From a virus (Duplodnaviria > Caudoviricetes): a stretch of 64,000 nt of DNA. Positions 1 to 64,000 of the stretch are shown here, one piece after another; position 1 is the first letter of the stretch, and the number at the start of each line of letters is the position of its first letter. The DNA is taken from positions 16,402 to 80,401 of the IMG/VR virus record IMGVR_UViG_3300031992_000072; one strand, given 5' to 3'. The notes beneath the pieces were generated by a model. It worked only from the letters and a program-made list of their open reading frames with translations, had not been told where the DNA came from and did not search any database. The position numbers and the translations under genes are program-made.

Positions 1-104
1 CTTTGGAGTTCCGTCAAACTGTTTTACAACACGATAGCCAGATCTTTTATTGGATGTTGTGTTAGCATAGCATAAAACATACGAAGGCCAGAACGAACCA
101 TTTT

Positions 105-2927
105 TTATGTCTCTGTCGAGGACAATAGCAAGCGAGTAGTACGTGCTTCTATAATCGCTTTCTGTTCTAGTCGTTTGGCTCGCTGTGTTGCCTTCTTCTG
201 CACCAGTCTGTATGTTATTTGGCAATCTTCACATCTGCACTGGTTAGATGCTTTACGCTCACACATTATTCCGCAGTCAATGCATTCATAGAAACCTTTG
301 GTGTTCTTTACACACTGATGATTCTTTACCCAGCTTGGAATTTTTGTATTACAATCCAAGCAAGTGTCGCAATCTTTTAAGTTTGCTTTGATGTTTGACA
401 GAGCAATTTCTCCGAAAACACGCCAGAACATTTGCTTATGGGCAGGTTTATTCATTCCTTCGCCTGCAAACAAATGTTTTACAATATATGGATATGCATT
501 TTCCAACGAACCAAATTTTTCTGTTATTCTGTCTGTTATATCTTCGGCAACTATTTCATATCCATTTATCAGTTTTCTTTCATCTGTATAAGCATTGTCT
601 CTTGCCTCAATGATGCTTGCTTTATTTGAATTGTCCATCTCACAGAATAATTCCGGAATTTCAGGACGTGAATTCACACAAGGTGCTGACAAAAGCATCT
701 GCCAGTTAAATCGAGGCAAACCAGAATAATTTAAATTGATATTTCCAATATCATCAAATGCTTTACAGATACGATTCATTGTAGAATTATTTGGATCTGC
801 ATATTTCTTCTTGCGGTTGTGCGGAGTATCTTTACGCCCGTTCTTGCTGAATGCAAAGAACGTTGGCATACGACCATTCTTTCCGCCGCAGGCTCTGCCA
901 ATACGTTTTGCAATTTGTGGAAAGTCTTTATATTCATGGACGACACCAGTCTTTGCTCCGTCTATACGCAGATTGTTTAAATACGTAAGAAGAGCCGCTG
1001 CCACTCTATCCGGGTTGTCTTTATTCCAGACACGAGTAAGCATATTGGATATTTCGCCAATGTTTGAATAATCATGTGACCTTTTCAGTCCTCTGAAAAG
1101 AGAGTCAAAACTGATTGGTTCCGCATTAGCTACTTCAGCATCGTAAAACAACGGTACAACATCAAAAGCTTTGATATTTCTTTCTGCTATATCAACAAAC
1201 AAAGGATCAACTATAACATTTAGCTGATCCCCGTCGACATCGAACTGCAGAATTCTTGATATCATGCTTTTACAACTTGTATGGATAGCGTTTGTGTAAA
1301 ACCAATCATAAACATTTTGATCGTGTGATATTTTCTGTACAGAGTGCTCAAAATAAAGATGCGGAGATCTTAGAACATCAGCTTTATCATGTCTCCTGAA
1401 GATCTTACATGCGACTTCATCTTTTGCCAGCAAACCTTTCGGTTCTTTGATGCCAAGGAACCAATATTCACAAGCCGCATAAAAGTCAGGCAATACAAAA
1501 AGTCTTTTGTTTTCACACTTTATTTTGCCGGACTTTGCATCAAGAAGCATTCTTTTACGAATATCTCTTAAAGTTTCTTTTGTATAAGCTTCACGTAAAA
1601 GCTCTGGATAATATGCCAGCGCAGCCTTGTACGGTTGTTCAGAATTCTTTTCTGCTTTCAACGTTTTAAGCATCGTATCAGGATCTTTTGTAATACCTTC
1701 AATCCTTGAGTGCTCCTCAGCTGTAAACTGTTTTATTTCATCGTCTGTCATTATTTGAAGCGTCTGTATCTGCTGATAATTTGTGTATGTGTCTTTTATA
1801 TAGTCTTCTTCATAGTTTGTTCTGCTGAAATGACAGTTATTTTCTTTGTAAAATTTCTTATATTCATCCCAGTCTTTATAAAGCTTATATAGTTTAAACA
1901 TAGATGTTGTTAAGATAACATTGATTCTTTCTTTTATAAGATCATGTTTTACACCCCATGCATCTTCTATAATCGGATCAACGTTATTAACCTTGCACCA
2001 TTTTATATAATCCCAGCTGCCCAGTAATCCTTTAATCCAGTCACCTCGTACCATAAAGTTGGATTTTGAAACTTCAGGAAGCATCATTCCGCATCCGTCT
2101 GTATGATCAATCTCAACAGTGCGTACTCCAACTTCATATGAATAATCAGGCTTTATATACATCATTCTGTCTGTTACAGGAGCTTTAAATTCTTTGATAA
2201 CGATACAACGATCTATATCAAAGTCTGTCCACTCTTCTGTGGCTGACGCAGCCAGTGCAAGATATGCCATATATTTTGAAACGTTCAGACTTCCTCTTGA
2301 ATTAATTAAGTCCCAGTCCATTCCGCATTCAAGACGTGCATGAACTTTATCCCACATTTCATCCGAGATGAATACAACCTTATCTCTTCTGAGTTGTCCT
2401 GCGCTGGCTGAGAAAAACCTGTAATGTTTATTCACAACCTTATCGCCATTCAACACAGAAAGATAAAATCCGTTTAAAACAAACTGTCTTAATATTTCAA
2501 GATTTTTCCATTTAATCACAATCAAGTCAAGCGTCTTATCAAGATGCTTCAACCCCATTGATCGTGATAATTCACAACAAAATTCTGCAATCTTCTTTCC
2601 TGTTTTCAGATTATCATATGTAACGCCTTCAGGAAACGGATAATCTGCATCTTTAGGATAATAGATTACGGATTTCAGTCTGACAAATCGTGGTTCATTT
2701 TCATGTTCGTGAATTAACTTTTCAAGGGTTTGCTTTATTTCATTTTTTCTTTGAATGACATTTTCCCGTTCTTCTCCTCCTTTAATGTTTTGAGCGTCCA
2801 TTTCGTCTAGCTTGTTCTTTTCTGCGATTATCTGCATATATAAGTCATATTCTTCGTCAGTGAACAAGTCATAGCTGGATAGGGATACCAACCTTATCTG
2901 CTCTTGCAGATATGTTTTTACAGACAA
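105..2927 (-). CDS. YonO/RdRP-like single-subunit two-barrel RNA polymerase (RNAP-1) with C-terminal Cys-rich Zn ribbons
   Basis: Motifs SASAGQLR, TDGCG, VLRSPH and catalytic FDVDGD (about 1227-1241); C-terminal CxxC pairs. Start moved to TTG at 2927, which follows AGGAGG (about 940 aa). Confidence 0.85.
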   Translation of the reverse strand: MSVKTYLQEQIRLVSLSSYDLFTDEEYDLYMQIIAEKNKLDEMDAQNIKGGEERENVIQRKNEIKQTLEKLIHEHENEPRFVRLKSVIYYPKDADYPFPEGVTYDNLKTGKKIAEFCCELSRSMGLKHLDKTLDLIVIKWKNLEILRQFVLNGFYLSVLNGDKVVNKHYRFFSASAGQLRRDKVVFISDEMWDKVHARLECGMDWDLINSRGSLNVSKYMAYLALAASATEEWTDFDIDRCIVIKEFKAPVTDRMMYIKPDYSYEVGVRTVEIDHTDGCGMMLPEVSKSNFMVRGDWIKGLLGSWDYIKWCKVNNVDPIIEDAWGVKHDLIKERINVILTTSMFKLYKLYKDWDEYKKFYKENNCHFSRTNYEEDYIKDTYTNYQQIQTLQIMTDDEIKQFTAEEHSRIEGITKDPDTMLKTLKAEKNSEQPYKAALAYYPELLREAYTKETLRDIRKRMLLDAKSGKIKCENKRLFVLPDFYAACEYWFLGIKEPKGLLAKDEVACKIFRRHDKADVLRSPHLYFEHSVQKISHDQNVYDWFYTNAIHTSCKSMISRILQFDVDGDQLNVIVDPLFVDIAERNIKAFDVVPLFYDAEVANAEPISFDSLFRGLKRSHDYSNIGEISNMLTRVWNKDNPDRVAAALLTYLNNLRIDGAKTGVVHEYKDFPQIAKRIGRACGGKNGRMPTFFAFSKNGRKDTPHNRKKKYADPNNSTMNRICKAFDDIGNINLNYSGLPRFNWQMLLSAPCVNSRPEIPELFCEMDNSNKASIIEARDNAYTDERKLINGYEIVAEDITDRITEKFGSLENAYPYIVKHLFAGEGMNKPAHKQMFWRVFGEIALSNIKANLKDCDTCLDCNTKIPSWVKNHQCVKNTKGFYECIDCGIMCERKASNQCRCEDCQITYRLVQKKATQRAKRLEQKAIIEARTTRLLLSSTET

Positions 2928-2985
2928 ACAGACCAGTCCTCCTTTTATGAATTTATATGATAAATCCCTTACGGGAATTGAATTT

Positions 2986-3017
2986 AAAAGCCGTGCGTTA
3001 TGGGCGTTTCGCACGGC
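2986..3017 (-). terminator. Terminator-like hairpin in the RNAP-1 leader
   Basis: GCCGTGCG-N12-CGCACGGC followed by TTTT on the minus strand, about 60 nt before the start codon. Confidence 0.5.
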
Positions 3018-3264
3018 ACGTAGCCATTCTCCCATGCCCTATGGCTTGCACCCATCAGGTTCGCCTGTCCCTGAACTATGACGAGAAACGAGAATACACC
3101 AAACGGGTTCGAACTTGAGAGGGTGTGCTGACAAAATCCTATTGCTCGCTCGTTTCTTTTTGTTGGAAAGGAGGTGTCACTCACAACACGTTTAACGTCA
3201 CCACACTATAAATGACGGGAGCTTTTCCAGTCAGAGCAATAAGTATTTGCCTCTCAGAAATTAG

Positions 3265-3335
3265 TAGGGCGTCTGAGAATTGAACTCAAATTGATGGTTT
3301 ATAAGACCATTCTTCTACCGTTGAAGTAACGCCCA
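3265..3335 (-). tRNA. trnI: tRNA-Ile(UAU)
   Basis: Cloverleaf folded by hand: D stem CTTC/GAAG, anticodon arm ATGGT-CTTATAA-ACCAT, T arm TTGAG-TTCAATT-CTCAG. U1:U72 mismatch; no encoded CCA. Confidence 0.8.
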
Positions 3336-3645
3336 TCAAAAAGAGCCGCTATAGAACAACGAAAGGAAAATCTATAACGGCTCAGGCAACACGAGAACTC
3401 GTACTGGTCTTGGCTAATGACTCGAAGGATGTTCGCGAGTCTTCACGCACGAGAGAGTTGCTGCTGCATCAGTAAGTATCGTCCCAATACCGCTGTGAAA
3501 TCGTATTTTAAAATTGTGTGAGGTGATGATACATACTCTTTTTATTAAATTGGCGGCATCAGGAGGTGAGCCTGACATTAATGCTTGATCACGCAACCGC
3601 ATATAAAGACTGCATTGGATATCACTGTGTCCTTTTAATGCAGCT

Positions 3646-3697
3646 TCTTTCCTTTACGGTCTATTTCGCTTGACTTCATATTTCGGTACCTAACTAA
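3646..3697 (-). promoter_or_regulatory. Conserved intergenic motif A, copy 1 (candidate phage promoter or RNA motif)
   Basis: GTTAGGTACC..TGAAGTCAAGCGAAATAGACCGTAAAGGA; recurs at 13821, 23461 and 36662. Confidence 0.6.
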
Positions 3698-3760
3698 AAA
3701 AAGGAGCGAGTAAAAATACCCGCTCCTTTGCATAACAAACTAAATATGAAATATTACACA

Positions 3761-3830
3761 AGAAAAGAATGACAATACCCTGGAAACCTGAAAATTTATT
3801 TTCAGGTTTCCTGGGTTTTGTCTTTCTTTT
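3761..3830. repeat. Long imperfect inverted repeat downstream of the RT
   Basis: Perfect core GGAAACCTGAAAAT (3782-3795) / ATTTTCAGGTTTCC (3798-3811); extends with a few mismatches to about 30 bp. Confidence 0.85.
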
Positions 3831-3893
3831 ATTGAATGACATACCTTTGTGTGTCATCACATAACATGTAATGAGTCTCTCGACATTTCTTTG

Positions 3894-5045
3894 TTATGCT
3901 ATAGTTCCATTCAGGTATTTCTTAAACATGCTGCCAACATTTACAGACCATTTTTTATTGTATTGATCAATTATCTTTTTGAAATACTCAGGTTCTATCA
4001 TGCTGTAATAAGATAGTTGTCCTCTGAGATGCGTTACATCTCCTATATCCCAAAAGTTCTTGTTCTTTGTATCAAGGATGAAAGAACAAAGAGCTGCTTT
4101 GAAATAGTTCTTTTTCTTTACCGAAACTGTAATGTCATTATCCTTATTCAGCAACAATCCAAGACACCAGTTTGCTGATTTCCCAGCCTTTTTTCCGAAG
4201 TGCGTCTTTTCGTTTTTGATTTTAAAAGGCGCTCCAAACTCTTTTAATGTATCTTCAATTAGTTTAACAATTTCTTCATAAGGAAAGCATTTTTCTGCGG
4301 ATATATGAATATCATCTGCATATCTGGTGTATATAATTTTCCTATCGGCAAGCATATTAAACAGCTTATGATCGATAGGAATCATCATAATATTTGTGAG
4401 CGTTGGCGAAAGCACTGTACCCTGTGGCAGTCCGCCGTTCAGGAAACCAAGCGATAAAGCTTTTTCTAGTTCGTTTCGTCCTTCTTCAGATTTGCAGATT
4501 TCTGAAAGAGGAAAGATAATCGAACACATTTTCATAACAAATTCCAGCGTTGTACTCGGAAAGAATCCGCTAAAATCTGTTTTCAAAAACCAGTTACTAT
4601 TATTCCTTTGGTGTTTTTTAACACAATCTACGATACATCTGTCTTCAATATATGCAAAAGCAGATGTATGATACAGAACACCACAGTCATTTTTCAGAAA
4701 ACTACTCAGTACTCTTAGTGCGTTCTGTAGTTCGTCGCATGGTGCGTCTATTTGTCTGAAGCCGCCAGTAGTCTTTGGAATTTTAAAGCTGTTATATAAA
4801 CTTTTTCTGTCTTTTTCAAACAAATTACTGTTTAATAAATTAAACTTTCTCAACCAGTTAATCATTCCATTAACATCTATTTTATTTAGAAATGCTTCCG
4901 GAATTTCTTCAAACTTCTTTGTAATAGTAGCACTTGAATAGCTTTTTTCATTTGTAAGTTCGTTTAGAACTATTTTTTCGTTAAATACATCTTCCCAAGT
5001 TAACTGATGAGGTTTGCGATTTTGTTTTACTGTTAAATATATCAT
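3894..5045 (-). CDS. Retron-like reverse transcriptase
   Basis: FKIPKTTGGFRQIDAP, KTDFSGFFPS, GLPQGTVLSP, YTRYADDI and LGLLLN motifs; 383 aa, stand-alone, no maturase or endonuclease extension. Confidence 0.9.
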   Translation of the reverse strand: MIYLTVKQNRKPHQLTWEDVFNEKIVLNELTNEKSYSSATITKKFEEIPEAFLNKIDVNGMINWLRKFNLLNSNLFEKDRKSLYNSFKIPKTTGGFRQIDAPCDELQNALRVLSSFLKNDCGVLYHTSAFAYIEDRCIVDCVKKHQRNNSNWFLKTDFSGFFPSTTLEFVMKMCSIIFPLSEICKSEEGRNELEKALSLGFLNGGLPQGTVLSPTLTNIMMIPIDHKLFNMLADRKIIYTRYADDIHISAEKCFPYEEIVKLIEDTLKEFGAPFKIKNEKTHFGKKAGKSANWCLGLLLNKDNDITVSVKKKNYFKAALCSFILDTKNKNFWDIGDVTHLRGQLSYYSMIEPEYFKKIIDQYNKKWSVNVGSMFKKYLNGTIA

Positions 5046-5058
5046 TTCTTTTGCCTCG

Positions 5059-5330
5059 CACTTAAACTAAATTACTAGAACCAGTCATCTCGCTGCCTCC
5101 TCGAGTCGCCGCGCTTGATTCTTTTCCGTCGCTTCTTCCCGATTTCGGGGTCTTTGTTTAGGTTTCTGACTTGTGATTTGTCCATGTTTTCATTTTCTAG
5201 CCCTTTCGACATCCTACTGGGCACCGTATCCGGACCACCTCGTGCTTCCAGGAAGGCGTTTTTACCGGGCAAAGTGATACAATTCATTACATGAATTGTT
5301 CAACGAGTGAACGTTGATTTTCTTTAAGTG
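5059..5330 (-). ncRNA. Candidate retron msr-msd ncRNA
   Basis: Terminal inverted repeat CACTTAAA (5330-5323) / TTTAAGTG (5066-5059); G immediately after a1; two hairpins at 5300-5317 and 5279-5299; ends 13 nt before the RT ATG. Confidence 0.6.
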
Positions 5331-6002
5331 TTACAAGACAAGTGTTTCGAAATTAAACGGATTCAGTATCATTGCTCTTTCAAGTTTCTCTTCTTTAACA
5401 AAATTAACAAAATTTATCACACCAGCCATTGCGACGCTCCACACAGTCGGCATTACGCAAAGTGATACTTTACATGCGCTGACAGGAACATTCTTTTCAG
5501 CTTCTGCGTGAGTAAAATCCATTGTTTCAAGTAACGCTTGAATATCAGAAGTTTTAGTCCAGTCAGCAGCATAATGCTGCGCGGAAACCAAAGCAGTCCT
5601 GAAATCGAACATCGCCTTAATATTCAGGTTATACTTATTCTCTTCGACAATGCGCTTCCTAAGCTCAATATTGTCAACACAAAGAAAAACATAACCATTC
5701 AGCTTATTTCCATCCCAGCCGTCTCCGTATAATTTAATTGTCTTCGCTGCTTCCGGATTAATCTCAACCCAACGGTCATATACACCTTCAAGTTTTGGTT
5801 TATAAAGATTTTTCGTAGTAAACATCTGATTAGCCAGATTATGTTCTTCAACAACGTCAAAGTCATACAAACTGACATTTTTCAAGCCAAATCTGGCAAG
5901 CAGCTCAGCCACCGTAGAACCGACTGAGCCGCAGCCAATGATATGAATTCTGTCTGTACACTTTTCAGGGTTAAAGAACTCAGCACTTTTTGCTAAATTC
6001 AC
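5331..6002 (-). CDS. ThiF/E1-like adenylating enzyme
   Basis: IIGCGSVG nucleotide-binding loop, DFDVVEEHNLANQ, CVDNIELR, downstream Cys (CKVSLC). GTG start overlaps the JAB stop. Confidence 0.9.
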   Translation of the reverse strand: MNLAKSAEFFNPEKCTDRIHIIGCGSVGSTVAELLARFGLKNVSLYDFDVVEEHNLANQMFTTKNLYKPKLEGVYDRWVEINPEAAKTIKLYGDGWDGNKLNGYVFLCVDNIELRKRIVEENKYNLNIKAMFDFRTALVSAQHYAADWTKTSDIQALLETMDFTHAEAEKNVPVSACKVSLCVMPTVWSVAMAGVINFVNFVKEEKLERAMILNPFNFETLVL

Positions 6003-6772
6003 CAGTCATACCCTCCGTAATACGTTCCGTCCCAATAGTCATTGAGATAGACTGTTTCGTTTTTTTCGTTTTTTTTACTCTTTTTCTGAACCGGATAATA
6101 ATTCTGATAAGGATAAGTTTTCTTTTCCAGCACCAGTTCTTTTGTAGAAGCGATAAAACCAGAAACTGTGTCGTCTTCGTCTTCAATATCAATCACTACA
6201 TCGTTTTTATCATAGAACATATTATTATCCAGATCATAAAGATAAGTATTAATATCTCCGCTCTTATTCCAAATCTGGAAAATATAGAAACCAGACTTAC
6301 CCATACTTCTGACAACATCTGCCTGGTTTTGAAGGTCTACTCCTGATGCTGCTGTAGACATCTTTACATGAGAATGCGCCTGAAAATGCATATGTTCAGC
6401 TTCATCATCTGTAAGAGAATTGAAGAACTCAAGAGTATCATTATCTTCAGTGTCAACCTTACTGCCATTTACATACTGCTTACAGATTTTTACATCATAT
6501 ACATAATAGAGCGTATCAGACAGTTTCTTGACAAGCCCATACCAGGCGACCTCAGTGTCATAATAATTGACCAAGGCTTCCATACGAACATATGCCTTCT
6601 GAGAATAAACGATAGTAATCTTTTCTTTTGCTTTCATTGAAAAGTCTGTAGAAAATGTGAACTTTGTATCATTCATATTTTCCTTAAACTTTTCCCATTC
6701 TTTTCTAAAGTTTGCAAAGAATGATTCAAGCATTTTATTTTCAACTTCTTCTGTTATTTTAATCGGCTTCAT
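5999..6772 (-). CDS. JAB/JAMM metallopeptidase
   Basis: Glu in EVAWYG plus an exact HxH-x7-S-x2-D motif (HSHVKMSTAASGVD). Confidence 0.85.
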   Translation of the reverse strand: MKPIKITEEVENKMLESFFANFRKEWEKFKENMNDTKFTFSTDFSMKAKEKITIVYSQKAYVRMEALVNYYDTEVAWYGLVKKLSDTLYYVYDVKICKQYVNGSKVDTEDNDTLEFFNSLTDDEAEHMHFQAHSHVKMSTAASGVDLQNQADVVRSMGKSGFYIFQIWNKSGDINTYLYDLDNNMFYDKNDVVIDIEDEDDTVSGFIASTKELVLEKKTYPYQNYYPVQKKSKKNEKNETVYLNDYWDGTYYGGYDW

Positions 6773-8229
6773 TCTTCTTTCTCCTTGTCAACCAAATAAA
6801 TCAACGCTTCTTCAGGAGTCATATCTACCCCATCTTTACGGCGAAGAACTTTCTCACGGCTGGTCAGAAGCCAACCAAGAAACGGTCTGAAGTTCTGTTC
6901 AGTTTCTTCAAGATTAACAGAACCTGCGGAAGCACAGCAATATTCAACCGCAACAATATAATTACGATTCAACATTGCATCAATAATCCTGTCGCCAAAC
7001 TGACCGAAACAGGAATAATTCTTAAAATGAGGATTCGGAATATATTCTTTCAATTCCGGATCAGCAACTACATAATCATACGTTCTTGTTGACGTACAAT
7101 TGCAACTATCAAAGTCAAGCGTATAATTACTGCAAATTTTAATCGCAAATTCAGGGCTTTCACAGAAAATGCTGTTCAACAAAATCTTCCTGTTTTCACG
7201 GTCTTTGAATGCATCGAGCAGGTTATTCTGCATATACTTGCCGTCAAAGATATGTCCTGCTTTTGCAAAGCTTTCCCATGCATCCTCATTATAATTATTC
7301 AGCAAAGTACCAACCGCAAATGTAAGCTTGCTTCCCTGGATCTTCAGATTAAACAGTTGCTTATTTGTGCTGAGATATTCAACAAATTCATCTTCAAGAT
7401 CATTCACATTTTCAGTTGCTTTCAGTCCTTCATAAAGAACAATAAGTTCCTTCAGATGCTTAATTGCGTTTGTATATTCAGTCTTTGTCGATTCTACATA
7501 CCGCCTCTGATCTGATACATCCCTGAAAGCATGATTGACTTTACCTTCATGCATTGCCTTCAGAAGTGTACCAAGCATCATGCGTCTGAAGTCCATTGTA
7601 TAAGGAGCTACCGCATTCTTGATGCTCTGAACAAACGCAAGCTTATCATTCTTTGCGAGCGTTGTAATGATCGAATAATCTTTCTGTTCAAGAGGCTTAT
7701 ACTTAAACAGATTCGGCATCATAAGACTAAGGAACGAAATAAGAAGATGATAATATTTTATATCCTTGGATCTGATAAAGATTGCCGCAATATTCTTTTC
7801 TTTATGCCGAGCAGCAATACAATCCACATCAGCTTTTTCTTTCAGAAAAGCACCAATCTTTTCAATAATAACATAATCATGAAGCGCCAAATCAGACTTA
7901 ACATTATCATAATTATGCGTATATGTATAATAGCAAAACATCGGAACGTCTGTAAGAGATTCTTCTCTATCAAACAGATTCAATACTGCTGAACTTTCTT
8001 CTGGATACGAACAATAAACACCACTAATACCTTTATAAGGATTGATTCTTTCTTTCAGAAGAGCAATCCCAAGACATGTCAACGAGTAATCAGGCTCGTT
8101 TTCCAGCCTGGAAATAGTGTCAATATACTCCTGTGGAATAGGATCGATAGGATTCTGAATATATTCTCTGAACATTTCTTTTGTTTCTCCGTTTCTTTTA
8201 TTAAAATTAGGGGAGCTGATATATTTCAA
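6769..8229 (-). CDS. Large protein with a C-terminal prokaryotic E2-like domain
   Basis: PNPHFKNYSCFG motif (His..Cys) near the C-terminus; central coiled coil; lies between the Ubl and JAB genes. Confidence 0.6.
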   Translation of the reverse strand: MKYISSPNFNKRNGETKEMFREYIQNPIDPIPQEYIDTISRLENEPDYSLTCLGIALLKERINPYKGISGVYCSYPEESSAVLNLFDREESLTDVPMFCYYTYTHNYDNVKSDLALHDYVIIEKIGAFLKEKADVDCIAARHKEKNIAAIFIRSKDIKYYHLLISFLSLMMPNLFKYKPLEQKDYSIITTLAKNDKLAFVQSIKNAVAPYTMDFRRMMLGTLLKAMHEGKVNHAFRDVSDQRRYVESTKTEYTNAIKHLKELIVLYEGLKATENVNDLEDEFVEYLSTNKQLFNLKIQGSKLTFAVGTLLNNYNEDAWESFAKAGHIFDGKYMQNNLLDAFKDRENRKILLNSIFCESPEFAIKICSNYTLDFDSCNCTSTRTYDYVVADPELKEYIPNPHFKNYSCFGQFGDRIIDAMLNRNYIVAVEYCCASAGSVNLEETEQNFRPFLGWLLTSREKVLRRKDGVDMTPEEALIYLVDKEKEE

Positions 8230-8253
8230 TCAGCTCCCCGTATATTACGGAGA

Positions 8254-8862
8254 TTATTTAGCAATAATCAGCTTATCAATCTCCGCTTCCTTTTCCGTGA
8301 TTTCCTTCAGCAGATCAGGAATTTCCTTTTCAATTTGATTCAGGTCAAGCAGTGCAGAACCCATAATGTCCTTCACCGCAGCCAGCTTATCATCGACATC
8401 CTCGTCGAGCAGGACGGTCACAGTGGCCTTGCCGCCGTCATTGGTATAGGTGCCGAAGCAGACACCATATTCATTGATAGAGCCACTGCCACTGCAGGTC
8501 TTCACCTTAAACAGAGCGTCACCGTCTTCATCAACGATCTTCAGCGCTTCGGGAGCATACTTTTCTACACGCTCCCAGTCTTCCCGAGCCACATCAGATA
8601 CAACAACAGCAGAAGCACCGGAAATTTCAACATGAGCAGCATTGTCGATCTTCACGATGGAAGACAGACGGCACTCCTTGTCGACGCCCCACTCACGCAG
8701 AGTCTTGTCCATTCCGGCAGGGTCAATACGAGTACCATCGATACAGTTGGTGGCTACAGAATAGTCCACGTCGAAAGCATCGAAGATCTCACGGATAGTG
8801 GTTCCTTCATCAAACAGGTCACTCTTGCGTCCAGCGGCAGTGGTAACATAAACTTTAATCAT
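8254..8862 (-). CDS. Ubiquitin-like (beta-grasp) protein fused to a C-terminal extension
   Basis: N-terminal 75 aa MIKVYV..TTIREIF..DG..MDKTLREWGV..RLSSIVKIDNA has a Ubl-like pattern; first gene of the E2-JAB-E1 operon. Confidence 0.65.
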   Translation of the reverse strand: MIKVYVTTAAGRKSDLFDEGTTIREIFDAFDVDYSVATNCIDGTRIDPAGMDKTLREWGVDKECRLSSIVKIDNAAHVEISGASAVVVSDVAREDWERVEKYAPEALKIVDEDGDALFKVKTCSGSGSINEYGVCFGTYTNDGGKATVTVLLDEDVDDKLAAVKDIMGSALLDLNQIEKEIPDLLKEITEKEAEIDKLIIAK

Positions 8863-8994
8863 CTTTTAATCTCTCCTTTTCTTTTATTAATCTTTTTAAT
8901 AGATGATTATTATATATAGCAAGTTTCCTTGCAATATACCAAAAGTAAGAAAAACAAATTGTAAGGGAATGAGGTCAAGCATGGAGCCCATCCC

Positions 8995-9041
8995 TCATAG
9001 TAATTGGCGGAGTTTACGACGCCAGGATGTAGAAACTATAT
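8995..9041 (-). promoter_or_regulatory. Conserved stem-loop motif B, copy 1
   Basis: TGGCG-GAGTTTACGA-CGCCA (plus strand); second copy at 18438-18484 has a compensatory base pair. Confidence 0.55.
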
Positions 9042-9429
9042 TTTGTATTAAAGAGAAAATGTGCCGTAAGACCAGTCTTAAAAATCTTACGGCACAATTC
9101 TTCCCGGGCGCAAAACCACGCATTCATAGGAAGAAATGCTCTTACTAACCAGTCTTACTGCCTATGCCTGATCGTCTTCGTTTTACAACAGTTGACTAAA
9201 CTGATACGACGACATCACAGAATAGGCGCTGTAACTTCAGAGCCGGGAGTCACCCTGTTAACAAGTCGGTTTATCCTCATGCTTAGGAGTTGGATTCTTC
9301 TTTCGCGTCCGCCGAGAAGAGAAAGAAGATTTCGACACTACGCCACCAGGCGGGCTGTTAAGAAAAGGTCGGCTAAGCTGATTAGCCAGTTACTTTACCT
9401 TCCTGATTATTTGGTTAGTGTCTTTAGTA

Positions 9430-9524
9430 TAGTATTACAGGGACTTGTTCGGTATTTAGTCTGCGCAAACATCAACCGCGCCTCACATTAAGTTCTCATA
9501 GCGCAGAGAACCCCTGTAATACTA
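9430..9524 (-). ncRNA. Candidate 95-nt structured RNA closed by a 13-bp terminal stem
   Basis: TAGTATTACAGGG (9430-9442) / CCCTGTAATACTA (9512-9524); internal GTTCTC/GAGAAC hairpin; abuts the tRNA-Gln 3' end. Confidence 0.45.
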
Positions 9525-9525
9525 A

Positions 9526-9603
9526 TGGCTGGCGTGGCTGGATTCGAACCAGCGGAGTCTCCGGGTCAAAGCCGGATTCGTTAAACCGCTTCGACACACG
9601 CCA
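9526..9603 (-). tRNA. trnQ: tRNA-Gln(UUG)
   Basis: Acceptor TGGCGTG/CACGCCA, anticodon arm TCCGG-CTTTGAC-CCGGA, GTTCGAATC T loop, encoded CCA. Confidence 0.92.
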
Positions 9604-9786
9604 ATGTAAAAAGCCGCATAAAGCGGCTAAGTAGAAGGTAGAAGTCCTTTTATCATGCACTCAGATTCTATTTTCTATACATGGTTTACGTGCGCACCTG
9701 AGCCCTTTTTATTCGCCCGATCAAGGAACGAGCCAATCTGTGCCTTTGGTGGACTTCAATATCAGGCGTCCCTGAATTTCCCTTCC

Positions 9787-9857
9787 TGGTGCCAGCCCCG
9801 GGAGTCGAACCCAAGCCGAGCGCATAATTGCACCCTCTTCCGCTGAGTTAGGCTGAC
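9787..9857 (-). tRNA. tRNA-like gene with a non-canonical anticodon arm (identity undetermined)
   Basis: Acceptor GTCAGCC/GGCTGGC plus ACCA, GTTCGAC T loop and D arm present; only 71 nt; anticodon loop folds as about 6 nt (AATTAT). Confidence 0.6.
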
Positions 9858-9952
9858 ATATTATTTTTTCATTCTATTGTTAAGATCTGCAATTGTATAT
9901 AAGATCCAACCAATTAATCCAAAGACAAGAATAACATTGATTAATCCAGTAA

Positions 9953-10210
9953 TCATTTAGATTCCTTCCTTTTTCCATCAGCACAGAACCAATCCTTATC
10001 CGGCTTGAATTTTATGTTGTGTTCATTTCTCATGTTCCTACAATATCCATCATCCATGAAACCATAGTGGTCAATTAAAAATCTGCAATCTTTGCAACGG
10101 ACAAGTTCTCCGTGATTGTCATTCCATTGATAATCAGAACCGAGCTCACCGCCTGTCCAATATGATTCTATAAATTCAATTTTTCTTTTTTGCGGTCTGC
10201 TTTCGCTCAT
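9953..10210 (-). CDS. Small Cys-rich phage protein (VRCKDC...FCADGKRK family)
   Basis: ORF; shares motifs with 10908-11210 and 11844-12146. Confidence 0.7.
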   Translation of the reverse strand: MSESRPQKRKIEFIESYWTGGELGSDYQWNDNHGELVRCKDCRFLIDHYGFMDDGYCRNMRNEHNIKFKPDKDWFCADGKRKESK

Positions 10211-10218
10211 TTTTCACT

Positions 10219-10722
10219 TCACCGACCTTCCTGCTTCATCTTTGCACCGCAATGCGGACAGTAATCAAATTCTTCTGTGCAATTGTCCATAATGCTAAAA
10301 ACGTGCTTACAGGCAGAACAAACAATGTGACTATCAGAATATGTTCCGTCATACGCAAGGCACTCCGGATATTCAATCCATTCCGCTTCCTGCTTTTTCA
10401 GCATGGAAACAATATCATCCATCTTTGAGCCAAGACCTTTTCCAATTTGCTCAAGTTGTGACAATGCAGTATCCCGTTCCCAACGAATTTGGTCTACGAC
10501 TCCTTGTGATACAAACTTTGGTGGAGCATCATGGAATTTGTGTTTCCATTCGATGACTTCAAGGCATAATTTATCTTTGTCTTTTTGTAATTTACGCAAC
10601 CGCTCTTCCTGCTCTTTCAGCAGTTCAAGAATGTATTCCGCATCCTCTTTCATCAGCCGAACATCCTCAATGTCTCCTGCTTCCTTTATTGCAGTAGACA
10701 GTTTCAATTCAATAATCGTCAT
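10219..10722 (-). CDS. Hypothetical protein with C-terminal Zn ribbon
   Basis: Start reset to ATG 10722 after AAGGAG; CSAC..CPHCG. Confidence 0.7.
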   Translation of the reverse strand: MTIIELKLSTAIKEAGDIEDVRLMKEDAEYILELLKEQEERLRKLQKDKDKLCLEVIEWKHKFHDAPPKFVSQGVVDQIRWERDTALSQLEQIGKGLGSKMDDIVSMLKKQEAEWIEYPECLAYDGTYSDSHIVCSACKHVFSIMDNCTEEFDYCPHCGAKMKQEGR

Positions 10723-10921
10723 TCTGCAATACGCTCCTTTCGTCCTTGTGGTAAATGTAGTCATGCACCATATTCTCAATAAACGTTTGTACAGAACCAA
10801 ATCCGTGTAGTTGTTCAAGGTATTCATATTCCTTCGGAGACAATCTGATGTTTACGATTTCATGATACGGACTATATGTATAGTGCAGTCCGTTTTCTTC
10901 TTTGACTTCATTGAGTATCAT
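10709..10921 (-). CDS. Hypothetical protein
   Basis: ATG at 10921 with RBS, 70 aa, fills the gap between neighbours. Confidence 0.55.
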   Translation of the reverse strand: MILNEVKEENGLHYTYSPYHEIVNIRLSPKEYEYLEQLHGFGSVQTFIENMVHDYIYHKDERSVLQNDDY

Positions 10922-11210
10922 CGTCTTTCCTTTCCCCGTCAGCGCAGAACCAATTATCTTCTGGATACCATGAATACCATTCGTCACCACAGCAACGGCA
11001 CGGGCATTTGCTTCCTTCTGGAAACTCAAGATCAAAACCGCTTTCATACGTTTCCCAATCTGGTTTCTTTGGTCTGTGCTTGCAATCCTTGCAACGGACA
11101 ACTGCTTCCTGCTCTTTCAGTAGGGAAATAGTGTCTGATATTAACTTCATCGTTTCTTTTGAACCATGAAGTTTTCTAAGTTCTTTGATAACCTTCTCCC
11201 TGTCAGGCAT
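10908..11210 (-). CDS. Small Cys-rich phage protein (VRCKDC...FCADG family)
   Basis: ORF with VRCKDC and WFCADGERK. Confidence 0.7.
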   Translation of the reverse strand: MPDREKVIKELRKLHGSKETMKLISDTISLLKEQEAVVRCKDCKHRPKKPDWETYESGFDLEFPEGSKCPCRCCGDEWYSWYPEDNWFCADGERKDDDTQ

Positions 11211-11246
11211 GTAAACATCTCCTTTCTTTTGATCTATAGTTTCCTT

Positions 11247-11630
11247 TTACGAAGTTAATTCAGCATATTCCTTTGCCTTATATCCTGCATTCTTCAGCCA
11301 TTCAGCAACCAAATGCCTATGGCAGAAATCATCAGGCTTTTCATAACAGATCAAAGCAAATTGTTTACCGCCAGATAAATTGTACAGCTCATCCACAACA
11401 TATGCTGGATTCAGATTTTCAAGCACTTCATTGTAAAAATGCTCGACATAATACTGATTGTCGTGATTTTTCTTCCATTCCATGAAGAAACCGATTTTCG
11501 GTGCAAGTTTCTTATACTGGATACCTTCGTACCATTCCGGTGCTTTTCCGCATATGGATATTGGTACAATCTCTGACGGCAGTTTTTTCAACTTGCCAAA
11601 GTATGATGTATAAATCATCTGCTCAGGCAT
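11247..11630 (-). CDS. DUF488-like protein
   Basis: IYTSYF, YKKLAPK, LICYEKPDDFCHRHLVAEWL. Confidence 0.75.
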   Translation of the reverse strand: MPEQMIYTSYFGKLKKLPSEIVPISICGKAPEWYEGIQYKKLAPKIGFFMEWKKNHDNQYYVEHFYNEVLENLNPAYVVDELYNLSGGKQFALICYEKPDDFCHRHLVAEWLKNAGYKAKEYAELTS

Positions 11631-11838
11631 TCCGCTTCACCGCCTTTTCATCACAATTGTTGTTTTTACACGTCACCATTTTCCCAAAATACGTGCCGCC
11701 AAGTTTTTGAATGACGTCTTTTATTACAATTCTTGTTTGAATCGGATATGCCTCATTAACATCATCTTCTTGTGCTATGTCTTCAAGAAGTCCAAGTAAA
11801 ATCATGCTTTCAGTTAGAGTGAGTTGTACTAAAAACAT
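11623..11838 (-). CDS. Hypothetical protein
   Basis: ORF in the tightly packed minus-strand run. Confidence 0.45.
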   Translation of the reverse strand: MFLVQLTLTESMILLGLLEDIAQEDDVNEAYPIQTRIVIKDVIQKLGGTYFGKMVTCKNNNCDEKAVKRNA

Positions 11839-11843
11839 TTACT

Positions 11844-12146
11844 TCACCCTTCTTTCCGTTTTCCATAAGCGCAGAACCAATCCGGTTCGTGGGAATTTCC
11901 GTCTATTCCGCAAACAACGTCTCCTGTTCGTTCCCAACATTTCTTATTACTGCAATCCTTGCACTGGACAATTTGTGGATGTTCTTTTAGAATCTCAAGG
12001 ATTTTGCAAATATGTTTTGCGTTAATACCTATTACCTTCGTCACACTTGCTAATGCTTTTATGTCTTGTGTATTTTGATATGTTCCAAACGCAGAATATA
12101 CAGACAAAACGGTGACTAATACAATCAAAATAACTACTGCTATCAT
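11844..12146 (-). CDS. Membrane-anchored member of the CKDC...WFCA family
   Basis: Hydrophobic N-terminus; QCKDC and DWFCAYGKRK. Confidence 0.6.
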   Translation of the reverse strand: MIAVVILIVLVTVLSVYSAFGTYQNTQDIKALASVTKVIGINAKHICKILEILKEHPQIVQCKDCSNKKCWERTGDVVCGIDGNSHEPDWFCAYGKRKEG

Positions 12147-12412
12147 TTACTTCATCCCATTTTCTTAAATATTAACATCAACGATAAACAAACAAATATT
12201 AACGATAAAATATATCTAATATCTTTCAACACTGCAACAAGTTCATTCATTCTTGTTTACCGCCCATTTTTGTGAAATCCATGCCAATCATGATATCTGC
12301 CCATTTTTCTTTTGAATCGTGCTTTTTTATATGCTTTTCTTATTGGAACAACACCATTATTAGTTACAATATATAAAACTATTCTGTTCATTTCCATTTT
12401 ACAAACTTTCCA

Positions 12413-12601
12413 TTAATTATATCCATGTTCAATCGCCCATTCGCTTTCGTGTGCAAGCTTTCCGTATTTATCGATGTAATCAGAGGCTTCTCCTCTTGTT
12501 TGCCCTTCAAACTTTGGCAATGGATATAGGCTATAATTCTGCATTTCGTCAATATGCTTTTTTTGCTTATCTGTTATCGGTCTTAATCTCCACGAATTCA
12601 T
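12413..12601 (-). CDS. Hypothetical protein
   Basis: ORF with RBS, in the gene run. Confidence 0.6.
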   Translation of the reverse strand: MNSWRLRPITDKQKKHIDEMQNYSLYPLPKFEGQTRGEASDYIDKYGKLAHESEWAIEHGYN

Positions 12602-12606
12602 TTTAC

Positions 12607-12867
12607 TTACTGGCCTTTCTTCGGTTTGATTCCGAAAACACAGTATCCATCTTCAATCCCCCAACCGTTCAAAACGTATGTGATTTCATATTCCTTTTTC
12701 ATCAGCGGATGACTTACCATTTCGCATCCGTCTGAATCGTATAAAACGATAAACCTTACAGTATCACCTTTCTGATAACCCCTGTCATTCTTGCGAACCT
12801 CAAACGTTTTATCGCCACGGTTAACCGCATCAGCAAACGATTCTTTTATTTTTATTGCGTGTATCAT
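12607..12867 (-). CDS. ASCH/DUF3850-like (PUA-fold) protein
   Basis: HAIKI..FADAV..GDKTFEVRKNDRGYQKGD. Confidence 0.85.
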   Translation of the reverse strand: MIHAIKIKESFADAVNRGDKTFEVRKNDRGYQKGDTVRFIVLYDSDGCEMVSHPLMKKEYEITYVLNGWGIEDGYCVFGIKPKKGQ

Positions 12868-12873
12868 TCTGCT

Positions 12874-13068
12874 TTACCGTCCTTCCGTATGAATCTGTTT
12901 CAAAAGTTCACACGATTCGCAATCTTCAAACAGCTTTCCTTCCCTGTTGCACTTCCACAACGGACAATCGGCAATCAGTTCTCCTGCGTGCCAACACTTT
13001 TTGTCATCACACTCAAAGCAAAGATTGTTTCGATGACATTCATGCATTTGAACATCCATTCGCTTCAC
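12874..13068 (-). CDS. Cys-rich hypothetical protein
   Basis: ORF with several Cys pairs. Confidence 0.55.
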   Translation of the reverse strand: MKRMDVQMHECHRNNLCFECDDKKCWHAGELIADCPLWKCNREGKLFEDCESCELLKQIHTEGR

Positions 13069-13092
13069 CGCCTATTTAGTTAAATGTTGTAT

Positions 13093-13353
13093 TTATCTCA
13101 ACCTGTTCAAAACATCCTTCAGTGATTTTGCTTCATATTCTAATTCAAGACTTCTTTTTTCTTCTTTTAATGCTTCTAAATCGCTTTGCAAATGTTGCCT
13201 ATAATCTTTCAATAACTCAAGAGCATATCCAATTGCAAACTCAGGCAATCCATCATGACAACAATCTTTTTCAATCGGGCATTCATCACATTTTCTTCTC
13301 CATGAATTTTTGCAACATTCATACACCTTAATAACCGTCTCAACATCTGCCAT
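13093..13353 (-). CDS. Hypothetical protein (Cys cluster plus coiled coil)
   Basis: ORF with RBS. Confidence 0.6.
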   Translation of the reverse strand: MADVETVIKVYECCKNSWRRKCDECPIEKDCCHDGLPEFAIGYALELLKDYRQHLQSDLEALKEEKRSLELEYEAKSLKDVLNRLR

Positions 13354-13378
13354 AAATACACTCCTTACGCAAAGTTAT

Positions 13379-13687
13379 TCAATGCAGGACCTCCAGCCAG
13401 TCATGTTCATTGATGCTTATTGTTTTTTCTTCAAGAAAATCAACTATAGTTACACACGGATAATCATCTAGTTCGTCGTATCTTTCATAATGAAAACTCT
13501 TCGAATTGTTGGTAGATTTAATGAAAATAGTTTTATACTTTTCCAGATAAGAAACAGTTATTGCACTTGCAAGTTCATCTCCGCTGTTCCATGTCATTTT
13601 AATTTTATCTTGCAGATCTTTAAGCAAATGCTCGTCTTCCAAATCAATTCTGATATAAAACTTTCCCTCTTTGAAATCCTCAAGCAT
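13379..13687 (-). CDS. Hypothetical protein, paralog family FxIRI...W(N/C)SGD
   Basis: Shares EGKFYIRI/WNSGD with 19566-19913 and 20747-21079. Confidence 0.7.
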   Translation of the reverse strand: MLEDFKEGKFYIRIDLEDEHLLKDLQDKIKMTWNSGDELASAITVSYLEKYKTIFIKSTNNSKSFHYERYDELDDYPCVTIVDFLEEKTISINEHDWLEVLH

Positions 13688-13715
13688 ACAGCTTCTCCTT
13701 TTAAATCCATATCAG

Positions 13716-13797
13716 TCGGCTAGGTGGGACTCGGACCCACACGCTCATAGAGCACGAGATTTTAAGTCTCGAATGTCTGCCATTCCATCACTAGCCG
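13716..13797 (-). tRNA. trnL: tRNA-Leu(UAA)
   Basis: Acceptor CGGCTAG/CTAGCCG, anticodon arm CGAGA-CTTAAAA-TCTCG, long variable arm; T loop reads TCCGAGT. Confidence 0.85.
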
Positions 13798-13820
13798 CAA
13801 ATAAACAGGAGAGAGTGCGC

Positions 13821-13874
13821 TCTCTCCTTTACGGTTTATTTCGCTTGACTTCATAGTAAGGTACCGAACTAAAA
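13821..13874 (-). promoter_or_regulatory. Motif A, copy 2
   Basis: GTTCGGTACC..TGAAGTCAAGCGAAATAAACCGTAAAGGAGAG, about 25 nt upstream of tRNA-Leu. Confidence 0.6.
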
Positions 13875-14225
13875 TGCTAACAATGAATCCCATTCAATCG
13901 TTTTCGGGCTTTCAAAAATAACTTCACCATAACAGGTTTCAGTTTTTCCGTCTTTAAAATATTCTTTCCAGAAAACATCGTTTTCCTGACAGGTTAATTC
14001 AAATACCATTTGCGGAAACTTCTCTGAAAGAATGATCATATGTCCTTCGTAAGCCGTCCATTCCTGCTGTTCCCAGCTGCAAAAGACAGCCTCATGTTCT
14101 TTCGAATAATAAGCGCCAGTATCAAATACATATCTATACAGATCAAATTCTTCCAGAGCGTCAGACAGATTATGAAATTTTCCAAGATTTTTTACATTGC
14201 GAACAACCAATGAATAATTTTTCAT
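13869..14225 (-). CDS. Hypothetical protein
   Basis: 118-aa ORF coupled to its upstream neighbour (ATGA overlap). Confidence 0.7.
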   Translation of the reverse strand: MKNYSLVVRNVKNLGKFHNLSDALEEFDLYRYVFDTGAYYSKEHEAVFCSWEQQEWTAYEGHMIILSEKFPQMVFELTCQENDVFWKEYFKDGKTETCYGEVIFESPKTIEWDSLLAF

Positions 14226-14686
14226 GATATCACCTGAAACATTGACATTAAATCATCTTCAGCTTTCTTGTTTTCAGTTGCGATTTGTTCGTCAATAGCC
14301 TTTTGTGCTTCAATGGATTTACGAATTTCTTCCAGATTAGAATCTCCGTCAAAATCATCAGAATCTTCAATTACTTCAATTTTACTGCCATGAAGATAAG
14401 CAAATGTACCAACTTCTGCGTCTCTTAATTCATACCGTGCATCGTCTATATCTCTTTCATTCTGTGATTCACAGAAGTTACTTTTCAGCTCACGAAAATT
14501 ATAATCGTCTGCCTGCTCAAGAATGTCGTAAGCCCAATAGCTTTCTCCATTAATAGAGATGCTTCCGTAAGCTTCATTTACCCATTCTTCAAAATAATCA
14601 TCGTCTTCATGATAATCTTCAACGATACAATACTCGATAGCATCATCAATGTTATCAAAAATTTCATTGTCAACCTGATATCTCAT
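14222..14686 (-). CDS. Acidic hypothetical protein
   Basis: 154-aa ORF with AGGAGG RBS. Confidence 0.75.
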   Translation of the reverse strand: MRYQVDNEIFDNIDDAIEYCIVEDYHEDDDYFEEWVNEAYGSISINGESYWAYDILEQADDYNFRELKSNFCESQNERDIDDARYELRDAEVGTFAYLHGSKIEVIEDSDDFDGDSNLEEIRKSIEAQKAIDEQIATENKKAEDDLMSMFQVIS

Positions 14687-14749
14687 ATTTGCCTCCTTTA
14701 ATAAAAAGGAGAGAGCAAGGAATTATCTCCTTGCTCTCTTTAAATTTAA

Positions 14750-15148
14750 TTAATACGGAACATCGTCTTCGTCAGGAGCTTCAGTCATTTCGATACCAGG
14801 AGCAGTAGCCCCTTTGCCATCAGAAATAAACCTGACCTGTTCAGCACGAACTTCCATCACAGTGCGAAGATTATTGTTCTTGTCCACATAGTTATTTAGT
14901 ACAACAGGACCGGAAACAAACACAGCACGGCCCTTCTTCAGAAATTTGGCACAAGTTTCGCCCAGTCCGCGCCAAGCATTAATACGGAAGAACTGTGTCT
15001 GTTTACGAACACCGTATCCTTCGTCTGCGGCAACAGTAAAATTGCATACTTTTGTTTTAACAATCTCTCCAGTTTCCTTATTCGGGTATTCCCGTTCATT
15101 CAGAATCGGGTCTGCAGTAAGGTTTCCAAGAACATCCAACCTATACAT
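14750..15148 (-). CDS. ssb: Single-stranded DNA-binding protein (SSB-1)
   Basis: LGNLTADP, NFTVAA, FFRINAW, KKGRAVFVSG; acidic tail DEDDVPY; start reset to ATG 15148. Confidence 0.9.
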   Translation of the reverse strand: MYRLDVLGNLTADPILNEREYPNKETGEIVKTKVCNFTVAADEGYGVRKQTQFFRINAWRGLGETCAKFLKKGRAVFVSGPVVLNNYVDKNNNLRTVMEVRAEQVRFISDGKGATAPGIEMTEAPDEDDVPY

Positions 15149-15465
15149 TTTTAGTCTCCTTTTCTTTTGTAAATTAATTTCTTTTGTCTGATGAGATTTA
15201 TAAATATACATATTGCTTTTTGGTTACAATATGAAATATTTTTGAAATTGTTTATTTTTATGCTATAAATGCAGTTTGTAATTCAAATGAAATTAAGTTA
15301 TTATTTGCTTTACGAATATGTTATGCAAGAATTACGTATAAAAATACACAAATCGTTATTTTGCTTGGTTTGTGTTGCTTAATATTATCTTTTGTCAAAT
15401 AGAATATTCATTCATTTTTCAAGAAAATTTATCTTCATCAAACTGCATTTATATAATACCACAAA

Positions 15466-16125
15466 TTAACCTTCGACCTTGACAATATGGTAACGACCAT
15501 ATCCGGAAGTGCGACCAGACCCGATGCCACCGCCAAATCCGGCGAGATTTACAATATTCAGAATCTGATCACGGCTATAAACATGATCCATGTAATCAAT
15601 CTGGAACTTTGCTTTCCAGTTATGGAAGTGATTCAGATGTACAGTAACAGGCTTGCCCTTCTTCGGGCTCATCAGCCGCTTTTCAACACTCCAGCCTTCA
15701 TAATCAACAGGAATCAACCCATTAGAGCAGCTAACATTAATAGCGTTTTTGAGCTTCGTAGAATACTGTGCAATTTCATTGCGAACAATAGCATCGCCAA
15801 AGCTCTGCTGAAGACCAAAAGCCGTAATGCAGGGCTTATTGTTTTCACGAAGATTATTCAGCATTTCTTCGTTGCATTCAGTATATGTATCTTCGCATTC
15901 AAGAGGTTTCTGCCAGTGAATTGACGTAATAATATCTTCCCAAACGTTGGGTCTTTCGTCAATGCTTTCACGGTCATCAGCCAGAAGTTTCCGTTCGTTA
16001 CGAGCATTCATCTTATTAAGAATCAGATCGCTATCACCTTCGATAGTAACCTGCATATGCTTAACTTTAGCTTCGATGCTCATCAGTTCCACAGTGTTAT
16101 TGTCTTTAATGGTTGCCTTTTTCAT
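15466..16125 (-). CDS. Stand-alone Cas7/RAMP-like protein
   Basis: N-terminal strand VTIEGDSDLIL; C-terminal glycine-rich loop AGFGGGIGSGRTSGYGRY; no other cas genes in the window. Confidence 0.7.
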   Translation of the reverse strand: MKKATIKDNNTVELMSIEAKVKHMQVTIEGDSDLILNKMNARNERKLLADDRESIDERPNVWEDIITSIHWQKPLECEDTYTECNEEMLNNLRENNKPCITAFGLQQSFGDAIVRNEIAQYSTKLKNAINVSCSNGLIPVDYEGWSVEKRLMSPKKGKPVTVHLNHFHNWKAKFQIDYMDHVYSRDQILNIVNLAGFGGGIGSGRTSGYGRYHIVKVEG

Positions 16126-16140
16126 TTTTAATTCCTTTCT

Positions 16141-16835
16141 TTTGTATTGTACTGTTGTGCGCTATTCTATTTTGTTGTAAGGTGTTGTTTTGAGCTATTT
16201 GCCAGCTCATAGGAGAACACACGTTCTCCTCGTATTATGGTATCGTTTGCTGCACTAAATTCTAATATTTTATTATATGCTGAGAGCTTATGCTCTCTTA
16301 TGAACTGGCAATTTATTCTGTCATGTTTTGTCGTATTATGATCTTTTGTGTACTTGCGCCATTGGCACAACAAGAGACTTATAATGCTTTACTGTCGTAT
16401 AGTATGGTATGCTGAATTATACTGAAGTTTACTTCAGAGAACTATAAGTCTCTGGTTGTACCAATGAAGCTGTCATATATTATTCTTAATTATCCTGTAT
16501 TATGCTTTCATGTCCTGATAAGGATGCAATAAATGTTATCTTATTTTGTCGTATGCTATATTAAAGTATGCTGTTATTAGCTGTGGTATATTTATGGATG
16601 CTATTGCATCCTTGTCAAGACATGAAAACTGGCTGGTATTACAGAGAACTTCTCTTAATTAAGCCAACAAAATTATTAATATTTATTCTATGTTTAACTA
16701 TGCTGTTCTGTCATATCCTGCGCTATTCTTTATGCCATGAAATTGACTGGCACTACAGAGAACTTCTATACTATGGTGTTTTATAATATCGTAAATTCTC
16801 ATAAGCTGTCCTATGCTTGAGAGCAGAAGCTCTCT
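16141..16835. repeat. Array of 5-nt-periodic tracts (TRY-NN on plus, RYA-NN on minus) separated by short hairpins and linkers
   Basis: 16143: TGT at TGT ac TGT tg TGC gc TAT tc TAT tt TGT. 16767: TAT ac TAT gg TGT tt TAT aa TAT cg. About 8 tracts; repeated linker ACTGG..TACAGAGAACTTCT at about 16628 and 16746. Confidence 0.8.
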
Positions 16836-16855
16836 ATAGTACCAGCCAAATTAAT

Positions 16856-17347
16856 TTAACTTGCCTGTTCCAGTTCCCGAATGGCTTTAAATACTGGTTC
16901 CAACTCTGTAAGAATCGAGTATTTGACCATAAACGCCTGAAGTTCTGATTTTGCCGTCATCAGAAGCTTTTCGTGAAGTGATGCATCCTGAACAATTAAT
17001 GTAATCGGACGATAACCAGTTTCTCCTTTAAGATTATGATACATTCTTAAAGGAACGCCAACCTTATCGGGTTTCTTTTCTTTATTCAGCCCAATCTCTA
17101 CAATATGCAAGTCGTGCATCACATCCGCAACCTGCTTTAGCCGATACTTTTCAGCAGCTTTTGTATCGTCCCATTCGATCAGTTTATGCATTTCTTTATG
17201 CTCATCCCGTGCCATATCCAGAATTTCTTCTGTTTCAGGATGTTCACCAAGAGCATAAATTTCTTCTGCTACCTTTTGCGCATCAGCTTTCTTGCGAAAA
17301 CTCTCTGAACCAGGTCTCCAGGTCGCAATAAAATTGCATTCCTTCAT
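16856..17347 (-). CDS. Conserved phage protein upstream of the repeat array and RAMP-like gene
   Basis: ILDMARDE..MHKLIEWDD..AAEKYRL; the same operon direction leads into the array. Confidence 0.7.
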   Translation of the reverse strand: MKECNFIATWRPGSESFRKKADAQKVAEEIYALGEHPETEEILDMARDEHKEMHKLIEWDDTKAAEKYRLKQVADVMHDLHIVEIGLNKEKKPDKVGVPLRMYHNLKGETGYRPITLIVQDASLHEKLLMTAKSELQAFMVKYSILTELEPVFKAIRELEQAS

Positions 17348-17351
17348 AAAC

Positions 17352-17573
17352 TCACTCCATTCTGAAACTGTCTTCTCCGGGAATCAGGGCTAACGTAGAC
17401 CCATTATCCCACTTCATATGAATCTGTCCTGCATCATCAATATAATCAACCGTTCCTGCATCTCCATGCTTCAGTTTTGTATAAGAATCATTCATAGAAA
17501 TCAATACAAGCCTTGTGCCAGCAGGATATACTTTCTTAATTCTTTCTACTTCTCTTTCGGTCATTCCAAACAT
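17352..17573 (-). CDS. DUF4314-like protein
   Basis: YPAGTRLVLISMND..GTVDYIDDAGQIHMKWDNGSTLALIPGEDSF. Confidence 0.85.
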   Translation of the reverse strand: MFGMTEREVERIKKVYPAGTRLVLISMNDSYTKLKHGDAGTVDYIDDAGQIHMKWDNGSTLALIPGEDSFRME

Positions 17574-17854
17574 GTAAACACCTCGTTAAATTCGTTTTCT
17601 GTTATTTCAAATTTCTTATCATCAACAGGCTCAAGCCACTCGTCAACAAAAACCCAATATCCATTATCATTTACATATTTTCCTGCATAAGCACCGTCTA
17701 ATTCATATACAGTGTGGCCTTCACGAGAATATTTATTTATAATCGTATAAACATTCCCGCAATATTTACTCATTCCATTAGCCCAATGTATAAAAAAATT
17801 ATTCTTTATATCGCTATAAAGCTTAACTCTTATAACATCACCAATTTCAAACAT
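17561..17854 (-). CDS. Hypothetical SH3/KOW-like protein
   Basis: FEIGDVIRV..WLEPV; similar to 21299-21553. Confidence 0.65.
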   Translation of the reverse strand: MFEIGDVIRVKLYSDIKNNFFIHWANGMSKYCGNVYTIINKYSREGHTVYELDGAYAGKYVNDNGYWVFVDEWLEPVDDKKFEITENEFNEVFTCLE

Positions 17855-17862
17855 ATTTTACC

Positions 17863-18084
17863 TCATAACGGAAGTTCATCTGTTATTTCATAATCTTCAA
17901 GACCTTCGAAAGGAACATCTTCTTCCTTGAACATTTCATCCGGATAGATCCAGTAGTTGTCTTCGTCATCTACGTCTTCATAAAGAAACATTCCGTGTTT
18001 CATAAATTCATCTGCTTCTTCTTCATTCTCAAACTGAGCAAGCAGAATCGTTGTACCACAATAATGAGCACAAACTTTAACCAT
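17863..18084 (-). CDS. Acidic hypothetical protein
   Basis: 73-aa ORF with RBS. Confidence 0.6.
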   Translation of the reverse strand: MVKVCAHYCGTTILLAQFENEEEADEFMKHGMFLYEDVDDEDNYWIYPDEMFKEEDVPFEGLEDYEITDELPL

Positions 18085-18085
18085 T

Positions 18086-18397
18086 TCAGTCCTCCAGCAA
18101 ACTTAATACGTCTTCTTCTTTTACATCCGGACAGATAGCATTAAACATCCGTTCATTGTTTTTGTACCATTGACTTAATTCAAAATGCCACCAGTAATAA
18201 TTATCAATACTGTAGCATTTGTAATCATCATTCACGTGCTCTTCAATAAACTCAAGTATATAAACAGTATCACCTTTAACTGTTAAAGTATCTTTTATCT
18301 TGCAGATACTGCCTTCCCAATGGTTTGCAACTTTTGTATATTCATTTTCAGTCGTTGAAGGCAGAATTCTGACTATATCGCCAATTGAGTATGGCAT
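18086..18397 (-). CDS. Hypothetical SH3/KOW-like protein
   Basis: Start reset to ATG 18397 (GGAGG RBS); YSIGDIVRI. Confidence 0.6.
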   Translation of the reverse strand: MPYSIGDIVRILPSTTENEYTKVANHWEGSICKIKDTLTVKGDTVYILEFIEEHVNDDYKCYSIDNYYWWHFELSQWYKNNERMFNAICPDVKEEDVLSLLED

Positions 18398-18437
18398 ACG
18401 AAGCCTCCGGGAATGAGTATAGTAAGAAAAACAAAAA

Positions 18438-18484
18438 TCATAGTATTTGCCGGAGTTTACGACGGCAGGCATATGAAACTATAT
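18438..18484 (-). promoter_or_regulatory. Stem-loop motif B, copy 2
   Basis: TGCCG-GAGTTTACGA-CGGCA (plus strand). Confidence 0.55.
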
Positions 18485-18879
18485 CAAAACGGGACTTCAA
18501 GAACATGCTTCAGAAAACATTCATCTTCAAGTTCATTATCCACTGCTTTGCTAAGCAGGTCATAATAAACAAGATTGATGTCTCCATTTTCATCGTGAAT
18601 CTTTTCATATGCATGAGACGGAAGAAAATACTCCAACGCATCAAGAATAGTATCAAAAGGTTCGCCATCTTCGCCAAACAAAACATTTGCCTGCTGAAGT
18701 TTTCTGTACTCATGAATAAATTTCAGCTGAAAATCTTCACTCCATGAAAGAAACTCTTTCTGGCACTGATTTTCTGTTTCAATCCTTAATTTTCTGGAAG
18801 TTTCCAGAGGACATTCTTTATCCAGTTCACATGGACGACCCAACTCATCCGCATAAGAACAAATTTTACAGTCTTTCAT
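18484..18879 (-). CDS. Hypothetical protein
   Basis: 131-aa ORF, coupled. Confidence 0.7.
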   Translation of the reverse strand: MKDCKICSYADELGRPCELDKECPLETSRKLRIETENQCQKEFLSWSEDFQLKFIHEYRKLQQANVLFGEDGEPFDTILDALEYFLPSHAYEKIHDENGDINLVYYDLLSKAVDNELEDECFLKHVLEVPF

Positions 18880-19112
18880 TCAAGAATCCTCCCAAATCTA
18901 GGATAGCCTTCTGATCTGAACTCAGAAAGCTGTTCAACATACTGCATAGAGCCACTTAGAACCTGAAGATTTTCCGCAGCTGCGATAATCGTAGCCATAG
19001 CGAGATCATCCAAATTGCGGTCAAGATAACCTTTTGTAAAGTCTACTACATCGTTTAAATATTTGCGTCTGTCTTCTTTTAAACATCTCAGCGCTTCTTT
19101 TTCATCAAACAT
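18876..19112 (-). CDS. Hypothetical protein
   Basis: 78-aa ORF, coupled. Confidence 0.65.
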   Translation of the reverse strand: MFDEKEALRCLKEDRRKYLNDVVDFTKGYLDRNLDDLAMATIIAAAENLQVLSGSMQYVEQLSEFRSEGYPRFGRILE

Positions 19113-19116
19113 ATCG

Positions 19117-19566
19117 TCACCTCAGGCTGACAATCACAACCTTATTCGGAATTTCCTTGGAGAAGTCTTCCAGCATTCCCTGAATAAGGTTCCAGTCGCC
19201 TCCCGCCAATCCACAGCCAATCGCATACGGAAAAGCAATCGGCACTTCAGGAAGAATGTGATGTTCAGCTACAAGCCGAATAATCTTTCCAAGACAGGTT
19301 TTAAAAGCTACATAGTCAGTATATCGCCTGTCTTTACCGAATCCGTCCTGAGCGTACATGTTGATACAGATTCTGCCATCAGTCGTGAACACAGGAAGAA
19401 TATTACCTAGTTTTGCAGGCTCATGTTTGTACTCCCTGTAAACTTCAGGGTATGCATTGCGAATCTGTTTTGCAAGTCCGGCACCCATTACCTGTTTGCA
19501 GTTTACCTGCTGGCAGAAGACAGGGTATCTTCCAGCAACAATGTCGCCTTTTTCAAAATACAGCAT
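19117..19566 (-). CDS. Macrodomain protein (ADP-ribose processing)
   Basis: CQQVNC..VMGAGLAKQI and IAFPYAIGCGLAGGDW. Confidence 0.9.
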   Translation of the reverse strand: MLYFEKGDIVAGRYPVFCQQVNCKQVMGAGLAKQIRNAYPEVYREYKHEPAKLGNILPVFTTDGRICINMYAQDGFGKDRRYTDYVAFKTCLGKIIRLVAEHHILPEVPIAFPYAIGCGLAGGDWNLIQGMLEDFSKEIPNKVVIVSLR

Positions 19567-19913
19567 TATATTTCTCCAAACAAATCCGTAAATTCATTTT
19601 CCTCGATAGTAAGTTTTTTTCCGATGAAATCTTCAAGATCAACAATTTCACCATGCTTATACAATTGCGGGTTAAGAGTCCAACAATCAGATTTTCTTGG
19701 ATTGGTACCACCAATATAGCTGCATCCGTTTGCGCTACAGCGCAGCCAAAGTTCTTCGTAACCTCTTAAAGCGCTTAGCATAACTCCACTGTCCAGTTCA
19801 TCTCCTGAACAGAATTTAATGCCAGGAATTTCTTCCTGGAACACATTAAGCAACGGAATATCATCTGTTGTTATATGAATCCAGATCTTTCCTTCTAAAA
19901 ACTGATCTTTCAT
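19566..19913 (-). CDS. Hypothetical protein, FxIRI/SGD paralog family
   Basis: EGKIWIHI..FCSGD. Confidence 0.7.
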   Translation of the reverse strand: MKDQFLEGKIWIHITTDDIPLLNVFQEEIPGIKFCSGDELDSGVMLSALRGYEELWLRCSANGCSYIGGTNPRKSDCWTLNPQLYKHGEIVDLEDFIGKKLTIEENEFTDLFGEI

Positions 19914-20052
19914 TTCCAGTCACTTTCTTTCAGGTTATTGATAATTTCATACAAAATGAACACAATCAGACCTAGAACAACCAAAGCATAAATAACTCCG
20001 GCAAAATCTGCTATCCATCTGTAAATCATACTTTTAGTCATAAGAGACATTT

Positions 20053-20271
20053 TCAGTCACTCCTTCTGTCCCAGAGATTCCAGACGTCTTCTTCGTTCGC
20101 CGTATGTTTTTTGTCCAGCCCGAAGGTAAACAGACCATGAGTTCTGCAGAAGCACTTAGTGCACCGGATATAGCCAACAATACATTGCTCAAAAGGAGTG
20201 ATATCTTCAAGCTCCTCGAAGTATTCAGGTTCTCCGCCACAGAAAGGACACAATTTATGCATACCAGTCAC
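20053..20271 (-). CDS. Lar-like restriction-alleviation Zn-finger protein
   Basis: CPFCGG..CTKC..WNLWDRR pattern. Confidence 0.65.
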   Translation of the reverse strand: MTGMHKLCPFCGGEPEYFEELEDITPFEQCIVGYIRCTKCFCRTHGLFTFGLDKKHTANEEDVWNLWDRRSD

Positions 20272-20441
20272 TCCTTTGTTAATGAGTTTAGCAATTTTAC
20301 ATATTCATTTACTGGTTTTTGTTTTCTTTCGTGCCAGTATTTCCTTGCCAATTCCAGTCGGTGAACAACCTGACAGTCACGGCAGCGCTTTTGTTTAGGA
20401 TTAATTCTTGGAATTTCCCTGTTGCAATCAACACATTTCAT
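20268..20441 (-). CDS. Small Zn-ribbon protein
   Basis: MKCVDC..KQKRCRDC; start reset to 20441. Confidence 0.55.
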   Translation of the reverse strand: MKCVDCNREIPRINPKQKRCRDCQVVHRLELARKYWHERKQKPVNEYVKLLNSLTKE

Positions 20442-20754
20442 ACAAACTCTCCAGTTCATCATCCTGAATTTCAAAATTCTTATCAAAAGAATTCAGAAAA
20501 TCAGTCACTGAAATAAACGGAACAGTTGGTTCTAATGCTGTATAAGTTACCGAACAAGGTCCAACTCTTTCTGTGTTATTATGGAGATAAATTGCAGTGT
20601 ATTTATTCATGGCTTCATCAAAGGAAAGCGTATCATCAATAGGACATCCGTCAACAAAACAAACAGGAAGCACTTTCGCAAGTTCAGTCATCAGATTCCT
20701 GTCATCCTCTGTTACTTTGACATAAAGATATTCTTTCAGAAACTTTTCAAGCAT
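20428..20754 (-). CDS. Hypothetical protein, FxIRI-like paralog
   Basis: FLKEYLYVKVTEDD resembles the N-terminus of 20747-21079. Confidence 0.65.
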   Translation of the reverse strand: MLEKFLKEYLYVKVTEDDRNLMTELAKVLPVCFVDGCPIDDTLSFDEAMNKYTAIYLHNNTERVGPCSVTYTALEPTVPFISVTDFLNSFDKNFEIQDDELESLYEMC

Positions 20755-21079
20755 CGAACATCCCTACCAGTTCGTCTTCTTCGATTATTATCGGTTTGTA
20801 GTCAAGGAATTCTTTCAGGTCAACATATGTCGCATTACCGATCTGACTTCTAAGCTTATAATGAATTCCGGTCGGACAAAAGTTATTTTTTTCACCACTT
20901 GGTTTTATAAAAATCTCCCTATAAGCATCGAGGTATTGTTCAGTCGTGGCGCTGTTCAGCCTGTCGCCGCTGTTCCATCTAAGATTTACTTTCAGCGCAA
21001 GAGCATTAAGAAGATCTTTATCGTCTTTTGTGATACGGATAAAGAATTCACGATCCAAAAAACTGTCAAGCATTGTCAT
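20747..21079 (-). CDS. Hypothetical protein, FxIRI/SGD paralog family
   Basis: FFIRITKDD..RWNSGD. Confidence 0.7.
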   Translation of the reverse strand: MTMLDSFLDREFFIRITKDDKDLLNALALKVNLRWNSGDRLNSATTEQYLDAYREIFIKPSGEKNNFCPTGIHYKLRSQIGNATYVDLKEFLDYKPIIIEEDELVGMFDA

Positions 21080-21302
21080 ACATCTCCATTAATCTTTTTC
21101 TGATCCAGTCCAGTCGGTCAGATCTTGTTTCGTATACTTCTTTTTCATAGTATTTTGATTCATCATGGTTTCTCATAGCCATAGCCTGACCATAAGAATA
21201 GGCGTCGCATTTCAGCCAGTAGAGTTCTTCCGGAAGAACATCGTTTACCAATTTCTCAAAAGAGTCTTTTTCATGCATTTCAATCCAGTCTTCAGTTTTC
21301 AT
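21066..21302 (-). CDS. Hypothetical protein
   Basis: 78-aa ORF, coupled. Confidence 0.6.
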   Translation of the reverse strand: MKTEDWIEMHEKDSFEKLVNDVLPEELYWLKCDAYSYGQAMAMRNHDESKYYEKEVYETRSDRLDWIRKRLMEMYDNA

Positions 21303-21553
21303 ATTCCTCCAAAGAGTTCATTGAACTCATCTGTTCCGATAGTAACATCATTCACAGGTTCCAGCCAGTCTTCCCGCCAGAACCATACGCCGTTATCTTC
21401 TTTTAATTTATAAGTCGGATAAAGTTTATCCCAGGATGCTTCAGTACAGACATTAACAGTCGCTTCGGTTCCAACCATTTTCTGCATTTCCGGCACATGA
21501 TCTGTACATTCACGAATAAACACTTTATCATTAACATTAAATTTATGTTCCAT
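21299..21553 (-). CDS. Hypothetical SH3/KOW-like protein
   Basis: Start reset to 21553 (GGAGG); FNVNDKV..WLEPV. Confidence 0.65.
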   Translation of the reverse strand: MEHKFNVNDKVFIRECTDHVPEMQKMVGTEATVNVCTEASWDKLYPTYKLKEDNGVWFWREDWLEPVNDVTIGTDEFNELFGGI

Positions 21554-21599
21554 AAAGCTTCTTCCTCCTTCTACAATAATCTTCATTTCATTCACTCTT

Positions 21600-22200
21600 T
21601 CATGTTAATTATTTCTTTAGTAATAAATAATCTATATTTACTAGCAGTAATTGCTATAGCAGTAACTGTATTTATAGAGTAATAAGAATATAAACTTTAG
21701 TAATCAGTATATATTCTAAGAGAGCTTTCTCTATTAAAAAGAGAAAGCTCTCTCTTATAAGGCTTTAGTAATTTATAGAATTGTAGATATAAGAATATAA
21801 ACTTCAGTCATTCTATAAGGTAATCAGAATATATATAAACCAGTATATAAAAAGCATATAAGAAGTGTATAAAGCATATAGAATTAGTGTAAAAAGCATA
21901 TAGAATAAAAAGAATATAGTGTAAAAGGTAAAAAGTATATAGAATTATTCTATTCTATAGATTAACCACCCTATAAGAATAATATACCTTAAATATACAC
22001 CATTCTATAAAGTAATCACCCTAATACAGATTAACCAGAATATAAGGTAATTACCATTCTATAAATAATTACCACATATAAAAAAATATCTATAAATAAT
22101 AAATCACCTATAGATAATTCATTTATATTCTTTAGTAATTACTTTTAAAGTAATTAATTCTTTATATATTATATATATTATATATATAAGAAGAAACTTT
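21600..22200. repeat. Very AT-rich non-coding region with short direct repeats (candidate replication origin)
   Basis: Repeats of AAAGCATATA(A)GAA, CATTCTATAA and ATAAGAATATA; perfect 14-bp inverted repeat at about 21719-21753; no ORF of 60 aa or more. Confidence 0.55.
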
Positions 22201-22205
22201 TCAGA

Positions 22206-22406
22206 TTATTCACTGAAGACAGAGAGAATTTCCTTGTCAGTCACGTCTATTGGTTTAAAAAGATTATTGTATGCAGCAATAACTCTGTCTTTTTCCTCGT
22301 TAGTATAGTTGCATGACGGATTGCAGTATTTTAAAGGACAACCTTTCCTGTCACTGCACGTATCGTACAGACGACAGATAGCTGCATGCATTTCACTGAC
22401 AGTCAT
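22206..22406 (-). CDS. Cys-containing hypothetical protein
   Basis: Start reset to 22406 (AAGGAG). Confidence 0.55.
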   Translation of the reverse strand: MTVSEMHAAICRLYDTCSDRKGCPLKYCNPSCNYTNEEKDRVIAAYNNLFKPIDVTDKEILSVFSE

Positions 22407-22647
22407 CCTGTTTCTCCTTCCGTTCATCAAGCTGCTTGTCAGTCGGGAACGGAGCAGCGCATTCAGTATATTCAGGACAGTCACTGCAGAATACATAATC
22501 CTTACAGCTCATTCTTACACCTCTTTCGATTATATACCTTGGCAGAAGGCTTGGTACGGGTCACAGGAGAGAATTCCCATGCAACACGCTTTTTGCTGTT
22601 AGCAAGTTTCCTGTCTTTCTTGGACATTTTGTTATAAGAAGTAAATT

Positions 22648-22950
22648 TCATTTCATTTCCTTTCTCAGCAATGCCAGCCGCTCTGCTCTGGCCTGTCGCT
22701 CTTCTTCTGTGCAGACCTTTATCTTGCGAGGGTATATCCCTACAGCTTTAGGGTGCACAGAGAATGTCATGCTGTATTTATCTTCTTTAACCAGTCGGCA
22801 GAGATCAGGTCGCTGATGCGACAGCTTCTCGTACCTCTTCATGATAATCTTGTCAGTCGTGTATAGCTCTGCCCATACGTCAGGACGGAACTTGGGATAA
22901 TTAATAACTGTTTCAGTGTCTTCTTCAGCCATTACAACTTTTTCAATCAC
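22648..22950 (-). CDS. Hypothetical protein
   Basis: 100-aa ORF with AGGAGG. Confidence 0.7.
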   Translation of the reverse strand: MIEKVVMAEEDTETVINYPKFRPDVWAELYTTDKIIMKRYEKLSHQRPDLCRLVKEDKYSMTFSVHPKAVGIYPRKIKVCTEEERQARAERLALLRKEMK

Positions 22951-23155
22951 GGTTGCTCTCCTCCTGTGTTCTTTGCTTAATCCAGCCTGTAACTCAGGCA
23001 GTCCTGAAGATATCCTGTAGCGAGTATGATAAAATACCCATCCGGAAAAAATAAACCTTCAGGAAGCCGTATTTCAGGGGATAAAAAAATAAAGCCGGTA
23101 AACCGCAGGTATGTAAACTGGCTGTATGCTCTCACTGCATCTAATTGAACATACA

Positions 23156-23293
23156 TTATTTATGTATCTCTGATCTGCTCACATAGATTTTTTCGGTTCC
23201 TCCGGTTTCTGTCATGCGGTACATTCCATCCGCTGTAAGGAACACAGGATAATCTTTTTCATTGACGGTAATAAATCCGATATGAATAACCAT
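23156..23293 (-). CDS. Small hypothetical protein
   Basis: ATG at 23293 after AAGGAGG, 45 aa. Confidence 0.45.
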   Translation of the reverse strand: MVIHIGFITVNEKDYPVFLTADGMYRMTETGGTEKIYVSRSEIHK

Positions 23294-23460
23294 TTTCTTA
23301 ATCCTCCTTACGTCACCAGTCGTGGAGCTAGAAAAGAGGCGAACCCGTTGTGTGCGTAATAGGCAGTCATTCCGTTCCGCATTCACCGATTCCTTTTTAG
23401 TGTCCTCTACCAGCACCTGACTGTGATGCAGATAAAGCCCGACGCTATTATTTCAGTTCC

Positions 23461-23514
23461 TCTTCTCCTTTACGGTACATTTCGCTTGTCCTCAAAGTTA
23501 GGTACCTAACGAAA
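23461..23514 (-). promoter_or_regulatory. Motif A, copy 3
   Basis: GTTAGGTACCTAAC (perfect palindrome) then TTTGAGGACAAGCGAAATGTACCGTAAAGGAGA. Confidence 0.6.
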
Positions 23515-23602
23515 TGCACTGTAAAAGAGGAGGGTTCAAGTATGGAACCCTCAAAAAAACAGGAGCCTGATTTAGTCACCAGGCTCCTGTGTAAAGTCGG
23601 AA

Positions 23603-23986
23603 TTACTTTTCCGGGAAGGGCAGCTCGTTCTCCAGGGCAGGAGCTTCAGCAGGAGCTTCCACCTCACCAGCCTCATTGGCGGTGATGAAGGTCACCTGCG
23701 GATTGCTCATCTCGAGCTGGCAGGCGGGCTGACCGTTCTTGTCGATGTACGCACGACCGTACACACGACCGACCAGCTGAATCGGGCGACCCTTGGTCAG
23801 GTACTGCGCCAGCTTGGCACCCCGGTCACGCCAGATGCTGATCCGGTAGAACTGGGTCTTCCGGGAGCCATCAGAACCCTGATAGTTCTCCGCGACGTTG
23901 AAGTCGGTCACCAGCACAGCGGCACCGCCGACCATAACAGTGCGGGTTTCAGCAGCCTTAGAAATGTTTCCAACGAAAGTAGTCAT
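23603..23986 (-). CDS. ssb: Second SSB-like OB-fold protein (SSB-2)
   Basis: FVGNISK, DFNVAEN, FYRISIW, LTKGRPIQLVGR; tail ELPFPEK; start reset to 23986. Confidence 0.8.
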   Translation of the reverse strand: MTTFVGNISKAAETRTVMVGGAAVLVTDFNVAENYQGSDGSRKTQFYRISIWRDRGAKLAQYLTKGRPIQLVGRVYGRAYIDKNGQPACQLEMSNPQVTFITANEAGEVEAPAEAPALENELPFPEK

Positions 23987-24242
23987 AATCAAATACCTCC
24001 AATAATTTCTTTTGTAGATTAATTTCTGTCGTACAAGCCGTATCTCACGCCTTGTGGAGTCATACTGTTCTGCCCGTATGCGACACCCGTTTGTTTCGAG
24101 TCGGGACTTCTCTATCCGACGGCGGTATTTAGTGTGGGTATCGGACGCCACATATATGTTAAAACGGATTCAGGAACGAATCCTAAATCCGTCATCACCC
24201 GACCTGCCCGACGTAAGGAGGGCATTAGCAGTCAGGGAGAAA

Positions 24243-24497
24243 TCAAGTATGGTTTTCGATCTGCTGGACAGCCCTTCCGTTTTCTTTCAGGCGGTCCATA
24301 AAAGGTTGACCAATGGGCACTCGCTGTTTACGTGCAGGAGGAGCCACATAGCCAACACCTTTAGAGGCTGCGTCCAGTCTTATCTGGTATTGGAGTTCGG
24401 AAATAATCCTGTCATTGTATCTATCGGAAATAATCTTGCCAGCCGAAAATGACAGGACAATCAGAATAAGGGCAATTAAGGCTTCAATTGTTAGCAT
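24243..24497 (-). CDS. Membrane-anchored hypothetical protein
   Basis: Hydrophobic N-terminus; AGGAG RBS. Confidence 0.6.
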   Translation of the reverse strand: MLTIEALIALILIVLSFSAGKIISDRYNDRIISELQYQIRLDAASKGVGYVAPPARKQRVPIGQPFMDRLKENGRAVQQIENHT

Positions 24498-24607
24498 ATT
24501 CAGCTTCTCCTTTTAAGACCCAGTCTTCCGGAATTTCCTGATGTTCGTTCATGTATTTACACAGTTCCTCAACTTCCTCATCTGTGTAGTCGGGGAACAT
24601 GTCTTCG

Positions 24608-25063
24608 TCAACGGAGAAGTTCATGGCGAGCCTTCACCCTCTCCTCGTTAGCAATCTTATTGGCACGCTCGTTGAGTTCGTCGCCGGAATGTCCCTTGAC
24701 TTTGACGAACCTTACGGTATGCTTGCCTTTGGAGACCTTGCAGATGAATTCCATCCACAGGTCTTCATTATCCCTTCCTTTGAACCAGGAGACCTTTCTC
24801 TTGGAACCGTCTTTGTTCCGACCGAGGGCGCAGTCGATGATGTACCTGGAATCCGTGTAGAAAGTAATTTCACACGGTTTCTTCTGGTACTTGTCAATCC
24901 AGTCAATCGTGGAAATCATCGGCTGGAGTTCCATGCGGTTATTGGTCGTGCTTTTGTAGTGCCCCCGAAGCACCCTTTCCTGTCCGTTGCACTGAAGGAT
25001 AGCTGCGTATCCGCCAACGCCAGGGTTGGAGCAGGAGCCATCCGTATAAGCGATGATATGCAT
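24608..25063 (-). CDS. rnhA: Ribonuclease HI
   Basis: YTDGSC, TTNNRMEL, TDSRY, VKGHSG, NERAN motifs. Confidence 0.93.
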   Translation of the reverse strand: MHIIAYTDGSCSNPGVGGYAAILQCNGQERVLRGHYKSTTNNRMELQPMISTIDWIDKYQKKPCEITFYTDSRYIIDCALGRNKDGSKRKVSWFKGRDNEDLWMEFICKVSKGKHTVRFVKVKGHSGDELNERANKIANEERVKARHELLR

Positions 25064-25151
25064 TTTTATTCTCCTTTCATGTATAAATCAAGTAAATTTC
25101 AAGGATATTGAAATGTGCAATAACCTTTTCTTTGAATTTTGCGTTCCGATC

Positions 25152-25547
25152 TTAGAGCCAGCTGTAGTAAGGATGCTTATTGTCGTAATCTATAACATCC
25201 TTTATAACGTTTGCATCTGATTGGTCGTATGGGCTGAAATATTCAGCGACTTTATATGCATTGATCTTATTCAGGCTTTTATCGACAAACCACAGTTCCG
25301 CAGTATGGTTATGGTATTCCGTGTCAGAGTCGTCGTTTATCCATTCTTTGAAATGCTTGATAGGAGTCGTGCAACTAGTAGGAGTGTTGTCATTTAGAAA
25401 GAATGTTGTATCAACAAGTTCGTCATTCCACCACTCGTCGTCGTGGTATTCATCAGACAGGTCCCAGAACCCATGCCACATGTAGAGAACGTAATATCCA
25501 GGATGGTTATAATCTTTTTCAATTGAGCGCTTTTTCTTTTCAGTCAT
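25152..25547 (-). CDS. Hypothetical protein
   Basis: Start reset to ATG 25547. Confidence 0.65.
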   Translation of the reverse strand: MTEKKKRSIEKDYNHPGYYVLYMWHGFWDLSDEYHDDEWWNDELVDTTFFLNDNTPTSCTTPIKHFKEWINDDSDTEYHNHTAELWFVDKSLNKINAYKVAEYFSPYDQSDANVIKDVIDYDNKHPYYSWL

Positions 25548-25775
25548 AGTGCTCTTCCTTTCATTTCGTTCCGTCGGCTGGGCTTGCGGTTTCCAGCCTG
25601 CACGTTCTACTGGGCATATAGCCCAGCCCGCTCCGTGAGACGGAGTGTTCAATATACCAAGGCACAGATATGCACCGTCATGTTTAAGCCCAAGTGTGGG
25701 CGGACGGCTGAAGTCCAGTTTTGATACCCTGTCAGACTTCTTTTTAAACAGGGAGTCGTCGTATTAGCCCGAAGG

Positions 25776-25949
25776 CTACCCTGGCTTCCACCAGTCAGTT
25801 GACGGAATATCAATGGAGGACGGACGGATTTCCGCCTCCGGAATGGAGCAAACTACGCTCCGCTGATGCGCAATCTCTTTTTCGATCTTACGCATATGTC
25901 TTTCCAGCTCGCTGTACACTTCGTACATTGTTCTGTAGTAGCTGTGCAT
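25776..25949 (-). CDS. Small hypothetical protein
   Basis: ATG at 25949 after AAGGAG. Confidence 0.5.
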   Translation of the reverse strand: MHSYYRTMYEVYSELERHMRKIEKEIAHQRSVVCSIPEAEIRPSSIDIPSTDWWKPG

Positions 25950-26307
25950 AGTCTGTCTCCTTTCGTAACATGTTGAGGGCTGATTATGGCTCAACCCTGG
26001 AAGCCATGATAGCGAGGTTGGGGCTGGTTTCCCACGCCAGCCCCGTAGAAAGGAGGAGTCCCATGAAGATCAGACGCTTTAAGTCTGTTGATCAGCAATA
26101 TCCGCCGGGCGTCCTTTTCCCAGCGGACCAAACAGGACAAGACACTTCATGCTGGCAACAATCCATATCTTGTAGCTGTCTGTAGGACAAGAAGGTATGC
26201 GTCTTTGCCAATCGGCATACTTTCACCTACAGCGCTTCCCTGTGTATTCAATTCTGCACTCACCGCCAGCGCAAAGCAGTAGCCCGAGTGCAGCACAGAA
26301 TATACAA

Positions 26308-26559
26308 TTAAGCAGGCATCGGAGCGTAGAATTCCTTCACGCTCTTCTTCGCCTTTGCCAGGAACACGTTCTTTTCGTGGATGTACTCGATAAGCTCATC
26401 CACCCGCTCGTGTTCCTTCTTGGTCAAGGGACGGGTCTTAGCCAGGGCGTCCCACTGTTCGCTTTCCTTCACAGCGGACGCCATGAATGTCTCAACCAGA
26501 ACGATCTGGTTCTTCAGGAGTTCAATCTCCTGAGCGTGGTTCAGTTTCCGTGTAGTCAT
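26308..26559 (-). CDS. Helical hypothetical protein
   Basis: AAGGAGG RBS; 83 aa. Confidence 0.7.
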   Translation of the reverse strand: MTTRKLNHAQEIELLKNQIVLVETFMASAVKESEQWDALAKTRPLTKKEHERVDELIEYIHEKNVFLAKAKKSVKEFYAPMPA

Positions 26560-26589
26560 GGCAATACCTCCTTAAAGTTTGGGCTTTGA

Positions 26590-27280
26590 TGCCCACCCGA
26601 GCTGTCCGACGTAAGTCGGACTTATGACGCTGGAAAGAACGCTGATTGGGCCGTCAAGCATGCCCAGGCTCCATACTGCAAACTGACGAGCGTTTAGCAT
26701 GGTTAGCTCAGAGTGGGGCGTTCTTCTTGGTCCTCGACCTTCCCCTTGCCGAGTCTCATACGGTTCTTTCTATGAGCCGAAAAGTTCAGGTTTGATTCCG
26801 CAGGTTCCATCTGCGTAGCGGTTTAACGTCATGCTGGCTGGACGGATGATCGCAACTGTCCCCGGTTTTACATCAGCCCGTGCTATCGGCTGAACCCGAC
26901 CCTTTAACGTCTGGGCTTCGACGGATATGCTTGCTGTGTTTCACATTTCTCGCACCCCGCAAGCACGGGCCGTGTGCCGGACTACGCCAGATCCGGAGAG
27001 TGGGATTACTACGTTCCCCAACGGAAGACTTGTTGTCTTCACCCGACCTGTCCGACGTCAGGAGGACATCACGAGATGCATCGAAGAACTGCATGGGGAG
27101 GAACATTGCAGTTGCTTACGTTGCCGTTTTGAAGCATTGTTGCTTATGTTCTGCTTATCATGTCAGCAGAGTACTCGTTTGGATGTTCGGAGCGTCGGGG
27201 AGCGGAGCGAAAAAATCCCCCCGCCTAAAAATGGGAGCCGCCCCCATCGCCACAAAGAATGCCGTAGCATTCTCGTAGGC
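26590..27280 (-). ncRNA. Candidate large structured ncRNA
   Basis: About 690 nt, GC-rich, no RBS-supported ORF; many hairpins (GTCCGAC-TTAC-GTCGGAC, GAAGAC/GTCTTC, CGCAG/CTGCG, CTCATA/TATGAG). Confidence 0.4.
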
Positions 27281-27320
27281 ATAAAAAAATAAAAAAGAAC
27301 CAGTCAAAACTGGTTCTTTT
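27279..27320 (-). terminator. Intrinsic terminator (conserved early-region type)
   Basis: AGAACCAG-TTTTGA-CTGGTTCT followed by TTTTTATTTTTTTATGC. Confidence 0.8.
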
Positions 27321-27335
27321 TAAAGGTGTAATGTT

Positions 27336-29102
27336 TTAATTTACGAGTTCCTGAAAAGTCTCATAACTATGTATTCTTACGTTTTCCCAGAAACGTCCTT
27401 TGTAGCCATTGATGCTTGCATCTGCTTTAACGAGCGTTAAATCAGGAAGCTCTTTTTGATCATAGTCTGCTGCTCTTATTACAGCCCAGTTGTATGTTCT
27501 GTTTTGTTCTGCTCCCATGTTGTCGTAATCATCGCAGTTAGCGCTGACTTTCAGTTTTGCATGGTTCATCCATTCATCGATAAAGGGTTTGTATTTAAGT
27601 TCAACAAAGTTGTTGAACTTTGCCTTAATCTGATGAATTTCATTTGCACGAACTTCAATGCAAGCAATATACTTGTTGCCTTTCATCATTTTTACAATTG
27701 TTGTAAACTTTTGAACAGCTGCATTAGCATAACTGCCAACGCAAATTCCCATTCTTTCGCCAACAACAGCAAGATCTACTGAATCTTTCGCTAATTCAAA
27801 CCTGATGTCGCCATATTCACGGTTGAATCTGTTTCGCTCAAAGTCGTTATATTCAATCTCTCTGTTAGTGTATGATTTACGGGTAAGCCTATTGTAGTAA
27901 TGCTGCATAGAGTCATGGATTTCTTGGAAGTTCTTTGCCTCACGTATAATGTACATGAGTCCATCTTCTGGGATGCGCGGCATCATTCTTGAACAATCTC
28001 TGAATACGTTAATATCCTCTTGTTCAAGATGACTGATAACCCAATTTCTGTTCCTAAGCTCAAATAGCTTCGTAAGGAATGTCTTTATTTCAACCCTATG
28101 TTCTTTATATGTTTCGAGAAGTTTAACGCCAAGCGAAAAGCATCTTGGAATTTCATCAACATTTACAATTCCGGCATTCATAATCATTTTCACAATGGCA
28201 ATGTTGTTAATGTTCTTCAAGTAAAGCTTTTTGAAGGCTTTAGACATAGGAACATTGAACTTTCTTGCAATGTAGTAAATCAGGTCCTGTTCAGAGATGG
28301 CTTCTCTTATTTTCAGGGAGTTAAACCATTCAGGGCGAGTTATGCCAAAGACATTAAGACGAACGGCTTCTTTGCGATAAGTATCAAGAGCAAAACTTTT
28401 TGTCGGTCTTAACGCAGCGTTCAGTAACGAATTCTCATCAGCTTTCTCGATGATCCATGCCTTATCAGGATAGAAGGTTTTGAGACATTCTTTAAGTGCA
28501 TGGAGAGTTTCCTGTGCAAGTTTAAGATCGCTGAATGAATTTTTCGCCCAGGAAATCTGACGAATACTTTTTGATAACCCGTCATAAACATAGCAACGAC
28601 CATCAGCTGTAAAGGTATAAGATTTTGAATATTTGGTTTTCTTTACAATGTTTGCGATGCGCATTAATTCAACGTATTCAGTAGTTACTTTCAGATATCC
28701 ATCCGCAATACTGATGTGCTGGTAGATTGGAATTTCACGCACTCTTCTTCCGAGGTGTTCTTTCTGGATATAGATGTTAAATCGAATACTGAATACTTTT
28801 TTGTACTGACGCATTTTGGTTCCGTCAATATAACCGCAGATTTTTTCGCCGTTTTTGTACACGATATATGCTTTCTTTTCAGTGCATTTATCTTTAGCAA
28901 AGGCTTCTGCGTCTTCCAGAGTAGCAAACGGATACAGCGTCCGGTTGCTTTTGTTCTTGACGATATACTTCCAGGTATTCTCGTCATACTTTTCTACGAT
29001 TTTCCGAGCGTAACCGATAGACGAAACATGGGAAATTGTCACGCCTGTCAGCGGGAAATAGATGCACTTTGTGCGAGGAATGTACCACCAAATTTTGTTC
29101 AT
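27336..29102 (-). CDS. PcfJ-domain protein
   Basis: C-terminal L..VGERMGICVGSYA..IACIEVR..IHQIKAKFN; start reset to ATG 29102 (GGAGG). Confidence 0.75.
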   Translation of the reverse strand: MNKIWWYIPRTKCIYFPLTGVTISHVSSIGYARKIVEKYDENTWKYIVKNKSNRTLYPFATLEDAEAFAKDKCTEKKAYIVYKNGEKICGYIDGTKMRQYKKVFSIRFNIYIQKEHLGRRVREIPIYQHISIADGYLKVTTEYVELMRIANIVKKTKYSKSYTFTADGRCYVYDGLSKSIRQISWAKNSFSDLKLAQETLHALKECLKTFYPDKAWIIEKADENSLLNAALRPTKSFALDTYRKEAVRLNVFGITRPEWFNSLKIREAISEQDLIYYIARKFNVPMSKAFKKLYLKNINNIAIVKMIMNAGIVNVDEIPRCFSLGVKLLETYKEHRVEIKTFLTKLFELRNRNWVISHLEQEDINVFRDCSRMMPRIPEDGLMYIIREAKNFQEIHDSMQHYYNRLTRKSYTNREIEYNDFERNRFNREYGDIRFELAKDSVDLAVVGERMGICVGSYANAAVQKFTTIVKMMKGNKYIACIEVRANEIHQIKAKFNNFVELKYKPFIDEWMNHAKLKVSANCDDYDNMGAEQNRTYNWAVIRAADYDQKELPDLTLVKADASINGYKGRFWENVRIHSYETFQELVN

Positions 29103-29140
29103 GAGTAACCCTCCTAAAATGTTTTTTGGAACCAAACGTT

Positions 29141-29178
29141 CCCATAAAAAAATAAAAAGGCTAGCCGGAGCTAGCCTT
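29141..29178 (-). terminator. Intrinsic terminator
   Basis: AAGGCTAG-CTCCGG-CTAGCCTT followed by a T-rich tract. Confidence 0.8.
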
Positions 29179-29184
29179 ATAGGA

Positions 29185-32100
29185 TTAGTCGATCTTAAGA
29201 TCGTCTTCCGTGGCAGAGAGAGCAGCTTCTGCTTCGTCTGCACAGCTGATTTCAACGGCAAGACCGCCGAAGATCAACCGATACGCAGACCAGAGCTTAT
29301 TCCTGATGAAGTCGGTCTTCCCGTCCATCTTCAGGTACTTCTCATCGCAGTACGCGAACATCTGCCAGGTGATCACGTCGTATGCGTCTTCCAGCGTCTT
29401 TCCGTGAGCGACCGCGAAGGCTTCGATCTCTGCAAGAGCGTTTGCTCTCCATGCCATTTCGAAGGTAACTTCGTCGTCGTCTTCGCTGACATTGTTCTTG
29501 TCCTTATTGCTATCATCGTCCAGCCAGACAGCACGGTCACGGTCCAGCCTTCTGGCAAGGCTGTTAAACAGACCCTGATTCGGACGGAACCTTTCACCAT
29601 TGATGGTTACGAGTTCTCCGTTTCCTTCCCGGATCAGTCCGGTCAGACCACGATATCCGCATTCCTGATTGAACATGATCTTCTTGTAGTCGAACTGTCC
29701 TTCAGGCGCATCGTCGATCTTTACGTCTCTCCGAGCATTCTCTGCATACAGAGCGAAGAGCTTGTTCAGCGTCTTATACCTGTGGAGCTCGTTGAGCTTG
29801 GACGGATCAGCCAGTTCATCCAGATGGTTCTTGGGAGTCTGAAGCAGACTGTCGTTCAGATAGAGGCTATTGCTCTTATCAAGCGAGAACCTGTCGATCA
29901 TTACAGGTTTTCCGTCCGGTCCAAGCTGAACGATTCCGTCATCGTCCGTAAGGACAACGTACCTGGTTTCCTTGTAGTACGTGTTTGCTTCCCGAGCAGT
30001 TGCGAAGAACTTTTTCTTACCGTTGTGCTTTACATACCAGATGTTGCCTTCATCAACGGCATCTTTGTATACCTTCGCCCACGGCTGAAGCATACGAGCA
30101 CAGATAGAGCTTTCTTCAGGCTCTTCAATTTCCGCTCCGCCATGCTTGCTTGCGTCTACCAGAACGTTCGCAGCGAACTTCTTGAAGTCTACGCCGCGAT
30201 GAGTGACGGGCATCCTCTTGGTATACCAGCGTTTGTCCACTTCGTCCTGTTCTGTGAGCAGACCGTTCAGCAGAGCATTGAGCCCATAGACGGTAAGCCC
30301 AAGCTCATTCATATGGGTCAGACCCGCGAAGTACTCTCGAAGAACCTCTTCGGTAATCACAGTCTTCTCCGGGTTGGGCGTTTCCCAGATAATCAGTCTG
30401 TTCCATACCTTGAGTGTTTCTTTGACAGCCTCGATGATCGCAGGATCATCGCTGGTGTTGGCGTGGTCTCCATCAAAGTCCATGTCCATGGCGACTGCTA
30501 CGTCGTCATGGCAGTTCAGGAAGATTGTATATTCTTCGTTCTTAATGAACTTTCTGTAATTGCTCGGAATGGATACATTCTCCAGAACACGGACACTGTT
30601 CGGATGAACCACAGGGCTACGCCACATGGCGAGCTCTCCGTGCTTCACGGTCGGCAGATGGATCTGACCAGCCTTCAGCATTCCGTTGTCGTTCTTCCCA
30701 TGCCACGCGGCAAGGATGAAGAACGGATCGGGACAGACAAAGCTGTAGAAGCAGTCCTTCAGAATCTTTCCCGAAAACGCTTCGTTGATGTTCTGCTCCA
30801 TCTTATGTTCAATATGTTCTCTGAAAGAGGGAACGTTCACGAGCTCAGGATACTGTACGGCAACGCTGCCCCATTCTCTTCCGAGCATCTTTGTAGCGCT
30901 TTCAACTGTGTGATTGTCGTTCAGACGCTTGATGGTCTTTGCAGCCATCTTTGCAACCTGTTCATCGGTTGCTTCGCACAGGCACTGCGTTACCTGATAC
31001 GAGATGTTCTTCTTTTCCTTGGGATGAGTCTTGACTACGGTGCCAAGGGTGATCTTTTCACCCATAGCCGTACACCAGTCTTCAAAGGTCTTGTAGGCCT
31101 TGTTCTTGCCAATGCTGGTCTTGATGACAGACTCGTCCACGAAGAAGACGATATCATCGATATCCCGTCCGTCAGGTGTCTTGGTTACGCCAATGGACTT
31201 CAGGTAGGCCTGAGCATTCACATTCTTGCAACCCAGACCTTTCAGCTTCACGGGGTTGCCCCTGTAGCTGTAGAACGACGTGTCGTTCTGGAAGTCGTTC
31301 AGAATCTTGTCTGCCTTTTCAGCAGACATTCCGTTGTAAACCATCTGGTTGTGTAGTTCCATCTGAACCTTCTTCGTCATGCTGATGACGAAGAATCCGT
31401 CAGAGAACTTCACAGGAACAAGATCGTTATCCCTGTCTTCGGCATGACCGTCAAGATACAACTTCGTTGTGTTTGCCACAACGTTCTTGACTACAGTCGG
31501 ATAGATGCAGAACATCTCCGGCTTGAACGGAATTTCGATCTGGTGGCTGTACACTGCGATCAGACCTACGGTATAAGCGATGTTCTTGGCAGCAGTGTTC
31601 TGCCATTCATCATCGACTCCGCCATTAGTGTATTCCCGCATCTTGTCATAGATACTTTCTTTTACTGCAATGGTCTTGCACCATTTCGCAGCGTTCGTGC
31701 CGTGTCCGAAGATACGGTACTTGACGTTGTTCACGAGAAGACCGTTCTCGATCACGTCCAGCCATGCATCGAGCAGCCTCTCGGCACGGATGATACCTTC
31801 GAGGTCTTCCTCGTTCTTCGGCTCTGCGATGCGGCTAACTACGTGGATGACAGCATCTTTACCGCCAATTTCCATTGCCTTATCTTCTACAAGACTGACG
31901 GACTTGCGGATCGTGTCATAGACCCACAGGTTTTCAGACGTAGGATCGTTGTTCAGCTGAGCACGAATGAACTCCATGCTTTTGTACGTCTTTACGGTTT
32001 CAGGCTTACAGATCTTCCGCAGGGCGCGGACAACCTTGATGGCGGTTTTCTCACCGATGCCCTTGATTGCCGTAAGCTTCTCGATATTGTTGGTGGCTAC

Positions 32101-32436
32101 TGCGTTCCGCAGCTCACCACAGTCAATCTTGATGACAGCCTCGATCATCGGCTTATTGATCTTTTCCTTGATCATCAGCCCAATGGCGTTGATCTGCCAC
32201 TGCTTTTCGTCCAACAGTGTGTAGCAGTCATAGTCCCAGTTGTGAGCGTCAAGGACGACTCTGGTTCCATCGATAACGGACTCCAGAAGGCACTGATAAT
32301 CGCCCTTCTTGGCGTCTTCAAAGTAGCCGTAAGCCACCTTGAGATCGTCGCGTTCTACAAAGTGTACTTTTCCTGCGTTCGGGCCTTTCTTGATGATGCA
32401 AGAAACCCTGAACAGAATGTTAATAAGTTTCGCCAT
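29185..32436 (-). CDS. Second YonO/RdRP-like two-barrel RNA polymerase (RNAP-2) with N-terminal helix-hairpin-helix
   Basis: FSDGFF, WRSPVVHP and MDFDGD (about 30466-30480); LTAIKGIGEKTA HhH near residue 120; AGGAGG RBS; C-ending codon bias. Confidence 0.8.
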   Translation of the reverse strand: MAKLINILFRVSCIIKKGPNAGKVHFVERDDLKVAYGYFEDAKKGDYQCLLESVIDGTRVVLDAHNWDYDCYTLLDEKQWQINAIGLMIKEKINKPMIEAVIKIDCGELRNAVATNNIEKLTAIKGIGEKTAIKVVRALRKICKPETVKTYKSMEFIRAQLNNDPTSENLWVYDTIRKSVSLVEDKAMEIGGKDAVIHVVSRIAEPKNEEDLEGIIRAERLLDAWLDVIENGLLVNNVKYRIFGHGTNAAKWCKTIAVKESIYDKMREYTNGGVDDEWQNTAAKNIAYTVGLIAVYSHQIEIPFKPEMFCIYPTVVKNVVANTTKLYLDGHAEDRDNDLVPVKFSDGFFVISMTKKVQMELHNQMVYNGMSAEKADKILNDFQNDTSFYSYRGNPVKLKGLGCKNVNAQAYLKSIGVTKTPDGRDIDDIVFFVDESVIKTSIGKNKAYKTFEDWCTAMGEKITLGTVVKTHPKEKKNISYQVTQCLCEATDEQVAKMAAKTIKRLNDNHTVESATKMLGREWGSVAVQYPELVNVPSFREHIEHKMEQNINEAFSGKILKDCFYSFVCPDPFFILAAWHGKNDNGMLKAGQIHLPTVKHGELAMWRSPVVHPNSVRVLENVSIPSNYRKFIKNEEYTIFLNCHDDVAVAMDMDFDGDHANTSDDPAIIEAVKETLKVWNRLIIWETPNPEKTVITEEVLREYFAGLTHMNELGLTVYGLNALLNGLLTEQDEVDKRWYTKRMPVTHRGVDFKKFAANVLVDASKHGGAEIEEPEESSICARMLQPWAKVYKDAVDEGNIWYVKHNGKKKFFATAREANTYYKETRYVVLTDDDGIVQLGPDGKPVMIDRFSLDKSNSLYLNDSLLQTPKNHLDELADPSKLNELHRYKTLNKLFALYAENARRDVKIDDAPEGQFDYKKIMFNQECGYRGLTGLIREGNGELVTINGERFRPNQGLFNSLARRLDRDRAVWLDDDSNKDKNNVSEDDDEVTFEMAWRANALAEIEAFAVAHGKTLEDAYDVITWQMFAYCDEKYLKMDGKTDFIRNKLWSAYRLIFGGLAVEISCADEAEAALSATEDDLKID

Positions 32437-32610
32437 GGTATTTTCCTCCTAAGATAGTTTTTTAGTCTGCTGACAAGCAACAGGCAGTATCAGTTGCGCT
32501 TTGGGAATAGCGCCTCTCGTGACGTGAGAGCAACGGTGGCATCGCACCACACACCGCCAACTCCGGTTGATTCAAGGTTTCCCCGCACCTGCAGGACGGC
32601 TTGCCTTCTG

Positions 32611-32652
32611 CCGCATAAAAAATAAAAAAGCTGAGCCGTTAAGCTCAGCTTT
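32611..32652 (-). terminator. Intrinsic terminator
   Basis: AAGCTGAG-CTTAACGG-CTCAGCTT followed by TTTTATTTTTTATGC. Confidence 0.8.
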
Positions 32653-32657
32653 TAATG

Positions 32658-33440
32658 TTATTTTGCAAGCTGCAGGCTTTCGATGAACGCTTGTGCTTCT
32701 GCCATTTCTTCATCAGAGAGCAGATTCATAGGTGCTGCTTCACGCGGGTCATGACCTCCCCATTCCCTCCAAGAAATTTCTTCAGGAATTGGGTATTCAT
32801 ACTTAATAGTCGCAATCTTTGTGGAGTACTTCTCCTCAATGGTTGCAATCTCTGATTGCTTCATTGTGCCGATATATCCGATTTGTACATTCTTGATGAT
32901 GATGTCATTTCCGTTACACCGCTCTACTCCAACAAAGTCACCGACTTTGTGAGCAGAGTTTGTTTTGAATGTATATTTTGCCTCTTCGTTTGGAGAATAG
33001 CGAACTTTTACAATGCTAATATCAGGATCATCAGAAATAACCTGCCTGACAGGCAAAACAGGTTTCTTCCAGCTCGGAGCAATAATTTGAATATTTGTTA
33101 TTCCAGTTATGGCGAGTTGTCTTGCCCGTTCAACTTGCCTAGTGATCCAAGTCTTATGAGACAGAGGTTCTAAGCGACCAACCTCTGTGAAGCCGATCAC
33201 CTCAAGCTGCTTATCGGCTTCGATGTATGTGACACCGACAGCCTCAACGCCTTTAAAATACGCTCTCTTCAAGGCATCCATCAGTTCTTTTACGGCATTT
33301 TCGCCGTTAAAGAACTTGTAATGTTTAACTATACCTTCATACCAGAAGATGAAGGTAAGGCGCATGAACAGCGTAATGTTCATTATAGGGTCTGCGATAT
33401 ACAGCAGCTGTTCAGTTCCGAAGGTCTGAGTAAGTTTCAT
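32658..33440 (-). CDS. Hypothetical early protein
   Basis: 260 aa, AGGAGG RBS. Confidence 0.75.
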   Translation of the reverse strand: MKLTQTFGTEQLLYIADPIMNITLFMRLTFIFWYEGIVKHYKFFNGENAVKELMDALKRAYFKGVEAVGVTYIEADKQLEVIGFTEVGRLEPLSHKTWITRQVERARQLAITGITNIQIIAPSWKKPVLPVRQVISDDPDISIVKVRYSPNEEAKYTFKTNSAHKVGDFVGVERCNGNDIIIKNVQIGYIGTMKQSEIATIEEKYSTKIATIKYEYPIPEEISWREWGGHDPREAAPMNLLSDEEMAEAQAFIESLQLAK

Positions 33441-33510
33441 AGGAACACCCTCCTTGTTTTATTGTCGGACTTTGTCCGTATAAAAAATAAAAAAAGCACC
33501 CGAAGGTGCT

Positions 33511-33789
33511 TTACACGCCATATGCGTTACATATCCATGAAGGAAGACAAATATGTGTTTTTATATTTATACCTTTTTCCTTCAGAAGTTCTTCCGCTGC
33601 AATAATTTCATCATTTATTGCAACAAGATCAAATGGATGCGCTGCTCTGATTGCAACATATATTCCTTCAATCTTTTCGTCATTAATACTCTCAATTTCA
33701 TCGAGAGCATCGTTGATCCAAGATTCAAGGAATCTTTTACTTCTGTTGTACATCCAATCCCATTTAGAATTCGTGCCAACACGTGCCAT
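33511..33789 (-). CDS. Hypothetical early protein
   Basis: GGAGG RBS 8 nt before ATG 33789; followed by a terminator at 33476-33511. Confidence 0.7.
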   Translation of the reverse strand: MARVGTNSKWDWMYNRSKRFLESWINDALDEIESINDEKIEGIYVAIRAAHPFDLVAINDEIIAAEELLKEKGINIKTHICLPSWICNAYGV

Positions 33790-33901
33790 TTCAAGCACCT
33801 CCTATTTTTTATTTGACAGCTGTAGACTGCCACAACCTATTGTGGATAGGCTGCATAAAAATAAAAAAAGAGCCCTATCTCACGACAGTGCTCTTTTTTT
33901 G

Positions 33902-34192
33902 TTAATCGTTATACAATTCAGGATGGATAACATAGTTAACATCTGAATCATATTCAAGACGATTCGTTTTAATGTTGTATTCAAAGAACTTATCTTCAAA
34001 TACGACAATATCGTCTTTATAATACACACAACCAAGATCTATAGCTTCATCGAGTGAAGCGTAACGGACTTCCCAATCCTGCCGCATGAAATACGGCACT
34101 GTAGCAAAAGCCTCTTCTTTGCTGGAAGCAGCAAACAGATACGTCTTTTCATCTCCGGCGATGGAGACACACCAAATGTAAAACAGGAACAT
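33902..34192 (-). CDS. Hypothetical early protein
   Basis: RBS present; terminator at 33851-33900. Confidence 0.7.
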   Translation of the reverse strand: MFLFYIWCVSIAGDEKTYLFAASSKEEAFATVPYFMRQDWEVRYASLDEAIDLGCVYYKDDIVVFEDKFFEYNIKTNRLEYDSDVNYVIHPELYND

Positions 34193-34388
34193 AACAACAC
34201 CTCTTTCTTTATTATTTGCAGCTGGACTACACTGCTATTTAAAGTCCATTAAAATAAAAAAAAGAGTCAGGCCGAAGCCTGCTCCTTTATGATTACGATA
34301 CTGCCATGGATTTCCGCATCTGGGTAATCTTCTCTGACTTCTGTAGCGGAATCGTAGTAGTATGTATTATCGCCATCTATGACTTTGA

Positions 34389-34784
34389 TCATATGATACC
34401 TCCATAGTATACTTGAAGGATTATATCGTCGAAGATGCTTTTTGGATCACCTGATTTTTGAACAAGGAATCCAACGATGTCGTCTTCTTCGAGTTCATCG
34501 TCTTCTTCCTTCTCCCATAACCAGATGACCCCTGCGCCATCTCGGATGTAGGCGACGTTCTCTTCGTCTACATCCTCAATGATGCCAACACGAACGTAGA
34601 TATCGTCCGTGTTAATCGCGGTGATCTCCTCGGCTCCTGCTGGAGTAACGAAGATGATCATTAACAACAGCATAGCAACTACGATGATACTTGCTGGTAC
34701 TTGCCAGCATTTCTGGCAAAGTTTGATGAAGAGATATCCAGCGAGGATACCAATCAGAATGATATACATTACAACAAACAACAT
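34389..34784 (-). CDS. Membrane protein
   Basis: Two hydrophobic segments then an acidic domain; AGGAGG RBS. Confidence 0.7.
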   Translation of the reverse strand: MLFVVMYIILIGILAGYLFIKLCQKCWQVPASIIVVAMLLLMIIFVTPAGAEEITAINTDDIYVRVGIIEDVDEENVAYIRDGAGVIWLWEKEEDDELEEDDIVGFLVQKSGDPKSIFDDIILQVYYGGII

Positions 34785-34886
34785 AGGAACATACCTCCTT
34801 TTTCTTAGTCAGCTAAGTGTTGCTTCTTAGCCGCCGTAAAAAAAAAAGAACAGGACTCAACAGTCCTGTTCCCATGGAAGGGTTCT

Positions 34887-35096
34887 TTACACAAAGAACC
34901 CTTTTTCTTCTCTCATTTCTAAATAACGCTGGAAGTAATAATATGCCACAGCGTTATCAGAATTTATCTGTTTGCCCTTCTCATATCTTACGATTATCGT
35001 GAAAAGGGCGTGTGTGCTTTCTTGCGAAAGCTTCATGCCTCCTTTTTCCAGCTTTTTGATAATCTGGAAATTAGGAATCGATTTTTTAACTGACAT
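34887..35096 (-). CDS. Small basic hypothetical protein
   Basis: AAGGAG RBS before MSVKKS. Confidence 0.55.
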   Translation of the reverse strand: MSVKKSIPNFQIIKKLEKGGMKLSQESTHALFTIIVRYEKGKQINSDNAVAYYYFQRYLEMREEKGFFV

Positions 35097-35349
35097 ATTA
35101 TTATCTCCTTTTCTTTTAGTTGACAACCTTTGTTTTTAGGCTGCATAAAAATAAAAAAGAGCACAGCTTTCTCAAGCTGGCTCTTTATATTCAGTTGTAT
35201 TTAATTAGATTCTTGATGGTGACTCAGCCTTTATAAAAAAAAGAAAAGCATGAATTAACATGCTTTTCTCTTAATATTTAGTTTTTTAGAGATTATATAT
35301 ATAAGCTTCTCTCTACTGCGTCTTTGCAACCCAAGCTACTTGTTGCAAA

Positions 35350-36110
35350 AACTTCTTCTCTCTATCTTGCTTTAAGAGAAAGGGGCAATGGGTCCCTAAG
35401 CTTGCTTAAGGCTCTTTTGGAGCAAGCACATCGCCTCTCTTGTACGGACGTTGTGCCACATTGTGCTTAATTCCCCATCTTGTAGGATGGCGGGCTCCAA
35501 TGTTGGGCACAACTCCAAGAGATTTAATGCGACAAGGCTTCTCACGTTTTGTGAGAACGATTGCGAGTTACCTATTTGGTGTTACTTCCCTCGCAGTACG
35601 CTGCTTCTTCCTCTTACGTTTTCGTAGTGCTTTAGCTTTTGCTCTGCAACGTCGGTTTACCAACGAACCTTCGATGCATTTACTACTTGCTTCAGCACAC
35701 TGAACGTGGGTGTTCAGCGGTCATTTTGCTGGATGACACTCCTGACCATAATCCGCTATGCCTGTGTCACGAACTCTTTGCAGAATTCCATTCAGAAAGA
35801 AGTCTTCACATTAGACTTTCCGTATCACTCTACAAATAACGTTTCAGGTTTTGCTCCTGCCTAGTCGCCCAAGCAACACCGTGTTGCTGTTTGACTCCAG
35901 CTAGACCAGAAACTTTTTTGCAGAGACTTCATAGCGGATTACGCTTTTCTCTTCAACATTTTCTACGAGTTTCTTCGAGCCATGTTGTTACTCGCATACT
36001 ATTGTTTGCAGCCTATCCTGTTATGCTCACAGGATTTGGTCTTCCTCGAATTGCTTCTGAGGCACATCCACCAGCTGTGGATGGGGATAGATCCCGTGGT
36101 CTATCGCCGC
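35350..36110 (-). ncRNA. Candidate long non-coding or structured RNA region
   Basis: About 750 nt bracketed by early-type terminators; no convincing minus-strand ORF; several hairpins (TTCTCAC/GTGAGAA, GCAACAC/GTGTTGC, ATCCAC/GTGGAT). Confidence 0.3.
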
Positions 36111-36129
36111 ATAAATAAAAAAAAGGGGC

Positions 36130-36309
36130 TTAGCCCCTTTCCGGCACGACCAGAGCCGGAGCCCAGATGGAAAACCATCTGACTTCGCTTTCACCGTCGT
36201 CAGCCCGGACGTATTCCGCCACTTCGGCAGATACTTCCTTTTTCTCCGCATCGACGCTAATTGTGTCGATACCAGTGATCCTTGTGTAAACGACCTTGTA
36301 CATTTTCAT
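36130..36309 (-). CDS. First early gene, hypothetical
   Basis: ATG at 36309 after AAAGGAG, 59 aa. Confidence 0.55.
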   Translation of the reverse strand: MKMYKVVYTRITGIDTISVDAEKKEVSAEVAEYVRADDGESEVRWFSIWAPALVVPERG

Positions 36310-36661
36310 TGTTGTTCTCCTTTCGTGCCGGTGTCCTCTAAGCCATTCACCATGAGGTGTGGCGCATCCCGCGCTGAGAACCGCTTCATCCACAGCGTAA
36401 ACCGCGAATTTACGCTGCGAAATTCGCATTAAAGAAAAAAGAAACATATATATTCCATTCCAATACACTTTTAAATTCCATTCCAAACCACTTCCAAATT
36501 CTCTTCCAATACTTTTTAATGCCTTTCAAATATTCTTCAGTTTTACGCTGAAATAAAAAAAGCATGCTTTTAAAACCTCTTCCCATAGCTTTTAAAAAAA
36601 CAATAACAATATAAAAAGAACAATAAACATAAATGATACTTTTCTTATCTTTTTTCAGCGT

Positions 36662-36692
36662 GTCATTCGAAACGAACCGTAAGGGAGAGAGA
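36662..36692 (+). promoter_or_regulatory. Motif A core, copy 4, at the head of the virion operon
   Basis: GTCATTCGAAACGAACCGTAAGGGAGAGAG matches the GTCA-NN-CGAAA-NNN-ACCGTAARGG core. Confidence 0.5.
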
Positions 36693-36725
36693 TCCTCTCT
36701 ACAAAGATTAAACGGAGTGATTATT

Positions 36726-37109
36726 ATGGAGATTAGTATCCCTAAGTTTGTGTTTGATAAGGAATATTCAACACAGTGGAGGCGTGAAGTACAGTTTCTT
36801 GAGGATAAGGGAATTGCTTATACTTATGCTAAGAAGAATCCTAAATATCCGATCATAAGGTATAAATATACTAAAACGCCTGAACTCTTTTTAGCCCTGG
36901 CTGAGTTTTACAACCAGGTTCGTAATGAACAGTTCTTCAAAAAGGCAGAAAAGACAGCGGAAACTGTAAAGCTGCCGATTGAGGAAGGATGTATTACGCT
37001 TAAGCCGGAAGAGATGACAAACGCTGAAAAGAAACTTATGGAAGTAACTGAGGAAGAAGTAATTGCCGTACTTGATGACAGCTCTACTGTCAAAGATGAT
37101 ACGGAGTGA
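36726..37109 (+). CDS. Conserved phage protein (DUF5659-like)
   Basis: YSTQWRREVQFLEDKGI..YKYTKTPELF..L..FY; start reset to ATG 36726. Confidence 0.6.
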   Translation: MEISIPKFVFDKEYSTQWRREVQFLEDKGIAYTYAKKNPKYPIIRYKYTKTPELFLALAEFYNQVRNEQFFKKAEKTAETVKLPIEEGCITLKPEEMTNAEKKLMEVTEEEVIAVLDDSSTVKDDTE

Positions 37110-37115
37110 TGCCCT

Positions 37116-38054
37116 GTGGCTTTAATTTTATCCAAACCACGAAATAATAAAGCGCCTACCCAGACGAAACTTTGTTTGCATTGCAACCAGACTAAACCTT
37201 TGTCGCAGTTTTACGCAAACAGGAACTGGGTTGCGAACGGAAATAAAGACGCATGGTGCAAACAGTGTCTGGCTAAAATCAGGACCAAGGATGAAATGAG
37301 AAGATATTTCTGGGAAAACAACAGGGAATGGAAAGAAAATGTCTGGGAGAATGCTTTGAAACAGGCAGAAGTACAGGCTTCCAAGTCTACTGTTTACCAG
37401 AAGTCCAACGAGGAAAGAAGGCATATTCTTCTTGAGTCTGTTGCGTGTCCCATAATTCCGAAACTGATGCAGCAAACACAGAATTATAAGTACGAAGACC
37501 ACACACAGGACGTGAACACAAACAATTACGATGAAGCCAAAGAAAGCGGAAAGATCGTAGAACTTAATCCTTCAAATCCTTCAGCGGCAAAAGACAAAAA
37601 TCTTAAAGTATACAACGAATTCTTCAACGGCGAATTTAAGCCTGCGGAAATTGAGTATCTTGAGAATTATTACTCAGGACTTGAAGAAGATTTTGACTTG
37701 TCGGATATAGCATTAAGGGATTCTGCGAAAAAGGTGGCAAAGGCTTCTTTGCTTGCGGATAAAGCACAGAATGAATATATGCTTGGACGTGGGTCTTTGC
37801 AGGATGTTAAGGACGCAAACGCTGTTTTGGATATGCTCATGAAAACAGGTAATTTTGCGGCGTGCAAACGTAAACCCGGAGACAAGAATACTTTGAATAA
37901 CTGGGCTGAGACTACACAATATTGTGAAACACATGGTCATCCGTGTATTAAAAAAATTGAATGGCCTAAAGATGTTGTTGACACAGCGTTGGACGGTTTG
38001 GGCTATATAATTGAGTCCTTACGGGATGATGATATGGGTGATGTAAATGAGTAG
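37116..38054 (+). CDS. Putative terminase small subunit with N-terminal Zn finger
   Basis: CLHC..WCKQC; directly upstream of and overlapping the large terminase. Confidence 0.6.
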   Translation: MALILSKPRNNKAPTQTKLCLHCNQTKPLSQFYANRNWVANGNKDAWCKQCLAKIRTKDEMRRYFWENNREWKENVWENALKQAEVQASKSTVYQKSNEERRHILLESVACPIIPKLMQQTQNYKYEDHTQDVNTNNYDEAKESGKIVELNPSNPSAAKDKNLKVYNEFFNGEFKPAEIEYLENYYSGLEEDFDLSDIALRDSAKKVAKASLLADKAQNEYMLGRGSLQDVKDANAVLDMLMKTGNFAACKRKPGDKNTLNNWAETTQYCETHGHPCIKKIEWPKDVVDTALDGLGYIIESLRDDDMGDVNE

Positions 38055-39738
38055 AACCTTTAATCGCTCAGGACAGATCTCCAACTGGGACGCAATTGAA
38101 GAACAGATTATTTACTATCGTACCCATATGGATATGTTTATCGAGGATGCGTTTGCTCCTGTTAAACTTACTCCTGTTCAGCATGTTATAGCCAGAGGCG
38201 TAGGAAATGCTACAACCTCAGCTGTTGTTGCTTCCCGTGGATATGGTAAAACATGGCTTACTGCTTTTATTGCAGTAAGCCTTGGCTGTTTGTATCCGGG
38301 AACTTCAATTCTTGTAGTTGCGCCAACCGCTGATCAAGCTACACGTATTGCTGAAAAGATACGTGACCTGTGCAACGAGAACGAAAATTTCAGAAATGAA
38401 ATTAAACCTACAAACGCAAGGACATACGTTTCAATTTCAAAGGATGAGTCAACAGTAAACTTAAAAAACGGTTCTGTTATATGCTCTGTCCCTATGATCC
38501 GTGCACGTTCAAGGCGTGCTAAAATGGTTATTGTCGATGAAGCACGGGATATAGATATGGACATTTTAAGGGCAGTTGTTAATCCTACAAGAAATGAAAC
38601 AAGATATAATGCAAGAACATATGGTTTTGATGACTTTGACTCAAAACTTATTTACATTACTTCAGCCTGCCCGAAAAACTTTGCTTTCTTTGAAGAGTTT
38701 CAGCGTATCGTTAAACGAAGGGCTATGGGAGATATGTCTTATTTTGCTATTGTTTTGCACTATAAAACTCCTATAGCCGAGGGGCTTACCAAAGAAAGCT
38801 TCTACGAAGAAGAACGAAGAAGCAATCCTGAATCTACTTTTGCTATGGAATATGAATCCAAATTCTTAGGATCATCTGAGAATTCAGCGCTTCCTTTTGA
38901 CTTAGTTCAGAGTTGCAGGACTTTAAACATTGTTGAAATGGAACAGCCGAAAGGTTCCAAGTCCAGATATGTTTTGTCTTTGGACATTGCAACGTCAAAA
39001 GCAAAAGGATCGGATAACAGCATTTTAATAATGCATAAGTTTAATGAAAAAAAAGACGGCTCTTTCAGCCGTCAGATTGTTCATATTCGTTCTTTTAATG
39101 GTGTACCTCTGGACAGGCTTACGGAAATAGTCCGTAAATATTATCATATTAAATTTCCGAATACAGAAAAAATAATTTATGACGCCAGAGGTATTGGAGA
39201 CAGTTTTGACAGATTTTTTGACAAAGCATGGATTGATATGGAATCCGGTAAGGAATTTCCTCCTTTGGTCGTAGACGACGAACCTTTAACAAATCCTGAC
39301 GCAATTCAGGCTTTACACCCTTTCAGGGCTGTAAATACTCTTAATCAGCGTATTTATACGAATTTAAGGGTTGCTCTTGAAAAACAAACCATTGAACTTC
39401 CAAGTTCTTCAAGAATTATCAAGGAAAAGCTGAATGAACTTGATAAAAAAATGGACAAAGAAGAATTTGCAAATTTTATTGAAGCAGATGCTTTACAAAT
39501 TGAAATGGGTAATATTGTTGCAAAAACAGGAGCAAGCGGCAATGTCCTGTATGACGTTCCGAAATCTACTATGCATAAGGACAGATACTCTTCTTTGGCT
39601 ATGGGAAATGATTATATTTCTGAGCTTGAAAAAGAAAGTATCAGAATGCATCAGCATGGGCCTGTTTGTGTAGGTGTTGTCGGAGGTTTTGAAGATGCGG
39701 CTTCAAAACGTATTATGAAATCATTTGGAAAATTTTAA
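38047..39738 (+). CDS. Terminase large subunit
   Basis: ASRGYGKT Walker A, VIVDEAR Walker B, ITSA motif, SLDIA and KDRYSSL nuclease motifs. Confidence 0.93.
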   Translation: MSRTFNRSGQISNWDAIEEQIIYYRTHMDMFIEDAFAPVKLTPVQHVIARGVGNATTSAVVASRGYGKTWLTAFIAVSLGCLYPGTSILVVAPTADQATRIAEKIRDLCNENENFRNEIKPTNARTYVSISKDESTVNLKNGSVICSVPMIRARSRRAKMVIVDEARDIDMDILRAVVNPTRNETRYNARTYGFDDFDSKLIYITSACPKNFAFFEEFQRIVKRRAMGDMSYFAIVLHYKTPIAEGLTKESFYEEERRSNPESTFAMEYESKFLGSSENSALPFDLVQSCRTLNIVEMEQPKGSKSRYVLSLDIATSKAKGSDNSILIMHKFNEKKDGSFSRQIVHIRSFNGVPLDRLTEIVRKYYHIKFPNTEKIIYDARGIGDSFDRFFDKAWIDMESGKEFPPLVVDDEPLTNPDAIQALHPFRAVNTLNQRIYTNLRVALEKQTIELPSSSRIIKEKLNELDKKMDKEEFANFIEADALQIEMGNIVAKTGASGNVLYDVPKSTMHKDRYSSLAMGNDYISELEKESIRMHQHGPVCVGVVGGFEDAASKRIMKSFGKF

Positions 39739-39757
39739 GGAAAGGGGCTGAGTCCCG

Positions 39758-41329
39758 ATGGGTTTAATTGATCGGCTGTTTAGCCGAAAAGAAACAGTTG
39801 TGGCTGATCAGCCTCAAAAAAAACAAATAGCAGTTGGAGCGGGAAAAGAAAGTGATCAGGAAACGATTCAAAGTTTTTCCAATTCCAACTTTACATTCAG
39901 TGGGGATTTGTCAAACTATGATTACGTATCAATTCTCCGCGACAAGCAGAATAATATTCAATCTTTCTATCAGCTGGCAGACTATTATACGGACGCAGAT
40001 CCTATTGTTCATGGAATCATAAAGCATGTATATGTTCCTTTTTCTACCTGTTCTGATTGGTATCTTACAGGTTCGAAACAAAAAACATATGCTCTTTACG
40101 AAGAACAGTATAAACGAATGCGACTGAGAGAAAAAATTGATGCTATTATGCTTGAAATCTGGAAATACAACAATGTTTGTTGTTATTTATATGATGGCGA
40201 TCTTATTACTCTTCCTGTAAATAAATGGAGAATCGGTAATACCATGTTTAACGGAACACCGATTGTAGACTATGATTGTCAGAGTATTTTAAACGAAATC
40301 CAGATGAAACCTTACAGCATCGATGAAAAATTCGCAAAGGACAGTCAGCAGGAATATATTCTTAAAGGCTATCCTGAAGAAATTCAGAAAGCTATAAAAG
40401 CAGGACAACAATATGCACAGCTTGATCCTGCAAATACGTTTGTGCTACAGGGTTCTAAGGAAAGCTGGCAAAGATATGCTATTCCGTTTATTTCAGCCGC
40501 TCTCAGGGCTCTTGCAAAGAAAGAACTGATTTCAAGCTATGAGGACGCAATGCTGAATATTGGTAAACGAAGCTTCGTTCATGTAAAATACGGAGAAAGT
40601 TCCAAGACAACTGATATTCTTCCGGATCAGGTCCAGCTTGCAGCAGTAAGGAAAATATTCCTGTCCGCAATGAGCGGAACGCCTCTTGCGGTTACAAATC
40701 ATTTAGCAAGCGCTGAACCCATTCAGTTTGATATGGATGACTTATTCCAATGGGACAAGTATCGTAATGTTAATAACGACATTCTTTCAGCCGGAGGAAT
40801 CAGCGGAGTTCTGGTAACAGGAGTTTCTGAAGATGGTTCTACGTTTGCTTCTGCTCAGGTTTCAACGCAAACTGCTGAAGCACGTATAAATTCCATTCGT
40901 GATGAATTCTGCGAAATGATGACACAGATAAACAAACGTCTTGCCGAGGTTATTCCTGGAACGTACAACCTTAAAGAAACGCCTGAATTCCATTTTCAGC
41001 CATTGACAATGGAAGGTAAAAAAGCATTGCGCGAAAAAGCGCTTGAGCTTTGGGAAAAGGGTGTCGTTTCTACGCAGCATATGCTTGAAACACAAGGCTA
41101 TTCAATCGAAGTAGAAAAGGCGAACAGAGAAAAAGAAAAGAAAGACGGAACGGATGAAGTTATGATTCCGAGAGAACTTTCTGACATGCAATATACAGAA
41201 GAAACAACCAATAAAGTAGGACGTCCGGAAATGGACGATACTGAACGAACATCTGATCCTGAATCCGCTATACGTGGCAAACAGCCAAAACCGAGTAATC
41301 CGGAAGGATCAATGAGTGATGGGACGTAA
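39758..41329 (+). CDS. Portal protein
   Basis: 523 aa immediately after the terminase; position and size typical. Confidence 0.8.
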   Translation: MGLIDRLFSRKETVVADQPQKKQIAVGAGKESDQETIQSFSNSNFTFSGDLSNYDYVSILRDKQNNIQSFYQLADYYTDADPIVHGIIKHVYVPFSTCSDWYLTGSKQKTYALYEEQYKRMRLREKIDAIMLEIWKYNNVCCYLYDGDLITLPVNKWRIGNTMFNGTPIVDYDCQSILNEIQMKPYSIDEKFAKDSQQEYILKGYPEEIQKAIKAGQQYAQLDPANTFVLQGSKESWQRYAIPFISAALRALAKKELISSYEDAMLNIGKRSFVHVKYGESSKTTDILPDQVQLAAVRKIFLSAMSGTPLAVTNHLASAEPIQFDMDDLFQWDKYRNVNNDILSAGGISGVLVTGVSEDGSTFASAQVSTQTAEARINSIRDEFCEMMTQINKRLAEVIPGTYNLKETPEFHFQPLTMEGKKALREKALELWEKGVVSTQHMLETQGYSIEVEKANREKEKKDGTDEVMIPRELSDMQYTEETTNKVGRPEMDDTERTSDPESAIRGKQPKPSNPEGSMSDGT

Positions 41330-41623
41330 CATGCTTCAGGCGTCTTTAAATAAACTGAGAGCTATAAGGTTGTTGCGCCTTAAAGCAACGTTGTTGTGGT
41401 AACGGCTCCCAAAAGCCGACAAACGGATAGTTCTATCAGCGCCTCTTACTAACGGACAACATCCAATTTTAGCGTTACGTAATGCGCACCTTGATAGTGC
41501 TGGGCATTCTTCGGATGTAAGTCCCAGCATTTTTGATGCAATCGTTCTTTCAGAACGTTTGTATAGATTAGCCTTGCGCTCTTTGTCTTCCCCCATCGAA
41601 CGCAAAGCAAAGGGAGAGTGCTT

Positions 41624-42868
41624 ATGAGCAAAATTACTTTTGCTTCTGTTATCTCCGAAATCCAACAGTCTGATGTTTTCATGACTGTGAAAGCTCGCAT
41701 CTGCGAAGCTCCTGAGGCTAATCTTAACGGAGCAAGAGTTACCGAAGCTTTCATTGATGAAATTGTAGGTAATGAAGCGCGGTATGTCGGGCTGCCGCTG
41801 TATGCTGATAAAAAAGCTTTAATTGGCGGCAACTACAATCGCCTTGGTCATCTGTATGACACAAAAACAGGCGAATTTCATTCTACGCAAATCGGATCGT
41901 TTTATAAGTTTGAAAAACAAACCAATGGAGACACATGCTATCTTGTTGGATATGCACGTATTCCAAAGCGCAATAAAAAACTTAGCAAAGCTATTTCTGA
42001 ACTTTTTGCAGATGGAGCTTTGAAATTTTCATTTGAGCTTTCTGTTGGTGAGTATGAAGAACTTGATGATGAAACAATCCTGATCGATGCGTCTGAAAAC
42101 AATTATTTGGAAGGCACAGCCATTGTGACCTATCCCGCCTGCGAAGATGCTGTGGCACTTGAACTGGTGGCACAGAAAGCAGATGAGACCAGAAAGGGTG
42201 ATGAGGAAATGGCAGAAGTCGAAAACAAGGCTGAAGTTGTTGAAACAGAAGCCGCTCAGCCTGAACTGGCTGAAGAAGAAAAGGAAGTTTCTGAAGAAAC
42301 TGAAGAAGTCGAAGCGGCCTGCAAAGATAAAAAAGAAAAGGCCGAAGAAGAAACCGCCGCTGTTGTAACTCATGAATACCATGAAGAACGTCATACAAGC
42401 ATGGCATATGATACAGAGACTGGCAAAGAAGTAAGCCAGACTGTAACAATTGAAACTGTCAGCAATAACGTTCAGGAAGGTACTCTTGTAGAATCTGCGG
42501 ATGGCGTTCATGTTGCTGAGGAAGTTGTTGCTGAAGATGAAACTCCTTCTTCTGATCCGCCTGCTGATGACAGCACGGATTCCAATGATGGAGACGATTC
42601 CGGCGACGACGAAGAAGAAGATCCGGTTCCGGAGGAAACGGATCAGGACAGTTACGAGCCTCGCAAAAAGAAAACTGCTGAACAGATGATTTCAGATCTT
42701 ATTGAAGTTGTTGCTGAATTAAAATCTGAAATTGAAGATCTTAAAAAGCAGAAAGAACAAAAACAAGTAACTGCAGAAATTAACCCCTTTATGAGCGATA
42801 TCAACGCTAAGGGCAAGTACACATTACTTGAATCGGATACCGCTCCTTCGCAATACACGCTGCTTTAA
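41624..42868 (+). CDS. Prohead protease/scaffold fusion
   Basis: N-terminal KFSFEL..AIVTYPA protease-like part; long acidic coiled C-terminal part. Confidence 0.75.
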   Translation: MSKITFASVISEIQQSDVFMTVKARICEAPEANLNGARVTEAFIDEIVGNEARYVGLPLYADKKALIGGNYNRLGHLYDTKTGEFHSTQIGSFYKFEKQTNGDTCYLVGYARIPKRNKKLSKAISELFADGALKFSFELSVGEYEELDDETILIDASENNYLEGTAIVTYPACEDAVALELVAQKADETRKGDEEMAEVENKAEVVETEAAQPELAEEEKEVSEETEEVEAACKDKKEKAEEETAAVVTHEYHEERHTSMAYDTETGKEVSQTVTIETVSNNVQEGTLVESADGVHVAEEVVAEDETPSSDPPADDSTDSNDGDDSGDDEEEDPVPEETDQDSYEPRKKKTAEQMISDLIEVVAELKSEIEDLKKQKEQKQVTAEINPFMSDINAKGKYTLLESDTAPSQYTLL

Positions 42869-42902
42869 GCGTGTTAATTTTTTATGAAAGGACTGAATAG
42901 CT

Positions 42903-43334
42903 ATGGCTGGCTATATGACAAAGCTTCAGGGCTATGTATACGAAGGCGAGCTTGTTAATGGTGCTTCCGCTGCTGTTGAGAACGGTATTCTGATGGTTCA
43001 GGGTACGAGCACGGACGCTGGTAAGCTGAAGCTGATTGGCAGTGCTGATACTACTACTAAGCTCCTGTGCAAGGAAGTTACAACTATTTATGATGGTGTT
43101 ACTGCGTATCGTTTTGTTGTTAATAAGCTGAATGCCAATTATTATTTTGTTGAAAATGGCTTTGATATTAACGACAATGCTGCTTATGATAAGCGGACTT
43201 ATACTACCCCTGTCGGCGCTGAGCTGCGTGCTCATCCGCTGCTGGTTGGTGAAGAATTTGTGACCGATAAAGTGACCGGGACTATCGCTGCCGGAACCGA
43301 GTACGGCGTGAAGACCGATGGCACTATCGGTTAA
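42903..43334 (+). CDS. Head decoration/minor capsid protein
   Basis: 143 aa, just before the capsid gene, high-expression codon usage. Confidence 0.65.
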   Translation: MAGYMTKLQGYVYEGELVNGASAAVENGILMVQGTSTDAGKLKLIGSADTTTKLLCKEVTTIYDGVTAYRFVVNKLNANYYFVENGFDINDNAAYDKRTYTTPVGAELRAHPLLVGEEFVTDKVTGTIAAGTEYGVKTDGTIG

Positions 43335-43349
43335 TGGGAGGTGCCGAAA

Positions 43350-44354
43350 ATGAGTGAAATTAACGTTTCCCGCGATAGCAAGCTCATCAAGGTGCTTGCC
43401 GCACAGGTCAACAATCAACGTGTTGACTCTGACAAGTCCGAAGAAGCTGCTCAGATTATCTCTGAACTGGCTCAGGATATGAATCCCCAGAACATGCATC
43501 AGATTGCTCAGATTGTTGGCTATACTGTTGATGAACTGCAGCAGAAATCTCTTGATTTCCTGAATCTGGTTGCTGATATCAAGAACATTGGCTATGGCGA
43601 CAAGGCTGCGTTTAAAGTACGCACTGGCGGCATTAAGGCTGTGTTCCAGGCTAAAGGTGCTACTGCGCCTCGTAGCTACGTGGCTGACAGCCAGATCCTG
43701 GTTGAAACCCGGGAAATCGCGGCTCGTCCTGCCATTAACATTGTTGATCTGCGTACCAATCGTGTGCAGATGTCCGAACTGATCCGTCTTGCGAATGAAG
43801 CGATTACTCTGAAGAAGATTGCTCTGGTTGAAACTGTACTGCACGATTCTATCGATAACTACAGCTCTCCGTTCTATGCGGCTTCCGGCACGACTCCTCT
43901 GGTTATTGCTACTCTGGATGCTCAGCTGAATTACTTCCGTAGGCTTGGTCCTGTGACGCTGCTTGGCGACATCGCCGCTGTAAGTCAGCTGGCTGGTCAT
44001 ACTGGTATGGCTGTCAGTGCTACTGGCAAGCAGTTCTCCGGAGATCTGATCAATGAAAACAATAATAATGGTTTCATCGGTCGTTATCGTGGCTGCGACG
44101 TCATTGCTATGACAAACGCTTATGCCGAAGGTCAGACTGCTCATCCGATCCTGGCTGAAGACTGGATTTACATCATTCCCGGCGGTCAGAGCCCTGATAT
44201 GCGGAACCTCAAGATTGTTAACGAAGGCCCCGTTAACTCCATGGCTTCTCAGAACATTGACGACAGGACTTATGAAATCCTGCTCGATCAGTGGTTCGGT
44301 GTTGCTTTTGTGGTTGGAAAAAATCCGACCAGCGGTGCTCATTATATTGGATAA
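43350..44354 (+). CDS. Major capsid protein
   Basis: About 334 aa, high-expression codon usage, position, followed by a hairpin terminator (about 44365-44395). Confidence 0.8.
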   Translation: MSEINVSRDSKLIKVLAAQVNNQRVDSDKSEEAAQIISELAQDMNPQNMHQIAQIVGYTVDELQQKSLDFLNLVADIKNIGYGDKAAFKVRTGGIKAVFQAKGATAPRSYVADSQILVETREIAARPAINIVDLRTNRVQMSELIRLANEAITLKKIALVETVLHDSIDNYSSPFYAASGTTPLVIATLDAQLNYFRRLGPVTLLGDIAAVSQLAGHTGMAVSATGKQFSGDLINENNNNGFIGRYRGCDVIAMTNAYAEGQTAHPILAEDWIYIIPGGQSPDMRNLKIVNEGPVNSMASQNIDDRTYEILLDQWFGVAFVVGKNPTSGAHYIG

Positions 44355-44416
44355 TCAAACTACGGGACGGCGGTTTCTTGCCGCCGTCCCTTTTTCTAAG
44401 AAAGGTATGAAGGATT

Positions 44417-44866
44417 ATGGATGGAGATATGAAATACCGCGTCTATAACAGATGCAAATATGACATTGGTGTCAATTTATTATCTGGACAACAAGCTAAT
44501 ATTGCAGCAGGCAATTTTATTATGCTGTCTGTAAATGACATTCTTTATATTGAAGGTCTGTCCAAAAGGAAAGTTTTCTCTGCCAAAATGCTGGTTCCGG
44601 TAGATGAAAACAACAATGACGTAGCTCTCGAAGATATTGGCGGATATCCGGATGCTTATGCAACACCTCATCTCAGTGACGAGGAAATTATTGATAAGCT
44701 TGGTAAATCGGCAAAAGCAATCGGGGCATGGCTTGATACGATTGAAGAACCGGAAGAGCTTCATGCAATTTATAAGGTTGCTAAAGAGTTGGATTTACCT
44801 GCCAGCAAATTAAAAATTCTTCAGGCAAAAATGCCAAATAAGGACATGCTCGAAGAAGATGAATAA
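44417..44866 (+). CDS. Virion-module hypothetical protein
   Basis: ORF after the capsid gene. Confidence 0.7.
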   Translation: MDGDMKYRVYNRCKYDIGVNLLSGQQANIAAGNFIMLSVNDILYIEGLSKRKVFSAKMLVPVDENNNDVALEDIGGYPDAYATPHLSDEEIIDKLGKSAKAIGAWLDTIEEPEELHAIYKVAKELDLPASKLKILQAKMPNKDMLEEDE

Positions 44867-44877
44867 TACAGGAAGGA

Positions 44878-45321
44878 GTGATTGACATGTACAATATTGA
44901 AGAAGTCGCTAAAGAACTGAAGTTCGACAATGCATGGCGCAGTACTCCATATCCTGTCCCAGACAGCGATTATGTTAAAATTGTTGTATGGGCAATTAAA
45001 AAATTTTATGTGGATGTCAATCACCCGGACCAGTATGACCGAACTTTGTTTATAACTGACGAACAGAATATCCTGTACTATGACTATGACTTTGATATCC
45101 TTCAGGAAGAGTATATGTATATTTTATGTAAAATGCATTTTCTTAATCTTGTTTATAGCGAATTAGCCGGAGATGGAGCAGTAAGTTATACAACAAATGC
45201 TTTATCTGTTACTGGCGCTAAAGAAGGATATAAGTCTGTTCAACAGGAGCTTGATGCTCTCGAACAGGAACGGATTCGTGTTTTCCATAAAATGATGGCT
45301 CGTGATACGTCCGAGTCGTAA
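44878..45321 (+). CDS. Putative head-tail adaptor
   Basis: Position and helical composition. Confidence 0.5.
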   Translation: MIDMYNIEEVAKELKFDNAWRSTPYPVPDSDYVKIVVWAIKKFYVDVNHPDQYDRTLFITDEQNILYYDYDFDILQEEYMYILCKMHFLNLVYSELAGDGAVSYTTNALSVTGAKEGYKSVQQELDALEQERIRVFHKMMARDTSES

Positions 45322-45332
45322 GGGTGATGTAA

Positions 45333-45665
45333 ATGAGTGATTTTAAAGTGAAAATCTCATACAAAAACAAAGATATGGAAACCGTTGTTGAAAAAGAATA
45401 TGACTTTTTAGATTACACAATGTTAATCAACCTTGATTTGAAAAAAATTTTAGGTCTTATTGAAAATTCGTTTTCTTATTTCAATGACGGTAAGCCAAAA
45501 CAAGAATGGTCGAAAGAATCGTTAGAACGCTTCAATGAAATTCGGCATAAACTTCTTGATCAGGCAAACGCTGTAAAAAGGCTACCGGAAACACTTTTTT
45601 ATAAAGATGTTTCTGCAAACACTGTAAGTTTCAGCGAGTGTATCGCAAAAATTATAAATAAATAA
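45333..45665 (+). CDS. Hypothetical protein
   Basis: 110-aa ORF. Confidence 0.65.
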   Translation: MSDFKVKISYKNKDMETVVEKEYDFLDYTMLINLDLKKILGLIENSFSYFNDGKPKQEWSKESLERFNEIRHKLLDQANAVKRLPETLFYKDVSANTVSFSECIAKIINK

Positions 45666-45678
45666 AGAAGGTGAGCCA

Positions 45679-46467
45679 ATGTCTATTCCCTATGTACCGC
45701 AAGGTACAACTAAGCGGTTCAGGGTTCCTCGGACACTGGCTGCTGATTTTGATTCCTTTTTAAATATGGATATACCTAATACAGTAATGGATTTTGAGTT
45801 GGTTCGTAATTGGTATGACAAAAACAAAACAGAATATGAGCCAGCTTATGTTCGCGCAGAAATATATCCTGATGCAACTAAATCCAGATATGAAAATACC
45901 GATAATAATATGAATATACGTTTTTCTTTAAAAGACGATATTCGTAAAGGCGATATGGTTATAGAACCGGATGGTACTATTTATATTCTGGACTGGGCAA
46001 TCCATAAAGAATCAAATAACGCTCCTTCACGGGCTTTAAGATGCAATATGATGCTTGAAGTGTATGAGTATCAAAACGCAACAGTAGACGAAGAAGGTTA
46101 TCTTGTAGATGACGAGGGATACGTAATCAGCGGTGAAAAATATTCAAAACATGCTGAAAACAATAAAAAGAACAATAAAAAGATTATTGTAAACAGTATT
46201 CCTGCTAATGCATACAGGTATGACGGGCGTCCTGAATATGTTGCTGTTTCCGGAACTCCTGGTACAATTGCCGGAATATTAACATTAATGACAGTACAAT
46301 TTAATGCTCAAACAAAGAACATCCTTATTGGGAATTATTTTGATTGGGCTGACAATACGTATGAAATTGTAGATGTTAATGAAGTTGGTGTTGATATCAC
46401 TGGAGAATATGGAACACTGAAACTTCAAGCTAAAAGAGCGGCTGGTGGTTTACATGGCTACGAATAA
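45679..46467 (+). CDS. Putative head closure protein
   Basis: Beta-rich; position in the neck cluster. Confidence 0.5.
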   Translation: MSIPYVPQGTTKRFRVPRTLAADFDSFLNMDIPNTVMDFELVRNWYDKNKTEYEPAYVRAEIYPDATKSRYENTDNNMNIRFSLKDDIRKGDMVIEPDGTIYILDWAIHKESNNAPSRALRCNMMLEVYEYQNATVDEEGYLVDDEGYVISGEKYSKHAENNKKNNKKIIVNSIPANAYRYDGRPEYVAVSGTPGTIAGILTLMTVQFNAQTKNILIGNYFDWADNTYEIVDVNEVGVDITGEYGTLKLQAKRAAGGLHGYE

Positions 46468-46963
46468 TATAGCAGATATTGTTATATCTTACGTTGATGT
46501 AGAACCAATAAACATAGCCATTAAAAGTCGGGCAGAAGCACTGGCTTCGCAAATGAACCCAGAAGCTGCAGAAGAGTTTGTGTCTGAAATGAGTGAATTA
46601 ATCTGTGATGTTGAACAAAAAGGCGATTCAATTTCGTTTAAAATAAAAGCATCTGATGCTTATCTTCTCGAATATCTTAAGAACCATGGTACTCCTGTTC
46701 TGGGCGGCGACAATGGTATAGCACATAATGTAGATGGGTCTACATATAAAAGCCAAGTTCCTTCGCACCTATGGGGAACACCATTACCGGATCTTGAACT
46801 TCCTACTTTAGCAGGAGAAGATGAGGCATATCATATTGCAGAAATAATGGCTCCAGACGCAACGCAAAATGCGGTAAGCGAAAGCAAATCAGAAATTGCA
46901 GAATTGGTTGTAAAACCATTTATAACGGAACAACTGCGGAATATAGGAGGTGATGATCCATGA
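46454..46963 (+). CDS. Putative neck/tail completion protein
   Basis: Position; overlaps both neighbours. Confidence 0.45.
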   Translation: MATNNIADIVISYVDVEPINIAIKSRAEALASQMNPEAAEEFVSEMSELICDVEQKGDSISFKIKASDAYLLEYLKNHGTPVLGGDNGIAHNVDGSTYKSQVPSHLWGTPLPDLELPTLAGEDEAYHIAEIMAPDATQNAVSESKSEIAELVVKPFITEQLRNIGGDDP

Positions 46964-47424
46964 TGGGCTGGATTAACGCATGGAATACCATTATTCGTAA
47001 AGTTATATGGCCCGACCATGAACTCAAAACCTTAATGAAGATGCCTCCTAAAACTGGTATTATTCAATTTGTTGAACGTTATTTTATTCAGGCTGGATAT
47101 TCTAACAAATTACTTACAGACGAAGCAGTACGTATAGTTTATTCAGATACACAAGGATATGAAACAGAAGTTCCTAATATTAAAAAGAACTTAATGATGT
47201 TTGATATTTATGTAAAAGATAGTGAAATGCGAAATATAGGCGATGATCGTCTTATAACTCGTGACCAGTTAATTGTTGAAAGACTATATAAGTTGTTAAC
47301 AAACGAACGTTATCTTCACGAAACAGGATATCGTTTCTGGATCGCAGGAGATTGGGACGGAGGAACAAGAGTTACAGGTTATCATCGTAAAACCATTGCG
47401 TTTTATTACATGAAAGTTTATTAA
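46960..47424 (+). CDS. Putative tail terminator
   Basis: Directly upstream of the tail tube gene. Confidence 0.5.
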   Translation: MMGWINAWNTIIRKVIWPDHELKTLMKMPPKTGIIQFVERYFIQAGYSNKLLTDEAVRIVYSDTQGYETEVPNIKKNLMMFDIYVKDSEMRNIGDDRLITRDQLIVERLYKLLTNERYLHETGYRFWIAGDWDGGTRVTGYHRKTIAFYYMKVY

Positions 47425-47583
47425 CAGTTATAACTGCCGCCATGATACAAGGTGGCTAATAAATATTGCATCAAAGGTTATCTGAAGGCCTCTTAATAAG
47501 TATAACCAACTGAAAGCTAAAGAGAGGGGAAGCTCAGAAGCTTGATGTTTGTTATAAATACACAAAGAAAGAGGTCATGTACT

Positions 47584-48363
47584 ATGGCTACTTACATTCC
47601 TGAGTTTCAGGGCTATATCGCTGACGTACCGCGGATGTGGTTTAAACGCTGCGATGGGCGGATGTTCTATTTCGATGAACTGACCGCTGCTACCGTTACT
47701 CCTAACGTACAGTACACTGAAATCAATGCTGGTTGGTCTCTGTTCCCAGTTGCTTACTTACCGGGTCAGTCCACCTTTGAAATGCAGTGTACTTCCGGTA
47801 AATTCGAAGCTGACCTGTTCGTTATGACGAACGCTACCAACTTCGTTGCCAATGCTAACTACGAAGTTCCGAAGACTGAAGTCCTGACTCTCGACGGTCA
47901 GAACGAGGTCGCTCTGGCAGAAGATCCGGTACCCGGCTCTGTGTCTATTGCTGGTATGGAAGAAACTGCTCAGAGTCCGACTGCAGGTTATTTCAAAGTT
48001 ACCGCTGCTGCTGGTGCAAATCCTGCAAAGATCACCTTCGCTGCGAGCGATGTTGAAGGTGGCAAGGTGGAAGTCAACTACTTCTATTACAAAGCGGCTC
48101 AGGAAGCCAACATCACCAACCAGAGCTCCGCTATGGGTGAAGCCGTTATGGTTTACCCGGTGTACGGCAACGGCGATGACTGCACCGATAGCTCTATTAT
48201 CGGTCATGTGTATGTACGTGTGTACAAGTGCCGTGTGACGGCTCAGCCTGGTTTCGATGCTTCTTACAAGACTGCCAACACCTTCCAGTTCACGGTTGCT
48301 GCTATGGACGCGAAGCGTGAAGACCAGGCTTGCTACTCCATTGCGTATATTAAGAACGCTTGA
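47584..48363 (+). CDS. Major tail (tube) protein
   Basis: 259 aa, high-expression codons, FQFTVAAMD-type C-terminus, followed by a terminator (about 48415-48450). Confidence 0.75.
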   Translation: MATYIPEFQGYIADVPRMWFKRCDGRMFYFDELTAATVTPNVQYTEINAGWSLFPVAYLPGQSTFEMQCTSGKFEADLFVMTNATNFVANANYEVPKTEVLTLDGQNEVALAEDPVPGSVSIAGMEETAQSPTAGYFKVTAAAGANPAKITFAASDVEGGKVEVNYFYYKAAQEANITNQSSAMGEAVMVYPVYGNGDDCTDSSIIGHVYVRVYKCRVTAQPGFDASYKTANTFQFTVAAMDAKREDQACYSIAYIKNA

Positions 48364-48471
48364 TTATAATCTTGCTTAAGGTTTTATATAAAGGTTACAG
48401 TAGGATTTAATCTTAGGGGAATACTGTAACAACAGTATTCCCCTTTTTTTTTACTTGAAGGGAGAAAGGTT

Positions 48472-49059
48472 ATGAATAAAATACCAACACCTAGTGAAGG
48501 CAAAGAATTGCCAACCAGCATAAGAGAAAAAATTGAAATGCCAAGCGAAACAAAACTGAATACAGAAAATCCAAGAGAATCTGCATTAAAAAACGATCAA
48601 CCAACAGAATCTCCAAAACGCACAGACAAACCTGCAGAATCTCCTGTTAAAGAGGAAACTCCAGAAGCTTCCCCAGAAAAGATCGAAAAACCCTCTGATG
48701 TTTTAGAAGAAAACTGTGTTATGGTCGGAAATAAAAAAATTGAATTAAAACCAACAAAACTCAAATATTTCAGAAATAAAGCCGCATCGGCATATGGAAT
48801 TATCAAAGCAGTTCCTTTGCATGAATTGTTAACTTATGGCAAAGGAATTATTGATGAAACAAGAGACGCTGATCAGTTGTTGTATGACTTTCTTGTTGCA
48901 GCTTTTGATGACAGAAATTTTGTAAGAGATAATTATGACGAACTTGATGCTGATACTATCGACAGAATATGTAAAATATTTGGTCGGTTGAATCACATAG
49001 ACGAAAAAGAAGAGCAAGCAAGAAAAAACAAGGAAGCCCAGGCGCAGGCGAAGCATTAA
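48472..49059 (+). CDS. Tail assembly chaperone G
   Basis: Lies between tube and tape measure; slippery heptamer A AAA AAC at 49023-49029. Confidence 0.7.
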   Translation: MNKIPTPSEGKELPTSIREKIEMPSETKLNTENPRESALKNDQPTESPKRTDKPAESPVKEETPEASPEKIEKPSDVLEENCVMVGNKKIELKPTKLKYFRNKAASAYGIIKAVPLHELLTYGKGIIDETRDADQLLYDFLVAAFDDRNFVRDNYDELDADTIDRICKIFGRLNHIDEKEEQARKNKEAQAQAKH

Positions 49060-49406
49060 GTTTAGACGAAGCAGCAGCTGCTGTAGCCGCTCACCTGGGC
49101 GAAGTAGACGAAAATAAAATCAACGATATGGCTTATATTTGGTTTAACAGTGTGTTAGAAGCACTTGGTAAGCGAATCAATTATGAGTCTATCTCTAATA
49201 TATACGGGAACTCGTTCGCAAAAGACTCTGCTAAAATTGTTCAAGCTGCTAATCCGCTTATCAAAACTGGCGGTGGAACTGGCGGTGGAATTATGGGTCT
49301 TACTGGACAAATCAAAATCATTGACAATAAAAACAAAGACAACGCAAAACAGGCGCTTAAAGCACAGCTTGGTGATATTAGCTGGGCTGAAGGACTGCCA
49401 ATATAA
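49023..49406 (+). CDS. Tail assembly chaperone T part (-1 frameshift extension)
   Basis: The -1 frame is open from the slippery site through EALSLDEAAAAVAAHL to the stop at 49406. Confidence 0.6.
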   Translation, partial: KKQGSPGAGEALSLDEAAAAVAAHLGEVDENKINDMAYIWFNSVLEALGKRINYESISNIYGNSFAKDSAKIVQAANPLIKTGGGTGGGIMGLTGQIKIIDNKNKDNAKQALKAQLGDISWAEGLPI

Positions 49407-49419
49407 GGAGTGAAGAAAA

Positions 49420-49917
49420 ATGAATGTAAATAATCAAAAGTATAAAATGTTTAAACTAATGAAGCAAGGATATGCAGAAGGAAATAAAAGTAATGTTGAA
49501 CAATGTGCTCATTGTTGGTTACAGCTTGAAGAAGTAAATCCTTTTGAGTATGGCACTCTTCCTTTTGAAGAATTTTTTCAAATGAAAAGATGTTATACAA
49601 TTTATAGTCGTCATGATATTGATCAGAAAATCAATCGGCGTAGAATGGTTGAGCACGCAATGAAATTATGCGAACTCAATCCTAAAAATCCTTATACGTT
49701 TGACAAAAAAGCCGAAGAAGAAGATCTTAAAATTGAAAAGGAAAAGTATGAAAAATCTTTAATTAAAGAAGAACCTAAGCAAATAGTTGAAAAAGTTGTT
49801 CTTGAAGAACCTATTACTGTTACAAACGCGCTTCCTGAGGAAAAAAAGAATTGGTTGAATTTTTTATTTCCGTGGAAAAAAGAAGGTGTCTCCAATGACA
49901 GTAAGGGAACTAATTGA
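49420..49917 (+). CDS. Hypothetical protein
   Basis: 165-aa ORF with RBS. Confidence 0.65.
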   Translation: MNVNNQKYKMFKLMKQGYAEGNKSNVEQCAHCWLQLEEVNPFEYGTLPFEEFFQMKRCYTIYSRHDIDQKINRRRMVEHAMKLCELNPKNPYTFDKKAEEEDLKIEKEKYEKSLIKEEPKQIVEKVVLEEPITVTNALPEEKKNWLNFLFPWKKEGVSNDSKGTN

Positions 49918-50053
49918 AGAACTTGAAGAATATCCAATGGATCTGCCCGTTGTATCTGTAGAAAAAGAAATTCATAATATAAGGCTTGTAGAATCTATGT
50001 ATTATCTTGATGAAATAGGATATACATCAGGGACTGCTGTAGAATTGGAGTGA
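49895..50053 (+). CDS. Small protein (MTVRELIEEL family)
   Basis: 52-aa ORF read by hand; paralogous to the next ORF. Confidence 0.55.
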   Translation: MTVRELIEELEEYPMDLPVVSVEKEIHNIRLVESMYYLDEIGYTSGTAVELE

Positions 50054-50058
50054 ATGTT

Positions 50059-50238
50059 ATGACGGTAAAAGAACTTATCGAAAATCTTAAAAAGCAACCA
50101 AGTGATGCTATAGTTATGTACCGCCATAATAAATACGGAAGAATTGACATAGATACAATACATTATTCGGAAGAAGAACTATTGTTTGGGTATAAGATAA
50201 AAACGGTTACATTTGAAGGAGAGTCAAAGGAGAATTGA
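50059..50238 (+). CDS. Small protein (MTVKELIENL family)
   Basis: Same N-terminal pattern as 49895-50053. Confidence 0.6.
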   Translation: MTVKELIENLKKQPSDAIVMYRHNKYGRIDIDTIHYSEEELLFGYKIKTVTFEGESKEN

Positions 50239-50239
50239 T

Positions 50240-50620
50240 ATGTTATATACAGAATTTATAAATAAAGCTATTAATGAAACCATTGTTGAAGCTGATAATG
50301 GATTATGGTATTTAGAGCCTTTATGGAGAAATATTTTACATGACAATGGTTTATTTTTTAATGATGTAAGTGACTTTGAAACAGAACCGGATATTGTTGA
50401 AGATGTTTTAAAATTAGAAGTTGAAAAACGTAACACAATCAATTCCAAGAAACCAGCAGTAATTGATTGGTTATATGATCTGATTACTACTCAGGTTGAG
50501 CCTACTATGCTTCAGGAAGAAACTGATTATATTAAACAAGTAATCGAATTCATGAAAACTAATCATGAACAGCAGAAATCAGACGAACAAATCGAGTGGG
50601 ATAAATTTAAAAACTCATAA
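50240..50620 (+). CDS. Hypothetical protein
   Basis: ATG at 50240 after AAGGAG; followed by hairpin AATACGGGAGTGCC/GGCACTCCCCTATT. Confidence 0.65.
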   Translation: MLYTEFINKAINETIVEADNGLWYLEPLWRNILHDNGLFFNDVSDFETEPDIVEDVLKLEVEKRNTINSKKPAVIDWLYDLITTQVEPTMLQEETDYIKQVIEFMKTNHEQQKSDEQIEWDKFKNS

Positions 50621-50767
50621 TAATACGGGGAGTGCCATTAAAGGCACTCCCCTATTTTTAATTTTGAAACTATCATGTTTTCAAATTTATTTTGTTGCAT
50701 GTTTATATAGATAATTAATTACTTAAAAAATATATTATACAAAAAACTATAAAGGAGGAATAAAGCT

Positions 50768-53700
50768 ATGAGTAATCCAACAATACAAATTGATCTCGAA
50801 GTTAATGGCGAAAAAGCATTACAATCAATAAGCAATTTTAAAAAAGATGCAGATGAAAAACTTTCTTCTATTGGGAAAATTGAAAAATCGTTTGCTCCGG
50901 CTGTTGAACAGTTAAATTCTGATAAATCATTATTAGGTTCTGGTGAAGCTTTTGATTCGTTTGCTAACTCAATAATGACTGCAAACAATGCAATTGCTCA
51001 AATGAGAAAAACGTTGAATAGTTTTTCTTCTTCTATTGATCTTGGAAACATTACAGACGGTATGACACGAATGTTTGAATCTGCATACCGCACAATGTTA
51101 TCAAGCATAAAAACATTAAATGCAGAAGTTGATAGAGGATTGTCAAAAGGTCCAAAAAACATTAACGCATATACGCAAGCTGAAAAATCAATAAAACTTG
51201 CCTCTGTGACTGGTCAGTCTGCTTCTGCCGACATGATTAGAATGTTAAGAATTGTCAACAACGCGCATCGTGAAACAGGATTAAATGCAGATCAGCTTGG
51301 CGAAATCATGCCAGCTCTTTCTTCTATTGTTAGAGCTAAAACGGACGAATATAGAAAAGCAACAAAATCTACTCCAAGATTAAGTGAATTAGCAAACTTT
51401 ATTGCAAATGAGGATATATTTAAAAATACAGTTGGATCATCTATTAAAGGATATAATCCTACGCAACAGCAACTTGCACAAATTGCAAAAGGAGCAATTG
51501 TTGCAACAAGAAGCAATGCATATAGAGATAATTTAGAGATTCTTAAAGCGGCTGGACTTAAAGGCAGCGAGTATCAATATGTAACAGATCAAATGCCTGA
51601 AGTATTTAAAAAAGCATATATTAATTACGGAAGACCGAATAGTTCAAAAGAAACAAATATTATCGCTAAAAATATAGGTAAACAAGCCGTAGATGAAGAA
51701 GTTTACAAAAAATTTATGCAGCTTGTTCGGAACGGAAACCAGCAAGCTATTAAGATTGGACAGGATGTAGGACTTGTACGTGCTAGAAACGGTTCTTATC
51801 AGTTTACTGGTAATGCAAGAAAAGCACAATTCGATACAATGGCTGGTATTGTTGCTCAAGTTGCTGGTGAAGCAAAGAGTTCTTTACCCTATCATTACAT
51901 TCAAAGAAACGATCAAACACAACAACAGAAACTATTAAACAGAAACAATAATATTTTTAACGATGCTCTTGAACTAATGGAAATTTTAAGCGGACAATCT
52001 GGACTTGATCCAAATGCTTATGGATACGTTCCGTTTGGTACAACAAGAGAATCTTTAAAGAATTATAGAGACTTGTTTGGTTTTGTTGGCTCTGGGAAAA
52101 ACTATAGACGCTTCAATAAAAATGCTCCTAAAATTCAAACGCTTGGTGTTGCTAATCAGTATGTTGTTCCTAAAACACATTTGGATCAAAATGGAAATCT
52201 TGTATGGAGAGATCCATCTTGGCAAAAGACAAATGGTGTTCAAGAGTCGAAAGATGATCAGTTTGCAACAATAGGTAACAGTGCTCTTACATATTTGCTT
52301 GGAATGCATGGGCACAATACATACGGATATGGGAGAACTGACGAAGGAGAAGCAAATTATCAAACACCAAAGGTTGTCAGAATAAGCACGTCACATTTAT
52401 ATAAACAAATAAGAGAAAAAAATGGGACAAGGATGATTGTAGATCCTGAAAAACAGACAGAAGCTGATCGCATTAATCGTCTTTTTGCTAGAAAAGAAAC
52501 AGCTCACTACACTCGTCCTGGCGAAAAAGAAAACGATGATAATGAATATATTGCTGCTATGGGTGATGCAGAATCACTTACAATGATTCGTAAAAAGGAT
52601 TATGATGCTATAGTAAGTAATTTTGCTAAATATGGTATGGCAAATCCATTTGATAACATGAACACAGGCGGTTTGTTTATATCTGGTGATTATAAAAATG
52701 CGGCAAAACAAATTGACTTGTCCAAGAAAAAGGCAACGCCAGGATTTCGTTATGCAGAATTAGGATATGCAAAATCTCCTTCTGCTGCTTTGGTAGACTT
52801 TGAGCAGTTATATGAATATCTTGGAATACCAAAAAACAATCAATTTATGCGTCAAAGTCAGCGTCTGGATGGTCTTGCTCTTTTTGATCCAAGCGTTCTT
52901 GGTGTCAATGCGCAGATGCGTGCTGGTATTGTTGGAAAATTTATGGGTCAAGCAACGGACTGGCGAAAATTATTATACGAATCTGGCATATTAGAAAGTG
53001 CATACAAAAAAGCAACAACTGGAGACAAAAGAAATTCAGGATTAATTGTTAAAAATGGAAGCAACGGTGTTCCTCAGGATTATTCTTTTTATATGCCTAT
53101 GGTTGGCTTAGAAAAAGAAGAAGCGCAATCATATATTGATAGAATAAATGAACTTCAAAGAAAAGCCAACAATGGACCTATTTCTGAAGATGAAAAAAAT
53201 GAGCTTGAACGAATCAGAAACACATATTTTTATGATATCATGGATAAAAAATATGATGCTCTGATTGCCGAATCTACGATAAAGAACAACGATAAGTATA
53301 GAATTATTTCAAAAAATGCTTTTACAAATAAAGATGGTTTATTTCGTGGAGAAAAATGGGTAAAAGATCGCGGAGATGGAACTGTTGAATTATCAGCAGA
53401 CCAACAACGCAGATATTTTGAAGCAGCTGTTAAAGAATCTGGTGGCTATTGGATTAACAAAACTGGATATGACTTTCGTACTGATAAAGATTTTATACCT
53501 GAATCTCTTGCAACAGCTATGGGTCTTGAAGTTGGGGATTTAAAAGATCAATCTAATGAAAATTATAACGAATACATTCATAAACTTGAGACAGATAAAA
53601 ATGCAAGAATAAACTTTTTAAATACAACAGCTTACGGAAGACGTCTTGTCCAAGAAGGGTTATATGACAGTGATCTTGCAGATAGGTTAATCAGATCACA

Positions 53701-56700
53701 CATTAATGATTATGCTTCTAAGCAACAACAAGGACACTTGTTTCTTCCTCAGTATGGGATAGATAATCTTTTAACTGGTGTTTTGCCTGGTTCTATATTT
53801 GGAAATATTTTTGAACAAGGTTTTGATGTAAAGGTTTCAGATAATAATGATTATAGAAAATTGTTTTCGTATCAAGGCGATGAAGATCGTGTATTTATGA
53901 AAACGTTAAACGGAAAACAACAAGAAGCGTTACGAAATAATGCAATAGCTGCAAAGCTTATGTTATCTCGTATGCCAGCTGGCCCTGGCGAATATGGGAT
54001 AGGCGTACAAAACTTGGGTGACATAGAAGCTATGCAGAAAGCTTTGGATGCACTTGGTGTTGATTATTCTGATACTATATTTACAGACCCAAGTCTTCAA
54101 TATAAATTAATGACAGGTGACTACGATGGAGATACTGCTTGGGTTATCAGAGGTTTAAACGACAATCAATTTGCTCGAATGCAACAAATTCAAGATTATG
54201 TACAACGAGCAAGAGAGAAAATAATGTCACAAATGGACACAGCTTCTCCAGAAGAAAAAAAAAGACTTGAAAATGACTTACAAGCTTTTACTAATTTTGG
54301 CGCTGATCACTTTACCGCTCAAATTGGTATGGGTCAAGCTACAGCTGCAATAAGAAACTCTCTCGCAGACTTGTCCGATAACGATCCTGATAAATGGATA
54401 GCGATAGCAGAAGCTATCGACGCATATGATAAAAATACTTCTGAAGCTATGAAAGAAGGCAAGATTGTAAATCTTGGTGTGCACGCTTCAAAACAAGCAA
54501 TGGAAGGTGGATTGTTCAGAAGGTTTATCAAACAGATTAACGCTTACGGGCAAGGCTCTGAAAACGCTCATCCAGACTTGTTTGCTACAAGACTTCCAGA
54601 AATTCAAGATACAGGAACATTATTCGATATTGTTTCTAACTTTAGAAATAAAAGAAATGGTAGCGATGTTGGTAAACGGTTTGGTAGTGATCTTGATAGT
54701 TGGTTGTTTGAACAGTATGGTTATTCAAATTCTTTTGAAGCGCAAGCTGCCAGAGCTTATGCTGATATGTTTAAAAACATAGAAGGTGGCATTCGTTTAA
54801 CTTCAAAAGACGATATTTCAAATGCGAGATTAATTGCGGTAAGATGGCAAAATTCTCTTGAAAAAGATAGAAAAGCAAACAGAGATCCTGAAGCTTTGGC
54901 AGAAGAACAACATCGTTTAAATCAGTTTGTCAAAAGACTTCACCAAGTAGAAACATCCGGTTCTTTGCATGAAGATTTTTTAGCACAAACAGAAGAACTG
55001 GAAAATGAAAGAACACGACTTATTAAATCTGGTGTTACTGAAGATGATAAAAGAATTATTGGTTTAGATAAGAAAATTGGATTATATAAAACTTTAACAT
55101 CTGATCTTTCTCTTCCTTTCCAAATCGCAAAAGAAAACTGGGAAACAGAACAAAAGGAAATGGACGAAGAAGTTCGCAAAAGATATGAAGCAAATCTTGC
55201 ATTAGCTAAGACAAATAATGTAAATATGACCAACGGTGTTATGGCTATGCTTGGACCTGCTTTGTCTACAGATTTAGTTAAAGCGGGCAAAATTAACTTT
55301 TCAGATGTAACTCCTTGGTTGTATGAAAATCTTGCTAAAGATCAATTTAGACTTAAAGGCATTGAAGGTTTTGAATTTAATGAGAATGGCGAAATGGTCA
55401 GAGACAAACTGCCAAAGAAAACTGTTGACTTTTTCCCATGGCCTCATAATGTTGAAGGTATTAAAAGTCAAAAAGCAGAAATTCTTGCAAGAGAAATGGA
55501 CACTCGCCATGAATGGGTCCCGGGTTATTCAGAATCTATTGCGACAATAATGGGTAAAATTCGACATGAATCTTTCGAAGAAGCATTGTTGCAATACGCA
55601 AAAGGCGAAACTGCTGATATCGCAAAGATTTATGAGGGAATGTTAACTGCTGCAGATAGCAGTACAAGCTCGCCATTTAGAAAATTAGGGTACTCTCTTA
55701 AAAGGGATGAAAAAACAGGAGTATATACGGTAGAAGGTGCAGATAATTCAATCAACGAAGGTATAAGAGGAGCCTTAGGAACATGGAATGAAAAGACTCA
55801 AAAATATGAAGGCGGCTCTCTTTCGAATTTGTATAATTATATTACTTCTAACGGATATCGTGTTGCCAACATAGAAGGTTTTAACATTAATAAAAAAGGC
55901 GAAAAAATGAATTCTAGGGAAACCGTACCAGATGATTACTTTGGTCGTGGTACAGTTCTTAGAACAAAGATAAAAAGCCCAACAGGAGAAGAAATCGATA
56001 AAGTTGGTACATTTGCTCCTGATTTAATTCTTCAGGGTAAAGATGGAAAGTACCATATGTTAGACTACAAATCTGGAGAACAAGGTGCTTATGATAGTCT
56101 TTACCAAATGATGATTTATGCAGCTGATATTCAGGAAAAAGTTCAGCAATTCAGAAATTCCGGACAAAGAGCAGAAGCTAAAAAACTTGGTTGGGATCAA
56201 TATCTTGACAATAAAGGAAATTTAAAATTTGGTAGTGTTTTTGGTTTTGATACGCAAGCCGGAAAAGGATATAAATTTTCATTTAGCCAAGATGCCGCAC
56301 AAGAATTATCTTCGAGATACAAAGAATCTATTCAGTCAAAATTGTTTGCAAGCGATGAAGAACTTGTTTCTGCTCAAAGACGCCTTGTTGCAGAAGTTGC
56401 TAAAAAGTACGGAATCGAACAAGAACATATCCAAAAGAAATCTACAGAAGAAGCAGTTCGTGGATTAACAAAAGATGATGCAAGAGGAAGTTGGTATTCT
56501 AATTATCTTGCCGATAAATTCAATAAAGACGAAGATACGTTAAGAGAAATTTCAAGCACAGGATATGCCGCAATTCGTCGCTATGGCGATAGAGAAGTTG
56601 GTGGATACAGCAAATATGCATCTTCTCGTAGAATGCTTGATGAAATGATTGATCCTGAAACGATAGATCAATTAATAGGACAAGCAAAAGAAAAAGGAGA

Positions 56701-59700
56701 TTCTGGGGCCATATTATCATTGCTTGAGTATCAACAAAAAATTAATAGAGCCAGAGAGACACTTAATCAAGGCGAACTTCTTGCTGCACAAAATTCTTTT
56801 AAGGATATTAACTCTTATATACAAGAACAATTTTTTGGCGTAAAAGAGTCAAAACCTTTAGCGGCTTTTAATGCTGTTAGAAAGCGTATTTTAGACGCTG
56901 AATCTATTCGTGAAGGCTTAAAAGAAAATAAAGATGTTTATGATGCTGTTAATCAAAAATGGCTCAATGATGAATATCGTGATGCGTATATTGAAGCTGG
57001 TAAAGATAAAGAAATAGCATTAGAAACATTTGATTCATTATTGCCAGATTTTAAAAACAGAGCCATAAAAGAAAATAATAAAAATTTACAAAAACTAATT
57101 TCAAATAACAATGAACCAACTGCTGAAGATGAAATTGAACAATATTATCAAAATAGATATGATGCTCTTGAGCAATATGTTAAACAACAAGAGCATGATC
57201 TTGATGAATACAGTAAAAAGCTTGCACAAAAAGACGATAAAGGACAACTTGTTTTAAAACACGGATCAAAAGCACGACAAATATTTGAAGAACTTAGAGA
57301 TAACAGTCACGATAATTTAATTGAAGCTTTTAATGCACTTAACAATACAAGCGCATTAGAAGAAGTTGCACGAACAGAATACGAAAAATCTATCGGCCTT
57401 GTTGGTGGAGAACGTGCTAAAAAAAGATCAGATAAACAAAGAGAATATTTAGATAAAATAAAAAAAGAATACGACGAAACTCGTGATGAAAATTTAAATC
57501 CTTTGCGCCAAGAATTATATGAAGCAGAACTTTCTGGAGATACTGAAAAATATAATAAAATACGAAAGAAACTTGATAAGATTTATAAAGATACTCCTCG
57601 TCGTAGAAAAAAGATGCAAGAATATGCTCAATTCGAAGAAGAGCAAAGAATGCAAAAAGAAATTGAAGACACAGAAGATCAGTTAAAAAGGGGTTCAATA
57701 GATAGATTATATTCCGGAAAAGGAATGTCTGAAGAAGATAGTATAAATGCAATATTCTTGCAGCGAAAAAAACAAGCACAAGAATATGCAGCAACTTTAG
57801 ACAAAGATGCAAGAGAAGAATTTTGGAAAACACATCAAGACGACACTCTTAAAGCGCAGATTAAACAAGAAATAACCGAAAGCAAGGAATTACAAGATCT
57901 TCAACGAGAAAATGCACGTCTTAATCTTGTTGATCAGGGTGATGTCCGTGTTCGTAATATGCGTCATCAATTTGATCGCCAAAACAGGCAACAGCAAATG
58001 CGCTATTCTCGTTCTCGTATTGTTCAGGCTATGTATGGGGCTGAACAACGCAGAGACGCTAAAGAACAAGAAATTCAAAATATTGAAGATCAACGTAAAT
58101 CCATACAAAGACAACAGAATTATTACGCAAAAGAACTTGAACTTGCAAAAAAATCAGGCGATGAAGAACGTATAAACAAAGCTCAATTTAATTATGACCA
58201 AACGGCACAACAACTTCAAAATTTAGACAAAGCCTCTAAAGAAGCTAAAGATCAGCTTGATCAATTAAATAACGGTGCTCAGACTGCTCAGGCTGTTTTC
58301 GGAGCATTTGGTCAAACGTTGGGCATGGTTGCTTCTCGTCTTGGTCGTCGCCTTTTCCAAAAGACTCTTCAAGAGACAAAACAGTTTATAAAACAATTTG
58401 ATGCTTCAATGAACGAAATCCAAACCATTACCCTTAAGTCAGATAAAGAAATGCAAGGAATTCGTTCTCAAACAATAAACAAAGCTCTTGGATTAAGGAC
58501 GTCCGTCTCTAACGTTTCTAATGTTGAAGCAGCACTTTACCGTCAGGGTTTAAGTGACCAGGAAGTTTCTGCTCGTACAGATTCTATTATAAAATTTGCC
58601 ACTGTTACCAAGCTTAATGTGCAAGAAGCAACAAAGATTATTACTACTGCTCTTCAAAACGACTTAGTAGCTTCTGCCAATGAAGCAATGGATGCATTGG
58701 TTGCTTTAGGCGATAACGCTGCAACAACTGCGGCTGAAATTGGTAAAGGTATGCAAAAAGCTGCAGCATCCGCTAAAGTTGCAGGCGTATCTTATGCAGA
58801 ACTTACCGCTCTTTTAACTATTGGCACATCTGATACGCAATTAAGCGGAACGCAAGTAGGTACTGCATTACAAACAGTGTTCTCTCGTATGAGAAGAATG
58901 TCTGTCAGTGGATGGACGGCTGATCAGAACGGCAAAAAAACAACTGCGAGTGACGCAGAAGCAGCATTAGCCTCTGTTGGTGTAGACCTCTGGGATAATA
59001 AAGCTATTGGCAAGATGCGCACTGCTTATGATGTGTTGCTTGACTTGTCTAAGGTATGGCAAAACTTAAGTGACGCTCAGAAGAACATTGTCATGAATGC
59101 AATGGCTGGCACTCGTCAAACAAATGTGTTCTCTACATTAATGGAGGGTATGTCTGAAGATAGCGGTGCTACGCTTGAAAAGTACTTAGGACTTGCTGAA
59201 GGTTCCGAAGGTATTACACAATCCAAGTATGAAATTGCTATGCAAAGTCTATCAGCCGCTATGGACAAGTTAAAAAGCTCGTGGGATGCGGTTGTAGAAA
59301 GTTTTACAAACGCTGGTGCAATTACTGGCGCTATTGATCTTATTTCTGGATTCTTACAGAAAATAGCTGATGTTGCATCTAGCGATACTGCTGGTCAAAT
59401 AGGATTGGTTACTGGTGCTATTATCTCTGGAATAGCTGGAATAGCTGCTACATGTATAGCAGCAAAAACAGCCGTTGCGCCCATTGCTAGTCTTATAGGT
59501 TTACTAATTGGTGGCGGAATAGCGATTGCTTCTGGATTAACTTTAAGTTCTTTGTTTGAAGGAAAATCTGAAGACGAACTTCTTGCTGAACAAAATCAAC
59601 AAGCATTAAGCAATATATCTTCTACTAGAAAGATTAATGATGCTACAGTTTCTGATGCGAACAAAGCAATCGATAAAGTTAAAGAGGCAGGTAAAGAATG

Positions 59701-62700
59701 GGAAAAACTTGATAATGGAGAAAATACAGATAACCTCAAAGTTGCTCTTCAGAATCTTGCTGATATTTTCCCAAATGTCTCAAGTGCCGTTAAAGAGTCT
59801 ATAACAGATTTAAGCAAATGGTCCGACGTCGTCAAAGAAGCAAAAGAAAAAGTAGACCAATTCGCTACAACTGGGCAACGAGATGTTGTGAAGAAAACTC
59901 TTGATTATATTGATGAGAATCTGTATGGAGATTACGTGTTAGACCGAAAGCTTAAAATTTCTTCATTGGAAGGCGCACAGGAAGCAGAAAGTGAATTTAA
60001 AAAAGCTTATTATGGCAAAGGTTCTTCGGTCTTATATAATTCAAACAATGATTTATTTAGCGGCATTGTTCTCGATGTAAATCCTGATAAACTATTATCT
60101 GAAGGTACAAAAGAAGAACAAGCAATTGCTTTAACTGAAGCATATAGAAACAATCCTAATTTCGCAAAATACGCCAAACCTTATTTAAATTCAGAAGTAA
60201 TTAATCAACTTGATAATAAATCTATTGAACGGCCTTACGATTCTGATTCTTTTGTTGAGTGGGCTTCTGGCGGACTTGTTCGCATACTTAATGACATTAA
60301 TGCAAATAAAACAAGAGACGATATTAATGCTGCGGCAGCGTTCCTTTCCAAGTCATACAAAGATGAAGATTCTTTGAATAGATTTGCGAATTATATTTCT
60401 GAAAATGGAGAAGTAATTTGGGATAAATTTAATACACAAGAGAATACACGCGAAAACGCTCTGATGTTTGCGCAGTTGGCTTCCGGAAGTAAAGTGCTTC
60501 AATCGTGGATTGGTAATACGAATCCAGAAGTAAGAAAAAATATATTTAAAAATGGAGAGATTAATTATTCGTATTTAAACGAAAACGAAGAAATAATATC
60601 TAACTTAGCAAAAGAGTATGCTAACGATCAAGTCAATTCAACTGAATATGCTGCAAGGCGTTCTGCTTCAAGGACTTTCTTGAAAGAAAAGTTACCAGAA
60701 GTTTTAGCGGATGATTTTGCTATGATGGCAAATGATCGATTTAGCGCTGAAGATGTACAAACTTTATTTTTGCGTGGACTTGAAAGTGAAATCAAAAACA
60801 ATCCAGATTTAATTAATGCTGATGGTAACTACGATACAGAAGCTTTAAAAACGTTTGTAAGTAAATTCCTTAACAGTTGGCTAGATAATACTTCTAGTTT
60901 CTTAAATGAATATGTTGCAGAATATGGAGACTATAGAGATTTCGCATACCACATAAATGAAAAAGACAGTAATACGTGGTTTAACGATTATGATAAAGCA
61001 GTAGAATATGCAAGGACGCATAATGTTAAATTTGATGAAATTAAAGATAAAAACGGAAACGTTGCTTATCAAACAAATCGACAGTTATTATCCGCGAAAC
61101 AACAAGAAGCAAACGCAAATAATAGACAAAATTTATTGAAGAATATTATATATGGATATAACGAAGGTGCTGGATTCAATCTTCTTACAGAAGCAGAACA
61201 GCGAGAGATTGCAAAAGACAAAGCTAGATCATTAATTGGGCATGGAATGCCAGTAACTGAAAAAGATATTATAAGTATGACAGAAGATCTTTCCAAAAAA
61301 GCTTCTGAACAAGGAATTGAAACTTATGGCAGCATATATAAGCTCGAACAAGCTGCAAAAGAAGGTGGATGGGACGCAGATCTTGCTAACGCAATTTCTG
61401 GCAACTCTAATGCTATGGCAGCTTATCTTGCTAATGATTATGATGCTCTTGTAAAATCCTTACAGGAAGAAATTGTCGGCAAGTCAACTCCACAATCACG
61501 AGCTGATTTAATGCGTTCATTCGGTTCTATGTTTAGCGGTAATCGTGCTGCTGTAGAATCATTTAGAAAAGAAGGATTAACTTCTGATGCATATAAACAA
61601 TGGCAGTCTTTCTTTGGAGATAACGCAGATTTAATTTTAGATGAACTTGCAGCAGGAACCCTCGAGCAAAATAAAGCGTTGTATGACGAATATCGTCGTA
61701 TTCTTGCCGAAAAAGGATTAAAGATAGGAACCGGGAAAATGTTTACCGGTGTTGAAACAACAGGATTAGCGCAGCAAATTCTCTCCGGCGGATTTAAAGA
61801 TTGGGCAGAAGCTCAAGAAAAGATGACTGAGTGGACTACAGATGAATGGAGTGCTCTTGAAAGTAAATATCCTGCTTTAAAACAGTATATGCAGATGACA
61901 GAAGAGCAGCGTAATTCTCAGGAAGGACAAAACTTACTTCGTAACGTAAAAATTCAGATGAGTGTTTCTGGAATTAGTGATCTTGAAGAGGCTGGTAAAA
62001 TAGCAGAAGGAACCGCTACAGAACTTGAAAAGCTTCAAAAAGGCGGTCATATTGCTATTGAAGTTCTTATGCAGTATCGCACCGAAGCGTTTGAGAATAA
62101 GCAAAAATCAGCAAAGCTTTATAACGGCACTATGCAAGAACAAGATGAAGCTGCAATGTCTGTTCTCAATATGTCCGAAGAACAATATTACGCAAATAGA
62201 CAAGCTAACCTTGAACTTGCAAGACGGACAGAGCAAAATGACAGAAAATATCGTGCAAGGACTTGGCAAGAAAGATATGAAAATGCAGCAACAAAAGAAC
62301 AAGCAGATGAAATTTTAAGGGATGCAAAACTTGAAGGATATGCGTATGTTAAAAACGGAGATTACAGTGAATATAAAATCCCGGCTGGATATACTGTAGA
62401 TGAATTTGGAAATGTTTATGATAAAAATGGGAACTTTAGCGATACAGAAACTTTAAAACGTGAAGCATCTGTAGGCCATTCGTTTATACACAGCGGTACA
62501 GGCAGTGTTACACGAAACGATTATTTTGGCAACAAAGAAGCGTTATACACAAATTCTCAATTAGCTTCCTGGGCAGAAGAAATTCTTAAAGGTGACTTAA
62601 CTGCTAACACTAAAGACAGAGAGAATGAGTATACAGCCGCAGCCGCGAAACTCGGAGAATATTCTGTTGAATATTTACGGATGCTTGATTTAAACAAAGC

Positions 62701-64000
62701 ATTAACAGAAGCAGGTGAAGAACCTTTATACGATGAAACAGCCTTAGCTGAAGCTAAACAAATGGCAGATGCTGAAGTACAAAAGGCTAAGGAAAACGCA
62801 GCAGAGCAAGATGCTCTTAAAGAAGCTGAACTTAATAATATTTCTTTAAGTGGAGCTTTTGCATATCAGCAACTTCAACGTCGGCAACAAAACAAAGGTG
62901 CTTATGCAGCTGAAAGATTATTTACATCTCTAAATGACAAAACAGTTAATAATTTTGATGACTTATTGGATGTTGTTGGCAGCGCAGATGCAAACGACTG
63001 GAAAGACTTTATTGAATCATCTAGCGACCTTAGTAATAAGCTTGCTGATATGGGTGTTAAGATCGGAGAGGATGGTTTTGACTTCAGCGATCTTGAAAAG
63101 AATGGATATGAAGCGGCTGACGTTCTTAAAGTTTTAAAAGAAGCGGCTTCTGAAGCATCTAATGGATTAAAAGGATTCAAAGAAGTATTAACAACAGGTC
63201 AAGAAACAGCGCGAGCAGAAGAATTTATCGGCGGTGAAGTCACTGACGAAAATTATAAAGCATTTGAAGCATTTATCGGAAATAATGAAGTTGCACAAAT
63301 TGCCAAAAACTATGCTGTTCAATACAAAGCTGATAAACAATTATACGATGAATATCAAGGTTTAACAAATACTTCAGATAGAGCAGCGTGGTTAATAAAC
63401 CATAACAATAAAGAGCCAACAAATCCTGGCGAATTTGATTTATTCGGTCAATACGAAGGATACAACAGAGATTATGTTGAAGCGCTTTATGATAATGCAC
63501 TGCTTGGTAAACAGGGATTAACAGATGCAGATAGACTTCGTATGTTTGAAGGAATTATGAACGACGTTGGTCAAGGGACTTCTGTCGAACAAATTCGTAA
63601 GTCAAACAACACCGGATTTTATTCAGATGTTCTTTCCGGAGTTAATGGCGGCGAAGACTATCTTCAGATGATTGAAATTCTCAACGGCAAAGGGCTTGAT
63701 TTTAAACAATTTAAAGGAATTGAAGAAACAAGCGATGAATTCCAACAGCTTCAAGCAGCGTTTGAAGGAACAGATTATTCTGCAAATCAATTCCTTCTTA
63801 CGTCAGAAGAAATTGACAATGAGTTGAGAAGTAATGCAATTTCAACATATAAGCTGTTTGGTAAAGAAACTGAGAAAGTCAACGGGATTTACAAAAAATT
63901 AAACGGCACAGTAGAAGAACAGCTTGAAGCTAGAAAAGAAATGACCAGGCATAAGCTTGATCTTTCAAATGCTACTTATTACACTTCCGGCAAAGGTGCA
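50768..64000 (+). CDS. Giant tape-measure protein, 3'-truncated by the window, with embedded DxDGD polymerase-like and PD-(D/E)xK nuclease-like regions
   Basis: AAGGAGG RBS then ATG 50768. In-frame motifs: RLDG (52862), LSRMP (53963), TGDYDGD (54113), PDLI (56018), DYKSG (56063) and tape-measure core FDASMNEIQ..GDNAATTAAEIG..GTALQTVFSRM (from 58397). Continuity inferred from frame consistency and the lack of any closed long ORF in the track. Confidence 0.85.
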   Translation, partial: MSNPTIQIDLEVNGEKALQSISNFKKDADEKLSSIGKIEKSFAPAVEQLNSDKSLLGSGEAFDSFANSIMTANNAIAQMRKTLNSFSSSIDLGNITDGMTRMFESAYRTMLSSIKTLNAEVDRGLSKGPKNINAYTQAEKSIKLASVTGQSASADMIRMLRIVNNAHRETGLNADQLGEIMPALSSIVRAKTDEYRKATKSTPRLSELANFIANEDIFKNTVGSSIKGYNPTQQQLAQIAKGAIVATRSNAYRDNLEILKAAGLKGSEYQYVTDQMPEVFKKAYINYGRPNSSKETNIIAKNIGKQAVDEEVYKKFMQLVRNGNQQAIKIGQDVGLVRARNGSYQFTGNARKAQFDTMAGIVAQVAGEAKSSLPYHYIQRNDQTQQQKLLNRNNNIFNDALELMEILSGQSGLDPNAYGYVPFGTTRESLKNYRDLFGFVGSGKNYRRFNKNAPKIQTLGVANQYVVPKTHLDQNGNLVWRDPSWQKTNGVQESKDDQFATIGNSALTYLLGMHGHNTYGYGRTDEGEANYQTPKVVRISTSHLYKQIREKNGTRMIVDPEKQTEADRINRLFARKETAHYTRPGEKENDDNEYIAAMGDAESLTMIRKKDYDAIVSNFAKYGMANPFDNMNTGGLFISGDYKNAAKQIDLSKKKATPGFRYAELGYAKSPSAALVDFEQLYEYLGIPKNNQFMRQSQRLDGLALFDPSVLGVNAQMRAGIVGKFMGQATDWRKLLYESGILESAYKKATTGDKRNSGLIVKNGSNGVPQDYSFYMPMVGLEKEEAQSYIDRINELQRKANNGPISEDEKNELERIRNTYFYDIMDKKYDALIAESTIKNNDKYRIISKNAFTNKDGLFRGEKWVKDRGDGTVELSADQQRRYFEAAVKESGGYWINKTGYDFRTDKDFIPESLATAMGLEVGDLKDQSNENYNEYIHKLETDKNARINFLNTTAYGRRLVQEGLYDSDLADRLIRSHINDYASKQQQGHLFLPQYGIDNLLTGVLPGSIFGNIFEQGFDVKVSDNNDYRKLFSYQGDEDRVFMKTLNGKQQEALRNNAIAAKLMLSRMPAGPGEYGIGVQNLGDIEAMQKALDALGVDYSDTIFTDPSLQYKLMTGDYDGDTAWVIRGLNDNQFARMQQIQDYVQRAREKIMSQMDTASPEEKKRLENDLQAFTNFGADHFTAQIGMGQATAAIRNSLADLSDNDPDKWIAIAEAIDAYDKNTSEAMKEGKIVNLGVHASKQAMEGGLFRRFIKQINAYGQGSENAHPDLFATRLPEIQDTGTLFDIVSNFRNKRNGSDVGKRFGSDLDSWLFEQYGYSNSFEAQAARAYADMFKNIEGGIRLTSKDDISNARLIAVRWQNSLEKDRKANRDPEALAEEQHRLNQFVKRLHQVETSGSLHEDFLAQTEELENERTRLIKSGVTEDDKRIIGLDKKIGLYKTLTSDLSLPFQIAKENWETEQKEMDEEVRKRYEANLALAKTNNVNMTNGVMAMLGPALSTDLVKAGKINFSDVTPWLYENLAKDQFRLKGIEGFEFNENGEMVRDKLPKKTVDFFPWPHNVEGIKSQKAEILAREMDTRHEWVPGYSESIATIMGKIRHESFEEALLQYAKGETADIAKIYEGMLTAADSSTSSPFRKLGYSLKRDEKTGVYTVEGADNSINEGIRGALGTWNEKTQKYEGGSLSNLYNYITSNGYRVANIEGFNINKKGEKMNSRETVPDDYFGRGTVLRTKIKSPTGEEIDKVGTFAPDLILQGKDGKYHMLDYKSGEQGAYDSLYQMMIYAADIQEKVQQFRNSGQRAEAKKLGWDQYLDNKGNLKFGSVFGFDTQAGKGYKFSFSQDAAQELSSRYKESIQSKLFASDEELVSAQRRLVAEVAKKYGIEQEHIQKKSTEEAVRGLTKDDARGSWYSNYLADKFNKDEDTLREISSTGYAAIRRYGDREVGGYSKYASSRRMLDEMIDPETIDQLIGQAKEKGDSGAILSLLEYQQKINRARETLNQGELLAAQNSFKDINSYIQEQFFGVKESKPLAAFNAVRKRILDAESIREGLKENKDVYDAVNQKWLNDEYRDAYIEAGKDKEIALETFDSLLPDFKNRAIKENNKNLQKLISNNNEPTAEDEIEQYYQNRYDALEQYVKQQEHDLDEYSKKLAQKDDKGQLVLKHGSKARQIFEELRDNSHDNLIEAFNALNNTSALEEVARTEYEKSIGLVGGERAKKRSDKQREYLDKIKKEYDETRDENLNPLRQELYEAELSGDTEKYNKIRKKLDKIYKDTPRRRKKMQEYAQFEEEQRMQKEIEDTEDQLKRGSIDRLYSGKGMSEEDSINAIFLQRKKQAQEYAATLDKDAREEFWKTHQDDTLKAQIKQEITESKELQDLQRENARLNLVDQGDVRVRNMRHQFDRQNRQQQMRYSRSRIVQAMYGAEQRRDAKEQEIQNIEDQRKSIQRQQNYYAKELELAKKSGDEERINKAQFNYDQTAQQLQNLDKASKEAKDQLDQLNNGAQTAQAVFGAFGQTLGMVASRLGRRLFQKTLQETKQFIKQFDASMNEIQTITLKSDKEMQGIRSQTINKALGLRTSVSNVSNVEAALYRQGLSDQEVSARTDSIIKFATVTKLNVQEATKIITTALQNDLVASANEAMDALVALGDNAATTAAEIGKGMQKAAASAKVAGVSYAELTALLTIGTSDTQLSGTQVGTALQTVFSRMRRMSVSGWTADQNGKKTTASDAEAALASVGVDLWDNKAIGKMRTAYDVLLDLSKVWQNLSDAQKNIVMNAMAGTRQTNVFSTLMEGMSEDSGATLEKYLGLAEGSEGITQSKYEIAMQSLSAAMDKLKSSWDAVVESFTNAGAITGAIDLISGFLQKIADVASSDTAGQIGLVTGAIISGIAGIAATCIAAKTAVAPIASLIGLLIGGGIAIASGLTLSSLFEGKSEDELLAEQNQQALSNISSTRKINDATVSDANKAIDKVKEAGKEWEKLDNGENTDNLKVALQNLADIFPNVSSAVKESITDLSKWSDVVKEAKEKVDQFATTGQRDVVKKTLDYIDENLYGDYVLDRKLKISSLEGAQEAESEFKKAYYGKGSSVLYNSNNDLFSGIVLDVNPDKLLSEGTKEEQAIALTEAYRNNPNFAKYAKPYLNSEVINQLDNKSIERPYDSDSFVEWASGGLVRILNDINANKTRDDINAAAAFLSKSYKDEDSLNRFANYISENGEVIWDKFNTQENTRENALMFAQLASGSKVLQSWIGNTNPEVRKNIFKNGEINYSYLNENEEIISNLAKEYANDQVNSTEYAARRSASRTFLKEKLPEVLADDFAMMANDRFSAEDVQTLFLRGLESEIKNNPDLINADGNYDTEALKTFVSKFLNSWLDNTSSFLNEYVAEYGDYRDFAYHINEKDSNTWFNDYDKAVEYARTHNVKFDEIKDKNGNVAYQTNRQLLSAKQQEANANNRQNLLKNIIYGYNEGAGFNLLTEAEQREIAKDKARSLIGHGMPVTEKDIISMTEDLSKKASEQGIETYGSIYKLEQAAKEGGWDADLANAISGNSNAMAAYLANDYDALVKSLQEEIVGKSTPQSRADLMRSFGSMFSGNRAAVESFRKEGLTSDAYKQWQSFFGDNADLILDELAAGTLEQNKALYDEYRRILAEKGLKIGTGKMFTGVETTGLAQQILSGGFKDWAEAQEKMTEWTTDEWSALESKYPALKQYMQMTEEQRNSQEGQNLLRNVKIQMSVSGISDLEEAGKIAEGTATELEKLQKGGHIAIEVLMQYRTEAFENKQKSAKLYNGTMQEQDEAAMSVLNMSEEQYYANRQANLELARRTEQNDRKYRARTWQERYENAATKEQADEILRDAKLEGYAYVKNGDYSEYKIPAGYTVDEFGNVYDKNGNFSDTETLKREASVGHSFIHSGTGSVTRNDYFGNKEALYTNSQLASWAEEILKGDLTANTKDRENEYTAAAAKLGEYSVEYLRMLDLNKALTEAGEEPLYDETALAEAKQMADAEVQKAKENAAEQDALKEAELNNISLSGAFAYQQLQRRQQNKGAYAAERLFTSLNDKTVNNFDDLLDVVGSADANDWKDFIESSSDLSNKLADMGVKIGEDGFDFSDLEKNGYEAADVLKVLKEAASEASNGLKGFKEVLTTGQETARAEEFIGGEVTDENYKAFEAFIGNNEVAQIAKNYAVQYKADKQLYDEYQGLTNTSDRAAWLINHNNKEPTNPGEFDLFGQYEGYNRDYVEALYDNALLGKQGLTDADRLRMFEGIMNDVGQGTSVEQIRKSNNTGFYSDVLSGVNGGEDYLQMIEILNGKGLDFKQFKGIEETSDEFQQLQAAFEGTDYSANQFLLTSEEIDNELRSNAISTYKLFGKETEKVNGIYKKLNGTVEEQLEARKEMTRHKLDLSNATYYTSGKGA

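Follow-up and report, generated by a model that had tools for sequence, protein, structure and literature searches.

Does the very long open reading frame (ORF) at the 3′ end of this phage DNA encode a tail tape-measure protein that carries an RNA polymerase as part of its own chain? The window, that is, the whole stretch of DNA analysed here, comprises 64,000 nt (positions 16,402 to 80,401 of the IMG/VR record IMGVR_UViG_3300031992_000072). Its source is a metagenome of sheep gut, and the phage is an uncultured one. An earlier note, made from the sequence alone, had pointed out polymerase-like motifs upstream of a tape-measure core in one frame and proposed that the phage delivers an early-transcription RNA polymerase within its tape-measure protein, probably released by proteolysis.

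Polymerases that reside inside a very large virion protein, as would be the case here, are known from phi14:2, a crAss-like phage (gp66), and from phage N4, and both enzymes are delivered with the genome for early transcription. However, neither of the carrier proteins is a tape-measure protein, and the N4 virion enzyme is T7-like and not of the two-barrel type.

The closest precedent is gp96 of Thermus phage P23-45, a virion RNA polymerase fused to a tape measure (Chaban et al. 2024; PMC10770324; PDB 8H2M/8H2N). The gp96 tape measure is 5002 aa long; its aa 327-1124 form an active two-barrel polymerase, which occurs in P23-45 virions within full-length gp96 (PMC10770324). Delivery to the host and early transcription were shown by experiment: the polymerase binds and transcribes the pre-early genes, including the gene of a second, non-virion polymerase (PMC10770324). 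The concept of a virion polymerase fused to a tape measure is already published and is not new here; literature searches did not yield other papers on such a fusion.

The giant ORF encodes a tail tape-measure protein

The ORF occupies 50768..64000 (+ strand, as are all of its features described below) as one uninterrupted frame of 4411 codons, which is open at its 3′ end and overruns the end of the 80,401-nt IMG/VR contig. The contig start was ruled out as the location of the 3′ part of the ORF, the contig not being circular. A protein database match provided a full-length identical product of 5958 aa, P0002, which is encoded on a 116,861-nt contig. In sheep-gut RNA libraries, short identical contigs were observed along the ORF; this type of observation cannot show transcription or processing.

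A classic tape-measure core lies downstream of the polymerase-like region in the same frame, with no stop codon or frameshift between the two, as the earlier note had read it. The Pfam family PhageMin_Tail (PF10145) matches aa 2573-2781 (58484..59110) with an E-value of 4.9e-28, and aa 2291-3852 are covered by several tape-measure PHROGs. The core is followed by a hydrophobic stretch at aa 2875-2930 (59390..59557), found in a Kyte-Doolittle scan and interpreted as about three membrane helices. Upstream of the ORF and on the same strand are the genes for terminase, portal and virion structural proteins. By the PF10145 match, the hydrophobic helices and the gene position, the product of the giant ORF is a tail tape-measure protein.

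From the N-terminus, the chain is composed of a leader of about 460 aa, polymerase, nuclease, coiled coil, tape-measure core, membrane helices and a helical ruler of about 3000 aa. It is likely that a long-tailed, SPbeta/c-st-like phage encodes its tape-measure protein in this ORF and that the N-terminal third of the protein is enzymatic cargo. The leader (aa 1-460; 50768..52147) is conserved among homologues and carries no recognised domain; it matched only unnamed clusters in the ESM Atlas, and the portion that was modelled with AlphaFold (aa 380-460) was predicted with low confidence. Over the other segments of the ORF, Pfam gave only weak matches below the cut-off (DUF896, aa 790-822; EME1/MUS81_C, aa 3690-3731). 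A peptidase or protease domain, or a cleavage motif, was not found in the giant ORF.

Polymerase motifs are invariant among giant homologues

The four motif groups were found at the codons that had first been given for them, namely R699-L-D-G702, Q716-M-R718..G723-K724-F725, S1067-R-M-P1070 and T1116-G-D-Y-D-G-D1122. The first two make up the first-barrel motif (beta-like, DPBB-B; aa 699-725; 52862..52942), and the latter two are the motifs of the catalytic barrel (beta′-like, DPBB-A; SRMP and TGDYDGDT, the latter at aa 1116-1123; 53966..54136). The proposed similarity in spacing also held, with 50 aa between RxP and DxDGD in the fused module compared to 43 and 47 aa in the two free-standing polymerases of the same phage.

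The bare DxDGD motif is weak evidence, because D.DGD was present in 496 of 5000 shuffles of the ORF (~10%). The combination RxP-(30-70)-DxDGD was obtained in only 13 of 5000 ORF shuffles (0.26%). It is conservation, together with the fold described below, that raises the motif above chance. A search of 5.8 billion proteins provided 12 giant homologues of 5059-6710 aa, all of which carry PF10145. In an alignment of the query with 11 of them (12 rows, 24-73% identity), all 11 homologues keep D701, Q716, R718, K724, R1068, P1070 and T1116-G-D-x-D-G-D-T1123 unchanged. Loss of DxDGD in homologues would have counted against a polymerase, but D1118, D1120 and D1122 are all invariant. Every full-length relative that was found carries D[YF]DGD, and in distant relatives the catalytic loop reads NTGDFDGDT.

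A phmmer search of 1.84 billion representative proteins with the polymerase module resulted in 31 matches, all of them giant tape-measure-like proteins or their fragments and all falling at the same place (~aa 380-1500). The module was never found as a free-standing protein among these representatives.

The predicted fold is that of a two-barrel RNA polymerase

Sequence comparison by itself is not sufficient to identify the module. No polymerase was retrieved from the PDB, whether a single sequence or a profile served as the query. The Pfam RdRP family (PF05183) scored 12.1-14.5 bits, which is under its gathering threshold of 23.8 bits, and its model columns 426-466 align onto the DxDGD loop. 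Pairwise BLASTP of the module gave no significant alignment with either of the two free-standing polymerases, and hhalign against the profiles of these two proteins was collinear and insignificant (probability <2%). By sequence, the module forms a family separate from PF05183. It neither retrieves YonO-like proteins nor is retrieved by them and, in contrast to them, is never free-standing. What it does share with SPbeta YonO and PF05183 is the motif order, DG..R..K followed by RxP..DxDGD, and the fold class. Since the sequence-profile links are insignificant, the identification rests on the predicted structure and the motifs.

With an alignment of 29 sequences as input, AlphaFold2 modelled aa 380-1500 at a pLDDT of 81.2 and a pTM of 0.77. 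All 13 Foldseek matches in the PDB with E ≤ 0.001 were QDE-1 or RDR2; for QDE-1, the probability was 1.0 and the E-value 7e-6. The best solved matches in VIA-align were likewise QDE-1 and RDR2 (PDB 2J7N, 7W82, 7EU1), with Z-scores of 11.5-14.1 over 500-530 residues including both barrels. The highest score was obtained with maize RDR2 (Z 14.1, 519 residues, rmsd 4.3), and QDE-1 gave Z 11.5-12.4. Lower scores were observed for P74-26 gp62 (Z 10.1), P23-45 gp96 (Z 8.6, 378 residues) and crAss-like phi14:2 gp66 (Z 6.0, 542 residues); gp66 and QDE-1 were among the comparisons that the earlier note had suggested as a check of the fold, and both aligned. With cellular beta′, the similarity covers the catalytic barrel and the bridge-helix region (Z ~5.8, model residues 609-867). 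In the viral structure library BFVD, the top matches were phage YonO-like ‘RdRPs’ and large virion proteins of crAss-like phages.

RDR2 and QDE-1 align with model residues 82-922, which correspond to aa ~461-1301 (52148..54670). As the fold matches were confined to two-barrel RNA polymerases, we assign aa ~461-1300 to a predicted single-chain two-barrel RNA polymerase whose active-site signature is intact. With invariant catalytic residues, a confident model and this exclusive set of matches, the proposal of a two-barrel polymerase embedded in the tape-measure ORF is well borne out at the level of the model. The metal-binding loop is located between helix 729-735 and strand 744-748 of the model. 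R718 and K724 lie in predicted strands (model residues 336-350) and are collinear with the R..K of the YonO orthologue of this phage. The inter-barrel connector is about 285 aa long in the model. A helical extension follows the polymerase core at aa ~1302-1490 (54671..55237) and consists of long, confidently predicted helices.

QDE-1 and RDR2 are eukaryotic RNAi polymerases that share only ~10% identity with the module, and their biology is unrelated. The predicted likeness to them would indicate the structural clade of the module and not its template.

A RecB-like nuclease domain follows the polymerase

Downstream of the helical extension, aa ~1560-1890 (55445..56437) resemble a RecB/AddB/Cas4-like PD-(D/E)xK nuclease with D1752, D1766-x-K1768 and Q1780..Y1784. 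Of the 12 alignment rows, at least 90% conserve these motifs. A model of aa 1540-1900 (pLDDT 80.9) matched only nucleases of the RecB/AddB/AdnA/Dna2/MGME1/Cas4 type. Foldseek matched it to ACE1 (E 6e-4), and the VIA-align score of the nuclease model was Z 10.8 over 223 residues. The domain shares the PD-(D/E)xK core and the D, DxK and QxxxY motifs with RecB, AddB, AdnA, Dna2 and the Cas4-family protein ACE1 (PDB 9IAC, 9NP6, 4CEH, 5EAW), but it differs from these in being located inside a tape-measure protein. Additionally, Cas4, AddB and Dna2 carry a four-cysteine Fe-S cluster that is absent here: aa 1540-1900 contain no cysteine, so that such a cluster is not possible. The model is that of a RecB-like nuclease and not of Cas4 proper. 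It could process ends, attack host DNA or serve in counter-defence, and its role is the least certain part of our interpretation.

Two free-standing polymerases accompany the fused module

The earlier note had also recognised two free-standing RNA polymerases in the window, and both gave matches to the Pfam RdRP family. The first, a 976-aa ORF with FDVDGD (105..3035, − strand; E 6.9e-14), is an orthologue of SPbeta YonO, to which it is 32% identical (E 4e-109). The second is a divergent YonO paralogue of 1083 aa with DFDGD (29185..32436, − strand; E 3.4e-5). Its score of 23.2 bits lies just below the cut-off of 23.8, and it carries an N-terminal helix-hairpin-helix. The terminase shares 28-30% identity with its counterparts in Clostridium phage c-st and SPbeta-like phages, and by this sequence similarity we place the phage in the SPbeta/c-st supergroup.

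A profile scan of IMG/VR detected seven contigs with the same giant ORF layout at 22-26% identity, where the scan with a single sequence found no relative. In all seven, the domain order of polymerase, nuclease and tape-measure core is kept, and DFDGD is followed ~615-680 aa further on by D[YW]KS. The PF10145 core was located at ~aa 2600-2950 in both relative ORFs that were scanned for it. Because both of the two near-complete relatives (99-100%) have matches to both free-standing polymerases, a set of three polymerases seems to characterise the clade. A tblastn search with the module against 50,697 deposited phage records gave no match. No relative was detected in a scan of 185,579 GTDB species genomes, and hence no prophage host can be named.

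DISCUSSION

Comparison with the P23-45 tape-measure polymerase

Both gp96 and P0002 are giant tape measures (5002 and 5958 aa, respectively) in which a single-chain two-barrel polymerase (~800 aa, TG.D[FY]DGDT loop) comes after a non-essential N-terminal leader. Both genomes also encode non-virion two-barrel polymerases, with two such companions in the present phage compared to one in P23-45. On the other hand, the present protein contains an extra RecB-like nuclease and lacks the metallopeptidase of gp96, and it belongs to a mesophilic gut phage of the SPbeta/c-st type, whereas P23-45 is an Oshimavirus. In BLASTP, the present protein showed nothing against gp96 at E<0.01. An hhalign comparison aligned only 39 columns around the catalytic loop TG.DFDGDT (probability 11%), and PDB sequence searches with the present protein did not retrieve 8H2M or 8H2N. 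As judged by these sequence comparisons, the present protein is of the same design as gp96 but is not a detectable sequence relative outside the catalytic loop.

The gp96 polymerase is unusually flat and without clamp, and its inter-barrel connector is short and disordered (PMC10770324). In contrast, the ~285-aa connector of our model hints that the module is not like this flat, clamp-free architecture. Additionally, the fold match to gp96 (Z 8.6) is weaker than those to RDR2, QDE-1 or gp62, and the modelled module resembles the YonO/QDE-1 enzymes more than it resembles gp96. We tentatively consider that the fusion of polymerase and tape measure arose here independently of the Thermus case, from a YonO/QDE-1-like branch, and was extended by a nuclease, although the opposite is at least as probable.

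A proposed route into the host and its alternatives

The window was taken from a metagenome assembly and the contig end cuts the ORF, which would be compatible with an assembly chimera of a polymerase gene and a tape-measure gene. The probability of such an artefact is close to nil, though: over 25 independent proteins or contigs, of several origins, show the same architecture, the stretch is covered without any difference by a contig of 36,955 nt from what is likely the source run, and among 1.84 billion representative proteins the module does not occur on its own. It is also highly improbable that the module is an inactive polymerase relic that now serves the tape measure as structural filler or length. 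Nothing specific speaks for a relic, apart from a sequence that has diverged past the reach of profile searches. Against it, no change is seen in the three aspartates, in RxP or in the other barrel's R/K pair at an overall identity of 24%, and such invariance reads as the signature of selection on catalysis.

If the fused enzyme is active, by analogy with gp96 it would be delivered into the host and carry out early transcription. The tape-measure protein would be packaged in the tail lumen, as gp96 and general tape-measure biology suggest, and ejected on adsorption, whereupon its hydrophobic helices could form a channel through the envelope. The N-terminal enzymes, which would adjoin the leading DNA end, could thereby reach the cytoplasm, where the fused polymerase would transcribe the first-entering genes independently of the host RNA polymerase. 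Middle and late transcription would then probably pass to the two free-standing polymerases, with the YonO orthologue in the role that YonO has in SPbeta, and the targets of the co-delivered nuclease are probably DNA ends or host DNA.

Some tape-measure proteins are processed during assembly, and a globular module of ~840 aa with a ~285-aa connector looks hard to fit into the tail lumen. The polymerase and nuclease could be cut off before or during tail assembly, and the polymerase would then act as a third non-virion enzyme in the producing cell and never be injected. We regard this as unlikely, given that neither a protease domain nor a conserved cleavage motif turned up and that the fusion is kept in relatives at 22-26% identity, which argues that the physical link matters. 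P23-45 virions, moreover, hold the polymerase within full-length gp96 (PMC10770324). The same two findings, the lack of a protease domain or cleavage site and the full-length state of gp96, leave the release by proteolysis that the earlier note had considered probable unsupported. Transcription-driven genome entry is known from T7, and it is conceivable that an injected polymerase functions mainly as a motor or in end handling, by pulling in the genome or by making primers or decoy RNA together with the nuclease, and not in early gene expression. This would fit the position of the polymerase beside a conserved DNA nuclease in the same chain, as well as the nearest solved structures, which are enzymes with RNA- and DNA-templated activity (QDE-1). 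However, such a function does not exclude gene expression, and the fused enzyme of P23-45 binds and transcribes a defined pre-early gene block (PMC10770324). As the main role of the module we consider it improbable, to about the same degree as the removal during assembly, and favour delivery within the tape measure for early transcription.

Implications

Hitherto, tape-measure-fused virion polymerases had been shown only in a few Thermus phages, with experiments only on P23-45. Its occurrence in mesophilic gut phages, which form an unrelated clade, would turn a curiosity into a recurring strategy. New in the present case are a different polymerase sequence family, a nuclease that shares the chain with it and the conservation of two further polymerases alongside. 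If the independent origin that we tentatively consider is true, tape measures would be general vehicles for the injection of enzyme sets. If the proposed division of labour is true, this clade would run a relay of three polymerases (injected, then early, then late) without any host RNA polymerase. The phage is also a second system in which the storage of a large enzyme in the tail tube, and its passage through the tube, can be addressed. Finally, such modules are probably under-annotated in viromes, because this two-barrel family is missed by standard profiles.

Repeated elements

The window contains three copies of a conserved, roughly 50-nt element, at positions 3646-3699, 13821-13874 and 23462-23515, all read on the minus strand, and a fourth copy lies about 12.8 kb ahead of the window start. 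Its core reads ..GGTACC..TATGAAGTCAAGCGAAATA.ACCGTAAAGGAGA. The copies are spaced about every 10-16 kb, heading minus-strand gene blocks, and each directly follows a hairpin-plus-T-run terminator. One of the phage polymerases may use this element as its promoter or leader. Three near-tandem copies of a different repeat, an AT-rich 25-mer (GTAAAAAGCATATAGAAT..), were observed at positions 21867-21952, in an intergenic part of a minus-strand region. These copies may function as an operator or origin, or form a cluster of promoters.

Free-standing polymerase genes

In G005, a 99%-complete relative from IMG/VR, the orthologue of YonO, to which the first free-standing polymerase corresponds, is divided among three ORFs of 221, 358 and 379 aa. 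These occupy about 19.5-24.0 kb of that contig, with intervals of 1.4 kb and 0.3 kb between them; the split could be due to introns or to the insertion of mobile genes. Immediately downstream of the second free-standing polymerase gene, and slightly overlapping it, is a minus-strand gene for a PcfJ-like protein (27336-29261; Pfam E 4e-11).

Nuclease domain in the tape-measure protein

The tape-measure protein carries an internal RecB/AddB/Cas4-like PD-(D/E)xK nuclease domain (55445-56437, plus strand; about aa 1560-1890 of the giant ORF). The D, DxK and QxxxY motifs are all intact, the domain contains no cysteines, and it was found to be kept in every relative checked.

All 5958 aa of the full-length product P0002 (window 50768-64000 and beyond) include a single cysteine. 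Two weak plus-strand domain matches, both below the cut-off, were also observed. A DUF896/YnzC-like helical hairpin (E 3e-4; aa 790-822, 53135-53233) falls within the connector joining the two polymerase barrels, and a match to the C-terminal (HhH)2 domain of EME1/MUS81 (aa 3690-3731, 61835-61960; E 1e-4 for the sub-fragment) lies in the tape measure's helical ruler.
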